A DNA stretch of 64,000 bases from Nemertoderma westbladi (lineage: Eukaryota > Animalia > Xenacoelomorpha), in the NCBI GenBank assembly GCA_032718475.1, contig JAUCBJ010006760.1:59505-123504 (forward strand), given 5' to 3'. Positions within the stretch are counted from its first letter, which is position 1; each line of letters opens with the position of its first letter. Positions 1 through 64,000 of this stretch are shown piece after piece. Under the pieces are notes generated by a model that saw only the letters and a program-made list of their open reading frames with translations, was not told the origin of the DNA and did not search any database. A program made the position numbers and the translations under genes.

Positions 1-125
1 AAGTGCCTGGAGAGATCTGATTTCCAGATGGTATCCATTTTTGATAGAGCTACCCAAGCCTTTGCTTTCCTAACTTCTATGTCCTTTTTGCTACTCTCTA
101 TCCATGATCCAAGGTACTGGAAGTC
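1..125 (-). pseudogene. RTE-type non-LTR retrotransposon RT fragment, cut by window edge
   Basis: Minus-strand translation DFQYLGSWIESSKKDIEVRKAKAWVALSKMDTIWKSDLSRH resembles the FxYLGS...I..R..KA region C-terminal to RTE-clade RTs. Confidence 0.7.
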
Positions 126-1729
126 GATTGGTTCGATTGGTTTCGCAGTACATGTGCGAACTTACCAAACCATACGGTTTGGTAAGTGCTAATGGAAACA
201 TTTTGTGGTTCGGCTAAAAATCTATTAACATGTTAGAAACGTTTGGAAATGCATTATCTAATGATAATATTAAGATTGACTACTGTGGCTTGGCTATGAA
301 TAAACATGAATATATTATCATGTACAGTAATATACTGTATAACACGAATGAGGACTTGGTGAAGCAAAAACTGCAAGTCGTCTCAGCGAACCTACTGTAA
401 CATTGCCCGTAGGCCTACTACTACACTCTACTGTAGGCCTATTTCATTATCCTTCTGTATGACTACAGTAGTTGATACATATTATAGAAGGCAGTGAGTG
501 GCCATCGTAGCACGCGTGATAGGATACATAGGATATGGCACGGGGCGCAACCTGCAAAGTAAGATATATGGTAGAACCCCACACCCCCGATGTTGAAGTC
601 ATTGTTGTCACCTTAGGAAAAGTTTAAATGCTAAATAAGTCCCCCAATCTCTGATGAAATGGAACCCAACATTTGTACACATGTACGTACACGTACAGTA
701 TGCTGTGGTCTTCCAAAAGTTTAAGATTTCAACACACATACACTGTCATAATGTAGTTGCTTTGCCACTTGTCGGCCGCAAGGGGTAAATACCATGTCCA
801 CTAATTTTACTGCTACGCAGGCAGAGGCACGTAGACGTGCTGCGCGAAGCACCATCCTACTTTGGTCGTTCGTACGACCTAAGTCGTATGCACGAGTTTT
901 TTAATCAGCATAGAATTGCGAAGCATACTGTAGAAGGCCTACGATATTCGTCCCAAATGAAATTAAAAAACGAATATAAACAATAATTAATTTAAATGTA
1001 ATCTTAATCCACACCTGTAGCATCATTGTACCCAGCTACAGGTACATTAATTACGACAAGTACAGTACAATTATTACAGTATGTTAATTCAGTAGCACAT
1101 TCAGTGAAATTTACAAAATTGTGGAACCTACACCTAAAAATACATAAAATATATAGAGAATGTACTGTAGTTGTAAAGTTATACATCATTTTTTATAGTG
1201 TAAACTAGAAATGATGTTGTAAATACGAAAAACGGAAAAGGGAGGGTAGGTTTCAAGTAATAATAATAATATATTTATAAGGCGTTTTATTAATAATTTA
1301 TTTATATATAATATTTATATAATCTTTTAATGGCAATAAAACAAGGTGCGCTGCGCACACAACACAATTAATTCGGCATTAAAAAGTTAAACTCCATTAA
1401 AAACAGACTGTATGTTGCTGCATTTGATTCGGTAATTTGCAATTTTAAAAGGGTCAAACAAATCACAATGGTCTTGCTTTCAATTTATTGATAACACTTT
1501 AACGCTGAATCATGTATTGTAGAGATACGTACATACAGTCGGGGTCTCAAAGTGCATCTGTTCTTTGAGATTTTCTCAAAGAACTAAAAGTGTCTCAAAT
1601 TTCTAAAAGTGGTCCAAGAAAATGACAAAGTGTCCTCAAAGATTTCAAAGTAGTACTGTCAGTCATTTAATACAGTCCTGCCTGAAGCTGGCTATGGTAT
1701 GGCCTATGGGGTATATTGACTTTGACTAC

Positions 1730-2312
1730 TAAAGGGTAAAATATAAGTAATAAAAACCTCTATGAAACAATAAAGATTCCTCCAAAAAATACTGCAGTAA
1801 TAAATATTTGTTACTGAAAGTAAGAATTAAACTTACTGCAGTAATAAATATTTGTTACTGAAAGTAAGAATTAAACTTACTGCAGTAATAAAAAATTGTC
1901 TTTTTCTGCGGTAACAAATAATTTGTTACTGCAGTAGAAATTTTTATTCAATTATTTATTAATATTGATTACTGCAGTATTAATTTCTATTCAATTATTT
2001 ATTAATTTATTAATATTGATTATTGCAGTAATAAATATTTGTTACTGCAGTAATAAATATTTGTTACTGCAGTAATAAATATTTATTACTGCAGTAATAA
2101 ATATTTATTACTGCAGTAATAAATATTTGTTACTGCAGTAATTGTTATATGTTACTGCAGTAATTGTTATATGTTACTGCAGTAATTGTTATATGTTACT
2201 GCAGTAATTGTTATATGTTACTGCAGTAACTAATATTTAATACAGCAGTATTTTTTGTAGGAATTTTTATTGTTTCATAGAGGATTTTATTAATTTATAT
2301 TTGGGCTCTTTA
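1730..2312. mobile_element. Foldback/MITE-like element with ~70-bp imperfect inverted ends around a palindromic ~21-bp array
   Basis: 1730-1799 (taaagggtaaaatataagtaataaaaacctctatgaaacaataaag...) is the imperfect reverse complement of 2241-2312; interior is (ttactgcagtaa+taaatatttg / ttgttatatg)n. Confidence 0.7.
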
Positions 2313-3564
2313 GAGACGCCGTAATTGCGGGCTATCGGAATGTGTTGGTATTTGTGTCATAGACAGTTTGTCTGTTGCCCTATCTATATTTATGTATAGT
2401 GCTAAAACTGTACTGTTTAAATTTGTTTAGCCCACGTGAACGCCGAATACCTTTACCAATGCATTTCAATGGTCAACCAGCCATACTTTGCCGCACTGTA
2501 AATTGTGTTATACAAAGTAAAGAATAACGATAGAGGCAGGAATAAAGATAAATGATTCAAGCGCACTAATTGGCTGTTCCCATAGATATTTTAGGCATTG
2601 TTGGTGCGCAATGCATATGGTCAGAGCGACCGCCCAGTCTGCCAAAATCTATTATGTAATCAAATGGTACCACAAGCCAAGCAAAGCATGTGACAGTTAT
2701 TTCCGACTCTGCACCTGTTTGTTTGAAGGTCGCCGACCGTGGGTCGCTACTCGCTAGCTGTGATTGATAGCTTAAACTGGGTGCCGCTTTGCCAGAAGGC
2801 GGTACACATCAACTGAATATGAGGCAAACATTTAAAATATGCTCAAATATAAACGCCAGCGGCAGGGGATATTTCAATATCTCTATTAAGCTAAAACAAC
2901 ACAAGATTGTAGCCGTTCTATCTTACTTGAAAGTCGAAAGCCTTTCTTAGTTTTTAAGAAGGAATTCTCGCGCTCTCGTCAACATAGTTATCATATTAAT
3001 TAAACAGTAAAGGTAGTACGGTTTGACCTCAGGTGACTAATGAAATGAATAACAAATGTTATTACAAGCTATCTCCCAACAGGGCTTCTTTAGGTTATTA
3101 TAATGAAACTGCGTATACACAGAGAAACTACAGAGAAGTTTATCTTATATTAACTGTTAATCTGATATTGTATTATGTTATTAAAATAATCAATCTTGTC
3201 AAGCATTAATCTTGTTTCACAAATTATGTTTCATGTATTATTTGAATGAATGTTTTTTAGAAAGACTTTAGGGTGCCGTAAATTCAATTTGTACTTGCGA
3301 CCGAAAACCCATCCTGTAATGACCTCAGGAACTTCAATTTGATAAATTAATGGGAATATAGCTTCTATGCAACAACTGGCCAACACACAAGTATCACTTT
3401 GTTGCCCGCATAATATTGTTCCCCGAGAATGCCTCTGCCTCTCAGTTAACTTACCACGAGCTGTCAATCAGGAATACCTCGGAGTTTATTTTCTCAAAGA
3501 ATTAAAAGTGCCGCAAACTACCTCAAAGTGACATAAAAGCCTAAAAGCAGGAAATCACTAAAAA

Positions 3565-3940
3565 CGACCAAAAAGTACTTTTTGGTCGACCAATGAGTCG
3601 ACTTTTTGGTCGACCATTAAGTAGTTTTTGGTCGACCAAAAAGTACTTTTTGGTCGACCAATAAGTCGACTTTTTGGTCGACCAATAAGTCGACTTTTTG
3701 GTCGACCAATAAGTACTTTTTGGTCGACCAAAAAGTAGTTTTTGGTCGACCAATAAGTCGACTTTTTGGTCGACCAATAAGTAGTTTTTGGTCGACCAAT
3801 AAGTCGACTTTTTGGTCGACCAATAAGTACTTTTTGGTCGACCAAAAAGTACTTTTTGGTCGACCAAAAAGTCGACTTATTGGTCGACCAAAAAGTACTT
3901 ATTGGTCGACCAAAAAGTACTTTTTGGTCGACCAAAAAGT
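3565..3940. repeat. Palindromic minisatellite, ~20-22-bp units around ttggtcgaccaa
   Basis: Tandem units such as tttttggtcgaccaaaaagtac and tttttggtcgaccaataagtcgac, with no unique spacers. Confidence 0.95.
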
Positions 3941-4035
3941 CCCTTAAAAAAATAAATAAAAAAAAGTATTAAGTGGCACAATTCAGCCACCGTAACAAAC
4001 AAATAATTAATGCAAATTAACACTAATCCGTAGAC

Positions 4036-4103
4036 TGTACCATACCGTACCGACCGTACCGTACAGACCGCACCGTACAGACCGTACCGTACAGACCGTG
4101 CCG
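4036..4103 (+). repeat. Short (accgt/accgtacag)n repeat
   Basis: Visible tandem accgtaccgtacagaccg units. Confidence 0.8.
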
Positions 4104-4419
4104 GTAATAATTCAGGTCTTTATAATTTACAATCCTCAGCGGAAATGCCACCTACTAAATTCATAGTCAAGTAACAAGACAGAGATGCATTGGACCAAAG
4201 GCATTATATAGTTCCCACTACTGAAGCCTGTTAAAGTCATCTAATTGGTTGGAAGGGAAACCAATAGGAACAACGCTAGTTCTAATTATTCTACAGTAGT
4301 AAGCTACCAATCTACCGGTGAAGTGGTTAAGCGAAAGCTGATAAATACTGCATATAATCAAATTGTTTGGTCAAATAAAAAGTGCAACCAATCATCGTAG
4401 ACAATTTAGTCTCCCCCTT

Positions 4420-6937
4420 CCCTTGTCAAGGCTATAGGGGCTGTTGCGCTGTCAGTCAGAGAGGTAACAGCCCATGGGGTAAGGATTTACCCATGGGGCC
4501 CTAACTATCAGATAGTCTGATACCAACTGTCAGACAGTCTTTTTCAACTATCAGATAGGTGATCGCCCAGTTACAAGTTGCCTGATGCTGATAGTTGTAT
4601 TTTTTAAACCCCGAGTGTTGTTGGCGGAGTCTGTTACTTCCGAAATCGTTGATCGTGGTGCCGGTCCCGGAATTCTGGCTTTGATTAAAAACACTGAACT
4701 GCTGAACGATGGTGGAATCTACGAAACACGGCCGAATTCCTAATCTGAGGAGGCGAAGTCAATTAAACGTAAATGAAACGATCTATCGCGATGGACAATG
4801 GAGTCTATTCAATGTATCCAGAACGATACGATGGCGACGGAGTCTATTCTGCTATTACAGTATTAAACATGCAACCAAAGCGATCAGACGATGGCGAAGT
4901 AATCTACAAAACAGAGAACGACAGGAAGGCAATGGAGTTTATTAAATCCAGTAAGATGGTGCATAGCGAAGCGATCGAGACGGATAACGGAGTCTATTAC
5001 AGTATTAAACCTGGAACGAAGACGGTGGAATCTATAGGCCTAAACCTGGAACAATGCGAACAAGGCTAGGCCCTACTCTAAAGTTAGACTAGACTGTTTT
5101 GTGAGATTAACTTGCCAATACTAACTCAATACAATTTGCTTTCTTTGAATTCATAATAATATATTTTAATCTTAATAATAATTATTCAACATCAATTATT
5201 CTCTAAGTCTTTTCAATGTATAAGATTGCTAAAGACTAAAGAGCTAACTTTAGGATAATCTGCCTTATATTTTTAGAATTATTATAATTAATTTTGTTAT
5301 GCTTATATAATGAATTGTATCTTTTGACAGACTAGGCCTACTTGATGCGCGACCGTGATAATAAAATTAAATGGTACCGAAATATTTTCATTTAACTGCA
5401 GGTAGGGGGGGCGCAATCAATATTCTTCCCTCTCCAGGTGAAAATCGACGCAAATAATAGCTTGTTTACTACTAAAATAAAACTGCATCCTGTTCTATAG
5501 GAAAAAACATTATAGGGGAAATTATAGCAAGTTGTGTTTATTTAAGGCCGATAGACAAGATTACATGTTTACCAAGTTTGGTATAATTTAGTCAAAGATT
5601 GAATGAGTTACGATTTTAAATAATCAGTGGAGGGTGAAGGCGGCGGGCCAGGATTCAGTTATACTTAAATAAAGAATAGTGATTAAACCAAGGGATACGC
5701 GATATATGACACTGCTGTATAAGTTCATTGATTCTGTTGAGTTCTGTTGATTTCGAAACATTTAATTCAAAACTATATACCGTATATAAATGTTAATATA
5801 ATTTTGGATTTTTTTTTTGTAATAAATAACATTTCATTAATTTATTTTTTATCTAATCACATTATTAAATAACGAACACAGAAATAATACTAAGATTGAA
5901 TATTGAATTGAAGGAACAGTACCGTATTGAATATTTGAGATTGCATAAGATAGAGTATTGAATATCTTCGGCCGTCATCCCGTTGGTGACTCCATTGGCA
6001 ACCATTTCGACAGTTTCGATTGGTTTCGGCTCTTCAGTCCCCGAATAGACCAATGGTCTGCGTGGTTGGGGTTGCTGTCCCCATGACTGAGGCTGAATTA
6101 CCAACCCAAATTGCCATCTCCAGGTGCTGGAGCAGAAACTGGTGTGACCGCAGTTCGTGGGTGGCACTGTGGAGACGAGACCCGATCTCCCGGAGGAAGG
6201 TGGATGTCTCTGGACCGGGGCGGCTAAAGGCCTCAAAGGCCACGGGGTGAAAGAAATGGCCCCGGTCCACTAGGTCACGATACTTAGAGTTTTTAATGCG
6301 CTCCGCTCCCTCAGCTGAGTGCCCCCCGGTTTGTTGAAGGTTGTTGGGGGCCAGTGGATCTAGTAATAATTATCACAAATATATGATTAGGTAGGCCTAC
6401 GTGATATTAGTTTCTCAAACCAAACCTATCCATCCATTGACGTCCAAATATATCCAATTTCTCAATACATACTAATCAGTATGTAACAGCGTAATAATGT
6501 ACACTGTAATGCAATAATGTCAATGTCCAACCAAACAATGCGTTGAGTGTTATCGGACCAGCCTCCGAGAAATGTTAGGCTAACGGCTAAACGGCACCTC
6601 GCTCTGTCGCATCAGTTTTTGTAGTGGTCTACCGTAGTTCCAGGCTACCACAATCCGTTAGTGGATGATATAGAATCAGCACATCCTGACATCTGTGCAA
6701 CTCCTGAACTCAGGCGAGCTTTTACAGATGGTGGTCTAATTTATATGGTGTTGTACCGCGAAACCGTGTATTATTTACAGATGTAGGCTAAATTTCGGGT
6801 CTTGTACCGTGCACAGTACTGGTGGGCCTACACGGCTACTGCTATTTTGCCTAATACAGGTCCCAGAGGTAAATCCTTACCCCACGGGCTGTTACCTCTC
6901 TGACTGACAGCGCAACAGCCCTCTCTCTGTCAAGGGG
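4420..6937. mobile_element. Non-autonomous DNA transposon with long inverted repeats, piggyBac-like right end
   Basis: 4438-4491 and 6868-6921 form a 54-bp inverted repeat with one mismatch; right end reads ...caagggg|TTAA; left TTAA not found. Confidence 0.6.
6034..6362 (-). pseudogene. CRE-like non-LTR retrotransposon C-terminal (REL endonuclease region) fragment
   Basis: AERIKNSKYRDL...FHPVAFEAF...FLREIGSRL...FLLQHLEMAIWVGNSASVMGT fits the AE..K..KY...F.P.A.E....GNA.SV.GT tail of CRE-clade proteins. Confidence 0.65.
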
Positions 6938-7126
6938 TTAACATATTAAATATATCCTTGCCCTATCCCATTATTCCCATTGGCGATATCTCCTTACTAT
7001 CTGATATACTGTCCGTACTGCTCGGTCAATACCGGTACTCGACGTCGACACAGCAGCCTACACCCAGCACTGACATACAGACATACACGGGTTCATTTAT
7101 TATTAATTGACAATTATTACTGTATT

Positions 7127-10100
7127 ATGGCACTACTCGTGGTAATGGCGGTTCTCGTTATGGTTGGTCGATTGCTGGCGGCAGATGTAATTCCTGTGAG
7201 AAAGGATCCGGTGAGCCTTCAACCAATTCCCGTATTGGATGTCTTCACAGTGTTCCAAATCAACGGAGAATATCGTGGCTGGCGACTACCAACTGTGGCG
7301 GATCTCTGGACAATGAACGGTGTGAGTCTCTTTGCTCGAAGTAGGAGGAATGCTGGTCCAGTGAGATTTAGTGGGTGGACTTCCCAACTCTGCGCGTTGA
7401 TTCTTGCTGGAGATGTCGAGGTAAATCCAGGGCCTAGCAGGACGATGAAGAAGACCTGTGCGATATGTAAACACGGAGCAAACTCGCGAAGCAAGATCGT
7501 TGAGTGCGAGAAATGTGTAACCTTTTCCCATGCCAAGTGCTACCGTAGGTCTTTAAATAAATATTCCACCCTCAGAAACAGTAACAGCCCAATTTATTTT
7601 TGTAACAGTTGTATTCTATCTGAACTCCCATTTTTTGAAGATTCCTTAGATAACGAACTTGACGAACCTATCGCCTCACCCTTGCAACAACCAAGTGAGG
7701 CCGAGGGTGACACCTTCCAATATTTTAAGAGAAAAGGCTTACATTTTCTACATCTAAACGTGCGATCTTTGCTTCCAAAAATATCGGAACTTAAAATTCT
7801 ATCAGTTAAAACGAACGCCGCAATAATCACAATTTCCGAAACATGGCTGGATGATACTGTTTCTGACGGTGAGGTACACATTAATAACTATGTAATTGTA
7901 CGCAAGGATAGGAATAGGGATGGAGGCGGGGTGTGTATGTACATCAGGAATGACTTAGCTTTTAATCGTAGAGAAGAATTAGAGACTTGCGATGAGATTT
8001 TACTGCTCGAACTTTTACTACCAAAAACTAAACCAATTATTATCGCTAGCGTTTACAGGCCGCCAAAACAAGATAATTTTTTAGAAAATCTAGAAAATAA
8101 AATCTTAGTGAATCTTAGGTCTGACTGTGAAATTTATTTATTAGGAGATTTTAATATTTGTTTTCATCAAAAAGCCTCAGCTATTTGTAGAAAATATCAA
8201 AGTGTTCTGAATTTATTTGGTTTAAAACAATTAATAAGTGAATCAACTAGAATTACAAGTAAAACTTCCACCCTATTAGATCATATTGTTATTAATAATA
8301 GAGATATGGTATCTCAGTCTGGTGTTTTATCTATAGGTGTAAGTGATCACTTTATTGTTTTTTGTACAAGGAAATCTCAAAAGTATTTTTATGGGGAACA
8401 TAATAGTGTCAAAATTAGGTCTTTAAAGAACTACAGTAAGCAACAATTTATAAATATTTTAACTAACTCCAACTGGGAACCATGTTTTAAGGCAGCTAAT
8501 ATTAACCTTGCTTATGCAATTTTTAAAAATTTATTTTTGAACGCTCTTGATTCTGTAGCACCCATTAAAGAAGTTCACTTAAAACAAAGAACAGAACCGT
8601 GGATGACTGCTAATATTCTTAAGGTTATAAAGGATAGGGATTGCTTATTGTATAGATTTAGAAAATATGGTATTTTAACTGATTATAATAATTACTGTAG
8701 GTTAAGGAACTTAGTACAGCGTGAAATTAAAAAAGCGAAATCCGAATTTTTGTACAACAAAATTGATGAAAATAAGGATAATCCAAAATCACTTTGGACG
8801 ACATTAAAATCTTTAGGGTATAAAAGCACAAATTCAAAATCGAATATAGTCTTGCAGGAAAACGGGGAGCTCATTCATGAGCCTAAGATTATAAGTAATT
8901 TATTCAATAACTATTTCATTAATGTAGCCTCGAATCTTGTCCAAAAATTGCCAATTGCTAAAAATAAATACAGTCTAAATTCGGAAATACTAAACAAATT
9001 TTACTCGGAAAAGGTTAAGAATTCTCCAAAGTTATTTTTACAGCCTGTCTCAGAAGCTTATGTATTGAAAAATCTTGTCAGTATTTCGTCATCTAAAAGT
9101 ACTGGACTGGACCAGATTCCAGCAAGGTTTCTTAAGGATGGTGCGGAAGTGCTAAAGATTCCTATTACTTACATAATTAACTACTCAATTTTAGAAAATG
9201 TAGTCCCGGATGATCTTAAATTGGCGAAGGTTGTTCCAATATTTAAAAAGAACAGTAAATTAGAAACCAGTAATTACAGGCCCATTAGTGTGTTAAGTAT
9301 TGTATCCAAAATTCTTGAACGTTCAGTGTACACTCAGCTAGAGTTCCATCTTAACAAACTCAATTTAATATACGAATTTCAATCTGGCTTCCGTAAATCT
9401 TACTCTACAGATAGTTGTCTAATCAATTTGACGGATAATATTAGGTGTAACAACGCGAAGGGATTGTATACCGGTATGGTAATGTTAGATTTACAGAAGG
9501 CCTTTGACACGGTTGATCACGAAATATTACTAGGAAAACTAGATCTTATGGGTGTGGGCTCAATTAATTGGTTCAGGTCATACTTATCAGATAGGGGTCA
9601 AGTTGTAGATATAAATAAAACTCAGTCCTCAGTTCAGAAAATTAAGTGTGGAGTACCGCAGGGTAGCATCTTAGGGCCGTTGCTGTTTGTATGTTACGTA
9701 AATGATATGATTAGTAGCATAGATCCGGACTTTAAACTAATATTATACGCTGATGATAGTGCATTAATCTTTTCTCACAGGGACCCGGACACAATTTGTG
9801 AAAAACTAGGCAAAGTTCTAGAATCCTGCAACGAATGGCTCATCGATAATAAGCTTTCAATCCACTACGGCAAAACTGAAAATATTTTATTCGGCTCGAA
9901 AAGAAAATTAAACAAGTTCCGAAACTTTGAAGTAATTAGCAACGGCCACAAAATTGAAAATAAAAAAGAAGTTAAATATTTAGGCTCCAAATTGGATTGT
10001 AGTTTATCCGGAGAAAGCATTGTTAAAAATATTATTGCAAAAGTTAATGGCAGACTAAAGTTTCTTTATCGACATAAAAATAGCCTAAATTTTAATTCTC

Positions 10101-10603
10101 GTAGGTTGCTTTCTTCATCTTTAATTCAATGTCATATTGACTATGCAAGTTCATCTTGGTATGAAGGCTTAACTAAAAATCTCAAAAATAGGTTACAAAC
10201 AGCTCAAAACAAGGTAGTACGTTTTATTAATGATTATAAACCACGTCACCATTTAACCCCTGAAGATTTTAATCAGTCTGGTTTAATTCAAGTAGACAGT
10301 AGAGTAAAGCAGCTTCGGCTCAACCATGTACATAAAGTTTTCAATGATAACTGCCCTAAATACTTAAATCAAAAATTTACCAAACTGAGTGATACACATT
10401 CATACGGCACCAGAGCCAGCACATCAAATTTTTATGTTCCCAATTGTATATCCTTTGAAAGCGAAACGTTTTTCTTTAATGGAATAAAGAATTGGAATTC
10501 CTTACCGAATAACATTAAAAATATTAAAAATGAACATGCCTTTAAGTCTGCAGTAAAATCCCATCTCCAAGACCAGTGCAAATTCTTATATAGCAGTATT
10601 TAG
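7127..10603 (+). CDS. Non-LTR retrotransposon ORF2 (CR1/L2 group, Crack/Daphne-like): hydrophobic leader, 2A-like peptide, PHD finger, APE endonuclease, RT
   Basis: First ATG at 7127 (frame open from 6980); GDVEVNPGP; C-x2-C...HxxC...C-x2-C PHD; APE motifs HLNVRSL, SETWL, GDFN, LDHI, SDH; RT motifs LDLQKAFDTV, GVPQGSILGP, YADD, KYLG. Confidence 0.95.
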   Translation: MALLVVMAVLVMVGRLLAADVIPVRKDPVSLQPIPVLDVFTVFQINGEYRGWRLPTVADLWTMNGVSLFARSRRNAGPVRFSGWTSQLCALILAGDVEVNPGPSRTMKKTCAICKHGANSRSKIVECEKCVTFSHAKCYRRSLNKYSTLRNSNSPIYFCNSCILSELPFFEDSLDNELDEPIASPLQQPSEAEGDTFQYFKRKGLHFLHLNVRSLLPKISELKILSVKTNAAIITISETWLDDTVSDGEVHINNYVIVRKDRNRDGGGVCMYIRNDLAFNRREELETCDEILLLELLLPKTKPIIIASVYRPPKQDNFLENLENKILVNLRSDCEIYLLGDFNICFHQKASAICRKYQSVLNLFGLKQLISESTRITSKTSTLLDHIVINNRDMVSQSGVLSIGVSDHFIVFCTRKSQKYFYGEHNSVKIRSLKNYSKQQFINILTNSNWEPCFKAANINLAYAIFKNLFLNALDSVAPIKEVHLKQRTEPWMTANILKVIKDRDCLLYRFRKYGILTDYNNYCRLRNLVQREIKKAKSEFLYNKIDENKDNPKSLWTTLKSLGYKSTNSKSNIVLQENGELIHEPKIISNLFNNYFINVASNLVQKLPIAKNKYSLNSEILNKFYSEKVKNSPKLFLQPVSEAYVLKNLVSISSSKSTGLDQIPARFLKDGAEVLKIPITYIINYSILENVVPDDLKLAKVVPIFKKNSKLETSNYRPISVLSIVSKILERSVYTQLEFHLNKLNLIYEFQSGFRKSYSTDSCLINLTDNIRCNNAKGLYTGMVMLDLQKAFDTVDHEILLGKLDLMGVGSINWFRSYLSDRGQVVDINKTQSSVQKIKCGVPQGSILGPLLFVCYVNDMISSIDPDFKLILYADDSALIFSHRDPDTICEKLGKVLESCNEWLIDNKLSIHYGKTENILFGSKRKLNKFRNFEVISNGHKIENKKEVKYLGSKLDCSLSGESIVKNIIAKVNGRLKFLYRHKNSLNFNSRRLLSSSLIQCHIDYASSSWYEGLTKNLKNRLQTAQNKVVRFINDYKPRHHLTPEDFNQSGLIQVDSRVKQLRLNHVHKVFNDNCPKYLNQKFTKLSDTHSYGTRASTSNFYVPNCISFESETFFFNGIKNWNSLPNNIKNIKNEHAFKSAVKSHLQDQCKFLYSSI

Positions 10604-10747
10604 TTTAGTTCAATATTAAATAGGTGCATGTGCAATAATTAGTAATAATGTTCAATTTTGTATTTCTTGTATCTTATTTAGTTTAAATTATATAATTATT
10701 CTATATACAGTAGTTAGTTTAGTTTGTATTGGTAACCAAGTAACTTG

Positions 10748-10793
10748 AAGGACCCCCTTGGAAATAAGCTGCAAAGCTTTAGGGGTTATCCTT
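10748..10793 (+). promoter_or_regulatory. LINE 3' UTR stem-loop, putative RT recognition element
   Basis: AAGGA-CCCCCT-TGGAAATAAGCT-GCAA-AGCTTT-AGGGG-TTA-TCCTT folds into nested stems upstream of the tail. Confidence 0.7.
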
Positions 10794-10881
10794 TATGTTA
10801 TGTTGGACAATACTTACTATACATTAATAATTTTACTGAGTTAATGTATTGGTTTCTATTGTTTGCATAATATATAAATAA

Positions 10882-10908
10882 ATCTATCTATCTATCTATC
10901 TATCTATC
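10882..10908 (+). repeat. (ATCT)n 3' tail of the LINE
   Basis: AATAAA followed by tctatctatc...; microsatellite tails are typical of CR1/L2-group LINEs. Confidence 0.85.
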
Positions 10909-12157
10909 GTGAACAAAGGCAATAAAAAGCATAGAGAATCGATAAGAACCATCGGCCTATTTCCTTTGTAAACTATTTTTGAACTCTAAACATTATTACC
11001 GGTAACACATTTTAGCACCCGCAATGCATGAAGTGAAGAATATGTAGTGTTAGCGTATTCCTCTATATAGAGTATACAGGTATAGGATGCATTACTGTTG
11101 AAAGCATTTGATGGTTGTGGGTTGTTTATTGAACATCCTATGGTCTTATTTTAGTACTGAACCGCTTGGAATACGTAGGCCTACTGCTACTAATGCAGTT
11201 AGGTACAATGGCCAAATCTGGCAATAATTGTGATTGCCATATTTGGCAACCAAGCAAAATCTGGCAACATTTCTGATTGCCTGATTTGGCAACTATATAA
11301 AGCCATTGTTGCCATATTTGGCAACTTAACTAACTCATTGAATATGGCTTATATCGCTCTGCGTCATTAAGTCCTATGGTCATTCCTTAGATCCTGAAAT
11401 GTTAGGTCTAAGGGCCAGGTTATACTTATACCGGCTTATAATAAGTTCTAGTCTAACCAATACAGCAATATATTGTAATAAATCGTAAATAAGATGAGAA
11501 TGAGAATCAATAACACAAACACAGCAATATCTGAATATATCGTAATAAATCGTAAATACTGAAATAAGATGAGAATGAGAATCAATCTGTCAATAACACA
11601 AACACAGACTGACCAGCTGACTGGTGATAGTTTATTTTTGCTAGTAATCTCTGGCGCTGCCTGGCTGCTTGGGGAGGTGGTTGATTGTTGTTTGTGCCAA
11701 TAATAGTTAAAGATTGTAACTGCAGAACTGTGTAATGATGATACAATTGCCCTGCAATCTAAATCATCCTTCACTCACAGTTCAGTATATCTATCTTTCC
11801 ATTCTGCGATTCCTACATAAAGACATATAATATACTGATATATGAAAATAATTTCATCCCGTTTTTCATTAGGGCCTACTAGAATCAATTTGGTTGAATC
11901 TCTTAACACACATTTTGGTTTTCTCAGTCTTTCTAAATTTTGACACAAATTCGATTTTTCTTCTGTCACACCGTTTCTCAAACTTCAGAACTTTAACGCC
12001 CCCTTGCCTGCTTGGTGCCTTGTCAGCTTGTGGTGATGTTCACGTTGTCAATTATTATTATTATTATTACGTTTAGTTCCATTTCAGCCTTTGAAGAATA
12101 TGACATGTATTATTCTTTAGTTTTGTTTATGTCTGTACAGCCTGACAGCTATGCATA

Positions 12158-13306
12158 TGTTTGCGCTTTTAAGACCTTTGACAGTTTAACCTGCCAAAAT
12201 TAGAATGTCTTTTAGAGGATAGATAGTCTTTAGCCTATGACGAGTATTTGATACACTACATTAGCCGAAGTCAGTCTATGCGCAATCATTCACCCGCTGG
12301 ATATACCCGGGAGACTGAATTCGGAAGCCTAATGATTGATGGTGTAAGCCTACTGTATTATTCGACTGATCGTAATATATAATCTCTGACAAATATTATT
12401 CACTTTCGGGAAATATTAACAGTTCCTTTAGGACGTGGCGCTCTAAATATGTAAACAGAGTTATGACTTAAACTAGACACAACGAAATGGCTATAGATTC
12501 ACGTATATGGCGCATTCTTTAGGAGATGCTTTGTTATCAGTTACAATCATACACAATGCTGCACAATACTGCACACTAATCTGCCGACCTTCACTAAATT
12601 TAGTCACGTATAAAGAGAGCAACATACAATTTATGTTGGGCCTATGAAATAGCATTAGATTCACTCCAAACCACTTAACGTAGGTTGCAATCGTTTATCT
12701 GTAACCGGTCTCTCTAACCTTTAGTATATCAAGAAGATTGGGATGTCTGACTATTGATCAGTATTCCGATATAATATTTCATCAACAAATATAATGAATA
12801 ACCGACAGTAAAAGCAGTAATATTAGTAAGATATGGTAAGTAAGTAAGATATGAATTGCATAGATAACAGATATACGTTCTATAATTAAGCCTACTAATG
12901 TAAGACTAAAGACTGAAACACGGAGGTGCCAAAAGCCGGTGTTCTTAGGCTCTGGGCAAAAACATAACACTGAATTCCTGAGTTTCTGTATCCACCTCCA
13001 ACACAGAGACAAAAAACGCTCTGATTGGTCGACCGAACAACGAGAGAACAAAGAAACAAAGAAATGTCGACGTGGCAATATCAGCTGTTAGCCGTCGTCA
13101 TGGTAGCGACACTGTTTTCAAGAGTATCTAGCTTATTGCGTCACGAAATTGCGGATTATGTCCTCTAAAGTACAAATACAGAAGAAATGGCTTTTATGTC
13201 CTCTAAAACACCAGTACAGCAAGGACACGGCCTTTTTATGCCTGGTAAATCAACTACAGAGTACTTTACGGGAAAATAACCGGCTAATTACGCAAAAGCT
13301 TTTACA
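12158..13306 (-). repeat. 3' LTR of element 1
   Basis: Direct repeat of 28749-29897; about 6 substitutions seen by eye. Confidence 0.97.
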
Positions 13307-13314
13307 CCGCTCCC
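13307..13314 (-). promoter_or_regulatory. Polypurine tract GGGAGCGG
   Basis: Directly precedes the 3' LTR; identical in element 2 (56216-56223). Confidence 0.85.
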
Positions 13315-13384
13315 AGAAAATGGGATTTAAGTCTATAAAATATAACAAATCATAGTTTCTAAAATATAAAAATACTCTAAACAG

Positions 13385-16300
13385 TTAGTCTTTCTTACGC
13401 GGACGGCGTTTACGCAGTTTTTTGAGGCTAGCAAGAGTCCTTTTCTCTTTGGGGCGAGCCACTTTACTAGGAGGGCTATAACTCCTGGGTGAAGGGTGCA
13501 ATACAATTGCATCAGAAGGTTTCGGATTGCGATCGGTGTATCCGCCGGTCGAGGTACCTGGTTGATCGATATCAACTTCCGTGGAGCGAGGTCTAACAGC
13601 CTTTAGGGCGCGCCTCAGGACAGCAGCTCCTACGGGTCCTTGACGGGTCGTCTGGACAATGGCGGTAGGCGGACCGTGAGTGGTGAGAAACTTCCTTGAT
13701 TTAATGGTTCTTTCCAGCTCGCGTTCTCGGGCTCGATATTCGTAGGGCCGTCGAGATACTTCCTGTAACTCAGGGTGCGAGTTGATAAATAAATCGCCAT
13801 ACTCAGGGTCTTGACGGATATAATTGATCAAATGGTATGAAGTAATATCGTTAGGATTGACGTTCCTAAGGTATTTTCGAACGAATTTGGTGGAAATACA
13901 CTCACCAACACGCTTCATTAGTTCGTAACTCGGTGTACGTGTTTTTTGTTCCACAGACGCGAATAAATAAGGATGGAACGCGTAAACTCCCTCGTAAGAG
14001 CGTCCAGGGTAGTATCGATGACGGGACTCACAATGTAAATCCGCGTTCGCTTCCCAAGCTCGGATGTAGCGCAGGGTAATCATTTCATCTACGCTCTCTA
14101 AATCGTGATTAAAGGGGCAATTATAACTGGCATGTCCTTTAAGTTGACAGTGGTGGCATTGAGTCATAAATTGGGGGCAGACTGCAAAAATATGAGAGTT
14201 ATTAAGTCTGCAATACGCACAATATATCTCCATCATTGGTTGTTCGTGGAAATAGGAGCAGGGTACGTCTGAGTCCATAGGAGTGAAATGGTCTCTCGAT
14301 GCGCATAATCGACAACGTTTTCGAGAAACATAGTTAGCGTGTCGATAATCGTATGCGGTGAGACATTGTGGACCTTGATACCACTCTAAGACGTAGCCGT
14401 TATCGCTGCTCCGGGGCGCTGTAGGCTGAATCGCTTCAGCTTCTAAGCATATTGGTTCGTCTTCCAATTGCATAGCTGAGGTAGGTGCGGCCGTCTCCGC
14501 AAGCGGACCCACTGTCTGAACTTCGACGACAGAATAACCCGTGGGTATTCGGGGTCTTTGTATAACAGATGAATGCAAGTTCTGTATACAAACGTCCTGA
14601 AAAAGGGCAAATCCCGCGCTGTTTAGCTTCTCCACCGCTGAGTCTCTCAGGCTGAGTTTGGTCAGAGCGCGGTCCTTGAACTGACTATCAACGTTACGGA
14701 ACGGAGTCAGAAAGCGCCTGAAACATTCAAAGCGGATGAATTTATTGTGTTCATCTAACTTGGCGAGTTTGGTTCCAAGTATTAAGGGATGGGCGCGTAT
14801 GGTACGACTGCACACATCGGCTAGCCAACCGGCAAGTGCTGCGTTTTCAAAGATCGTGTATATAGCTAAGGAGGGACGAAGTGGAACACTCATAAAGCTA
14901 TACACGGCGCCAGGTGCGGTCAACGGTCCATCAAAGTATAAACGAGAATAATGATCTCCGTATACTTGTTGGTAATTTATAGGATTTCCAACCTTGAAAT
15001 TCCATCCGTATTCTTGAAAGGCAAGATGTCCGATGGAGGTTCGTTGTACTTTAGTAATACCGCTGGGTGTATCTAACTGATCCAGATGTTTCTGCAGTTG
15101 TTCGAGTTCGACATGATCGAGAGGATTTATTAGCGGTAGAAACTTCAGACTATGTGTAGGATCTTCCGGTTTTACCATGTAATATTGTTTTAGATTGACG
15201 TAATAAGGGTGATCTTTGATCCCGTAAAACGAGTCCGGTAAAGGTCTAGCGCGTATGTTTACATCGTGTACCATGCGACGGACAAGATCTGCTCTATTGT
15301 CCGGAGGTTCAACGAGTATATCATCGACACGAGCGGATTCGATGGGGGGACGCTGCAACATAGGAGCGTCGGCGATAAGATCTCGAGATCTTAGGTTGAT
15401 AACAACCGGTTGGGGTTGTGCCGTCGCAAAAAGTTTGTCTCCGAAATGGGGAACCATCGAGGGATGAAGAATGGTTTTAGAGTAGAGATCCGTCATAAGG
15501 ATTTGCGCTTCGGGTTGCGCTAAAGCCGCTTCTTCTCTCTCATCCAGTTCTATATGTCTCTCCTCGAGCTGATACTCCTCCGCTTGTTGTTGTAGACGCT
15601 CATCTAGAAACTCTTGTAAAGAGTAGGTTCGTCCACGTTCGATGTCCTCTTCGAGATTTTGTATTTCTCTATCGAACTGGGGTAAAGCTAATTCCTTCAC
15701 CGCTTGGACTTGTTGCTGCAATTTACGCTTCTCCAAACAATCGTACGTTCCCTTTCCGATTTTCTGCCGAATAGCGTCTAATGCGTTTCGTACGACGCTC
15801 TCTTCGACTTCCGTAACGGGTTGGATAGAGGTGAAGCCGGGACGGTTGTATGGGTTAAACGGCGATATTAGATGCCCACGTCCCAAACCAGCTAGGTAGG
15901 GTTGGTGAATGTCTCGTGAGCCTACTACCGGAGTGCCACCGATCAACTGTTCGGGTAACACTAGATCTTTGAACAGTGAGTACAGTTCGGGAGGATCCGT
16001 GATACTATTAGGGTCAAGAGTTTGAGGTCTAACTGAGGAATGCGGAGGTCTGACCGAGTATTCCGGAACTCTGATCATCGGTTTGTTCAAGGATCGCTTG
16101 AGTCGAGCGACCGCAGGGGACACGTCGAAAAGGTTTCGCTCGAAACTCCCATAAGTATATCATGTAAAACTGTGTTTAGCGCAACGTCTCCGCGGATGTT
16201 TATGTCTTTCCGTTTGCTGGTTGGGTCTAGGGCATTCATCGCAGTAATACCAAAGACGCACGTCCTGCAGGGGAAACGCGGGTGATCGTTCTCCAGTTTT

Positions 16301-16909
16301 ACAATATTCCTCCATCTGTTCGAAGCTATCTGGGACAACAGGTAGCGGTCGATCGGCGGTAAGATACATCATAGTGAAATAGAGTCGTTTGAGTTCTATC
16401 ATAGGATCATGATGTATAACTTGAGGATATCGAGTTTCGAGATTTTGTTGACTGGCAATATTGAGGTATGTCTCTCTCAAGAATTCCAGATAATCGTTGA
16501 AGTCGCTGCGTTTATCTGGCTCTTCAACGTCTTCTCTTTCGAGTCTATTTCGAATAGAGTTCTCGTGTTCTATTCGTGGTTTATCGTTCCGACTCCGCTG
16601 GGTATGATATTTAAATAAAACCATTTCCCTTTCGGTATCCACATCGTCCGTATCGTGTAAATCGATAGGATGGCCAGTAGTTAAGAAGTCCATATACGTA
16701 CCATTACGATGCGTATAACGAGCGGTGAACTTTCTATAATCCAATTCACGCGTAAGTTGCTCCGGGGACATTGGCGGTTCGATGTAACGACCATCATCTT
16801 CCGTAGTAGTTGGACCAGCGTCGCCGCGTATCAAACTATCGACAAACGCTTGTAAAGGTAGAGTATATCGCTCCCTGATACCAAGATCATCTTCTATCAA
16901 CTCAGTCAT
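13385..16909 (-). CDS. Accessory ORF of BEL element 1 (~1174 codons, one internal TGA): CCHC zinc-knuckle cluster and basic C-terminal tail
   Basis: The 249-aa ORF (16160-16909) and 912-aa ORF (13385-16123) are in one frame, separated by TGA plus 12 sense codons; motifs CRLCASRDH..C, CAYCRLNNSHIFAVC, CHHCQLKGHASYNC; tail KKLRKRRPRKKD; homologous remnant in element 2. Confidence 0.85.
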
Positions 16910-16952
16910 ATCTGCTATGAGTTTATCAATATTATAATGAGTTTATATATAT

Positions 16953-17108
16953 TAGGCTAGCGGGCGTCGCTGCCTACCCCTCTTTTGCCCCCGGACAGTG
17001 TAAGATCCTCAGCGCCGATGTACCGTCGTCGCTGTGCTTTCGCCAACGATGTAGCCACACAACGACAACGATAACCGGCACAAGTCACTCCACTGTCCGT
17101 CCCAAAGG
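16953..17108 (-). ncRNA. Conserved long RNA hairpin plus small hairpin just upstream of the accessory ORF
   Basis: Sense-strand stems cggacagtg/cactgtccg and tatcgttgtcgttgtgt/gcacagcgacgacggta with G-U pairs; same fold at 54662-54812. Confidence 0.65.
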
Positions 17109-18555
17109 CTTAGATGTACTGCAGGTTTTTCTTGGAGAGTTAGGGTTACTTTCACAATTGCGACTCGCTACTGTAAACACACCTTAGTAGTAACATTCAC
17201 CTACAAACGCACAAATTCAACACAACTGCAACAAACTGCACACATTCGGGCCATTTGTCCGTTAGTCAGTACCTTCCAGAATGTCACTGTATTTATTATG
17301 TATCCTTGGATACTAGCAGTGCGCTATTTATTCCCTATGCTATTCAATGGGGCATGCCTTCTATTGTTCTTTTAACTCACTTCTAATTCTAGCGTGGTTG
17401 TTGCCATGGTGACATTATGGAAAGCTAGCGGTAGAATTAGGGTAATTCTCATGCATACAGATCTGGGATGCTATTTAATAGTAATTCTTTAATGGTCAAT
17501 ATCCCCTTTATACATGATTCTATGAATTTTATCGGCTATTGACTATACATTGGAGATTCTCGCACACAAATACACTTAATAGAGTGAATCTCCGCTCCCA
17601 TGATCTATTAATTAATGGAATTTTGGGAATGTTATAAATTGTCTAAAATGACAATTTATTAAATTCATTAAAATATCTGAATTTAAATTTATTCCCGTAA
17701 ATTTTATTATTTAATGTTAAATAGACACAATTTTATTCCAGAACGTGTCTGGGAACTTGGATCCTTAATTCTAGGAAATTTGTCCTTTTTAAGAGTATCG
17801 GTAAGTGCTACAATATCTTAATCGACTAGAATTTTAAAGGATCTGATATTTGACAGAATTTTGTAAATATTAATAATTAATATTTAGGATGGTCACCAGT
17901 TTATTCCAGAACTTGTCTGGGGACGTTAACCACTGATTCTAGAATTTTGTCTTTCAAGTATATCGGTGGGTGCCGCGATATCTTAATCGACTAGAATTAC
18001 AGATGGTCAAAGGGTTTAACAGATTTATTTGCGTTGTACGCTACTGTTAAAGGGACATCACGCTACTATATGTATTATTTAATATACGGTATGAGAGCAA
18101 TATCGCACGAAGCAATGTCAGTGTGAAGAGGCAAGTCGTTTCCAAGGTCTACCCAGAGCTTGGTTTAGCTGAGACACGAGGATCTGAACTTTGCATTCCT
18201 AATACTCTGCCTACCAATAATACTTGAATATAGTAGTGGCTTTATTGTACTTTAATAAGTACGGACATTTCCTCTTACTGTAGTCACGTATTTATAATAT
18301 AATACGGACAGTAAGGAAGGAGAAAAAGAATTATTTCTCGCCGTCGCACTAAATATATAATATATACATAATTAAATAATAAACGCGAATATATATTGCA
18401 CTAATCTACTAAATAATCTCTAAAATATCATACTACTAAATAAAATTAAATAAAACAATTAAAATAAAATTACATAATAATACATACATAAATATAAAAG
18501 AATAAAACAAATACAAATATAAAGTAATATGGTCACACACCCACTCCAGCCGTCG

Positions 18556-21500
18556 TTAAGTTGGGGAGTCCCTAGATGTTTGTTGGATTAGGGAGGTGGT
18601 CGTGGGAAGAGTATCTTGTCTCCCATAGTTTCCGGAGAGTTCTCTGTCTCTTTCCAGTAAACATAAACGTCCCACTGGGCGATTGAGCTGCTGCGTCTCG
18701 AAGACAATTCCCGGTTTCTTGAAGTTACGTCGCATGACGACGAGTTCTACCGATCGCACCAAACCGTCATCCGAGATGTGAGTCTCGATGATACGACCTG
18801 TCTGCCACCTCTTACGTGGAAGATCTACATCCACAATAAGAACCATGTCTCCAGCGCTGACGTTTTCTTGCTGCGCAAACCACTTAGTTCGAAGTTGTAG
18901 CGTGGGCAGATAATGTTTTTCGAAATGGTCAGCGAAATGACGGGATAACAACTGCATGAGTTGCCAAGTTTGTCGGCAGTATTCGTCTCCGTCTGTGATT
19001 TCCGATTGTGGGAGCATGGCTACAGGTTTCTTCAGTAGGAAGTGCGCGGGTGTTAGCGCTTCCAGGGAATCGGGACTCGATGAGACTGGCATAAGCGGTC
19101 TCTCGTTGAGATAGGCGGCGATTTCTTCCATTAACGTCCGCAAAAGTTCGTCGGTGAGATAAGCGCGGCAAGGCACTATAAAATGAAATGCCGTCTTCAC
19201 ACTTCTTATTAATCTCTCCCAACTTCCTCCCCACCAAGGGGCGTCGGCGGCGTTGAAGGTCCAACTAGACGCTGTTACTCGTAGTTGGTCGTCCACCTGT
19301 CTTTGGTTCCAATCTTTGACGTAAGCTCTGATTTCATTGTTGGCACCAATGAAGTTTGTTCCCTTATCAGATCTCATCGTGTTACTAGTGCCAAAGCGAG
19401 CGATCTGTCGTCGTAAGCTTAATAGAAAGCTGTTGGTAGATAAATCGTTCACCATATCGAGATGGATGGCTCTACAAGTCATACAAACAAAGATTACACA
19501 CCATCTCTTGACTATAGTCCTAGCACGATATACTTCAATAGGGCCAAATAAATCCACACCGGTATTAGTAAAGGGTGGTTCATAAAAGCTTACTCGTTCC
19601 CTAGGTAATTCTGCCTCTCTCTGTGTTAAAGGCCTACTGAATGCTTTCCTACAGGGTATACAGTTCCTAAGAACTTGGTTCAGAGCTCTACGGGGTTTAT
19701 AAAAATAATAGCGAGTTCGAATTTCGCTAAGAACTCGTTCTCTACCAGCATGATAAAGTTTGCTGTGAACATCTACAATCATCTTGACTTGTATTTCAAG
19801 ATTTCTAATGAGTATGGGGAACTTAGTATCAAAGGATAATGGGGCATTCGTTAACCTTCCTCCAACACGTATCAACCCATCTATCATTGTGCTAGAGAAA
19901 CGATCCCTTAAGCGCATCTGTGGATTTCTCAACAACAGGAAATACTTATCGGAATCTTCATAGCATTGTAAGAGTCTCAGCATCTGTTTGTTGGTTTCTT
20001 CATGCTCCTGATAACTGATCTTCTCCTTCAGAAACCTGTCGGGTATCTTATATTTGGGAAGGTCTTTAATAACATGGACCTGCACTGATGTGATTGGAGC
20101 GGTATCACCCTTTGTTTTCATCCCAGAGTAGTGATGGTGAAAACATCTCTTTAAATATGTAACGGCCTTACAAAGCCGATTCCAGGAACTGTAGTGATGC
20201 ATCGCTCTCTGCAGAAGAGGTGAGAGTCCTTGCGAGACGTCTGGTATGCCAGATTTCCAATCCTTATCACGGATTTCCACAATGGGTTTATTTGTGGCTG
20301 TGGGTTTCTGATCCAAAGCGTCGTCTCCGGAAGTATGTAGTACAGACAGATCTACTGTGGGTTTGAATAACTTCGATTTACTCGCCTGAGTTTTAGGCTT
20401 GACTTTCTCCGCTCCCTTGGCCTGTCTAATTTCTGCTGTAGTAAGATGAGGAGGCCATTCTTCTTCTTCTTTGTAGAGGAAGTCGGGTCCACCTAACCAG
20501 TCTGGAGTATCTACCAGTTCTTGTGGAGTTGCTCCCCTGGAAGCGATGTCCGCTGGATTAATCGTTCCGGGGCAATGTCTCCATTGATCCATCGTCGTGC
20601 GACTGAGTATAATAGCTACTCTGTTGGTAACGAAGACGCTGAACTGACAGACTTCATTGGTTATATACTCCAACACGAGTAAAGCGTCGGTCCAATAGAC
20701 AGTTTTCTCCAGGGGATAGTCGATCTGTTCTGTTACATTCCGGCCGATGGCTGTAGCGTATAGAGCCGCTTTTAACTCCGCTCGAGGAACTTTCAACTTG
20801 TTGTTTATCAATGCCTTAGAGGTAACCAAGGCGACTTTGATTCCGTCCGGAGTTTCCACCCTTAGGTAGGCTACTATACCTATTCCCATATCGCTGGCGT
20901 CTCCAAACACATGGAGTTGATATGAATACGTAGGGAGAACATGACCAAAATATGAACGGGAAATTATAAAGTTTTCGATGGCTGGTAGAGAATCTTCCCA
21001 TTTCATCCACTTCTTTAATAATTCTCCCTTAAGTGGATCGTCCCATGAGTGGTTTTCAAGCCACATTTGTTGTACTAAACTCCGAGCAATCAATATAACT
21101 GGGCTAATAAATCCCAATGGATCGAAATAAGTGCTCAGGATACTTAAACAAATCCGTTTAGTCCGAACTGGATTATCTCGCTGTTTTAATTGGAAAAACA
21201 GGATATCTCTTTCTGTGTCCCATTTCAAACCAAGGGTCTTAGTTTCTGGGAGATCATCCTTTATTAGATCTAGGTCTTTTGCTCCTCGATCTTCTACCGG
21301 GATCGACTCCAGAAACTCACGGGAGTTGCTAGTGAATTTAGTTAATCGAAATCCACCTTTCTTTAAGCATTCTACCGTTCCTTTAGCGACCTCAATGGCT
21401 TCTTCGACTGATGGAAGGGACTTCAGATTATCGTCCATGTAGATGTCTCGTTTGATATTGTCGATCACCTCTTTAGAGAAGGCGTCTCGGTTGTCATCCG

Positions 21501-24500
21501 CAGTGGTGCGCACCACGGAACAGGCGTTTGAAGGGCTCGAGATTATCCCAAAGGCTTGGATGGTCATCCAGTACTCCACAGGTTTCTTATTGAGGTCTCC
21601 TTCAGGCCACCACAAAAATCGTAGGCTATCTCGATCCCTATCCAGCGCTTTGACTTGTAAGAACATGCCTTCTATATCTGAGGCGAAAGCAATGGAGTAT
21701 TGTCTTAATCTTAATAGTATTCCCAACAAGGATTGGAGTAAGTTGGGTCCGGGTAACAATTCAGAATTAAGAGATTGGCCCATATAAAGGGCGGAACCGT
21801 CAAACACCACTCGTACTTCATGGGGTTTACCGGGTTTGGGAACGTAATGGTGAGTTAAATAATACGTTCTCTCAGTTATAGGTGTTTCTTCCGGTACTAG
21901 CTCCGCATATCCCTTGCTAATAAACTTCTTCAACTGCGTTTGATACATTTCTTTAGCTGAAGAATTTGCCGTAAGACGTCGATGTAGTTGAGCAATTCTT
22001 TTCTCTGCCAAAGGTCTGTTGTTAATGAACTTTGGTTCTCGCTTTCGGAAAGGAAGACCGATCTCATATCTACCTTGATCTTTAAGAAAACGAGTAGTTG
22101 TCGCTTGGATCTGCTTGGCTCTTTCTTCCTCCACCGATAGGGCCTTATCGTAGGAGTTGGGCTCTACAACCTCTTGAGTAAAGAATCTTACGGCGTGTTC
22201 ATCCCGAGTCTTGGCATTATAACGTTCAATGACGTCATTAAGCTCGTCGTTATAGTCGTCTCGCTCGGATGGGAGAAGGAGTTGACATAAGTTCACTTGA
22301 TTTTGCCAAGTCTCGCTTTCCTTAAGGAGATCGATGGCATTCTCCTCCTCGAAAAGTTGATGTATATCGTCGTTGTCTGAGGAGTATGGAGTTCCCTCAG
22401 TTGGATCGTCGAACTCACTGTTCTCAACTTCCCATTCTCGCACTTGATATACCTGATCTTTCGGTAATCTTTCCATGAGAGTTCTACGGGAAGGGCCAGT
22501 AAAGTACCAACCTACTCTAGTTCTTACCGCATAGGTTTGTAGTGGCTGCGGTTGAGCAGGCCGTTTCTCCAATGTCTCGAGCGCCTCATGCGCGTTTTGG
22601 CCGATGAGTATTTGCACTCCAGGATAATCAGTCTGGAATCGAGGTATCTTAAGATGTTGGATGCTCTCATCCTCGTCCCAATTATAAAGGTCTGCTTGAG
22701 TAGTAGCGAAGTTCTTTATAGCCACCATTTTCACTGACCTTATGCTATGTTCTCCTAGTTCGTCCTGGGGGGTGGACAACGCACCTACATAATAATCCGC
22801 TGTTACTGTAGATTTCCAAACCTGCATAATTCCTGACATGTTTAGCTTAGTTCGGAACTTGGGTTGTCCAGCGAATATGTCTTCGGCTAGCTCTTTGTCG
22901 ATGAATGTTCCTGTACTACCGGAGTCAAGGAGGGCGTTCACTACATAACTCCTTTTTGGTCCGTGGACCCTTACCTGTACCACAGGAAATTCTCTAATCC
23001 CTACATTGGAAGTTGGCGCTTTCCAAAATGGTTGTTGATCAGAAGTAGTTAGGGTAAGGTCGCTGTCCGTATCCTTTTCATACGTGAGTGCTCGATACAC
23101 TGTGGTATTTATCGTGTAACAGGATTCGTTTTCGTCGGAGAACTCGTCCTTATAGAATCCTTCCATCTCAGATTGATCAGTGTCGTTCACATCACTGAAT
23201 TGGACATGTAATTCGGAATCACTTACCTGACTCGGACTATTTCGCTCGAATTCAGTGTGCAACAAGATATGATGTTTCGCACCGCACTTGGCACATCTTG
23301 TGTCAGAGTAACAGGTTCGCCGTTGGTGTCCTTGTCTGAGGCAATTATAACACAACCGCTTATCCCACATGACTTCACGTCTCTCAGTTAATGATTTCTT
23401 TAGGAATTCATCACACATATTCAAGCGATGGGTCCCATCACATAGCGCACATTTCGGTTTGATGTTACTTACCTTATTTTGCGTAACATTGTGCACACTT
23501 GTTTTTTCTTCGGGCTTTCTCATCTGAATTCTCTTGGGAGACGTAGGAGGAGTTTTTCTTACCTGTTCTCTCCTGTCATTGGTTCGAGACTTGAATTTAC
23601 TTACCTGATCTTTAGGCATTTTATTGACATAATAAGATCTGTCAGTGTCTTTCCCGCTATCTTCTCCTTGAGAAGTCTGGCTTTCGCCGTCGTCTGTATA
23701 ACACACTGGTGTTACCTTTCTCCTAGAGACGGGTTTTTCACTTACCTTGTTTTCCGGTGTCTTCTCTCTGGACAGTTTTAGGAGCTGTAATTTCACTTCT
23801 CCATCAAGGAATGACATGAGATCAGCCATGGTAGGGTCTCGTCGTTGTTGTTCCATCATATATAACACTTTCTTATCCCAACGTGTACCTACTCCACCCT
23901 TCGGTAAAGTAGAAGCCACTGCTCTAATAACCATAGCATTCTGATACTCATGAGACTTACCTAGCCAATCTAATTGTCTGCAGATCTCCTGAATCTCATC
24001 GGAAAACTCTATAATTCCGCTGCTAATAAACTTTTGGGGCACTACCAATTTTGCATACAAATACCCAGCTATGTTATTCCTATTACCATACCTGATGTTT
24101 AGTGTATCCCAAACTTGTCTTAATCCGTCTGGATGTCCAATAAACTTTAACGCCATTAACTTGGGAGATCCTTCCAAGCACTCGATGAGGAATCTAAGTT
24201 TCTCTCCATTAGATAGCACAGAGTTCTGTATGTTATCTTTGTAATATTCATTAAAAGGTAACCATTTCATCTCATCTCCATTGAACTTGACGATCTCTCC
24301 CACCTTTACCGCTTGCCGGGCTTCGGTTCTAGCCATTTGACGCGTAAAACTTTCTTGGGCCATCGTGTTATTTAATATCGAGTTATCGGTATATAAATTT
24401 CTCGGATTATGATCCGGTCTATAGGGAATATCATTATCAACAGGTCTATAATTACCCTTAATAGGGTTCACTATAGGAGTTTCTACTTCGCTAGCAGTAT

Positions 24501-26661
24501 AGATGCGTGTAGGCTCCACACCTTGCGCATGAGATACTTCAGACCTAACAGGTTGACACATTGTTACAGGGGGTGGTGGTATACCCTTTTGTGTATTTAC
24601 TAATTTATCGCGTTCTAGCGCGATACTTTGCTGCACTTCTTGCAACTCTAACCTACTTTCCCTTACTGTGCCCTTGAATTGCTGAACGGTCTCCTGCATC
24701 TGTCCGAGCAGGAGATCCATCCCCTGTCGTCTCTCATCCACCCATTCGACCGCCGAAGCGGGATTCGCCAACGTTGTAGCGGGCGGACGAGGGACAATGG
24801 GCGACAAATCATGAATATTTCGCTCGGAGTCCAGGGCATGAACTGTCTCATGGGCTGTTCTGCTGGGCATAGGTAGCTTGGTACTGTGCAAAGGGAATTT
24901 AGAGGTAGGTTCAGGGAGTACAGGTGTCTCTACCACCGAAAGGGTGGCTTCGGGAACAGGCCTAATTATTTCAGGCTCATCTACTATAGTAGGGAGTCTT
25001 TCTATTGTAATTATTTGGTCTGTGGGTTCTGTACTACCCAAGTTGGTGTTATTTAGTTGCCTTCTAACAGCTGGAGGCAAATCAGGCAATTTCTGACGGT
25101 GGGATGTTCTTTTACGTCTGCTTAGGTGAGATCTATTTCCTTTGCCTTCAGTATCGGTGGTATCGCCTTCCTCAGATGATGTATATCCCTGTCTTTTGGG
25201 AGTAGATCGATTCATCATCTGCATATTACTAGCTGTTAACTGTTTATTTATGCAGTCTTGATTCTCCTGAATATTTTCCAATTCTAATTGGGCGATCTCT
25301 TCAGCCGCTATCCGCTCTGCTTCTGCCGCTGCCATTGCCGCTTTTCTTTCCATTTCGGCTGCTTTTCTTTTCGCTTCTGCCTCTGCCGCTGCCGCTGCCA
25401 CTGCCGCTTTTCTTTCCATTTCGGCTGCTTTACTTTCCTCTTCGGCTGCTTTCCTTTCCGCTTCCGCAGCTGCTACTGCTGCTTTCTTTCTGTCTTCTAT
25501 ACGTTTTTTCTTCACCTGTTCTTCTTGGACTCTAGCAATGCGGAGTTGTTCATCGAATTTAGCTTGGTTCGCCGCTAACCTATCCACATCGATGGCGTCC
25601 AGCACATGCTGTGCTCCTTCACTATTAGGGTTAAGTCCATCCAACCTTCTCCTCAACTCTTCATCACCTAAGAAACATTGATAGTCTGACAGATAGATAT
25701 CAATGGCATCCCTCTTATGCGGGTTCTCTGCCGTCGCTTCACTTTCCACTTGGGAAAAAGTAGCGTCTGTTGATTCTCCATGGGTTGAGCGCTCCTCCAG
25801 CTGAGCTTTCCACTGAGCCGTTCCTTGAACTTGGAGACTCACCCGTTGAAACCAAGTCTTTACGGCAACTTGCAATGACATGTCTTGTCTTCTTTTAGAA
25901 GCCTCCTCAAAGGCCGATAAGATTAGCCTAATTCGCAGAATTCTTTCTCTAACTTGATAAAGCAGTTGTCCCTGCTCTTGAGGTCCTTGAGGTTGTTGAA
26001 ACAGTTGTTCTTTTACTTGCTCCATAGAGCTGAAGAATCCCTGTGCGTATCCGGCTGCGGACCTCTTCCACACAGCTGGATCGATGGTTTCTTTGGCTAC
26101 TCCCATCCGGTGTATGTCTTCCCAGGCAGCTTCTGATAAATCAAACGGGAGTCCGGGTCCGGGGAAGTTCCATTGCGACTCGACAATAGACTTCAGTTCT
26201 TCCTTTGTGTATCCCGCATAACTATCTTTAGTCGATCGCTTACTTCTCGCCCAATCGATCTGGTGTTCTTCCACCACAATCAATAACCTAGTGAGTACGG
26301 CTGCAGGAAGGATGAGAAGGGGATCCGAATAAACCGCATCCGTCATCTTTGCTCCGCGCTCGGGTGTCAGCTCTACAGTACCCTCACTACTGGAGCTGTC
26401 GGGCCGCTGAGAAATAAGTTCTTGGCTCGCGGGTTGTTGCTGTTCCGCTGCTTCTTGGTCCCGCTTGACCTGAGCTCGAGTGCCTATGATAGACCTACGA
26501 TGTTGGACCAGCCTAGGTTCTGTTATTACTACTGGAGGGATGACCTTCCTCACAGTGGGAGGTGAACTGAACTTAGGTGTAGACGGTTCTACACCCTTAT
26601 CTGAGTCGCAGATAGTTACATCTAATAAACTGTCTGACAGGTTCTGCTTAGTATCAGACAT
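18556..26661 (-). CDS. BEL/Pao Gag-Pol polyprotein, 2701 aa
   Basis: BEL triple knuckle CALCDGTHRLNMC/CYNCLRQGHQRRTC/CAKCGAKHHILLH; protease LLDSGS; RT YMDD; RNase H FGDAS; integrase H..H..CIPC, GVDLFGP, SDKGTNF, WERLI; PR-RT-RH-IN order in one ORF. Confidence 0.97.
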   Translation of the reverse strand: MSDTKQNLSDSLLDVTICDSDKGVEPSTPKFSSPPTVRKVIPPVVITEPRLVQHRRSIIGTRAQVKRDQEAAEQQQPASQELISQRPDSSSSEGTVELTPERGAKMTDAVYSDPLLILPAAVLTRLLIVVEEHQIDWARSKRSTKDSYAGYTKEELKSIVESQWNFPGPGLPFDLSEAAWEDIHRMGVAKETIDPAVWKRSAAGYAQGFFSSMEQVKEQLFQQPQGPQEQGQLLYQVRERILRIRLILSAFEEASKRRQDMSLQVAVKTWFQRVSLQVQGTAQWKAQLEERSTHGESTDATFSQVESEATAENPHKRDAIDIYLSDYQCFLGDEELRRRLDGLNPNSEGAQHVLDAIDVDRLAANQAKFDEQLRIARVQEEQVKKKRIEDRKKAAVAAAEAERKAAEEESKAAEMERKAAVAAAAAEAEAKRKAAEMERKAAMAAAEAERIAAEEIAQLELENIQENQDCINKQLTASNMQMMNRSTPKRQGYTSSEEGDTTDTEGKGNRSHLSRRKRTSHRQKLPDLPPAVRRQLNNTNLGSTEPTDQIITIERLPTIVDEPEIIRPVPEATLSVVETPVLPEPTSKFPLHSTKLPMPSRTAHETVHALDSERNIHDLSPIVPRPPATTLANPASAVEWVDERRQGMDLLLGQMQETVQQFKGTVRESRLELQEVQQSIALERDKLVNTQKGIPPPPVTMCQPVRSEVSHAQGVEPTRIYTASEVETPIVNPIKGNYRPVDNDIPYRPDHNPRNLYTDNSILNNTMAQESFTRQMARTEARQAVKVGEIVKFNGDEMKWLPFNEYYKDNIQNSVLSNGEKLRFLIECLEGSPKLMALKFIGHPDGLRQVWDTLNIRYGNRNNIAGYLYAKLVVPQKFISSGIIEFSDEIQEICRQLDWLGKSHEYQNAMVIRAVASTLPKGGVGTRWDKKVLYMMEQQRRDPTMADLMSFLDGEVKLQLLKLSREKTPENKVSEKPVSRRKVTPVCYTDDGESQTSQGEDSGKDTDRSYYVNKMPKDQVSKFKSRTNDRREQVRKTPPTSPKRIQMRKPEEKTSVHNVTQNKVSNIKPKCALCDGTHRLNMCDEFLKKSLTERREVMWDKRLCYNCLRQGHQRRTCYSDTRCAKCGAKHHILLHTEFERNSPSQVSDSELHVQFSDVNDTDQSEMEGFYKDEFSDENESCYTINTTVYRALTYEKDTDSDLTLTTSDQQPFWKAPTSNVGIREFPVVQVRVHGPKRSYVVNALLDSGSTGTFIDKELAEDIFAGQPKFRTKLNMSGIMQVWKSTVTADYYVGALSTPQDELGEHSIRSVKMVAIKNFATTQADLYNWDEDESIQHLKIPRFQTDYPGVQILIGQNAHEALETLEKRPAQPQPLQTYAVRTRVGWYFTGPSRRTLMERLPKDQVYQVREWEVENSEFDDPTEGTPYSSDNDDIHQLFEEENAIDLLKESETWQNQVNLCQLLLPSERDDYNDELNDVIERYNAKTRDEHAVRFFTQEVVEPNSYDKALSVEEERAKQIQATTTRFLKDQGRYEIGLPFRKREPKFINNRPLAEKRIAQLHRRLTANSSAKEMYQTQLKKFISKGYAELVPEETPITERTYYLTHHYVPKPGKPHEVRVVFDGSALYMGQSLNSELLPGPNLLQSLLGILLRLRQYSIAFASDIEGMFLQVKALDRDRDSLRFLWWPEGDLNKKPVEYWMTIQAFGIISSPSNACSVVRTTADDNRDAFSKEVIDNIKRDIYMDDNLKSLPSVEEAIEVAKGTVECLKKGGFRLTKFTSNSREFLESIPVEDRGAKDLDLIKDDLPETKTLGLKWDTERDILFFQLKQRDNPVRTKRICLSILSTYFDPLGFISPVILIARSLVQQMWLENHSWDDPLKGELLKKWMKWEDSLPAIENFIISRSYFGHVLPTYSYQLHVFGDASDMGIGIVAYLRVETPDGIKVALVTSKALINNKLKVPRAELKAALYATAIGRNVTEQIDYPLEKTVYWTDALLVLEYITNEVCQFSVFVTNRVAIILSRTTMDQWRHCPGTINPADIASRGATPQELVDTPDWLGGPDFLYKEEEEWPPHLTTAEIRQAKGAEKVKPKTQASKSKLFKPTVDLSVLHTSGDDALDQKPTATNKPIVEIRDKDWKSGIPDVSQGLSPLLQRAMHHYSSWNRLCKAVTYLKRCFHHHYSGMKTKGDTAPITSVQVHVIKDLPKYKIPDRFLKEKISYQEHEETNKQMLRLLQCYEDSDKYFLLLRNPQMRLRDRFSSTMIDGLIRVGGRLTNAPLSFDTKFPILIRNLEIQVKMIVDVHSKLYHAGRERVLSEIRTRYYFYKPRRALNQVLRNCIPCRKAFSRPLTQREAELPRERVSFYEPPFTNTGVDLFGPIEVYRARTIVKRWCVIFVCMTCRAIHLDMVNDLSTNSFLLSLRRQIARFGTSNTMRSDKGTNFIGANNEIRAYVKDWNQRQVDDQLRVTASSWTFNAADAPWWGGSWERLIRSVKTAFHFIVPCRAYLTDELLRTLMEEIAAYLNERPLMPVSSSPDSLEALTPAHFLLKKPVAMLPQSEITDGDEYCRQTWQLMQLLSRHFADHFEKHYLPTLQLRTKWFAQQENVSAGDMVLIVDVDLPRKRWQTGRIIETHISDDGLVRSVELVVMRRNFKKPGIVFETQQLNRPVGRLCLLERDRELSGNYGRQDTLPTTTSLIQQTSRDSPT

Positions 26662-27885
26662 GTTTGTTTACACAGTTGAATGCCTACTGCTATCTTACAG
26701 TCTAAGCAAGTCTAGTAATTCAGTATTAACTGCTAGCCTAGTAATCAATTACCGATACTGCTACTTAGTGTAGCGTGATATATATATAATATTAGAATAC
26801 CGGTATGCTTATAGTATATATAAGTATTATTAGTAACTAGAATTAATTACAGAATACCGGTATAATTTCAGCCTAAATTTTATAGAAATAAAGATAATAG
26901 GCCTATCGTAAATACCGGTATATCAATTATTTAAATAATTAAATTTCTGAATTTTAAGGGTTACTTGGTTACCTTAACTTACTTTATTACCGTTATTTAA
27001 GCAGTAGTCCAACTGATATTGAGACCTAATTGTTGTATGGCAGGCCTACTATTTATAAATCGTTTGAGTTGATTTATAATATATATATACCCGTTTAATG
27101 GGTTTTGTCAATGTTTGAAATAAATGTTATTATTTCTGGGGGAGTCACCACACATAAGCTGTGCGCTCTTAGTGGAGTGCTACTGGTTAGACACTAAAAC
27201 AAATAATTCTAATTTAACTAAGTTACTTAATACTACAAATTACGTACAATTCGGGTTGAGATTACAATCTCTAAATAAACACAAAAATTACAAATACACA
27301 AATACGAATTTTTTAGGGTAATTTTACAAGAAGTCTACTAACCAGCCTAACAAAGGGTTAGAATATCTGGTTATTACAACGGACAGGTTACTACGGTATT
27401 TGAAAATAATAAGTAGTAGTAAATATACTGCGCTGTCCAGATAGGAAAAATACCACCGTCTGACGACCTATAGCCGTATCGCTATAGGTACTACGTTATG
27501 TATCACGGAGTGTTCCTACCTAGAGATTAATTACCGCGGTCTACCAGAACCAACGTGCCTATTAACCACTTTACAACACAAATATACTGCCTACACGCTA
27601 ATTACCTTCGGAAAGCACTGTACACTAAACCCTAAATTAGGTACAAGTACTTGTACAACAAATAATCAGTAGTTAAAAATACTTGAACAGTTAAAAGAAC
27701 CACGGTATCTGCCGGAGTGACCAAAGCATAAAATCTCCAGTCTTTACCTACGCCGAGCAGCCCTGATGTAGTACCGGGGTTAGTTTAACTATAACGGTAT
27801 ATATAACAAACACAATTACTGTAGGAATAAACTTGGGGATATGAATGTTGCGAATAATAGCATAAACTCTGAATAATAAATATTA

Positions 27886-28450
27886 CGCTACGCGTACAGA
27901 CTACTCAAACAAAATGCAGACCAAATACTGACAGACTACTCTCAAGCCTAAACAAACTATGGTATATGCAGACTCCGAAATGATTAGTTAGTATGCGTTC
28001 TAACCTAGTAGTACGACTTATTCTTTCACAGGGGGTTTACCTCACAGCACTTGAAGCCCCTACTTTCCTAACTAGCACTTTATCGGACAGATGCTCTACA
28101 CACACCGAAATTTCCTCAAACCCAACAACAGCCAGACAACTATCCAGCCTACAAATTATCTAAATAAAATTATACGCTACCCGTACAGACTTCACAAACA
28201 AAGTACAGACCAAACGATGTCAGACTACTATCAAGCCTAAATACACTACAGTATATGCAGACTCCGAAATGATTAGTTAGTATGCGTTCTAACCCAGTAG
28301 TACGACTTATTCTTTCACAGGGGGTTTACCTCACAGCACTTGAAGCCCCTACTTTCCTAACTAGCACTTTATCGGACAGATGCTCCACACACACTGCAAT
28401 CCGTTCAGACTTAACAACGGTTAGACAACAGTCCAGCCTACAAATTACCT
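27886..28450 (-). repeat. Tandem duplication (~290-bp unit) in the 5' leader of element 1
   Basis: Block tatatgcagactccgaaatgattagttag...cggacagatgctc occurs twice (~27963 and ~28252). Confidence 0.85.
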
Positions 28451-28737
28451 GTACAATCTGAGCAGGCTTACACGCCTTCTGCTCAATACTGGCCTACAAA
28501 TAAATAAAACTTGACAGAAACAAGTAAAATCTCAATAAAAAACCAGGGCGGCCGTCCCTGATTAATTATTAAGGCCTACTGGTATATAATTATCAAAATC
28601 GAATAATACTGCTGTACCTGTACTGTAAGTACCGGTTCGGGCAGTTGGGCCGACAGGCCTACAGCAGTACCTACAGGTTACCGTTCGACCGGTACCGGTA
28701 CTTTAGACTTGATTGCTTACACCGCAATCCAGAAGCA

Positions 28738-28748
28738 ATATCTGTTAT
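28738..28748 (-). promoter_or_regulatory. Non-tRNA primer-binding site ATAACAGATAT, complementary to own LTR
   Basis: Abuts the 5' LTR; no TGG; exact complement of LTR segment 29455-29465. Confidence 0.8.
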
Positions 28749-29897
28749 TGTTTGCGCTTTTAAGACCTTTGACAGTTTAACCTGCCAAAATTAGAATGTC
28801 TTTTAGAGGATAGATAGTCTTTAGCCTATGACGAGTATTTGATACACTACATTAGCCGAAGTCAGTCTATGCGCAATCATTCACCCGCTGGATATACCCG
28901 GGAGACTGAATTCGGAAGCCTAATGATTGATGGTGTAAGCCTACTGTATTATTCGACTGATCGTAATATATAATCTCTGACAAATATTATTCACTTTCGG
29001 GAAATATTAACAGTTCATTTAGGACGTGGCGCTCTAAATATGTAAACAGAGTTATGACTTAAACTAGACACAACGAAATGGCTATAGATTCACGTATATG
29101 GCGCATTCTTTAGGAGATGCTTTGTTATCAGTTACAATCATACACAATGCTGCACAATACTGCACACTAATCTGCCGACCTTCACTAAATTTAGTCACGT
29201 ATAAAGAGAGCAACATACAATTTATGTCGGGCCTATGAAATAGCATTAGATTCACTCCAAACCACTTAACATAGGTCGCAATCGTTTATCTGTAACCGGT
29301 CTCTCTAACCTTTAGTATATCAAGAAGATTGGGATGTCTGACTATTGATCAGTATTCCGATATAATATTTCATCAACAAATATAATGAATAACCGACAGT
29401 AAAAGCAGTAATATTAGTAAGATATGGTTAGTAAGTAAGATATGAATTGCATAGATAACAGATATACGTTCTATAATTAAGCCTACTAATGTAAGACTAA
29501 AGACTGAAACACGGAGGTGCCAAAAGCCGGTGTTCTTAGGCTCTGGGCAAAAACATAACACTGAATTCCTGAGTTTCTGTATCCACCTCCAACACAGAGA
29601 CAAAAAACGCTCTGATTGGTCGACCGAACAACGAGAGAACAAAGAAACAAAGAAATGTCGACGTGGCAATATCAGCTGTTAGCCGTCGTCATGGTAGCGA
29701 CACTGTTTTCAAGAGTATCTAGCTTATTGCGTCACGAAATTTCGGATTATGTCCTCTAAAGTACAAATACAGAAGAAATGGCTTTTATGTCCTCTAAAAC
29801 ACCAGTACAGCAAGGACACGGCCTTTTTATGCCTGGTAAATCAACTACAGAGTACTTTACGGGAAAATAACCGGCTAATTACGCAAAAGCTTTTACA
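28749..29897 (-). repeat. 5' LTR of element 1
   Basis: Direct repeat of 12158-13306, TG...CA ends. Confidence 0.97.
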
Positions 29898-30472
29898 GCA
29901 TATACAGATAGGCATATACCACACCAGTCTGCCAGTACGGTATCTGTTACATACTCATCCATCTGTCCATTAACATATTAACAACATATCATACTGTCGT
30001 ATACATTCTGACATTTCATTGACTAATGTCTGAATGTTTATAAATCATCACAACTCAACAAGGGAAAGCAAGCAGTAAGCCATTTTGAAGTAATTTACAA
30101 TGACAGAGTAACTGACAGGGCTGCACAATAATAATTGTTGCCAAAAATGGCAACCATTATTTTTCTTTAATTCTAATGGTTGCCAAAAATGGCAATAATT
30201 ATTTTAGGCACATTTCGGCCTATTGCTAAGAGAAATTCAGATGATGATTTTTTTTCTTATACGGTCAATTATATTTAAATTTCGCGCTCTTTTCACTTAC
30301 CTATTTACCAAAATGCGATTTTGCTTCTGGGCGTGCGAAAATTAGAAAAACCAAAAGTTGCCAGATTTGGCAATAAACATTGCCATATGTAGCAACTTTT
30401 GAGGTTGCCAGATTTGGCCATTGTACCTAACTGTAATGATAAACGACGTATATAGGCATAGTTATGGGTAGC

Positions 30473-30645
30473 ACCTACGCGTGATTATACGTAGAACCTA
30501 CGCGTAGGTCGCGTGGGACCTACGCGTAGCTACGCGTAGCACCTACGCGTAGTTAATGTTAAAACTCTGAAACTGGTGATATATGACCTAATGTTGCGAA
30601 CTACGCGTAGCTACGCGTATCTACGCATAGGCCTACGCGTAGGTC
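30473..30645. repeat. Cluster of palindromic ctacgcgtag repeats
   Basis: About ten tacgcgta-like copies in two groups. Confidence 0.8.
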
Positions 30646-31119
30646 GATAAGATTTACCCCAACAAAAGTCATTATGCATAATTCGTAAAAAAGGAGGACA
30701 AAAAAAGTAAAATAAAAGGACATAAAAAATCACTGCCTTTAGTTAAGTTTGTTCAAGGCTGCTACAGTCTGACAGTGCTAGGCAGGTTGATGTACCGGAC
30801 TGCAGAAAGCCTACAGCAGTATTGTACCATAGCTCAGTAGCTGGTGCTGTATTGAAAGTACCATTACATCCTGTATCCTGACAGCCTGATCAGCAAAACA
30901 GCAATAGCCTATATTGCATACATACTGACATACAGACATAGGCCTACCGTACATATATATGCTATCTACTACTTACTACAGTACTATTATTTCTGTCTAT
31001 AACAGTATAACATATAAACAGACAGCAGTTACAGTTACAGTTACAGGGTATTAGTACGTTTGAACGACACTAGTCAAACAAGCCTAAAATCAGATAAATA
31101 ATGGTACCGGTACCCGTAA

Positions 31120-32102
31120 CGGTATAGCAGTATTGTGCACCACCTTGCGGATTGAATGGGTATTATTTATTAAGTTCTTTGAAGGGAATGTATTATTTTA
31201 ATCTATATCATATTACTTAGTACTACTATTATTACTACTATTACTATTATTTACTAGCTTAATTATGTAATATTTTAGCTTAATCTATTAGTTTAATTAC
31301 GATTTACTGTGCGCGTACGTAATCTTAATTACAGTCTACCGTAGTACATATTTCCAATATTAAAATTGATATTTACCCCGACTGGGGGTGTATCTTATTG
31401 TAAAAAAATATTACAAGCTAATAACGCTGTTGCGATACGGTTGTTTATTTCATATGTTGGCCCTGAAAAGGGCCGCTTGGGTTGGTTAAGGTATAAGGTA
31501 CAGTATAGACATTCAGCAAGGGTAGTAATGTTTGAAAAGTGCAAGGAGATTTGAGAAAGGTCGGTCGCGATTTAAAAGTCTCTACCGAAATTCTACCAGG
31601 TGGCCAGCAATCTGGCAATAAGTTGCGGTGTTGTGCATTTCTTATTGCGGATGACTGACGTCTTTAAGTGGCCCCACATCGACTCTATACGTTGAGTGTG
31701 AGTGCCAGTCGCACTCACCCACTCTACCGAATGGTTGACAGTTTCGTGTATGTAGGTCCCTGTTCCATTGGTAGCAGACCAAAAAAGGGTTAGTGGCGTT
31801 TGTTATGTCAACATTCACACCGCAATACGCAGGCCATTCGTCGGACTGTATCTTGGTTCCACCGGCGACATGTTTCTCCAAAATAGGGCAGAGGGTGTCT
31901 GCATCACGATGCAAATTTTGATGTAGAGTTCGGGGGAGAAGCTCCACGCTTTGTGCAAACTCAATAGCGCGCTCCTCAGTCTCGGTATGTTTCCCAATCT
32001 CAATGAAATTTAATTCAGCCATGACAGTCCACGAGTACAGTATACTAACAGTAGGCCCGTAAGTAACAGTACAGCAGTAGGCCTAACAATACTGCTATAC
32101 CG
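31120..32102 (-). mobile_element. Degenerate Merlin (IS1016/ISXO2-like) DNA transposon
   Basis: RDADTLCPILEKHVAGGTKIQSDEWPAY, then after a frameshift TVNHSVEWVSATGTHTQRIESMWGHLK; 17-bp inverted repeat cggtatagcagtattgt (31120-31136 and 32086-32102). Confidence 0.8.
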
Positions 32103-32156
32103 GTACCGGTAACAATTTTTATCAGTTTCTATCTGATTTCTATCTGATCTGGTCAG

Positions 32157-33856
32157 GTAGAAGTTTGAAGCACTCTGGCACTAGCTCTGGTACTGTAAGA
32201 GTGTGTCTGTGTGTATCGCGTACTCTGTTGAATTTTTGTTTTAGGTAATTGGGACATTTACCATTATACACTTTATGCACATGGTTAAGTCGTAGCTGCT
32301 TAACTCTACTATCTAAGTTAAGTAGTCCAGATTCAGAAAAGTCATCTAGAGTTAGGTGGTGCCTAGGTTTGTACTCTTTATTAATAAATCGTACTACTTT
32401 ATTCTGAGCTACCCGGTACTTGTAATTGGGTCCTACTAAATACTACAAAAAGCACAAAACAAGCACAAAAAAGTCAAGAAAAGCACAAAAAAGCACAAAA
32501 AAATGTAAAAAAAAAAGCACAAAAAAGTAAAAAAAAAGCACAAAAAAGCAAACTGATAGCTGTTTATTAAGCTTGTAATAGAGAACAGATGATAGAAGCA
32601 ATATCATATAGTGCAGTAGTGTCTAGTCTACCGGAAGGATAATCACATGTCCAGTAGGCTATGCTTTCATGTCATATAGCTGCCAGTGAGTGAGTACCAG
32701 CACGAGCACTTACATAGGTACAGCCCTACCACGAGCACCCAAGTGCAATATCAGGCTATGTCAGAATGTAAATATGGTTCAATTCAAATATCAGGATAGA
32801 ACTTATAATACTGTAATAGACTTTGTTATTGTCACAATGTCACATTATGTCAACTTATCAGCGTTCTGGTTAATTACTTGTAACGATGTAGCGATGTGGG
32901 AGATGTAGCGACGCAGCATAGGCGCTTGTAAACTGGATATGTCAGTGTTGACCGAAATCGCGATTATTCTGTTATTGGAATGCCTTTATTCACCGATAAA
33001 TCGACATACTGTACAATTATCACATCACGGTCTGCCCGAACATCTCGAGTGGGTGATCGATAACGTCTGAGGACAAGTATGATGATATTAGTCATAGTCA
33101 TACTTGCAAGAATCTCGCTTAGGTCGGAACTGCCTTGGTTACGATACGATATCTGCGTCTGTTGGAACCACAGTTCCTGCCTGGGTTTAACCACTGCTGT
33201 TGTAACACTACTGTATACTTTGAAATTTCTATAACTGCCAGATTGTTTGCAATGTTGTTTAGGAGTTCATGCGTACTTATCTTATATGTCAATATTCTAT
33301 TTTATTTTACCTTAATTAACGACCCCCATGAGTGCCTTAGATCCTGGGTGTTCTTTCCCACGATCGTAATTTACTGTAGTTTTATTAAGCTATTAATCTA
33401 TACTGTATGTGTTTTATTATGTTTTTTTTATAGTGATTTTAATTACAGTACAAATACACTTTGCAGTATTGTGGCCTTTACATACTGTAGGTCAGAACAT
33501 TGCAAATTAATCAATCATAGGCGTATGGGTTATCTTTGTATGTGGGGGGTGTCTGTAACAATATCTCTCATATTTTCGCCCCCCCCCCCCCCCCCCATGT
33601 CTCTTGATGTGAGAATGTTTTTTTGTGCTTTTTTTTACTTTTTTGTGCTTTTTTTTACTTTTTTTTGTGCTTTTTTGTGCTTTTCTTGACTTTTTTGAGC
33701 TTGTTTTGTGCTTGTTGTAGTATTTAGTAGGACCCCTTGTAATTTACATTTAAGCTGTTTGGTTAAGCCTTCATACCAAGAAGAGCAGGCATAGTCCATG
33801 TGACACTGTATTAAAGAAGAGCAAAGTAACTTGCGGGACAAGTTACGAAAATGCAT
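32157..33856 (-). pseudogene. Degenerate 3' fragment of the same LINE family as 7127-10603, split by a MULE-like MITE
   Basis: SRKLLCSSLIQCHMDYACSSWYEGLTKQLKCKLQ (33736-33856) continues left of 32428 as AQNK...YKPRHHLT...DSRVKQLRLNHVHKV. Confidence 0.85.
32428..33735. mobile_element. Mutator-like non-autonomous element with ~120-bp TIRs
   Basis: TIR gggtcctactaaatactacaa...(gcacaaaaaa)n; 9-bp TSD CTTGTAATT at 32419-32427 and 33736-33744. Confidence 0.9.
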
Positions 33857-34731
33857 TGAAATGATACCCCTAGGCGAGGAGCTAGGCCTGCCTACAGATC
33901 AAACGTGGTCTCAGTCTGAAGTCTAGGGCAGTAGGGTAAACCGGCAGACTGGGGTCGTACTGTCGTATGGCCATGCAGCCATGTGCAATGTGGGTTGTAC
34001 TGCAGTACTGTTGTATGGCATGGCCACCCTTGACTCTTGACATAACAGCATAAAGCTGTAAAGTACTTTAACTTTACTTTACAGCTTTATTTTAATGTCT
34101 GTCAGTTTTTATTACTTCTAAATGAAGCCGAATAATTTTCCAATAAAATGACTGAATGACATATAAACCAGGCCATATCCAGATATCTTCAACTGATTCC
34201 ATTATTTTACAGTGACATTATACAGTTCTGCAGTTCTGCCTGTCTGCAGTTATAGTAAAGTTTCAGTTCATAAAAAAGTGGAACTTTTAGGTTTTGTGAA
34301 TTTTGAGTAGGCCTAACACCAAACACACACTACAGCACTAACCTAACAGGTGCCTTCAGGAACAAGTTAATGCTTGCACTGCACATATTGTAATGATGTT
34401 GAATAGGGCCTAGCCTAGTCTGATCACTGATGGTACAGTAGGGTAAAATAGCTCGATCGGGCTACACCTAATATCTAGCAAAGTATCCCGATCGGGCTAT
34501 ATGTGTAGCCTGATCAGGCTATTATCACATTTTCCAATTTGCGAGCTAAACTAAATAAAAGCGCAACAATTGGCGCCATCATCTGATCATGGCGGTATGC
34601 TTTCGAATACAGTCATATGAATTTGCTTTTCCTATTAGCTATTACCTGATTACAGTAGTAAATACTGAAATAATTAAGCCTATCCAGCTATCTCTGTATC
34701 TAACGAACTTTATCAGTTTATCCTATTTACT

Positions 34732-36066
34732 ATGATGCACTTTATAGTACCATCGACATCGCAGGTCACTGACCTTTCTTCTCCCAGATCTCATTCCGTG
34801 GCAGTCTACAATATATATCTTAATCAGACTCACCATTGTTCCCTACGCTACAGTCACTTGCTTGAACTGCATCAAGAACTACTAAACGCATTTGGTACTC
34901 CCGCCCAATTCAACTTCCCCTCTAAAAAACTACTTCCCCTCTCGCCGCTTCAGTTAGAAAAACGCCGAGGAGAATTGGAGAAATATTTGCAAATATTGAG
35001 TCAGTCGCCATTCGCCAATTGCGACCTAGTTAAATCGTTTTTATTGCTCGCTCAACGGCGAACTTTTGGTTTTATTCCAGAACCAGCGAAACTCAATATT
35101 TTATTGTTAAACAACCACGAGCTATCTGTGAGTATCAGTAACTGTGACTCGACCGACGTTATTGTTACCAGTGTAACCCGCCATCTCGGTTTACCTTCGA
35201 GGTTATCCAACTATTTCGGGTTGTTTTTGGCTCGCTCTACCAGCCATAGCGATATCGGCGTGATAGAACGCCAACTCTGGGATTATGAATCGCCTTACAT
35301 AACCCTAAGCCAAAGAAGCAGTGCTGAAAACCATTTAAAGGTTGTTCTCCGTAAGAAAGTCTGGAGCGCAGAATACGACGATGCTTTAATCACTGACCCA
35401 GTCGGATTAAATCTCGTTTACATGCAGGCCTGTTGTGAGTTTAACGAAGGGTTTATTAAATGCGGTAGGGAGACTTACAGACTTCTTATCGAATACCAAA
35501 AACGGAACGCCAAAAAGGATTTCCTGAGGATGTGTCGGCCGTTGAAGGGTTATAATCACGTTCATTTTAAACCCTGTGGTGTTAGTTACCCGGATGGTTC
35601 GAGTAGCAAACAGATCGCGATTTCCGCCGGTGATTACTCGCTGTATTTTCGAACGGATTCCTCGGAAACCATCTATAAAGTAACTCGAATGAAGTGTTGG
35701 ACACTCAGTTCGTCTGTCGACGAGTCGGACTGCACTCCGCGCGTAGAGTTAGCGGTGCAGTACTTACAGGCTAAGGACTCCCTGGTGTGGATGACTCTAG
35801 ACAGCGAGCAATCCTTCTTTATTGCGTCCTGTCTGGAAGGGATGGTAGAGGAATTACTAAACCACGTTGGAGGTAAACCAGTCCTTCCTCCTCCTCCTTC
35901 AGAAGCCCCAACTAATCGCCACTTGTTTAAACTCCTCAACGCTCACCAACCGCCGGCACTCGGAGTTAAACCGAATGGCGATAAACTCGCCACTTCCTAT
36001 CGGAAAGATAACGACGTCATAGAGAACGGATTGTTCGAGACAGGGATAGGTGATGAAGATCTCTAG
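34732..36066 (+). CDS. SNX17: Sorting nexin 17 (PX plus FERM-like domain), intronless
   Basis: PX motifs YNIYLN..HCSLRYSHL, FPSKKL, LEKRRGELEKYLQ; FERM-like DYESPYITL, YKVTRMKCW; diagnostic C-terminus GIGDEDL. Confidence 0.92.
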   Translation: MMHFIVPSTSQVTDLSSPRSHSVAVYNIYLNQTHHCSLRYSHLLELHQELLNAFGTPAQFNFPSKKLLPLSPLQLEKRRGELEKYLQILSQSPFANCDLVKSFLLLAQRRTFGFIPEPAKLNILLLNNHELSVSISNCDSTDVIVTSVTRHLGLPSRLSNYFGLFLARSTSHSDIGVIERQLWDYESPYITLSQRSSAENHLKVVLRKKVWSAEYDDALITDPVGLNLVYMQACCEFNEGFIKCGRETYRLLIEYQKRNAKKDFLRMCRPLKGYNHVHFKPCGVSYPDGSSSKQIAISAGDYSLYFRTDSSETIYKVTRMKCWTLSSSVDESDCTPRVELAVQYLQAKDSLVWMTLDSEQSFFIASCLEGMVEELLNHVGGKPVLPPPPSEAPTNRHLFKLLNAHQPPALGVKPNGDKLATSYRKDNDVIENGLFETGIGDEDL

Positions 36067-39000
36067 CTTGTTATCTCCCTGTTTGCAGTGCCGCCTTATT
36101 CATGTTAAACTCTATTTATTATCCAACTTTACTATGTATTTCACTTTACCTTTTTTTACCTACTTGGATGTAGTTTATATTATTTTACCTTCACTTACCA
36201 GATACATATATTTTTTGTTCATAAATTTTTATATTCTGTACAATTACATATATATTAGCTTTATATTGTGGTTAATCACTGACACACAACGCACATTAGT
36301 AAATAGTGTTGAGTGAGTTAATTGATACTCAACTCACACAGTGGTACCGGTACCACCGGTAGTTACTTACTTTGTATCGCGTCGCTTATTATATATTCTG
36401 TTTGCATTCATAAACCGTAAAAGGTCTCTAAAAAGTGATATTCTTAAAAGGTTTTACCCAATTATATGAGAGATATGGCGTTAATTCGTTACTAAATGGC
36501 CTGAAATCTTGTTTTTTTTGCCCCAAACACTAACTCCCAAGTACGAATACTCTAACCGAAACCTTCCAACCCTTTTCTGTACTTCCCACCATCTTATGCC
36601 CGGTTCCCATTACAGCTTTTCTGGGACCCGAATGATGTTGATTAATTGTTTGATTCGACCCTTTTTTACTTACGTGAATTTGGGTATTTGGATATCGGGA
36701 AATTAAGCGAACCCGAACACGTGTCAGTTTATATTTGGGTTGCCATAAATCTCGCCCAATTAATGGCATCCCTGACTAGCGCAGGTTGTAGGTTAAGTTC
36801 TAGAACAGTGCCGTCTCTAATACCTCTAACTGCGCAGCTTCTCGCGTAGCTAATCCTAACTATATATACCCAATATGCTATATTTGTATTTGGAGTGATT
36901 TTTATATATTTTTTATGTATTATTTTATCAGTTGTATAATTTTACACGAACTGATAACTATTTTTTTATGGTTGGGGTTACATGCAGTTTTAATTCTGGT
37001 GCGACTTGATTAGTTGCCCTAACCAAAGTAATAAACCGATAAGACAAGCAAATATAGGCCAAACTTTATTTGGGACCAGTCGGCCACGACTTTAAATGTA
37101 AAATATTCGAGTAATAGTTAAATAGCTAAACTGGATAGACCTAATAATATACACAGTGAAGTGATTGACAGGTATTGAATTTTAATCGCCTTGTAAACAA
37201 ATCGCTGCCTCAATGTTTATTAAAGCCAAATCATTTTCATCATCTATATTAATATTTATTGTGATATTTATATTTTATTTAATCCCATTAGTGACGCACA
37301 ATATTAAAAATAATATTTATCACGTTTTCAGTTAAAATGTTTCTGTTTTCTTTCTTGTTAAAATATTTTTGTTTTCTTTCCTGTTTATGTGATAACTAAA
37401 CTATATTATGCGAAATATCGGTAGTCGTACTCAGGTAATGTATGTAATATTGGTGCGTATGGTTATACCTGTCAGACATTGTTAATATAATATGATTTGA
37501 TTTATATCCAACATTATTTAAGAATAATAATTCGACTTGTAAACCATTTTATTAATTTGTATATTTTTCTCCTGTGAGTACCTTCATACCGTAAATCACT
37601 AAACAGTTATTTAATATTATTGCTAAAATATAGACCTACTAAACTACACAGTATATATATGTGTCATTATTTTGGTACTTACTAAAACATTTCTTTGTGT
37701 TTATGTTATATAATATAATTTAACTTATTTAATTGCATCATGTTTTGATATTCGTAAGTGTAAAGGAGTTAAAAGTTTATCCCATATCCAATAAGTTTTT
37801 ATCTTTATAACATTTAGTTAGGCTATATATATTATTTATATATATTTTTCTTCTGAATTAATCTTGAATCTTCTTATGATATTTCCCCCAGACTCAAAAG
37901 TATTTCTAAGTAGGAGGCAATGACCTCGCCAAGTGTCTACTTGTTTCATATTTTATTTAAATTATATTTGCTACATATTTAACCGTTTTAAAACTATTAT
38001 TTATAAAAAAAAAATTAATCTTATATTGATACTTTTTAGCTCGAATATACCCCATAATAGGGAGAATTGGAAGTACTTTATTTTCCAAGGGAAAAAAGTA
38101 ACGCATATGATTGCATTAATTTTACATTTATTATAGGAAGGGATCTAGGGGAATACAGCTTGCCAACACATTGTTACTTGCATTAATTTTGCTTTTTTTC
38201 CCGGCGAAAAGAGTTAAATAAGAAACAAATAGGAAATAATTTTTGGTTGAATTTCTTAATTTTATTAGTGATTCTGATTACATGTCCAGTTACGTATTAA
38301 AAATAGACCAGAACAAAAAATAACTTAACATTGAGTTCATTGAGAGCATTGATTAACAGAGATTAACTGATGAGCTGAGATTAACATTGAGAGCATCATG
38401 AGTTTAATGTTGAACCGGTATAATATTATATTATTTCAAGTTACGAATATATTGTACGTTTATTAATATGGTGCGAGCCTCGAAGTGAATGAGCCTTAGC
38501 TAGCATACAGTTTTAGCCTACGTAACATCGGCACGGTTTGTCCGTCACCTCCAATGTCTGATCGCCAATATCTAAGCAACGGCTAACTCAAAATTGTTGG
38601 AATTTGGTGCGTCAGTAGAGTTTAGAAAGACAAGTATAGAAAGTTTTAAAAATTACAGAGTATTTACCGCACAGACGTGACGTAATGGCGATTAAATTTA
38701 CGGAGACGATGTCTATTTGTACCGTAATACTGTAATAACTGTAAGCTAGGGTTCACTGACCCACTATATCGCGGCCAATAGGGGCTTTATATCGTTGACT
38801 CGCCTGAAGGCCCATAGCAAAGCGGCTATGGGCCTCAGTAGTCTACCCCTCAGCAACATATGGATGCACCGTTTTTACCTCACTGGAAAACATACCGCAA
38901 CTAGAACATGTACATCGCGTAAGAGCCTTCTATTACAAACTATGGTGCGGCATTAGTAAGTACTCATCCTCAACTGCCGTACTAAACGCAATCGATAACT

Positions 39001-39515
39001 GCGATGGTGCAGAAATAAATCTCGTGTCCCTAACTGGGTTCCGCCGCAGAGCCGCAGCCCAGCTAATCGCCAATGGCTGCCATCATCGATTGTGTAAGAA
39101 GCCCAGCTGCTGGAGGCCCATGGATAACTGTGTTTGTTGGTTATGTAACAGTAACGCTACCTCGGCCGCACATTATTCACAATGCCTTGGAATTCCGACC
39201 AACTTATCAGTATTAAGGTGCGCCCTGTACCTCATGAGTATAGAACCCCCGACCGACACCTGAGCGATTAACCTATAACCTCGCCTCCTCGAACTCGTTT
39301 AACTGCATTTTTAATTATTAGTAGATATACATTTTATAATTAATTAATTATTTTAGCTATTTTATAAATTATTAATTCCATATGTTGGATTAAAGAATAT
39401 AATTATTAATATCGTTGACTCCTCCTGTCGGTGACATATTTTTCACTTTTTTACATAATAAACGCACTCCGTAATTAAAGCCAATCCGATAAAAAAATAA
39501 ATCTACTTTATTAAA

Positions 39516-40619
39516 CTAATAATGAATATATACTAATAGATTGCAGTTCGTTTGTGAGATAAAAAATCCTTTCCCAATCCAAACGATTCCACCATAACCA
39601 TCTACATCTATCCGCCCCAAAGGTTTAACATTCAATCTTCCGTAATCTATAGGGTAGATACCTATATAATCTTTATCGTTTTCTACTGAAGGGAGAAACA
39701 AATAACGATTTAGTAATTCAAACGAGCCAATGGGCATTGCTCTTCCGCAATCGAGGGTGATTGTGTAACTATCTAGCTTCCCTGATTGGTTGTCGATGTC
39801 ATCTTGGTTATCGTTCACGCGAAAACCATGCACAGTAAACAGTCTCTTTTTAGAAGTAAGCCAACGTTTTTTTGTTTTGTAGAATCCAAATCCAGAACCC
39901 AAACACCCGACTATACTTCCTGCGTGATCTAAAGTTCGTTCGTTTATAATTACAAAATTAATTGTGTCGATAATAAAGACATTATTGTTACTGGTAGCAA
40001 CGCACCCTATGTCGTCACACACGCTGATCCCAACTATAGAACCCAATGGATTACCCGAAATAGTTTCCTTATAAATACATAAATGTTTCACAACAAATCC
40101 TTCGATATTTTTTCGATTAATTCCATAAATACAGCATTCAGTCGCCGCTATCCAATAATCATTACAACCAATAAGGAATTTAATATGTTTCCCAGGAGAC
40201 TCGCATGTGATTGGCTGAATCAATTCTACTTGCCCCCCATCTTTGCACAGCGAATCAGTTTGTTTATCCAACTTATAGAATATAATTCGGTTACTTTCAG
40301 AGTCAACAATAGCGAGTCTATTCGAATCTTCTTCATCTCCACCAATAGGCCCAACTCTAACGATTCCTAAATCTTGGCATTTTATACGACAACTTTCAAT
40401 GAGTCGAGGATTCTCTATTATCACTTCTTCATATAAATGTAAGTAAATTTTCTCACTTTCTATTACTTTCAGTTTTCCCATATCTTCATATTTATCTTCA
40501 ATTTCCTCGCTCTCAACTCCTAAAACGTCACTAATTTCACTCAATCTAGGAATTGTAGGGATTTTTATTTTTTCAGGAACATTAGTATCTTCTTCAATAA
40601 ACACGTCCATTTTTTGCAT
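39516..40619 (-). CDS. Hypothetical 367-aa protein, acidic N-terminus, beta-strand-rich (possible beta-propeller)
   Basis: 1.1-kb ATG-initiated ORF in AT-rich DNA; repeated short hydrophobic strands (LAIVDSESNRIIFY, CVATSNNNVFIID); no family recognised. Confidence 0.6.
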   Translation of the reverse strand: MQKMDVFIEEDTNVPEKIKIPTIPRLSEISDVLGVESEEIEDKYEDMGKLKVIESEKIYLHLYEEVIIENPRLIESCRIKCQDLGIVRVGPIGGDEEDSNRLAIVDSESNRIIFYKLDKQTDSLCKDGGQVELIQPITCESPGKHIKFLIGCNDYWIAATECCIYGINRKNIEGFVVKHLCIYKETISGNPLGSIVGISVCDDIGCVATSNNNVFIIDTINFVIINERTLDHAGSIVGCLGSGFGFYKTKKRWLTSKKRLFTVHGFRVNDNQDDIDNQSGKLDSYTITLDCGRAMPIGSFELLNRYLFLPSVENDKDYIGIYPIDYGRLNVKPLGRIDVDGYGGIVWIGKGFFISQTNCNLLVYIHY

Positions 40620-41016
40620 CCCTAGACATTGTATAATAGGCGCCTATCGTTGTTATTCGTTATCTTACCATACAGATTTAAATGAAAGTACTGTAGACCT
40701 TATTAATCTTCGTCGCATAAAGAAGGTTCGCTGTTTTCCATTAAATAAAAAGCTTTACTGTACGGGTACTTGTTTAACCATATAACAATTTTACAGCTTG
40801 TTCTGCGTGGTTTGAACGTGAACGAACCAATTGAGTGAGTGCAAATAATTATACGATGATCAGTTACGAGATAAAGTCATTTGCTACAAGAAGAGCTACT
40901 GTATTTCTTATTTAATCCGAATATTAATATTAAAATATCCATAAAGCACATTACACTATATTTACAAATTAAAACTATACTAAAAAAGACAATAAAAAGA
41001 GAGGGTACAAGTTAAT

Positions 41017-42712
41017 TTAAATTCGGCATCTCAGGTAATTATCGTATACCTGAGACACGTTAAAACATATACAGCTAATATTAATTAAAATATAATTTTG
41101 CGAGTTGGCTACACGATTAAATAAACTAAATAGTGAAAAGCGTCGGATATGTACAATTGATTTAAGGCCAAGGGAGACCAGCATACCACTAGCACTGTCA
41201 TCGCGTTTAAAACCAAATAAACGTCGCACTGTGTTGTTATACGCTACATTTAATCGATTAAGAGTTGACACACAAAAATAGCTGTCAGCCCAAAGAGCAT
41301 TACCATAAACATTAGAGCAATAAGAAATAAACAATTGTAGCTTCACATGGGGAGAGCAGTTACTGAAGGTCCTAATAAGCAAATTAGCACGTGCGTAAAA
41401 AGATCTAGTTTGGTTCCTAATATCAGTATCATCCGAGAAATCAGATGTGATATAGTGACCGAGATATTTATATTTAGGAACACATTCAAGCACAACACTG
41501 TCCAATACGATCATTGTATTAGAAATTGTTAAACGGTGAGAACTGTGTAAAAATATACATTTAGATTTCTTAGCATTAAATGTAATGGAGTTGCAATACG
41601 CATAATCAGAACAAATGTCAACAAGTGATTGTAAGGCACTAGGCGACGTAGATACAAGACATACGTATATCATCCGCATAAAAATAATGATTGACAGCTA
41701 CATTATCCAAGTCGTGCGCCCAGCCCACAGCTAGATAATTGTACACTTAAGGGGGGGGGGGGGTACACCATTTTGGTCCAAAATATGTCGAAATTTTTTT
41801 ATGGTCTATTATAATGAACCATTGAATGGTGTTTCCAAATCTGAAAACCGCTATTTAATAGCTCTTTTAGTTTTCAAGTTATCTAAATTTCCATTTAGGG
41901 AATCCTATTGAAATTACTATTATTATGTATAATGAAAGGTCGATTATCTCCAAATATTTTTTTTATGAAATTGTCAACTTCAAAACCCTACTACTTCTAC
42001 AATTTTTGAGTAATTAGTCTGAAACTTACTGTGGGTGTCTAGATAGCCACCCTGCATAAAAGAATCAGACAACTTTTCGAAATTTTTTGTTAATAAAATT
42101 TAGTACTATTTATAAAAAACCTAAAAATTTGCATAAATTTGCAGCGCCACCTAGCGGTGCAGAATTATTTTAACAAAATTTCGCCTGATAGTTATGTTGC
42201 CCCATCTTTGATCTATCATATAAAAAAACTTTCATGTGATTAGGTTAAAAACTGTAAAAGCCTTAGGGGTTTAAACGCAACCAAGTTTTTTTTGTTGTTA
42301 ACTAGTATTAACTAATATGAAATAGCGAAAAAAAAAAAATTTCTGACCTGTCATGTAGAATAGCATATTAGGCACCTATATGCCAAATTTTAGCCAAAAC
42401 CAAACAATTTTGAAACGCTGAGAGTGATAAATCGAAGAGTTGTCCGAAAATGGTGTACCCCCCCTTAATTTATCATTATACAGTATAGATTGAAGAAGTA
42501 AGGTGCCAATATGCTTCCCTGTCTAGTTCCGTTGGAGCAGCCAAAGGGATTAGACATATAACCACCCCATAATATAACCATTGACTGATTAGTATACCAA
42601 AAATGGATCACACGTAAAATATAGTTTGGTACCCCTCTAAGTAAAAGTTTACTAAATAGTTTGGTATGATTGATCTTATCGAAAGCCTTTGAAGCGTCCA
42701 AGAAACAAATAT
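41017..42712 (-). pseudogene. Degenerate non-LTR retrotransposon RT, interrupted by a TTAA-inserting MITE
   Basis: FLDASKAFDKINH...GTRQGSILAPYFFNLY on the right; DKLSVQLSS...FYADD...FNAKKSKC...YKYLGH on the left of the insertion. Confidence 0.85.
41751..42464. mobile_element. Kolobok-like MITE (714 bp)
   Basis: TTAA TSD (41747-41750 and 42465-42468); TIR GGGGGGGTACACCATTTT; purine-starting ends with TTAA fit Kolobok rather than piggyBac; cleanly splits an RT. Confidence 0.85.
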
Positions 42713-42971
42713 ATACGTAATATATATATGTAATATATATTGCGTATATATATATGTATTATGTATATATTATGTAATATATATTACTTATATATATATA
42801 CGTAATATATATATGTAGTGTACCATTATAGTATTATACTACCTATCTACAAGTATAGGCCTAGTATAGATATTATACTGTATATTGTACAGTACAGTAG
42901 TATACAGTATACATTTGATATTAAAAAAGTTTAATATTTTCCGAATTATTATACATTGTTATGGTTTAATA

Positions 42972-44135
42972 TGCCCATGTGAAGAATACCAGGATTTCAC
43001 TTTTTATTGGAATTTTATAACGAACCTGCCTATTAATAGGCCAGGGTAGTTTTTGTCAAGAGTTGAGCCGTTCAAAAACACGATGTGGTTATGTGTGTAA
43101 ACCATCCAATATCTCAAAAACTCAATCAGGTACGCAAAAATTTTAATAACAAACTCTACATAGATTTTTGTTGCGCACAAGACTGTATATTTTTTGTGGC
43201 GTTTCGATCACGGGGTCACTGAAAAATAGCGGTTTTGAAAATTTAATGTCGAATTTCACCGATTTCAACTCGTCGAGTAGGCATCAACTTTTTTATTTGG
43301 GCTATTCAGTCGTTTGACCAACATATTTGAGCCTCAGAATCTTTTCAAATATCGCCAATCTCGCACAGAACGTCGCCAAAATTTGTTAGTCCGGCAAAAA
43401 AAACGCACTAATTCGTCTAAAAAGGTAAATTATTAGTTGCAGAATAATATTATTCAACTAGAAAAGCCAGTAAGCTGGCTATAAGGAGACCGTCCATAGA
43501 CAAACGTAGTGTTAGTTGGGTCCCTCATCATTCATTATCATCAACATAAAACATTTGAACGGCCCAGTGCTTACAATGATATTCCTAAAGGATTCACTGG
43601 GAAGAGCTATTCAGCTGGGGGGTAATACATTATACAAACTTACAGTTGATGTTTGATTACTGCCTGGGTTAGAGTGAGATAGTAATAAATTTGGCAAGTA
43701 ATTTACTTCTCTGCAGTTTGGGCTATCCATTCAATAAATACATGTAGTAGTACTGTAGCTTACTAGGCCCTCATGAGTACCAGCAGCTGGTGTTTCTATC
43801 GTTGAATTGATGGCAATTTTCGTGTTTTCATTTTCACTCACTCAGGGTACTGCGGTACTGGTTTGAGGGGCAGGTTCGTTTAAAGCCAGCTTGCTGGCTT
43901 TATAGTATATATGAAGATTTTTAATTTTTTTAAATTTATCTATATTAAGTGCGGTGTTTTATAGCGTTTATTTATGTCTTATAACCTGTACGTACATATA
44001 CTAATTCGTTTATTGTTTTGGTTAGATTCAGCCCTTCTGTGACCTGTGTTTTTGGTGAAAACCTGGTATTCTTCACATGGGGGTAACTGCAAAGTGAAAT
44101 ATAACGGCAGAAATTCTTGCAATCTTCACATGGGT
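42972..44135. mobile_element. Non-autonomous DNA transposon with TIR gcccatgtgaagaataccag, MULE-like
   Basis: Inverted termini; 9-bp direct repeat GGTTTAATA at 42963-42971 and 44136-44144; related short copy at 61888-62163. Confidence 0.7.
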
Positions 44136-44689
44136 GGTTTAATAGATTATAAAATTAATATGAAATTTCAGAAATAAAGACTAAAATGGTTGGTTTTATG
44201 GTTGTCAGAACCATAATTTTAATTACTGTAGATACTTTATTACAGTAGTACTGTATTCTAATGGAGTCTATTGACATCAGTAGGCCTATATAATATCAGG
44301 TAATATATAATCTGATATCTGTTTATTATTAATATTTGTTCAATAATGTAGGTAAACCCAACTTTGGTATGTACGTAGTGAGTAAGTCCATAAGAGACAA
44401 GAGTCTGTAAGAGACAAATGATAAAGATATAAAACTTAGGTAAATAATGATTGTTCAACTGCTGTGTCTGGTTAGGATACAATAACGTCGCCCTGAAATC
44501 AAAGTGTAATAAACCATGTTTTATTTTTATAATTTATTCTTGTTGTTTTGGGTAAATGAGTGGTATCATATGCTGCAACTTGGTCCAGTGGTGACATTCC
44601 TAGGCTTCCCAGTTCCAATTAGGAAACCCTGACTTGATTCATCCTTTACTAGTCTATAAATGGGAACTAAGGACAATTGGGAAACAGAG

Positions 44690-44960
44690 CAAAAGTAAAG
44701 TAAATTTTCTTCGGCCACTAGGCCAGGGATTACGCACAAAGTCTGACGACTTATTTCCAGTGCGATCCCCCCAGAACTTTACTCCCCAGAGGAAACTCCA
44801 GTACTCATTTAGCTACCACTTAAGGATGCAAGGCAGAGATGCGCCCTGGCTGGTCCCTTTAAAGCAATCGTGACGAAACGAAAACTGCCCTGGCCCATGT
44901 GAGGATCGAACCCACGACCTACGGGAGATGTAAATTCAATGCAACCACTACACCAAGGTG
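44690..44960 (-). mobile_element. tRNA-derived SINE
   Basis: Minus-strand A box TGGTGTAGTGG (44945-44955), B box GGTTCGATCC (44903-44912), LINE-like 3' stem-loop (44725-44770), tttac tail. Confidence 0.8.
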
Positions 44961-45593
44961 GAACATAGAGGGGTAATTTCACATTGGGACGAAATCTTAT
45001 TTCGCAGAGTTGGGATGGTGAAATGGCAGTGGCCGAAGAAAATTTACTTCCAGTTTAGACTAGATATCAGTGTTAACTAAGTACAGTAGTATCAATTTTC
45101 AGTTGCAATAAAACAATTCAAGTATCCACTTCTTAGTTGAAACTACTCTTAGTTGACATTATCAGGATTGATTTCGTTTTTTAATTTTTGTCACTTAGAG
45201 TGTCTTTGTTAGAATCGTATTGATATGATCAAAATCAGGAATTACATTTACACTAAAGCAAAAATCTGCGAAATTAAGAAGAGACCCATTGAGATCGTAT
45301 AATATTTGAATTTTAAGCGAATCATATTCACATATGGATATACTGTATTATGAATCGCATTACGCAAGGTTTACTATCGTAATAAATGGAAAATGATTTA
45401 ATTAATATCGGACGAGAATTTCCACTCACAGTCACTGTTCTTCGATAAATAAATAAACATGAATTAAGCACCATTGTAAAGTACTGTACCACTATTGTCT
45501 CTCCTCATAAAATATGCCATTTACTTAATTTATTAAAGTGCCGACATCGCATGGGGTTTTTAAGTTTTGTATTCCCAAACCCCGTACGACCTC

Positions 45594-46827
45594 TGTAAAA
45601 GCTTCTGTGGGATATAACTGGCCCCTTTTGCTTCGCAATCCAGTTTCCCCCCAGGCGCTGGAATACTCTAAAAAGGTTTTCTAACTGTAGATATATTCCC
45701 CTCGCCCGCAAGGTACCTTTACAGGTGTTTTAACGGACATAAAAATCATTCTGCTATATACGTGTTTTGGCGGACATGGTAAGGCAAAAAACTTGTAATG
45801 CACCAACTACCTTTCACAGCTTAGCCGTGATGATTCATATTACGACATCTAACAGCTGGTTGCTGACATGGAAACAGCCATTGGATGTATGGTTCTTTGT
45901 TTGGCTTGAGCCAATCAGAGCGATTTTTCCTGTCGACGTGTAGCTTTTAGTCGATCATAAGGAGAGTGTTCAGTCTTACTGCTTTTACTTGATACTTTGT
46001 TGTTATTGCTGTCTAAGCCAGAAACACCGGCTTTTTGGGAAGAACTCTAGTAAAACTGCTTAGATTATAGAAAGTATAACTGTTACCGGCGGTGTTACCT
46101 CACTTAATTTAACTGCACTAATCATATTGTTTGTACTGCTATTTACCGTCAGTTATTAATTGTATCTATTTGTTGATGGAAATATTGCTCTTTGGAGAAT
46201 ACGGATAAATCACCCAAAATTCCCAATTTTCTTGATACACTACAGGTTAGAGAGGCGGGCTATATATAACAATTGCGATTTATATCAATGTGGTGTGTAT
46301 TGAATCTAATGTTATTTAGTAGACACTACCTGAGTCAATTGCTGTTCTCTTTATGTGTGATCAAATATACTGACGGTCGGCAGAATAGTGTGCATGATTG
46401 TGAGTGTGATGTGACTGGTAACAAAGCATTTCCTAAAGAATGCGACTTATACTTTAATCATAAGCCTTATCGTTGCGTTTAGTATAAGTCCTAGCTCTGT
46501 TTAAATAGATAGAGCGCCACGTCCTAAAGGAACTGTTAATATTTCCCGAAAGTTAATAATATCTGTCAGAAATTACATATTAGCGATCAATCGAATAATA
46601 CAGTAGGCTTACACTGCAACCTTACACTGCAATAATAAAATCTAAGCATCCGAATTCAGCCTCCCGGGTGTAGATCCATCGGGTGAATGATCGCGCATGG
46701 GCTGGCTTCGGCTAATGTTTTGTTTATTAGCATAAAATATTGTCGTATGCTAAAGGTGTGTTAATTAACTAAAAGACATATAAATTTTGGCAGGTTAAAC
46801 TGCTAAAGGTCTTCAAAAGCGCGAACA
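45594..46827 (+). repeat. 5' LTR of element 2
   Basis: Direct repeat of 56224-57456; only a 1-nt indel noticed. Confidence 0.97.
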
Positions 46828-46838
46828 GTAACAGTTAT
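46828..46838 (+). promoter_or_regulatory. Non-tRNA primer-binding site GTAACAGTTAT, complementary to own LTR
   Basis: Abuts the 5' LTR; exact complement of ATAACTGTTAC at 46076-46086. Confidence 0.8.
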
Positions 46839-49154
46839 TTATCTTATTGCAGTAGGCAATAAGGTTGCAAGTGTAGGCATTAAATACAGTTTAATACTGT
46901 TCTGTTGAACAGTAACAGTTATCTTGTATTGCAGTGTAAGCATTAAATACAGTTTAATACTGTTCTGTCGAACAGTAACAGTTTATAATCTTATTGCAGT
47001 AGGCAATAAGGTTGCAAAATACCGTAGTGACTGGTAAAACTGAACCGGTGCTTCTGTAGGTCAGTAGGCCTAACTGTCATCACCGGTACCGGTACTGCTG
47101 TACAAGTACATTTAGTATTATTCGATTTTGATTATTGTATACCGGTAGGTCTCGATATTAAATCGGGGACGCCTGGTTTTTATTGGGATTTTACTTAGGT
47201 CTATTTCTGTCAGTTTTATTTACTAGTAAGCTAATATTGAGCAGAAGGCGTGTGACCCTGCTCAGATTGTTCAGATAATTGTAGGCTGAGCTGCTGTCTG
47301 ACTGTTGTTGAGTTTGGAGAGATTACGGCGTGTGTAGAGTTTGTCTGATAAAGTGCCGTTAGTAAGTTGGGGCAGCCATAAGCGGTAAAGTCAATCCCCT
47401 CTTAAAGAATAAGTCGTACTACCGTGTTAGAACGCATACTAACTAACAGTTTCAGAGTCTGCATATACTGTAGTTTATCTAGGCTTGATCGTAGTCTGCC
47501 AGTGTTTTAGCCTGTGTTTGTTTGTGTGGTCTGTTCAGGTACCGTAATAGTTATTACTCAAATATTTGTAGGCTGGATTGTTGTCTAGCTATTTTTAGGT
47601 CTGAAGGGATTGCTGCGTGTGTAGAGTTGGTCTGATCAAGTGCCGTTAGTAAGTTGGGGCAGCCATAAGCGGTAAAGTCAATCCCCTCTTAAAGAATAAG
47701 TCGGACTACCGTGTTAGAACGCATACTAACTAACAGTTTCAGAATCTGCACATACTGTAGTTTGTTTAGGCTTGATAGTAGTCTGCCAGCGTTTTGGTTT
47801 GTATCTGTTTGAGTATTCTGTACGGGTAGCGTAATATTTATTATTCAGAGTTTATGCGATTATTCGCAACATTCATGTCCCCAAGTTTATTCCTACAGTA
47901 ATTGTGCTTGTTATACATACCGTTATAGTTAAACTAACCCCGGTACTACATCAGGGCTGCTTGGCGTAGGTAAAGACTGACGACTTTGTGCTTCGGTCAC
48001 TCCAGCAGATGCCGTGGTTCTTTTAACTGTTCAAGTATATTTAACTACTGATTATTTGTTATACCGGTACTTGTACCTAATTTAGGGTTTGGTGTACAGT
48101 GCTTTCCGAAGTAATTAGTGTAGGTAGTATATTTGTGTTGTAAAGTGGTTGATAGGCACATTCGTTAGCTCTATTAGCTTCTGGGTAGGAACAATCCGTG
48201 ATACATAACGTAGTACCTATAGCGATACGGTTATAGGTCGTCAGGCGGTGGTATTTTCCTATCTGGACAGTACAATATATTTACTACTTATTATTTCAAA
48301 TACCGTAGTACCCTGTTCGTTGTAAGAAGCCGATCTAACCCTTTGTTAGGCTGGTTTGTAGATTTCCTGTAAAATTACCCTAAAAATTTCGTACGTAATA
48401 TTTTTGTTGTGTTTAATTAGAGAATTAATCTCACCCATATCGTAAGTAATTTGTAGTATTAAGTAACTTAGGTAAATTAGAATTATCAGTTTTAGTGTCA
48501 AATAAATAGCACTTCACTGAGAGCGCACAGCTTCTGTGTAGTGACCCCCCAGAAATAATAACATTTATTTCAAATATTGACAAAAAACCCATTTAAACGG
48601 GTATATAAATATTATAAATCAAATCAAACGATTTATAAATAGTAGGCCTGCCATACAACAACTAGGTCTCACTATCAGTTGGACTACTGCTTAAATAACG
48701 GTAATAAAGTAAGTTAAAGTAACTAAGTAACCCTAAAATATTCAGGAATTCAATTATTCTAAAAATAATTGACATACCGGTACTTACCATAGGCTTATTA
48801 TATTTATTTCTATAAATTTGAGCTGAAATCATACCGGTATTCTGTAATTAATTCTAGTAATAATTATACTTATATACTATAAGTGTCAGCTGTATACCGG
48901 TATTCAAGATAGGCCTATTATATATTTATATATATTTGTGCTAAAATTATATACCGGTACTCTGTGACAAATCTAGTCTGTAATAATACTTATATATATA
49001 TTATAAGCATACCGGTATTCTAATATATTATATATATATCACGCTACACTGAGTAGCAGTATCGGTAATTAATTATTAGGCTAACAGTGATACTGAATTA
49101 CTAGACTTGCTTTAACTGTAATATAGCAGTAGGCATTCGACTGTACAATCAAAC

Positions 49155-52100
49155 ATGGCTGACACAAGGCAAACTCTGTCAGATAGTCTCCTAGAAACAA
49201 CAGCCTGTTTCTCAGATCAAAGTGTAGAGAATCCCAGACCGAGGTCTGAAACCCCTCATACTGTAAGAAGGGCAACCCCTGCAGTGGTTGTGACAGAACC
49301 TAGGTTGGTAGAAAAGATTTCGCAATTTGCGAAGTTAGTGAAGCGCCGTTGGTCTGCCATAGGCACTCGGGCCCAAGTCAAGCGGGATCAAGAAGAAGCT
49401 ATAAAACAGCAGCAACCTCCTAGCCAAGAACCTGGTTCTCAGCGGTCCGATAGCTCCAGTAGTTCGGATACTGTTGAGCGGACGCCAGAACGCGGAGCGA
49501 AGATGGCAGATACGGTTTATGATGGGCGGCCAGCCTGTGGGGAATCAACCGACGCCACTTCTTCTCAAGTGGAAAGTGAGGTGGAAAGCGAAGTGGAAAG
49601 TGAGGTGGAAAGCGAAGTGGAAAGCGAGGTGGAAAGCGAAGTGGAAAGCGAATTAACATCAGCAGAGAAGCCGCGAACTAGAGACGCTATCGACATTTAT
49701 TTGTCCGACTATCAGCGATTCCTAGGAGACGAAGAGTTGAGGAGACGGCTGTCTGGACTTTCCCCTAATAGTGAAGGAACCAAGCTTGTGTTGGACTCAA
49801 TCGATGCCGAAATGTTAGCTGCAAACCAAGCTGAATGTGATGAAAAACTCCGCCTCATTAGAGTCCGAGAAGAACAAATAAAGAAAAGAAGGATAGAGGA
49901 ACAAAGGGCGGCGGCTATGGCAGTGGCAGAAGCAGAAAGGAGAGCATCGGAGCAGATTACCCAACTGGAGTTGGGGAATCTGCAAGAGACACAAGACAGT
50001 ATAAATAAACAGTTTACTGCTAATCAAATGCAGATGATGAGAAAATCTACTCCCAAACGCCAGAGGTACACATCCTCGGAGGAAGGCGATACTACCGATC
50101 CTGAAGGCGGAGGAAATAGATCTCATCTAAGTAGGCGTAGAAAAACATATTACCGTCGCAAATTGCCTGATTTGCCCCCAGTTGTTAAAAGACAGCTAAC
50201 TAGCACAGATTTAGGTAGTGCAGAACCCATAGAACAATTCATCCAGGTCAAAAGACTCCCTACTATAGTCGATGAACCCGAAATAATTAGGCCTGTTGTT
50301 CCCAAAGTCACTTCTGTGCTAGAGACCCCTACACTTCCAGAGCTTAACTCTAAATTCCCTTTACATAGTACTACACTGCCTGTACCCGGTGGAACAGTCC
50401 ATGCAAATACCCCTGTCCAGATAGCAGAGAGAGAAATCAATAATTTGTCTCCCGTCGTCCCGCGTCAGCCCGCTACTATGTTGGCGACTCCTGCTTCGGC
50501 GGTTGAGTGGGTGGAAGAGGGACGGCGGGGGATGAATCTCCTGCTAGGACAGATGCAGGAGACTGTCCACCAACTTAAGGGAACAGTGAGGGAAGGTAGA
50601 GCAGAGTTGCAAGAAGTGCAGCAAAGTATCGCACTAGAACGCGACAAATTAGTCAATATACAAAAAGGCATACCAATGCCCCCTGTAACGTTGTGTCAAC
50701 CCGTTAGGTCTGAAGTATTACATGCGCAAGGTGTGGAGCCTACACGCATCTCTACTGCTAGTGAAGTTGAAACTCCTATAACAAACCCTATTAAGGGTGA
50801 TTATAGACCTGTTATTAATGATATTCCCTATAGACCTGATAATGATCCGAGAAATTTATATACAGATAATTCGATATTAAATAACACGATGGTCCAAGAA
50901 AGCTTTACGCGTCAGATGGCTAGAACAGAAGCCCGCCAAGCGGTCAAAGTGGGAGAGATCGTCAAATTCAATGGAGATGAGATGAAATGGTTACCTTTCA
51001 ACGAATATTACAAAGATAGCATACAGAACTCTGTACTATCTAACGGAGAGAAACTTAGATTCCTCATCAAGTGCTTGGAAGGACCTCCCAAGTTAATGGC
51101 GTTAAAGTTTATTGGACATCCAGATGGATTGAGACAAGTTTGGGATACACTAAACATCAGGTATGGTAACAAGGATAACATAGCTAAGTATTTGTATGCA
51201 AAATTAGTAGCCCCCCGACACTTCCTTAGTAACGGGATTATAGAGTTTTCCGATGAAATTCAAGAGATCTGTAGACAACTGGACTGGTTAGGTAAGTCGC
51301 ATGAATATCAGAGTTCCATGGTTATTGGAGCCGTAGTCTCTACTTTACCAAAGGGTGGAGTATGTACACGCTGGGACAAGAAAGTGTTGTACATGAATGA
51401 ACAACAACGACGAAGTCCTACCATGGCTGATCTCATGTCTTTCTTAGATAGTGAAGTAAAATTACAACTCATAAGGCAGTCCAGAGAGAAAACATCGGAA
51501 AATAAGGTAAGTGAGAAACCCGTTTCTAGGAGAAGGATAATACCAGTGTGTTATACTGACGACGGCGAAAGCCAAGCTTCTCAAGAAGAGGACAGCGGGA
51601 AAGACATAGCAAAATCTTACTATGACAACAAGAACTATAAAGACGTAAGTAAATACAAGTCTCGAACCAGTGACAGGAGAGAACAGGTAACAACAACTCC
51701 TCCTACGTCTCCTAAGAGAATTCACGGAAGAAAGCCCGAAGAAAGAACGAGAGTGCAGAACGTTAACCAAGTTAAGGTGAGTAACATCAAACCAAAATGT
51801 GCGCTGTGCGACGGGCCCCACCGTTTGAGTGCGTGTGCAGAATTCCTAAAGAAATCCATGGCAGATAGACGTGGAGTCCTGTGGGATAAGCGGTTATGTT
51901 ATAACTGTCTCAGACGCGGACACCAGCGGCGAACCTGTTACTCTGACGCAAGGTGTGCTAAGTGCGGCGCGAAACATCATAGCTTGTTGCACACGGAATT
52001 CGAACGAAACAGCCCGAGTCAGGTAAGTGAGCCCAAATCACATGTCCAATTCAGTGATGTGAACGACACTGACCAAAGTTCTGAGTGGGAAGGATTCTAT

Positions 52101-53231
52101 ACGGACGAATTCTCCGATGCCAACGAATCCTGTTATCTAATAAATACCGCAGTGTATCGAGCACTTACTTACGAAAAGGACATCAACAATGAGTTTCCCC
52201 CAACTACTTTTGACAAACAAACATCTTGGAAAACTCCAACTTCCAATGTAGGAATCAGAGAATTTCCTGTAGTTCAAGTAAGAGTTCACGGTCTTAACAA
52301 AAGCTACATAGTGAACGCCCTCCTTGACTCCGGCAGCACAGGAACATTCATCGATCAAGAACTAGCCGAAGATATCTTTGCTGGACAACCCAAATTCCAA
52401 ACTAAGTTGAATATGTCCGGAATTATGCAGGTTTGGAAATCTACCATAACGGCAGATTACTATGTAGGTGCGTTGTCCACCCCCCAGGATAAATTAGGAG
52501 CACAAAGTATAAGGTCAGTAAAGATGGTGGCTATAAAGAACTTCGCTACTACCCAAGCAGACCTTTATAATTGGGACGAGGATGAGAGCATCCAACATCT
52601 TAAGATACCTCGATTCCAGACAGATTATCCTGGAGTGCAAATACTTATCGGCCAAAACGCGCACGAGGCGCTCGAGACATTGGAAAAACGACCTGCTCAA
52701 CCGCAGCCACTACAAACCTATGCGGTAAGAACTAGAGTAGGTTGGTACTTTACTGGTCCTTCCCGCAGAACTCTCGAAGAGAGACTACCATCAGAAAGAC
52801 TATACCAGATAAATGGTTTGGAAGTGGAGAGCAGTGAAGTGGACGAACTAACTGAGGGAACACCATACTCCTCAGATAATGACGATATTAACTCCAATGA
52901 AGATCAATGGAGACATCGCCCCAAGATGATTAATCTAGCCGACATCGCTTCCAGAGGAGCGACTCCTCAAGAACGGATAGATACTCCCGGCTGGTTAGGT
53001 GGACCCGACTCCCTAAGTAAAGAAGAAGATGAATGGCCTCCTCATCTTACCACGGCGGAGAGTAGACAGGCCAAGGGAGCGGAGAAAGTAACACGACAAC
53101 CCAATCACCCAGCTGGTCGTTTATGTTTACTGGAAAGAGACCAAAAACTGTCCAGAAACTATGGAAGGCAAGATACTCTTCCTACGACCACTTCCCTAAT
53201 CCGACAAATATCTAGGGACTCCATAACGTAA
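49155..53231 (+). CDS. Gag-protease ORF (1358 aa) with in-frame deletions of RT/RNase H and integrase
   Basis: Aligns to the 2701-aa protein; keeps zinc knuckles, LLDSGS and the native C-terminus RLCLLERD...TTTSLI. Confidence 0.92.
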   Translation: MADTRQTLSDSLLETTACFSDQSVENPRPRSETPHTVRRATPAVVVTEPRLVEKISQFAKLVKRRWSAIGTRAQVKRDQEEAIKQQQPPSQEPGSQRSDSSSSSDTVERTPERGAKMADTVYDGRPACGESTDATSSQVESEVESEVESEVESEVESEVESEVESELTSAEKPRTRDAIDIYLSDYQRFLGDEELRRRLSGLSPNSEGTKLVLDSIDAEMLAANQAECDEKLRLIRVREEQIKKRRIEEQRAAAMAVAEAERRASEQITQLELGNLQETQDSINKQFTANQMQMMRKSTPKRQRYTSSEEGDTTDPEGGGNRSHLSRRRKTYYRRKLPDLPPVVKRQLTSTDLGSAEPIEQFIQVKRLPTIVDEPEIIRPVVPKVTSVLETPTLPELNSKFPLHSTTLPVPGGTVHANTPVQIAEREINNLSPVVPRQPATMLATPASAVEWVEEGRRGMNLLLGQMQETVHQLKGTVREGRAELQEVQQSIALERDKLVNIQKGIPMPPVTLCQPVRSEVLHAQGVEPTRISTASEVETPITNPIKGDYRPVINDIPYRPDNDPRNLYTDNSILNNTMVQESFTRQMARTEARQAVKVGEIVKFNGDEMKWLPFNEYYKDSIQNSVLSNGEKLRFLIKCLEGPPKLMALKFIGHPDGLRQVWDTLNIRYGNKDNIAKYLYAKLVAPRHFLSNGIIEFSDEIQEICRQLDWLGKSHEYQSSMVIGAVVSTLPKGGVCTRWDKKVLYMNEQQRRSPTMADLMSFLDSEVKLQLIRQSREKTSENKVSEKPVSRRRIIPVCYTDDGESQASQEEDSGKDIAKSYYDNKNYKDVSKYKSRTSDRREQVTTTPPTSPKRIHGRKPEERTRVQNVNQVKVSNIKPKCALCDGPHRLSACAEFLKKSMADRRGVLWDKRLCYNCLRRGHQRRTCYSDARCAKCGAKHHSLLHTEFERNSPSQVSEPKSHVQFSDVNDTDQSSEWEGFYTDEFSDANESCYLINTAVYRALTYEKDINNEFPPTTFDKQTSWKTPTSNVGIREFPVVQVRVHGLNKSYIVNALLDSGSTGTFIDQELAEDIFAGQPKFQTKLNMSGIMQVWKSTITADYYVGALSTPQDKLGAQSIRSVKMVAIKNFATTQADLYNWDEDESIQHLKIPRFQTDYPGVQILIGQNAHEALETLEKRPAQPQPLQTYAVRTRVGWYFTGPSRRTLEERLPSERLYQINGLEVESSEVDELTEGTPYSSDNDDINSNEDQWRHRPKMINLADIASRGATPQERIDTPGWLGGPDSLSKEEDEWPPHLTTAESRQAKGAEKVTRQPNHPAGRLCLLERDQKLSRNYGRQDTLPTTTSLIRQISRDSIT

Positions 53232-54661
53232 TAACATATGGAGTGGGTGTGTGACTATATCATTTTATATTTGTTTTTATTTTATATTTATGTATGTATT
53301 ATTATGTAATATTATTATAATCGTTTTCTTTAATTTTATTTGGTAGAATGTTATTTTAGGGATTATTTAGTAGATTAGTGCAATATATTAGTGTTTATTA
53401 CGTACGTAATTATTTATAATATATATTTAGCGCGACGGCGAGAAATAATTATTTTTTCTCTTTCCTTACTGTCCGTATCATATTATAAATACGTGACTAC
53501 AGTAAGATGAAATGTCAGTACTTCTTAAAGTACAATAAAGCCACTACTATATTTAAGTATTATTGGTAGGCAGAGTATTAGGAATGCAAAGTTCAGATCC
53601 TCGTGTCTCGGCTAAACCAAGCTCTGGGTAGACCTTGGAAACGACTTGCCTCTTCACACTGACATTGCTTCGTGCGATATTGCTCTTCTACCTTACAACA
53701 AATAATACATATAGTAGCGTGATGTCCCTCTAACAGTAGCGTCAATCGCAAATAAATCTGTTAAATTTTTGACCATCTGTAATTCTAGTCGATTAAGATA
53801 TCGTGGCACCCACCGATATACTTGAAAGACAAATTCTAGAATCAGTGGTTAACGTCCCCAGACAAGTTCTGGAATAAATCGGTGCCCATCCTAAATATTA
53901 ATTTAATATTTTGTTAAAATCTGTAAAATCCCGATCCTTTAAAATTTCTAGTCAATTAAGATATCGCAGTATTTACCGATATTCTTAGAAGGACTATTTT
54001 ATAGAATTAAGGATCCTAAGTCCCCAGATATGCTCTGGAATAAAATTTATGTCAATTTAATATCAAATAATAAAATTCACGGGAATAAATTTAAATTCAT
54101 ATTCAAATGAATTTCATAAATTGTCATTTTGTACAATTTATAACATTCCCAAAATTCCAGTAATTAATAGATCATGGGAGCGGAGATTCATATTGAGTGT
54201 ACTAGAGTGTGAGAATCTCCAACATATAGTCAATAGCCGATAAAATTTATAAAATCATGCATAAAGAGGATATTGACAATTAAAGAATTACTATTAAATA
54301 ACATCCCAGATCTGTATGCATGAGGATTGCCCTAATTCTACCGCTAGTTTTCCATAATGTCACCATGGCAACACCCACGCTAGAATTAGAAACAAGTTAA
54401 AGGACCAATAAAAGCTTGCCCCATTGCGTAGCATAAGAGTATACATAGCGCACTATTAGTATCCAAGGATACATAGTAATAACGTGACATTCTGGAAGAC
54501 ACTGACTAACGAACAAATGGCCTGCATGTGTGCAGTAAGTAATGATTGTATGGAATTTGTGCGTTTGTAGGTGAATGTTACTACTAAAGTGTGTTTACAG
54601 TAGCTAATCGCAATTGTAAAGTAGCCTAACTCTACCGAGATAACCTCAAGTGGATTCAAGC

Positions 54662-54812
54662 CTTTGGGACGGACAGTGGTGGGACTTGTGTCGATTATCG
54701 TTGTCGTGCTGTTGCTACATGTTGGCGCAAACACTGCGACAGCGGTACATCGGCGCTGAGAAACCCACTGTCCGGGGTCAAAGCCTAGTAGGCAGCGACG
54801 CCCGCTTGCCTA
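54662..54812 (+). ncRNA. Conserved RNA hairpins upstream of the accessory ORF, element 2 copy
   Basis: cggacagtgg/ccactgtccg outer stem, G-U-rich inner stem, then taggcagcg...cgcttgccta hairpin. Confidence 0.65.
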
Positions 54813-54855
54813 AAATATTAACTCATATTGATATTAATAAACTCAGATAACAGAT

Positions 54856-56145
54856 ATGACGGAATTGATAGAAGATGACCTTGGTATTAGAGAGCGATAT
54901 ACTCTACCTTTACAAGCGTTTGTGGATAGCTTGATACGCGGTGAAGCCGATTCGACTATTACGAAGGACGATGGTCGTTATATCGAACCGCCGATGTCCC
55001 AAGAGCAACTTACGCGTGAATTGGACTATCGAAAATTAACCGCTCGCTATACGCATCGTAATGGTACGTATATGGACTTCTTAACTACCGGCCATCCTAT
55101 CGATTTACATGATACGGACGATGTAGACACCCTAAAGGGAAATGGTTCTATTTAAATATCATACCCAGCGGAGTCGTAACGATAAACCGAGAATAGATCA
55201 CGAAAATTCTATTCGTAACAGACTGGGAAGACGAACCAATATGCCTAGAATCTGAGGAGATTCAGCCTATCGCGCTCGGAACAGCGACAACGATTACATC
55301 CTAGAATGGTATCAAGGTCCACAGTGTCTCACTGCGTACGATTATCGCCATGCCAACTATGTTTCTCGGCAACGTTGTCGGTTATGCGCATCGAGAGACC
55401 ATGTTACGCCCATGGACACAAACGTCCGCTGTTCCTATTTCCACGAACAACCGGCGATGGAAATTTATTGAGCGTATTGCAGATTTAATAATTTGCATAT
55501 TTTTGCGGTTTGCCCTCAATTTATGACTCAATGTCACCACTGTCCACTAAAGGGACACGCCAGTTTCGATTGCCCTTTTAATCGCGATTTGGAAAGCGTA
55601 GATGAACTGATCACACTACGTTACATTAGAGCTTGGGAAGCGAACACTGATTTACATCGTGATTCGCGCCATCGCTATTATCCTGGACGCGCTTACGAAG
55701 GAATTTATGCGTTCCATCCTTATCTATTCGCTTCTGTCGAACAGAAATCACGCATATCGAGTTACAGGAAGTATATCGACGGCCTTACGAGTACCGAGCC
55801 CGCGAACGCGAGTTGGAAAGAACCATTAAACCAAGGAAGTTTCTAACTGCCTATGGTCCACCCACGGCCCTCATTCAGACCACTCGTAAAGGACCCGTAA
55901 GAGCGGCTGTCTTGAAACGAGCTCTCAAAGCCGTTAGACCCCTCTCCCCCGACGTTGATGTCAATCAACTCGGCACTTCGATTGGCGGATACACCGACCA
56001 TAATCCTATACCCTCTGATGCAATCATGTTGCACCCTTCACCCAGGAGTTATAGCCCTCCTTGTAAAGTGGCTCGCCCCAAAGAGAAAAAGACTCTGGCT
56101 AGCTTTAAAAAACTGCGTAAACGCCGTCCGCGCATGAAAGACTAA
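54856..56145 (+). pseudogene. Deleted and frameshifted accessory ORF of element 2
   Basis: Starts MTELIEDDLGIRERY like 16909; large deletion near 55225; retains zinc-knuckle and basic-tail pieces in different frames. Confidence 0.9.
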
Positions 56146-56223
56146 CTGTTTAGAGTATTTTCGTATTTGAGAAACTGTGATTTTGTATATTTTATAGACT
56201 TAAATCCCATTTTCTGGGAGCGG

Positions 56224-57456
56224 TGTAAAAGCTTCTGTGGGATATAACTGGCCCCTTTTGCTTCGCAATCCAGTTTCCCCCCAGGCGCTGGAATACTCTA
56301 AAAAGGTTTTCTAACTGTAGATATATTCCCCTCGCCCGCAAGGTACCTTTACAGGTGTTTTAACGGACATAAAAATCATTCTGCTATATACGTGTTTTGG
56401 CGGACATGGTAAGGCAAAAAACTTGTAATGCACCAACTACCTTTCACAGCTTAGCCGTGATGATTCATATTACGACATCTAACAGCTGGTTGCTGACATG
56501 GAAACAGCCATTGGATGTATGGTTCTTTGTTTGGCTTGAGCCAATCAGAGCGATTTTTCCTGTCGACGTGTAGCTTTTAGTCGATCATAAGGAGAGTGTT
56601 CAGTCTTACTGCTTTTACTTGATACTTTGTTGTTATTGCTGTCTAAGCCAGAAACACCGGCTTTTTGGGAAGAACTCTAGTAAACTGCTTAGATTATAGA
56701 AAGTATAACTGTTACCGGCGGTGTTACCTCACTTAATTTAACTGCACTAATCATATTGTTTGTACTGCTATTTACCGTCAGTTATTAATTGTATCTATTT
56801 GTTGATGGAAATATTGCTCTTTGGAGAATACGGATAAATCACCCAAAATTCCCAATTTTCTTGATACACTACAGGTTAGAGAGGCGGGCTATATATAACA
56901 ATTGCGATTTATATCAATGTGGTGTGTATTGAATCTAATGTTATTTAGTAGACACTACCTGAGTCAATTGCTGTTCTCTTTATGTGTGATCAAATATACT
57001 GACGGTCGGCAGAATAGTGTGCATGATTGTGAGTGTGATGTGACTGGTAACAAAGCATTTCCTAAAGAATGCGACTTATACTTTAATCATAAGCCTTATC
57101 GTTGCGTTTAGTATAAGTCCTAGCTCTGTTTAAATAGATAGAGCGCCACGTCCTAAAGGAACTGTTAATATTTCCCGAAAGTTAATAATATCTGTCAGAA
57201 ATTACATATTAGCGATCAATCGAATAATACAGTAGGCTTACACTGCAACCTTACACTGCAATAATAAAATCTAAGCATCCGAATTCAGCCTCCCGGGTGT
57301 AGATCCATCGGGTGAATGATCGCGCATGGGCTGGCTTCGGCTAATGTTTTGTTTATTAGCATAAAATATTGTCGTATGCTAAAGGTGTGTTAATTAACTA
57401 AAAGACATATAAATTTTGGCAGGTTAAACTGCTAAAGGTCTTCAAAAGCGCGAACA
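56224..57456 (+). repeat. 3' LTR of element 2
   Basis: Preceded by PPT GGGAGCGG; ends ...gcgaaCA before the TSD. Confidence 0.97.
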
Positions 57457-57659
57457 ACCTCATCTCATTCATGTATTAAAAAAAATCTACTGTATGTGTA
57501 ATTGCACAAATTGCACTGTATCGTGTTAAGAATAATAAACACCACCAACAGAGTCTACATAACCCGCTCCTCATTCCGAGTCCAACTTGTCCCTCTCCCC
57601 TACTAAACCTTCCGCTGCTGCACGCAAAATCCAGGTTTCCCTAAGCGGTTGAGGTGACC

Positions 57660-57945
57660 TGTGGGTCTTGGGTGTTCGGGCTCCCCTAAGGCACATAAAG
57701 GAGGACTGCAGCAAGGCAAAGTTTAGTCTGGTGCGACTAGAGATACGGTCTGGGAATATGGCGTGTCTCTATTCGCTGACAGAAGGAGGGAAATCCGATT
57801 TATAAGGGTATGGGCAGGGCACGCCCACGCCATACTGAATGAGCAGAACCCCGAGTGTTAGATTCGTTTATCCTCTCTTCATATTTACGGCGTTTCTCGC
57901 GTTCATGTTTTAGGTATGTGGCATTGATGGATCGAGGGTTAGCGC
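57660..57945 (-). pseudogene. CRE-like retrotransposon C-terminal fragment
   Basis: YLKHEREKRRKYEERI ... RTRLNFALLQSSFMCLRGAR in minus-strand translation. Confidence 0.6.
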
Positions 57946-58836
57946 GAAATGCTGGTGTTGGTGTTCGAGTTGCGTGTTGTGGACGTTGTTCTACTACTGT
58001 ATTTACGTTGGTCGGTCGCAATATTTAGTTATTCAATTTTTGTACGGTAATTGTAATCTAGGTCTAGGGTGTTATGTGGGGAAATGCCCGAATGGTTCAC
58101 AACCCATTTAGGGTGTCCGTAAAAGTGTCTATCCATAGACCAATTATTCCAAAGCCACACCCAGTAACTTATGGTGTGCCAACAACGGCCATCGATTTCA
58201 CAATGAAAACTCAACACTTTTAGATCTACGGGAATTATCAGCCCAGATTTAATTCGCTGTCAATTTTCACGTTAGAAATTCACGGCAGATTGAATTTGCC
58301 ATCAATTTTTACTGCCCCCGATACGTGTCTCACATTAACGAACACTTTCCCCCCTGCCAATGGGAAACCTGCCTATTTATAAATACCCTGTGTAAAACTA
58401 ATTATAAATTCCAATATTTTAACCGCCTGCAAACATACATGCCACCTACCGTACAAATACTTTGAAATGTATTTTATAAGACTTGGCATGCAATCCCAAA
58501 TATGACATCAATTAACTAAACAATATAACTTATTATTCAATGTGGAACTAACTTTTAATCCACCATTTTAAATATTGTTCATATTTTGGCACTATTAATT
58601 ATTATAATATTGAGATGATATTATATTTTAAGTATACAGTAGTTATCAGGTTTACCGAATTTTAAAATATTCTGCAAAATGTTTACCCATGAGGTTATTA
58701 TTCTATTGGGCCTACATGCTGTATTTTACTAATTTTATTTTAATTTCGTTTATATTTGTTCTTATTTTTTAATAATATTTAATTTTAATAGTAAACAAGG
58801 TATATTTACTTGGTGAGGTTCCATACATATTTGGCA

Positions 58837-59637
58837 ATGGGTAAAGAAGAGGAGAGAGACGAATTTCGGGAAGCCGGTTGGTCCAGTTTGGAGGGTGTGG
58901 AACGGGACGCGGCCCTGGACATATACACGGCACTATCTGCTGGTTACAATAAACACGAGTACGATAACGAATTCGCTACTCAAAGCGCCACAAACATAAT
59001 GCGATGGGTCAAGAACAGAAAGAGTAAGATGGAAGAATTCAATATAACACAGTTTAGTTCGGAATCATATATTGATTACCTTATAGATGTTTGTCATGAG
59101 AACAAAAATCAAAAAGTTATAGATTTGGGTTGCGGTCCTGGATGCGTTGGTTATATGTTGGGAGTGTACGGTTTTATTGGCGGCCTTCACGGGATGGATG
59201 GCAGCTCTGGAATGGTGGAACAAGCGGGAAGGAAGTCGATATACAACAAGACTTGGGTCGGTATATTCGATTACAATTACGGCGGAGTAGAAGAAGACAC
59301 GTACGATATGGTATCGCTAAGCGCGTCGTTTGTTTACGGTTGTATAGATTGGAAGGCGCTACCTCTTTTAGTTAAAATAACCAAACCAGGCGGCTGGGTT
59401 TCGATTGTATCCCCAGCTTGGGACATGCTGATGGAAACGCCCCAAGGGACTTTGGAGGGTCATCTACAAGTTCATGTTGACAACGGTAACTGGATACAAC
59501 TCGAGAGGAAACAGATAGGAAGTGGGGAGGCAGCTACCCTTAGTTATTTGTACGAAGTGAGAGTATCGGAGCCCAGTTACCAAGGTGTGGGGGATATTGA
59601 GAACTCAGAATCTATACCGCATGGTGGACCAAAATAA
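58837..59637 (+). CDS. Class I SAM-dependent methyltransferase, METTL27/WBSCR27-like, intronless
   Basis: Motif I VIDLGCGPGCVG; LHGMDGSSGM; DTYDMV; LVKITKPGGWV; first ATG at 58837. Confidence 0.8.
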   Translation: MGKEEERDEFREAGWSSLEGVERDAALDIYTALSAGYNKHEYDNEFATQSATNIMRWVKNRKSKMEEFNITQFSSESYIDYLIDVCHENKNQKVIDLGCGPGCVGYMLGVYGFIGGLHGMDGSSGMVEQAGRKSIYNKTWVGIFDYNYGGVEEDTYDMVSLSASFVYGCIDWKALPLLVKITKPGGWVSIVSPAWDMLMETPQGTLEGHLQVHVDNGNWIQLERKQIGSGEAATLSYLYEVRVSEPSYQGVGDIENSESIPHGGPK

Positions 59638-59849
59638 ACATCGTTGAAAAAACGAGGAACTTAAATTAACTGAAATTAAAAAATTATGATACAGTTAGAA
59701 ATATTAGCTCATAAACGATTGAATATTATATTTTTTATTCATCCATACATATTTAGAATATATTTGTTCAGACCACTTTTGTATTTTATGTAATTCTGAC
59801 AATAAGCATATAAAAGAGGACAATTACAGGACCGGTATGTATCTCACGC

Positions 59850-60545
59850 TTGACAATTATTTGTCAAATGAGGGACAATTATTTGTCACTAGGTTGACAT
59901 TTATTTGTCAAATGAGTGACAATTATTTGTCACTAGGTTGAAAATTATTTGTCAAATGAGTGACAATTATTTGTCACTAGGTTGAAAATTATTTGTCAAA
60001 TGAGTGACAATTATTTGTCACTAGGTTAAAAATTATTTGTCAAGTGAGTGACAATTATTTGTCACTAGGTTGAAAATTATTTGTCAAATGAGTGACAATT
60101 ATTTGTCACTAGGTTGACAATTATTTGTCACTAGGTTGACAATTATTTGTCAAATGAGTGACAATTATTTGTCACTAGGTTGAAAATTATTTGTCAAATG
60201 AGTGACAATTATTTGTCACTAGGTTTAAAATTATTTGTCAAATGAGTGACAATTATTTGTCACTAGGTTGAAGATTATTTGTCAAATGAGTGACAATTAT
60301 TTGTCACTAGGTTGAAAATTATTTGTCAAATGAGTGACAATTATTTGTCACTAGGTTGACAATTATTTGTCACTAGGTTGACAATTATTTGTCACTAGGT
60401 TGACAATTATTTGTCACTAGGTTGACAATTATTTGTCAAATGAGTGACAATTATTTGTCACTAGGTTGATAATTATTTGTCAAAGGAGTGACAATTATTT
60501 GTCACTAGGTTGAAAATTATTTGTCAAAGGAGTGACAATTACTTG
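59850..60545. repeat. Minisatellite of ~21-bp units with near-palindromic core tgacaattatttgtca
   Basis: Alternating linkers ctaggt and aatgag give a ~42-bp higher-order unit. Confidence 0.95.
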
Positions 60546-61527
60546 CCACCAGATTAACAATGATGTGTCACATGAATGACAATTATTACCCATACGGGCA
60601 TTTAGAAGGCGTCCCAGGTAGAGTTGTAGCTGTTCGATCCTGACTTACAGTTTCTGCTAACGAAGGCCCTACACATTATTTTTTTTCTTATGCTATGTAT
60701 ATATCTTAATTATTATCCCATGTAGGTGAATCTATAAATGTATATTATGCAACTTATATACTGTATTCCATGTATGACAATTATATCAATTAAATCAGGG
60801 TAACCCATTTGGATATTTTAGAGAGATGAAAATATTTAATAACTTTACCGTACAGAATATTTAATGCAAGAGTTTTAAGATTTTACACCGAAATTATAAA
60901 ATATGAATTTACCGTAAAAATTACTATTTAAATTCAATTGAACGAATGAAAAAGTTAATTCAAAACTGTGGAAAAATCATTATAATTAAATGCCAATTAG
61001 TATTTAGTTCTGGTTGACCCCTTATACTGCACAGCTCATACTAACTACCCATACTAACTACTAACTACCCATACTTTATTCTGCACATGCTAATTACTGT
61101 ATAACTTGACTAATTACAGTAACAGGCGCGTATGCTACCCTGTAGTGCTAATTAACACAATGTAGGTACGGTATAATCGAACTAAATATCAATCTACTGT
61201 ACAATTAATAGACAAACTTTGTCATAGACTCAATATTGGCGAGTTCAATGTTAACCGTATAATATAATTACCATACTCCCCCGCCGTTGAACGACGCAAA
61301 TATGTACTTACTGTAAAACGATCAGGGGGGTAAAGCCGAATGTTGAATTGAATAGGGTTGGTGCGCGAAAAACATTTAACAAAACATTTAACAATTTTTG
61401 TTGTTACAGTAATTCGTGTCATTAGGGTAGGGGCTAAATGCCATCACGGTCAATGAGGGAGATGGTCTACATACAAATTTGTGACAAAACGGCTGTAATG
61501 CACTTGTGGGGAGCGGAAATGCCCCCA

Positions 61528-61697
61528 AGGACAATTGCCTCCGGACAATTACCCCCCGGACAATTGACCCCCACAATTACACTTACCCACCAAACAATAA
61601 ATTGGCCTCAAGGAAAATTGCAAAATAAATATATTTATTTTATATTTATTACTTTATATTCACATATGGCAATTGTTCGGGGGGCAATAATTGTCCA
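61528..61697. mobile_element. Small MITE-like relic with ggacaatt subterminal repeats
   Basis: Three ggacaatt.ccc units on the left; inverted ggcaattgttc / aattgtcc units on the right. Confidence 0.45.
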
Positions 61698-61887
61698 CGG
61701 CCTGACGGCCGCATTTACGATTTATATAATAAAGAATACGTAAAATCAACATATATTTTTTTAATTTATAAACAATATCAATAGACATCAATAATCAACA
61801 AGACAACAATCAATAGACATTGAACTCATAATTCCATTAACAAATATTGCAAAAAAAATTTCAATTAATTTGAAAAAGGGTTAGAAT

Positions 61888-62163
61888 GGCCCATGTGAAG
61901 AATACCAGACTTTCTGCCGTTATATTTCACTTTGCAGTTACCCCCATGTAAGAATACCAGGTTTTCACTAAAAACACAGGTTACAGAAGGGTTGAATATA
62001 ACCAAAACAATAAACGAATTAGTATATGTACAGGTTATAAGACAGAAATAAGCGCTATAAAACAATTAATAAAGATGAATTTACAAATATTAAAAATCTT
62101 CATATATAAAATTCCAATAAAAAGTTGACCGAAAAGTGAAAACCTGGTATTCTTCACATGGGC
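61888..62163. mobile_element. Short inverted MITE derivative of the 42972-44135 element
   Basis: Same TIR; 61888-62065 is the reverse complement of ~43955-44135; 9-bp flanking repeat GGTTAGAAT. Confidence 0.75.
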
Positions 62164-63424
62164 GGTTAGAATAAATAATCCATAAACATTCATTGACTCT
62201 GAAATGTGTATTCCGTAGTAATCAGTCTCTCTATACATTATAATCCAATCTTTTACGCAACTAGTAGAATTGCACTAAATCCAATCGGTGGAATGGATAC
62301 TCAAATGTGGGCAGTTCGAGTCAACGAAAGCGGTTGGGATATTATGTATGATAACTCGCGGAGGGAGCCCGAATGGCAATCTCGTGTCTCTACGCTGAAT
62401 GCTTTCTAGTACAGTAAGCTAGTTTAACCAACTCTATTAGGCAACCAAATATCGTTCAGTCGTTTCTACATAACAGCGCTTTGCTGCAATACATCAGCGA
62501 CTACGTCACCACTAGTTCCAGTATCATTGTTAGAATTTTGTCGAATCACGCAAGTAGTAGGAGAAGCATAGCCCTCGCCATACTCCTCCCTAGCCTGGGC
62601 TACGGGCCACATCTCGGAGGCAATTAAAAAATGCCAAATTCCGGTGCTAAATTGTGGTGTTTAATGACCATCTGTCACCAACAGTATTCTTGCCTTCAAC
62701 CAATCGTTGCTTATCACCTACGCGTAGCCTAACCTCACGATGCCTACCTTACTCGACAACTGTTACCACCCGCGAGTATTGATTCGCGTCGTTGCATCAA
62801 CCAACCATCGCATATTCATCTTCGCGTAACCTAACTTCTCATCGCATGGCTAGCCCCACACTACCCTATTATATCGAATCGATTGCCAACTCACCACCAC
62901 CACCACGGCTGTCGCCAAACCAACCAACCGAGCGGCCTGCCTACCCCAACGCTATTATGATACGTGTTGAAATTCCGCCACGTTCTAGCTACACGTATAC
63001 GAACATTTCCATAGTTATTTCCTATCCATGCAACCAACCACTGTATACTGTATATGCAGACAACGTGGCCACCAACTACACGCATCACGCATATATTATA
63101 TTGATTGCCAACTCCACAACTGCTGTCGCCAAATCAACAAACCAAGCAGTATGATACATGAGATTCCGTCACGTTCTAGCTACGCGTATACGAGCATTAA
63201 GGATTATTACGCAATAATTTTTTTTGTTTATACAGTAGTTACCCACCAGCTAATCAACCAATCAATAAACCGAATTTAGACTATTTTCCAGTTTAAGACC
63301 TGTATTATTTTTGAAAATATCTTATATATAATCTCTTGCTTTAATCGCAATTAATCATTTGTAATGGTTTTAGTTTAAAAGTTTTTACTTTGTTTGTTTG
63401 ATTTACAATAAAATAAATTAAATA

Positions 63425-63871
63425 ATGTCTTCTGATTCCGATATGGTTATGCCAATAGTAAGGCATTCATTTTTTGCAGAAGATGGTCAAGCCTATATTG
63501 TTATTGATTATACAATTTACCGTCAGGGAGATGATAAATATAAAATTGAGTTTTCTGAAAAAGCCAGGAAAGTTTTAAGCTCAATCGATATTGATGCTTC
63601 AGATAATAGTATTCATCTTTTAGATTACAACCTGAAAGCTGGGCATGGGGGAGGAAAATTAAGCAACATTTTACTATTAGCCATGATAGAAGGATTTATT
63701 TTTATTACACAATACAACGAAGCTGGTGAAAAGTTTGAAATACGGCTAAATCGGCATAGCCCCTACGAAATTATGTCTTTCTTTATTGTAATGATTTCAA
63801 AAGAATCCTTTATCGAACCTGAAGAATCAGCGGATAATGTTGAATATGTTGATAATATCATTGATTCTTGA
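63425..63871 (+). CDS. Hypothetical 148-aa protein
   Basis: ATG-initiated ORF with protein-like composition between very AT-rich flanks; no family recognised. Confidence 0.45.
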   Translation: MSSDSDMVMPIVRHSFFAEDGQAYIVIDYTIYRQGDDKYKIEFSEKARKVLSSIDIDASDNSIHLLDYNLKAGHGGGKLSNILLLAMIEGFIFITQYNEAGEKFEIRLNRHSPYEIMSFFIVMISKESFIEPEESADNVEYVDNIIDS

Positions 63872-63972
63872 CTATTCCCTCTATATTATAAATATTTTAT
63901 GATTATATATAAAATTTTGTTGTTTTTAAATAATCGAAAATTGTAGTAGTATTTGTATATACAGTATAACAG

Positions 63973-64000
63973 TGTAAAAGCTTTTGTGGGATAACTGATA
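63973..64000 (+). mobile_element. Start of a third LTR of the same BEL family, cut by window edge
   Basis: tgtaaaagcttttgtgggataactg matches element 2 LTR start tgtaaaagcttctgtgggatataactg and element 1 tgtaaaagcttttgcg. Confidence 0.7.

Follow-up and report, generated by a model that had tools for sequence, protein, structure and literature searches.

Retrotransposons of the BEL/Pao superfamily are described as tRNA-primed, as the original prediction for this locus stated: the ICTV profile of the Belpaoviridae gives an 18-nt primer binding site (PBS) for tRNA-Arg or tRNA-Gly in genomes of 4.2–10 kb (PMC8742986), and the excerpted description of the BEL/Pao element Achilles reports a tRNA-Tyr site (PMC4580426). 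For the self-primed element Tf1 of S. pombe, excerpts of the relevant papers place the RNase H cut between bases 11 and 12 (PMC7175516) and state a need for two further duplexes, in which PBS-adjacent sequence pairs with parts of the LTR that lie 3' of the primer (PMC10085805). Self-priming has been proposed for Tj1 and the Tf1/sushi group (excerpt of PMC4600332). The available portion of another study gives a rule for putative self-primers (at least 10 bp, starting 0–5 bp after the LTR) and predicts self-priming for the Gypsy Tcn1 clade and for the Copia TAR lineage, including Houba and Osr-1 (PMC6317226), so the predicted range of the mode extends beyond the Gypsy-type elements to which the original prediction confined it. 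Fungal GalEa Copia and bivalve TRIM elements likewise have no canonical tRNA site; the excerpt describing them proposes a local inner-domain hairpin, not a complement in the LTR (PMC6934838).

For BEL/Pao itself, the words primer, PBS and tRNA are absent from one survey (PMC3118150), PBS and tRNA from the paper on Sinbad (PMC554778), and self-priming of BEL/Pao elements was not found in the portions covered of PMC8220671, PMC3601003, PMC6934838, PMC3286476 and PMC4580426. A literature search by title and abstract opening, with most subscription journals, Repbase Reports, the original Tf1 papers and genome-paper supplements outside its scope, returned no report of BEL/Pao self-priming. Repbase notes reportedly call some animal LTR families self-primed.

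We analyzed a 64-kb stretch of Nemertoderma westbladi DNA (hereafter, the window) that contains two related LTR retrotransposons, element 1 (E1) and element 2 (E2), whose features are collected in Table 1. The LTRs of both are bounded by TG...CA, the two share a polypurine tract (PPT) region, and each is flanked by a 5-bp target site duplication (TSD); we read them as two young insertions. The E1 polyprotein encodes DUF1759 (residues 795–922), protease, reverse transcriptase (RT), a Peptidase_A17/RNase H region (Peptidase_A17 at 1836–1994), integrase (with Integrase_H2C2) and DUF5641, in the motif order protease-RT-RNase H-integrase, with catalytic-type motifs that include acidic motifs of the RNase H type. 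E2 retains gag and protease and has lost RT, RNase H and integrase. By its protein domains E1 is assigned to BEL/Pao (Belpaoviridae) despite the absent tRNA site, and for the same reason it is not a Ty3/gypsy element of the chromovirus type, to which the Tf1/sushi lineage belongs. It resembles described BEL/Pao elements in Gag-PR-RT-RH-IN order, Peptidase_A17, DUF1759, DUF5641, TG...CA LTRs, PPT and 5-bp TSD, and differs in its length of 17.7 kb, in having no tRNA site and in carrying an extra frame without a known family.

Among the 120 of 1120 matches to the RT-RNase H region that were listed, identity does not exceed 44% and the named hosts are cnidarians and echinoderms; the best matches (37–44% identity) have the same BEL/Pao domains. 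E1 forms a long branch (1.69) of unsure placement in a quick tree of 81 rows with no named reference clades such as Sinbad, Suzu, Dan or Sailor. The extra frame after pol has no Pfam family, with a best Atlas score of only 0.79, and parts of it are also kept in E2. The leaders of both elements contain a tandem duplication of 287–289 nt whose copies are 86–88% alike (27878–28450; 47266–47839). Elsewhere in the window are an open 1217-codon frame of a non-LTR retrotransposon with PHD finger, endonuclease and RT (6950–10603, plus strand), a sorting nexin 17-like gene in a single uninterrupted frame with 30–43% identity to its 10 matches (34678–36066, plus strand), and arrays of 22–24-nt units at 1740–2300, 3565–3940 and 59700–60660, the first two of which are also inverted repeats of their own.

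Table 1. Coordinates of E1 and E2 and of their predicted priming features, with the relatives that have a predicted intron in the LTR.
Feature	Position	Strand	Details
E1, full-length BEL/Pao LTR retrotransposon	12158-29897	minus	TSD TATGC
E1 5' LTR, 1149 bp	28749-29897	minus	6 differences from 3' LTR
E1 3' LTR	12158-13306	minus	
E1 gag-pol frame, 2703 codons between stops	18556-26667	minus	domain and motif searches
E1 extra sense frame 3' of pol, 260 and 924 codons split by one stop	13385-16942	minus	Cys/His clusters
E1 conserved TTATAGAA motif, TATA-like	29469-29476	minus	about 10 nt upstream of primer
E1 predicted self-primer, LTR 433-443	29455-29465	minus	
E1 PBS, first base directly after LTR CA	28738-28748	minus	exact complement of 29455-29465
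E1 helix X	28871-28876	minus	predicted pairing with LTR end 28752-28757; 17/100 shuffles as stable
E1 helix Y	28925-28940	minus	predicted pairing with leader 28715-28729 just 3' of PBS; 29/100 shuffles as stable
E1 helix Z	28946-28956	minus	exact 11-nt complement of leader 28599-28609; E2 letters identical
Predicted U5 hairpin before LTR end	28767-28790	minus	folds in both elements
E2, internally deleted relative of E1	45594-57456	plus	TSD ACCTC
E2 5' LTR, 1234 bp	45594-46827	plus	
E2 3' LTR, 1233 bp	56224-57456	plus	one indel relative to 5' LTR
E2 predicted self-primer, LTR 483-493	46076-46086	plus	
E2 PBS	46828-46838	plus	exact complement of 46076-46086
E2 helix X	46691-46696	plus	predicted pairing with LTR end 46819-46824, with a compensatory change against E1; 20/100 shuffles as stable
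E2 helix Y	46606-46636	plus	predicted pairing with leader 46844-46878; -37.0 kcal/mol; 0/100 shuffles as stable
E2 helix Z	46591-46601	plus	complement of leader 47115-47125; read from sequence
Relatives with predicted 66-185-nt LTR intron, junction complementary to primer site: L002, L004, L005, L014, L015, L026, L032			
Further relatives of the same kind: L036, L041, L042, L046, L053, L070, L073			

Re-reading the sequence bore out the four 11-mers of the original prediction, in position and in letters, and alignment agreed with its geometry: the complement is 11 nt long in both elements, not 12, begins at the first base after the LTR CA, and involves LTR segments that align to each other, with the 3' end of the primer opposite that first base. 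As had also been noticed, no TGG-starting site is present: TGG is absent from the first 8 nt past either LTR, and neither element has the 18-nt tRNA 3'-end PBS of the ICTV description. Each instead has what the published rule for self-primers describes, an LTR complement of at least 10 nt lying 0–5 nt past the 5' LTR, with no tRNA site. The two PBSs differ at positions 1 and 8, and both differences are compensated in the LTR partner (A-U to G-C and A-U to U-A), as originally seen. Around the primer the two elements share 76% identity, against 39% in the sequence immediately before this block and 53% in that immediately after it. The within-family covariation evidence comes from these two elements only, and when independent drift of 24% was simulated, 136 of 200,000 runs ended with the E1 11-mer identical to the E2 partner. 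The primer-PBS duplexes have predicted energies of -10.5 and -11.7 kcal/mol. No tRNA gene was found within the window, and the E1 LTR with its leader has no Rfam match. On this evidence, E1 and E2 likely prime minus-strand DNA with an 11-nt piece of their own LTR transcript, as Tf1 does.

E2 carries a second exact copy of its PBS at 46912–46922 and a 9-nt partial copy near 46975–46983. These lie in a leader stretch (46822–46990, plus strand) whose repeated unit comprises the LTR end, the primer site and the helix-Y partner; copies 2 and 3 of the unit are each preceded by a partial reverse complement, giving local hairpins.

Other exact inverted repeats occur in the LTR and the following 200 nt, a second one of 11 nt in E1 and ones of 13 and 14 nt in E2, and we assign these to predicted helices that flank the primer duplex. 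Helices X and Y of the two elements sit at homologous LTR sites. In helix X, the pair 28875:28753 is A-U in E1 and G-C in E2, a third compensated pair; in helix Y the letters differ between the elements, and a duplicated LTR motif in E2 is matched by a longer complement in its leader. The order of nesting is Z, Y, PBS, X, and the primer duplex would therefore cross Y and Z as a pseudoknot. The arrangement resembles the three-duplex 'pretzel' of Tf1, a likeness that is suggestive only: three of the four flanking duplexes tested (E1 helices X and Y, E2 helix X) do not exceed shuffled sequences in stability, and helix Y of E2 beats 100 of 100. In eight relatives tested for such duplexes a single duplex reached 3/100, and none was consistent across relatives.

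Folding gives a similarly mixed picture. In a modelled RNA that begins with the 11-mer and extends 45 nt beyond the LTR, enforcing the primer duplex costs 0 or 0.5 kcal/mol. With a short leader, nested folding of E2 assigns the duplex a probability of 0.96–0.97 for starts at the primer or 10 nt before it; with 40 nt of leader, E1 reaches only 0.19–0.31; and with 150 nt the probability is 0.0 in both elements, in a program that cannot model a pseudoknot. Competition against the primer duplex is nonetheless real, and the E2 leader adds to it with its copies of the primer site and a local partner.

The original prediction held that this lineage had acquired self-priming independently. We scanned metagenomes for relatives and retained 80 of 430 confirmed loci, at 37–44% identity. 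Direct repeats were present in 31 of the 80, and 27 were usable after four (L037, L068, L071, L072) had been dropped for contig-overlap, unresolved or tandem repeats; the other 49 of the 80 had no usable direct repeat. The direct repeat sets the LTR end in 18 of the usable relatives and the LTR start only in nine. Fourteen of the 27 have a complement to the primer site across a predicted LTR intron (Table 1), three have a contiguous complement, two are borderline, one has a TGG site and seven give no signal.

The intron form is clearest where the LTR end is defined. There, 8 of 18 loci, in six families on the tree, have a 10–15-nt complement across the predicted intron (null 0–2/200), and all eight best hits use a GTAAG donor, though the search required only GT and AG; their acceptors are mostly pyrimidine-rich. 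When all ACA positions were tried in the loci with an LTR start only, with consensus splice sites required, six of nine gave 10–15 nt across a GTRAG...YAG intron (null 0–1/40), one of these six repeating the L002 family. The contiguous complements are 11 nt in L058 (shuffles 0/200), 10 nt in L034 (4/200) and 12 nt in L027 (0/300); the last, whose position is uncertain, has offset 2 when counted from the end of the repeat but is some 9 nt away from the likely CA, and it is lost once the LTR end is reset. The borderline loci, L075 and L076 (9 nt, 5/40), fit the intron form only with a donor picked afterwards. L069, with a short LTR of 194 bp, is the only one of the 18 end-defined relatives with TGG within 8 nt (L069:56–70) and is probably tRNA-primed. 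No complement was found in five of the 18 end-defined loci, four of which have no CA at the repeat end, or in L010 and L079 among the others (best match in L079, 6 nt).

As the original prediction had proposed, covariation was examined across related families: in an 11 x 11 cross test each primer site pairs best with its own LTR, with a single tie between sister families. No fixed host primer can account for sites that are specific to a family and track that family's LTR. On the quick tree the spliced and the contiguous forms are intermixed, with 4 and 3 changes. Self-priming stands as the best explanation and is supported further by the relatives, whose differing sites match their own LTRs best, and what falls is its private acquisition by the E1/E2 lineage: the signature recurs, mostly in splice-built form, at about 40% RT-RNase H identity, and is best read as a trait of a wide BEL/Pao group. 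A splice-built primer for E1 and E2 themselves was tried and rejected; the best candidates reach 10 nt with poor donors, shuffles match them in 28/200 and 39/200 cases, and the sense LTR of E1 has no GTRAG donor. No relatives were found among viral contigs, and the exact LTR pattern matched no metagenome contig.

Sequencing runs provide a view of other copies. The element is partly present in six of seven listed runs. On the LTR, over positions 28560–29960, there are 9259 contigs in run X1 and 2192 in run X3, where depth is not copy number; thousands of LTR contigs suggest a very large, diverse family. Summed contig depth, a blunt measure, is 292,551 (X1) and 127,041 (X3) in the E1 LTR bin containing the primer, and falls to 12,530 and 7,160 in the next bin on the 3' side. 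In three of the runs, contigs derived from other copies return to E1 at 29453–29454 after a variable stretch (four joints among those listed), and two X3 contigs match the LTR end and PBS as far as 28737 and then diverge. This pattern is weakly consistent with conserved blocks that end at the primer 3' end and at the PBS end. In the E1 LTR mapping, with 40 of 247 difference rows listed, no further variants were seen at either 11-mer, and a narrow mapping over the PBS stretch listed no substitutions, probably because every difference fell close to a contig end. At position 28875, within helix X, the E2-type letter is the majority in four of four runs (its partner, 28753, lies outside the listed rows). 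In one run guessed to be RNA, no GT..AG joint was seen on the E1 LTR and no contig lay on the PBS stretch, results that have no bearing on expression.

Where the RNA starts bears on which copy of the LTR would supply the primer: a start upstream of the 11-mer is compatible with priming from the 5' end, and a downstream start needs the 3' LTR copy as primer. No TATA box is present 30 nt upstream of the primer in E1, E2 or 10 relatives examined, in agreement with the original prediction for the two elements; in another relative, L073, the sequence TATATAA precedes the primer by 31 nt. The sequence TATAGAA is conserved at LTR position 423 in E1 and 473 in E2, only 10 nt upstream of the 11-mer, and as a TATA box it could direct initiation to a point some 20 nt downstream from where the 11-mer begins. 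The elements would then still be self-primed, only not from the 5' end, drawing the primer from the 3' LTR copy or from a second packaged RNA. A pyrimidine-A motif about 32–36 nt downstream of TATAGAA, which by general motif rules we take to be initiator-like, fits such a start. We nevertheless regard this alternative as unlikely. Cutting the 3' LTR copy would remove, on that molecule, the R repeat needed for strand transfer, and a CCAAT box and a TCAGT-type motif some 95–165 nt upstream of the 11-mer could give an RNA start upstream of it. In the relatives, moreover, the priming copy would have to lose the intron while the copy serving as U3 template retains it, for which a 5'-proximal primer is the simplest explanation.

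Slightly less probable still is that the pairing has a structural role, in packaging, in strand transfer or as a translational switch, with a host RNA such as a tRNA fragment as the real primer. The region around the primer is rich in long-range helices, and the E1/E2 changes spare PBS positions 2–7, with position 1 able to pair with U in both variants. By general tRNA rules, tRNA-Asn(GUU) would presumably have a six-base anticodon loop to which positions 2–7 are complementary. Half-tRNA priming also occurs in Copia lineages (excerpt of PMC6317226). Against these points, pairing with such a host RNA would comprise 6 base pairs that must outcompete 11, the primer sites of the 11 loci tested differ while each follows its own LTR, and a complement that exists only at a splice junction and ends within 0–5 nt of the LTR end is difficult to account for unless it serves in priming. 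That the complementarity arose by chance in a single ancestor and was inherited is very improbable and already largely refuted: despite the two elements only and the other 9–14-nt inverted repeats in the same region, matches in dinucleotide-shuffled LTRs are rare (7/3000 for E1 and 0/3000 for E2 at offset 0; 12/3000 and 22/3000, or 0.4–0.7%, at offsets 0–5), both compensations arise by drift at 0.07%, and the complementarity recurs in unrelated families.

Under self-priming from the 5' end, the RNA would start at or upstream of the 11-mer, which would anneal to the PBS adjoining the LTR end. The RNA would be cut behind base 11, a step that falls to RNase H in Tf1 and probably does so here, and the 3' OH exposed in this way would let RT copy U5 and then R up to the cut, with strand transfer to follow; R would begin after the cut. 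The nested helices Z, Y and X are predicted to hold the PBS exposed between U5 and leader, and the primer duplex would close the pseudoknot. A primer that stayed attached and templated the plus-strand PBS would enforce covariation in each cycle. Most relatives would have to splice an intron out of the LTR to form the primer; E1 and E2 carry the predicted primer in one piece.

E1 and E2 share with the Tf1 group (Tf1/Tf2 of S. pombe, Tj1, Tosmo, Tcry1, Tf1/sushi) an 11-nt LTR complement adjoining the LTR CA, the absence of a tRNA site and candidate flanking duplexes, as far as excerpts of the sources go (PMC7175516, PMC4600332, PMC10085805). They differ in that Tf1 is a Ty3/gypsy element, that about 700 nt separate primer and PBS in E1 and E2, and that the primer of their relatives spans a predicted intron; further, the RNA start and RNase H cut demonstrated for Tf1 are predictions in E1 and E2. 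For the Copia TAR lineage and Gypsy Tcn1, self-priming is predicted from the same kind of sequence evidence; these are plant elements of other superfamilies, and the excerpt describing them notes no splice-built primer (PMC6317226). The predicted nested flanking helices and the candidate splice-built form in BEL/Pao relatives are new in the present analysis. An origin of self-priming independent from Tf1 is plausible. We give an even chance to the fuller proposal of a large animal BEL/Pao group without tRNA priming, most of whose members build the primer at an LTR exon-exon junction through the host spliceosome, with E1 and E2 as an intron-free form whose Tf1-like pseudoknot evolved separately.

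If the fuller proposal is true, splicing would work as a reverse-transcription switch, and the 3' LTR copy, left unspliced, would be spared from cutting; splice-built primers would tie the onset of reverse transcription to host splicing, a connection that would be new. If BEL/Pao elements are self-primed, the Tf1 mechanism extends to a third LTR superfamily, and the missing PBS in many aquatic BEL/Pao elements would be explained. A self-primed group would escape silencing by tRNA fragments, and its existence in BEL/Pao would bear on which came first, self-priming or tRNA priming.
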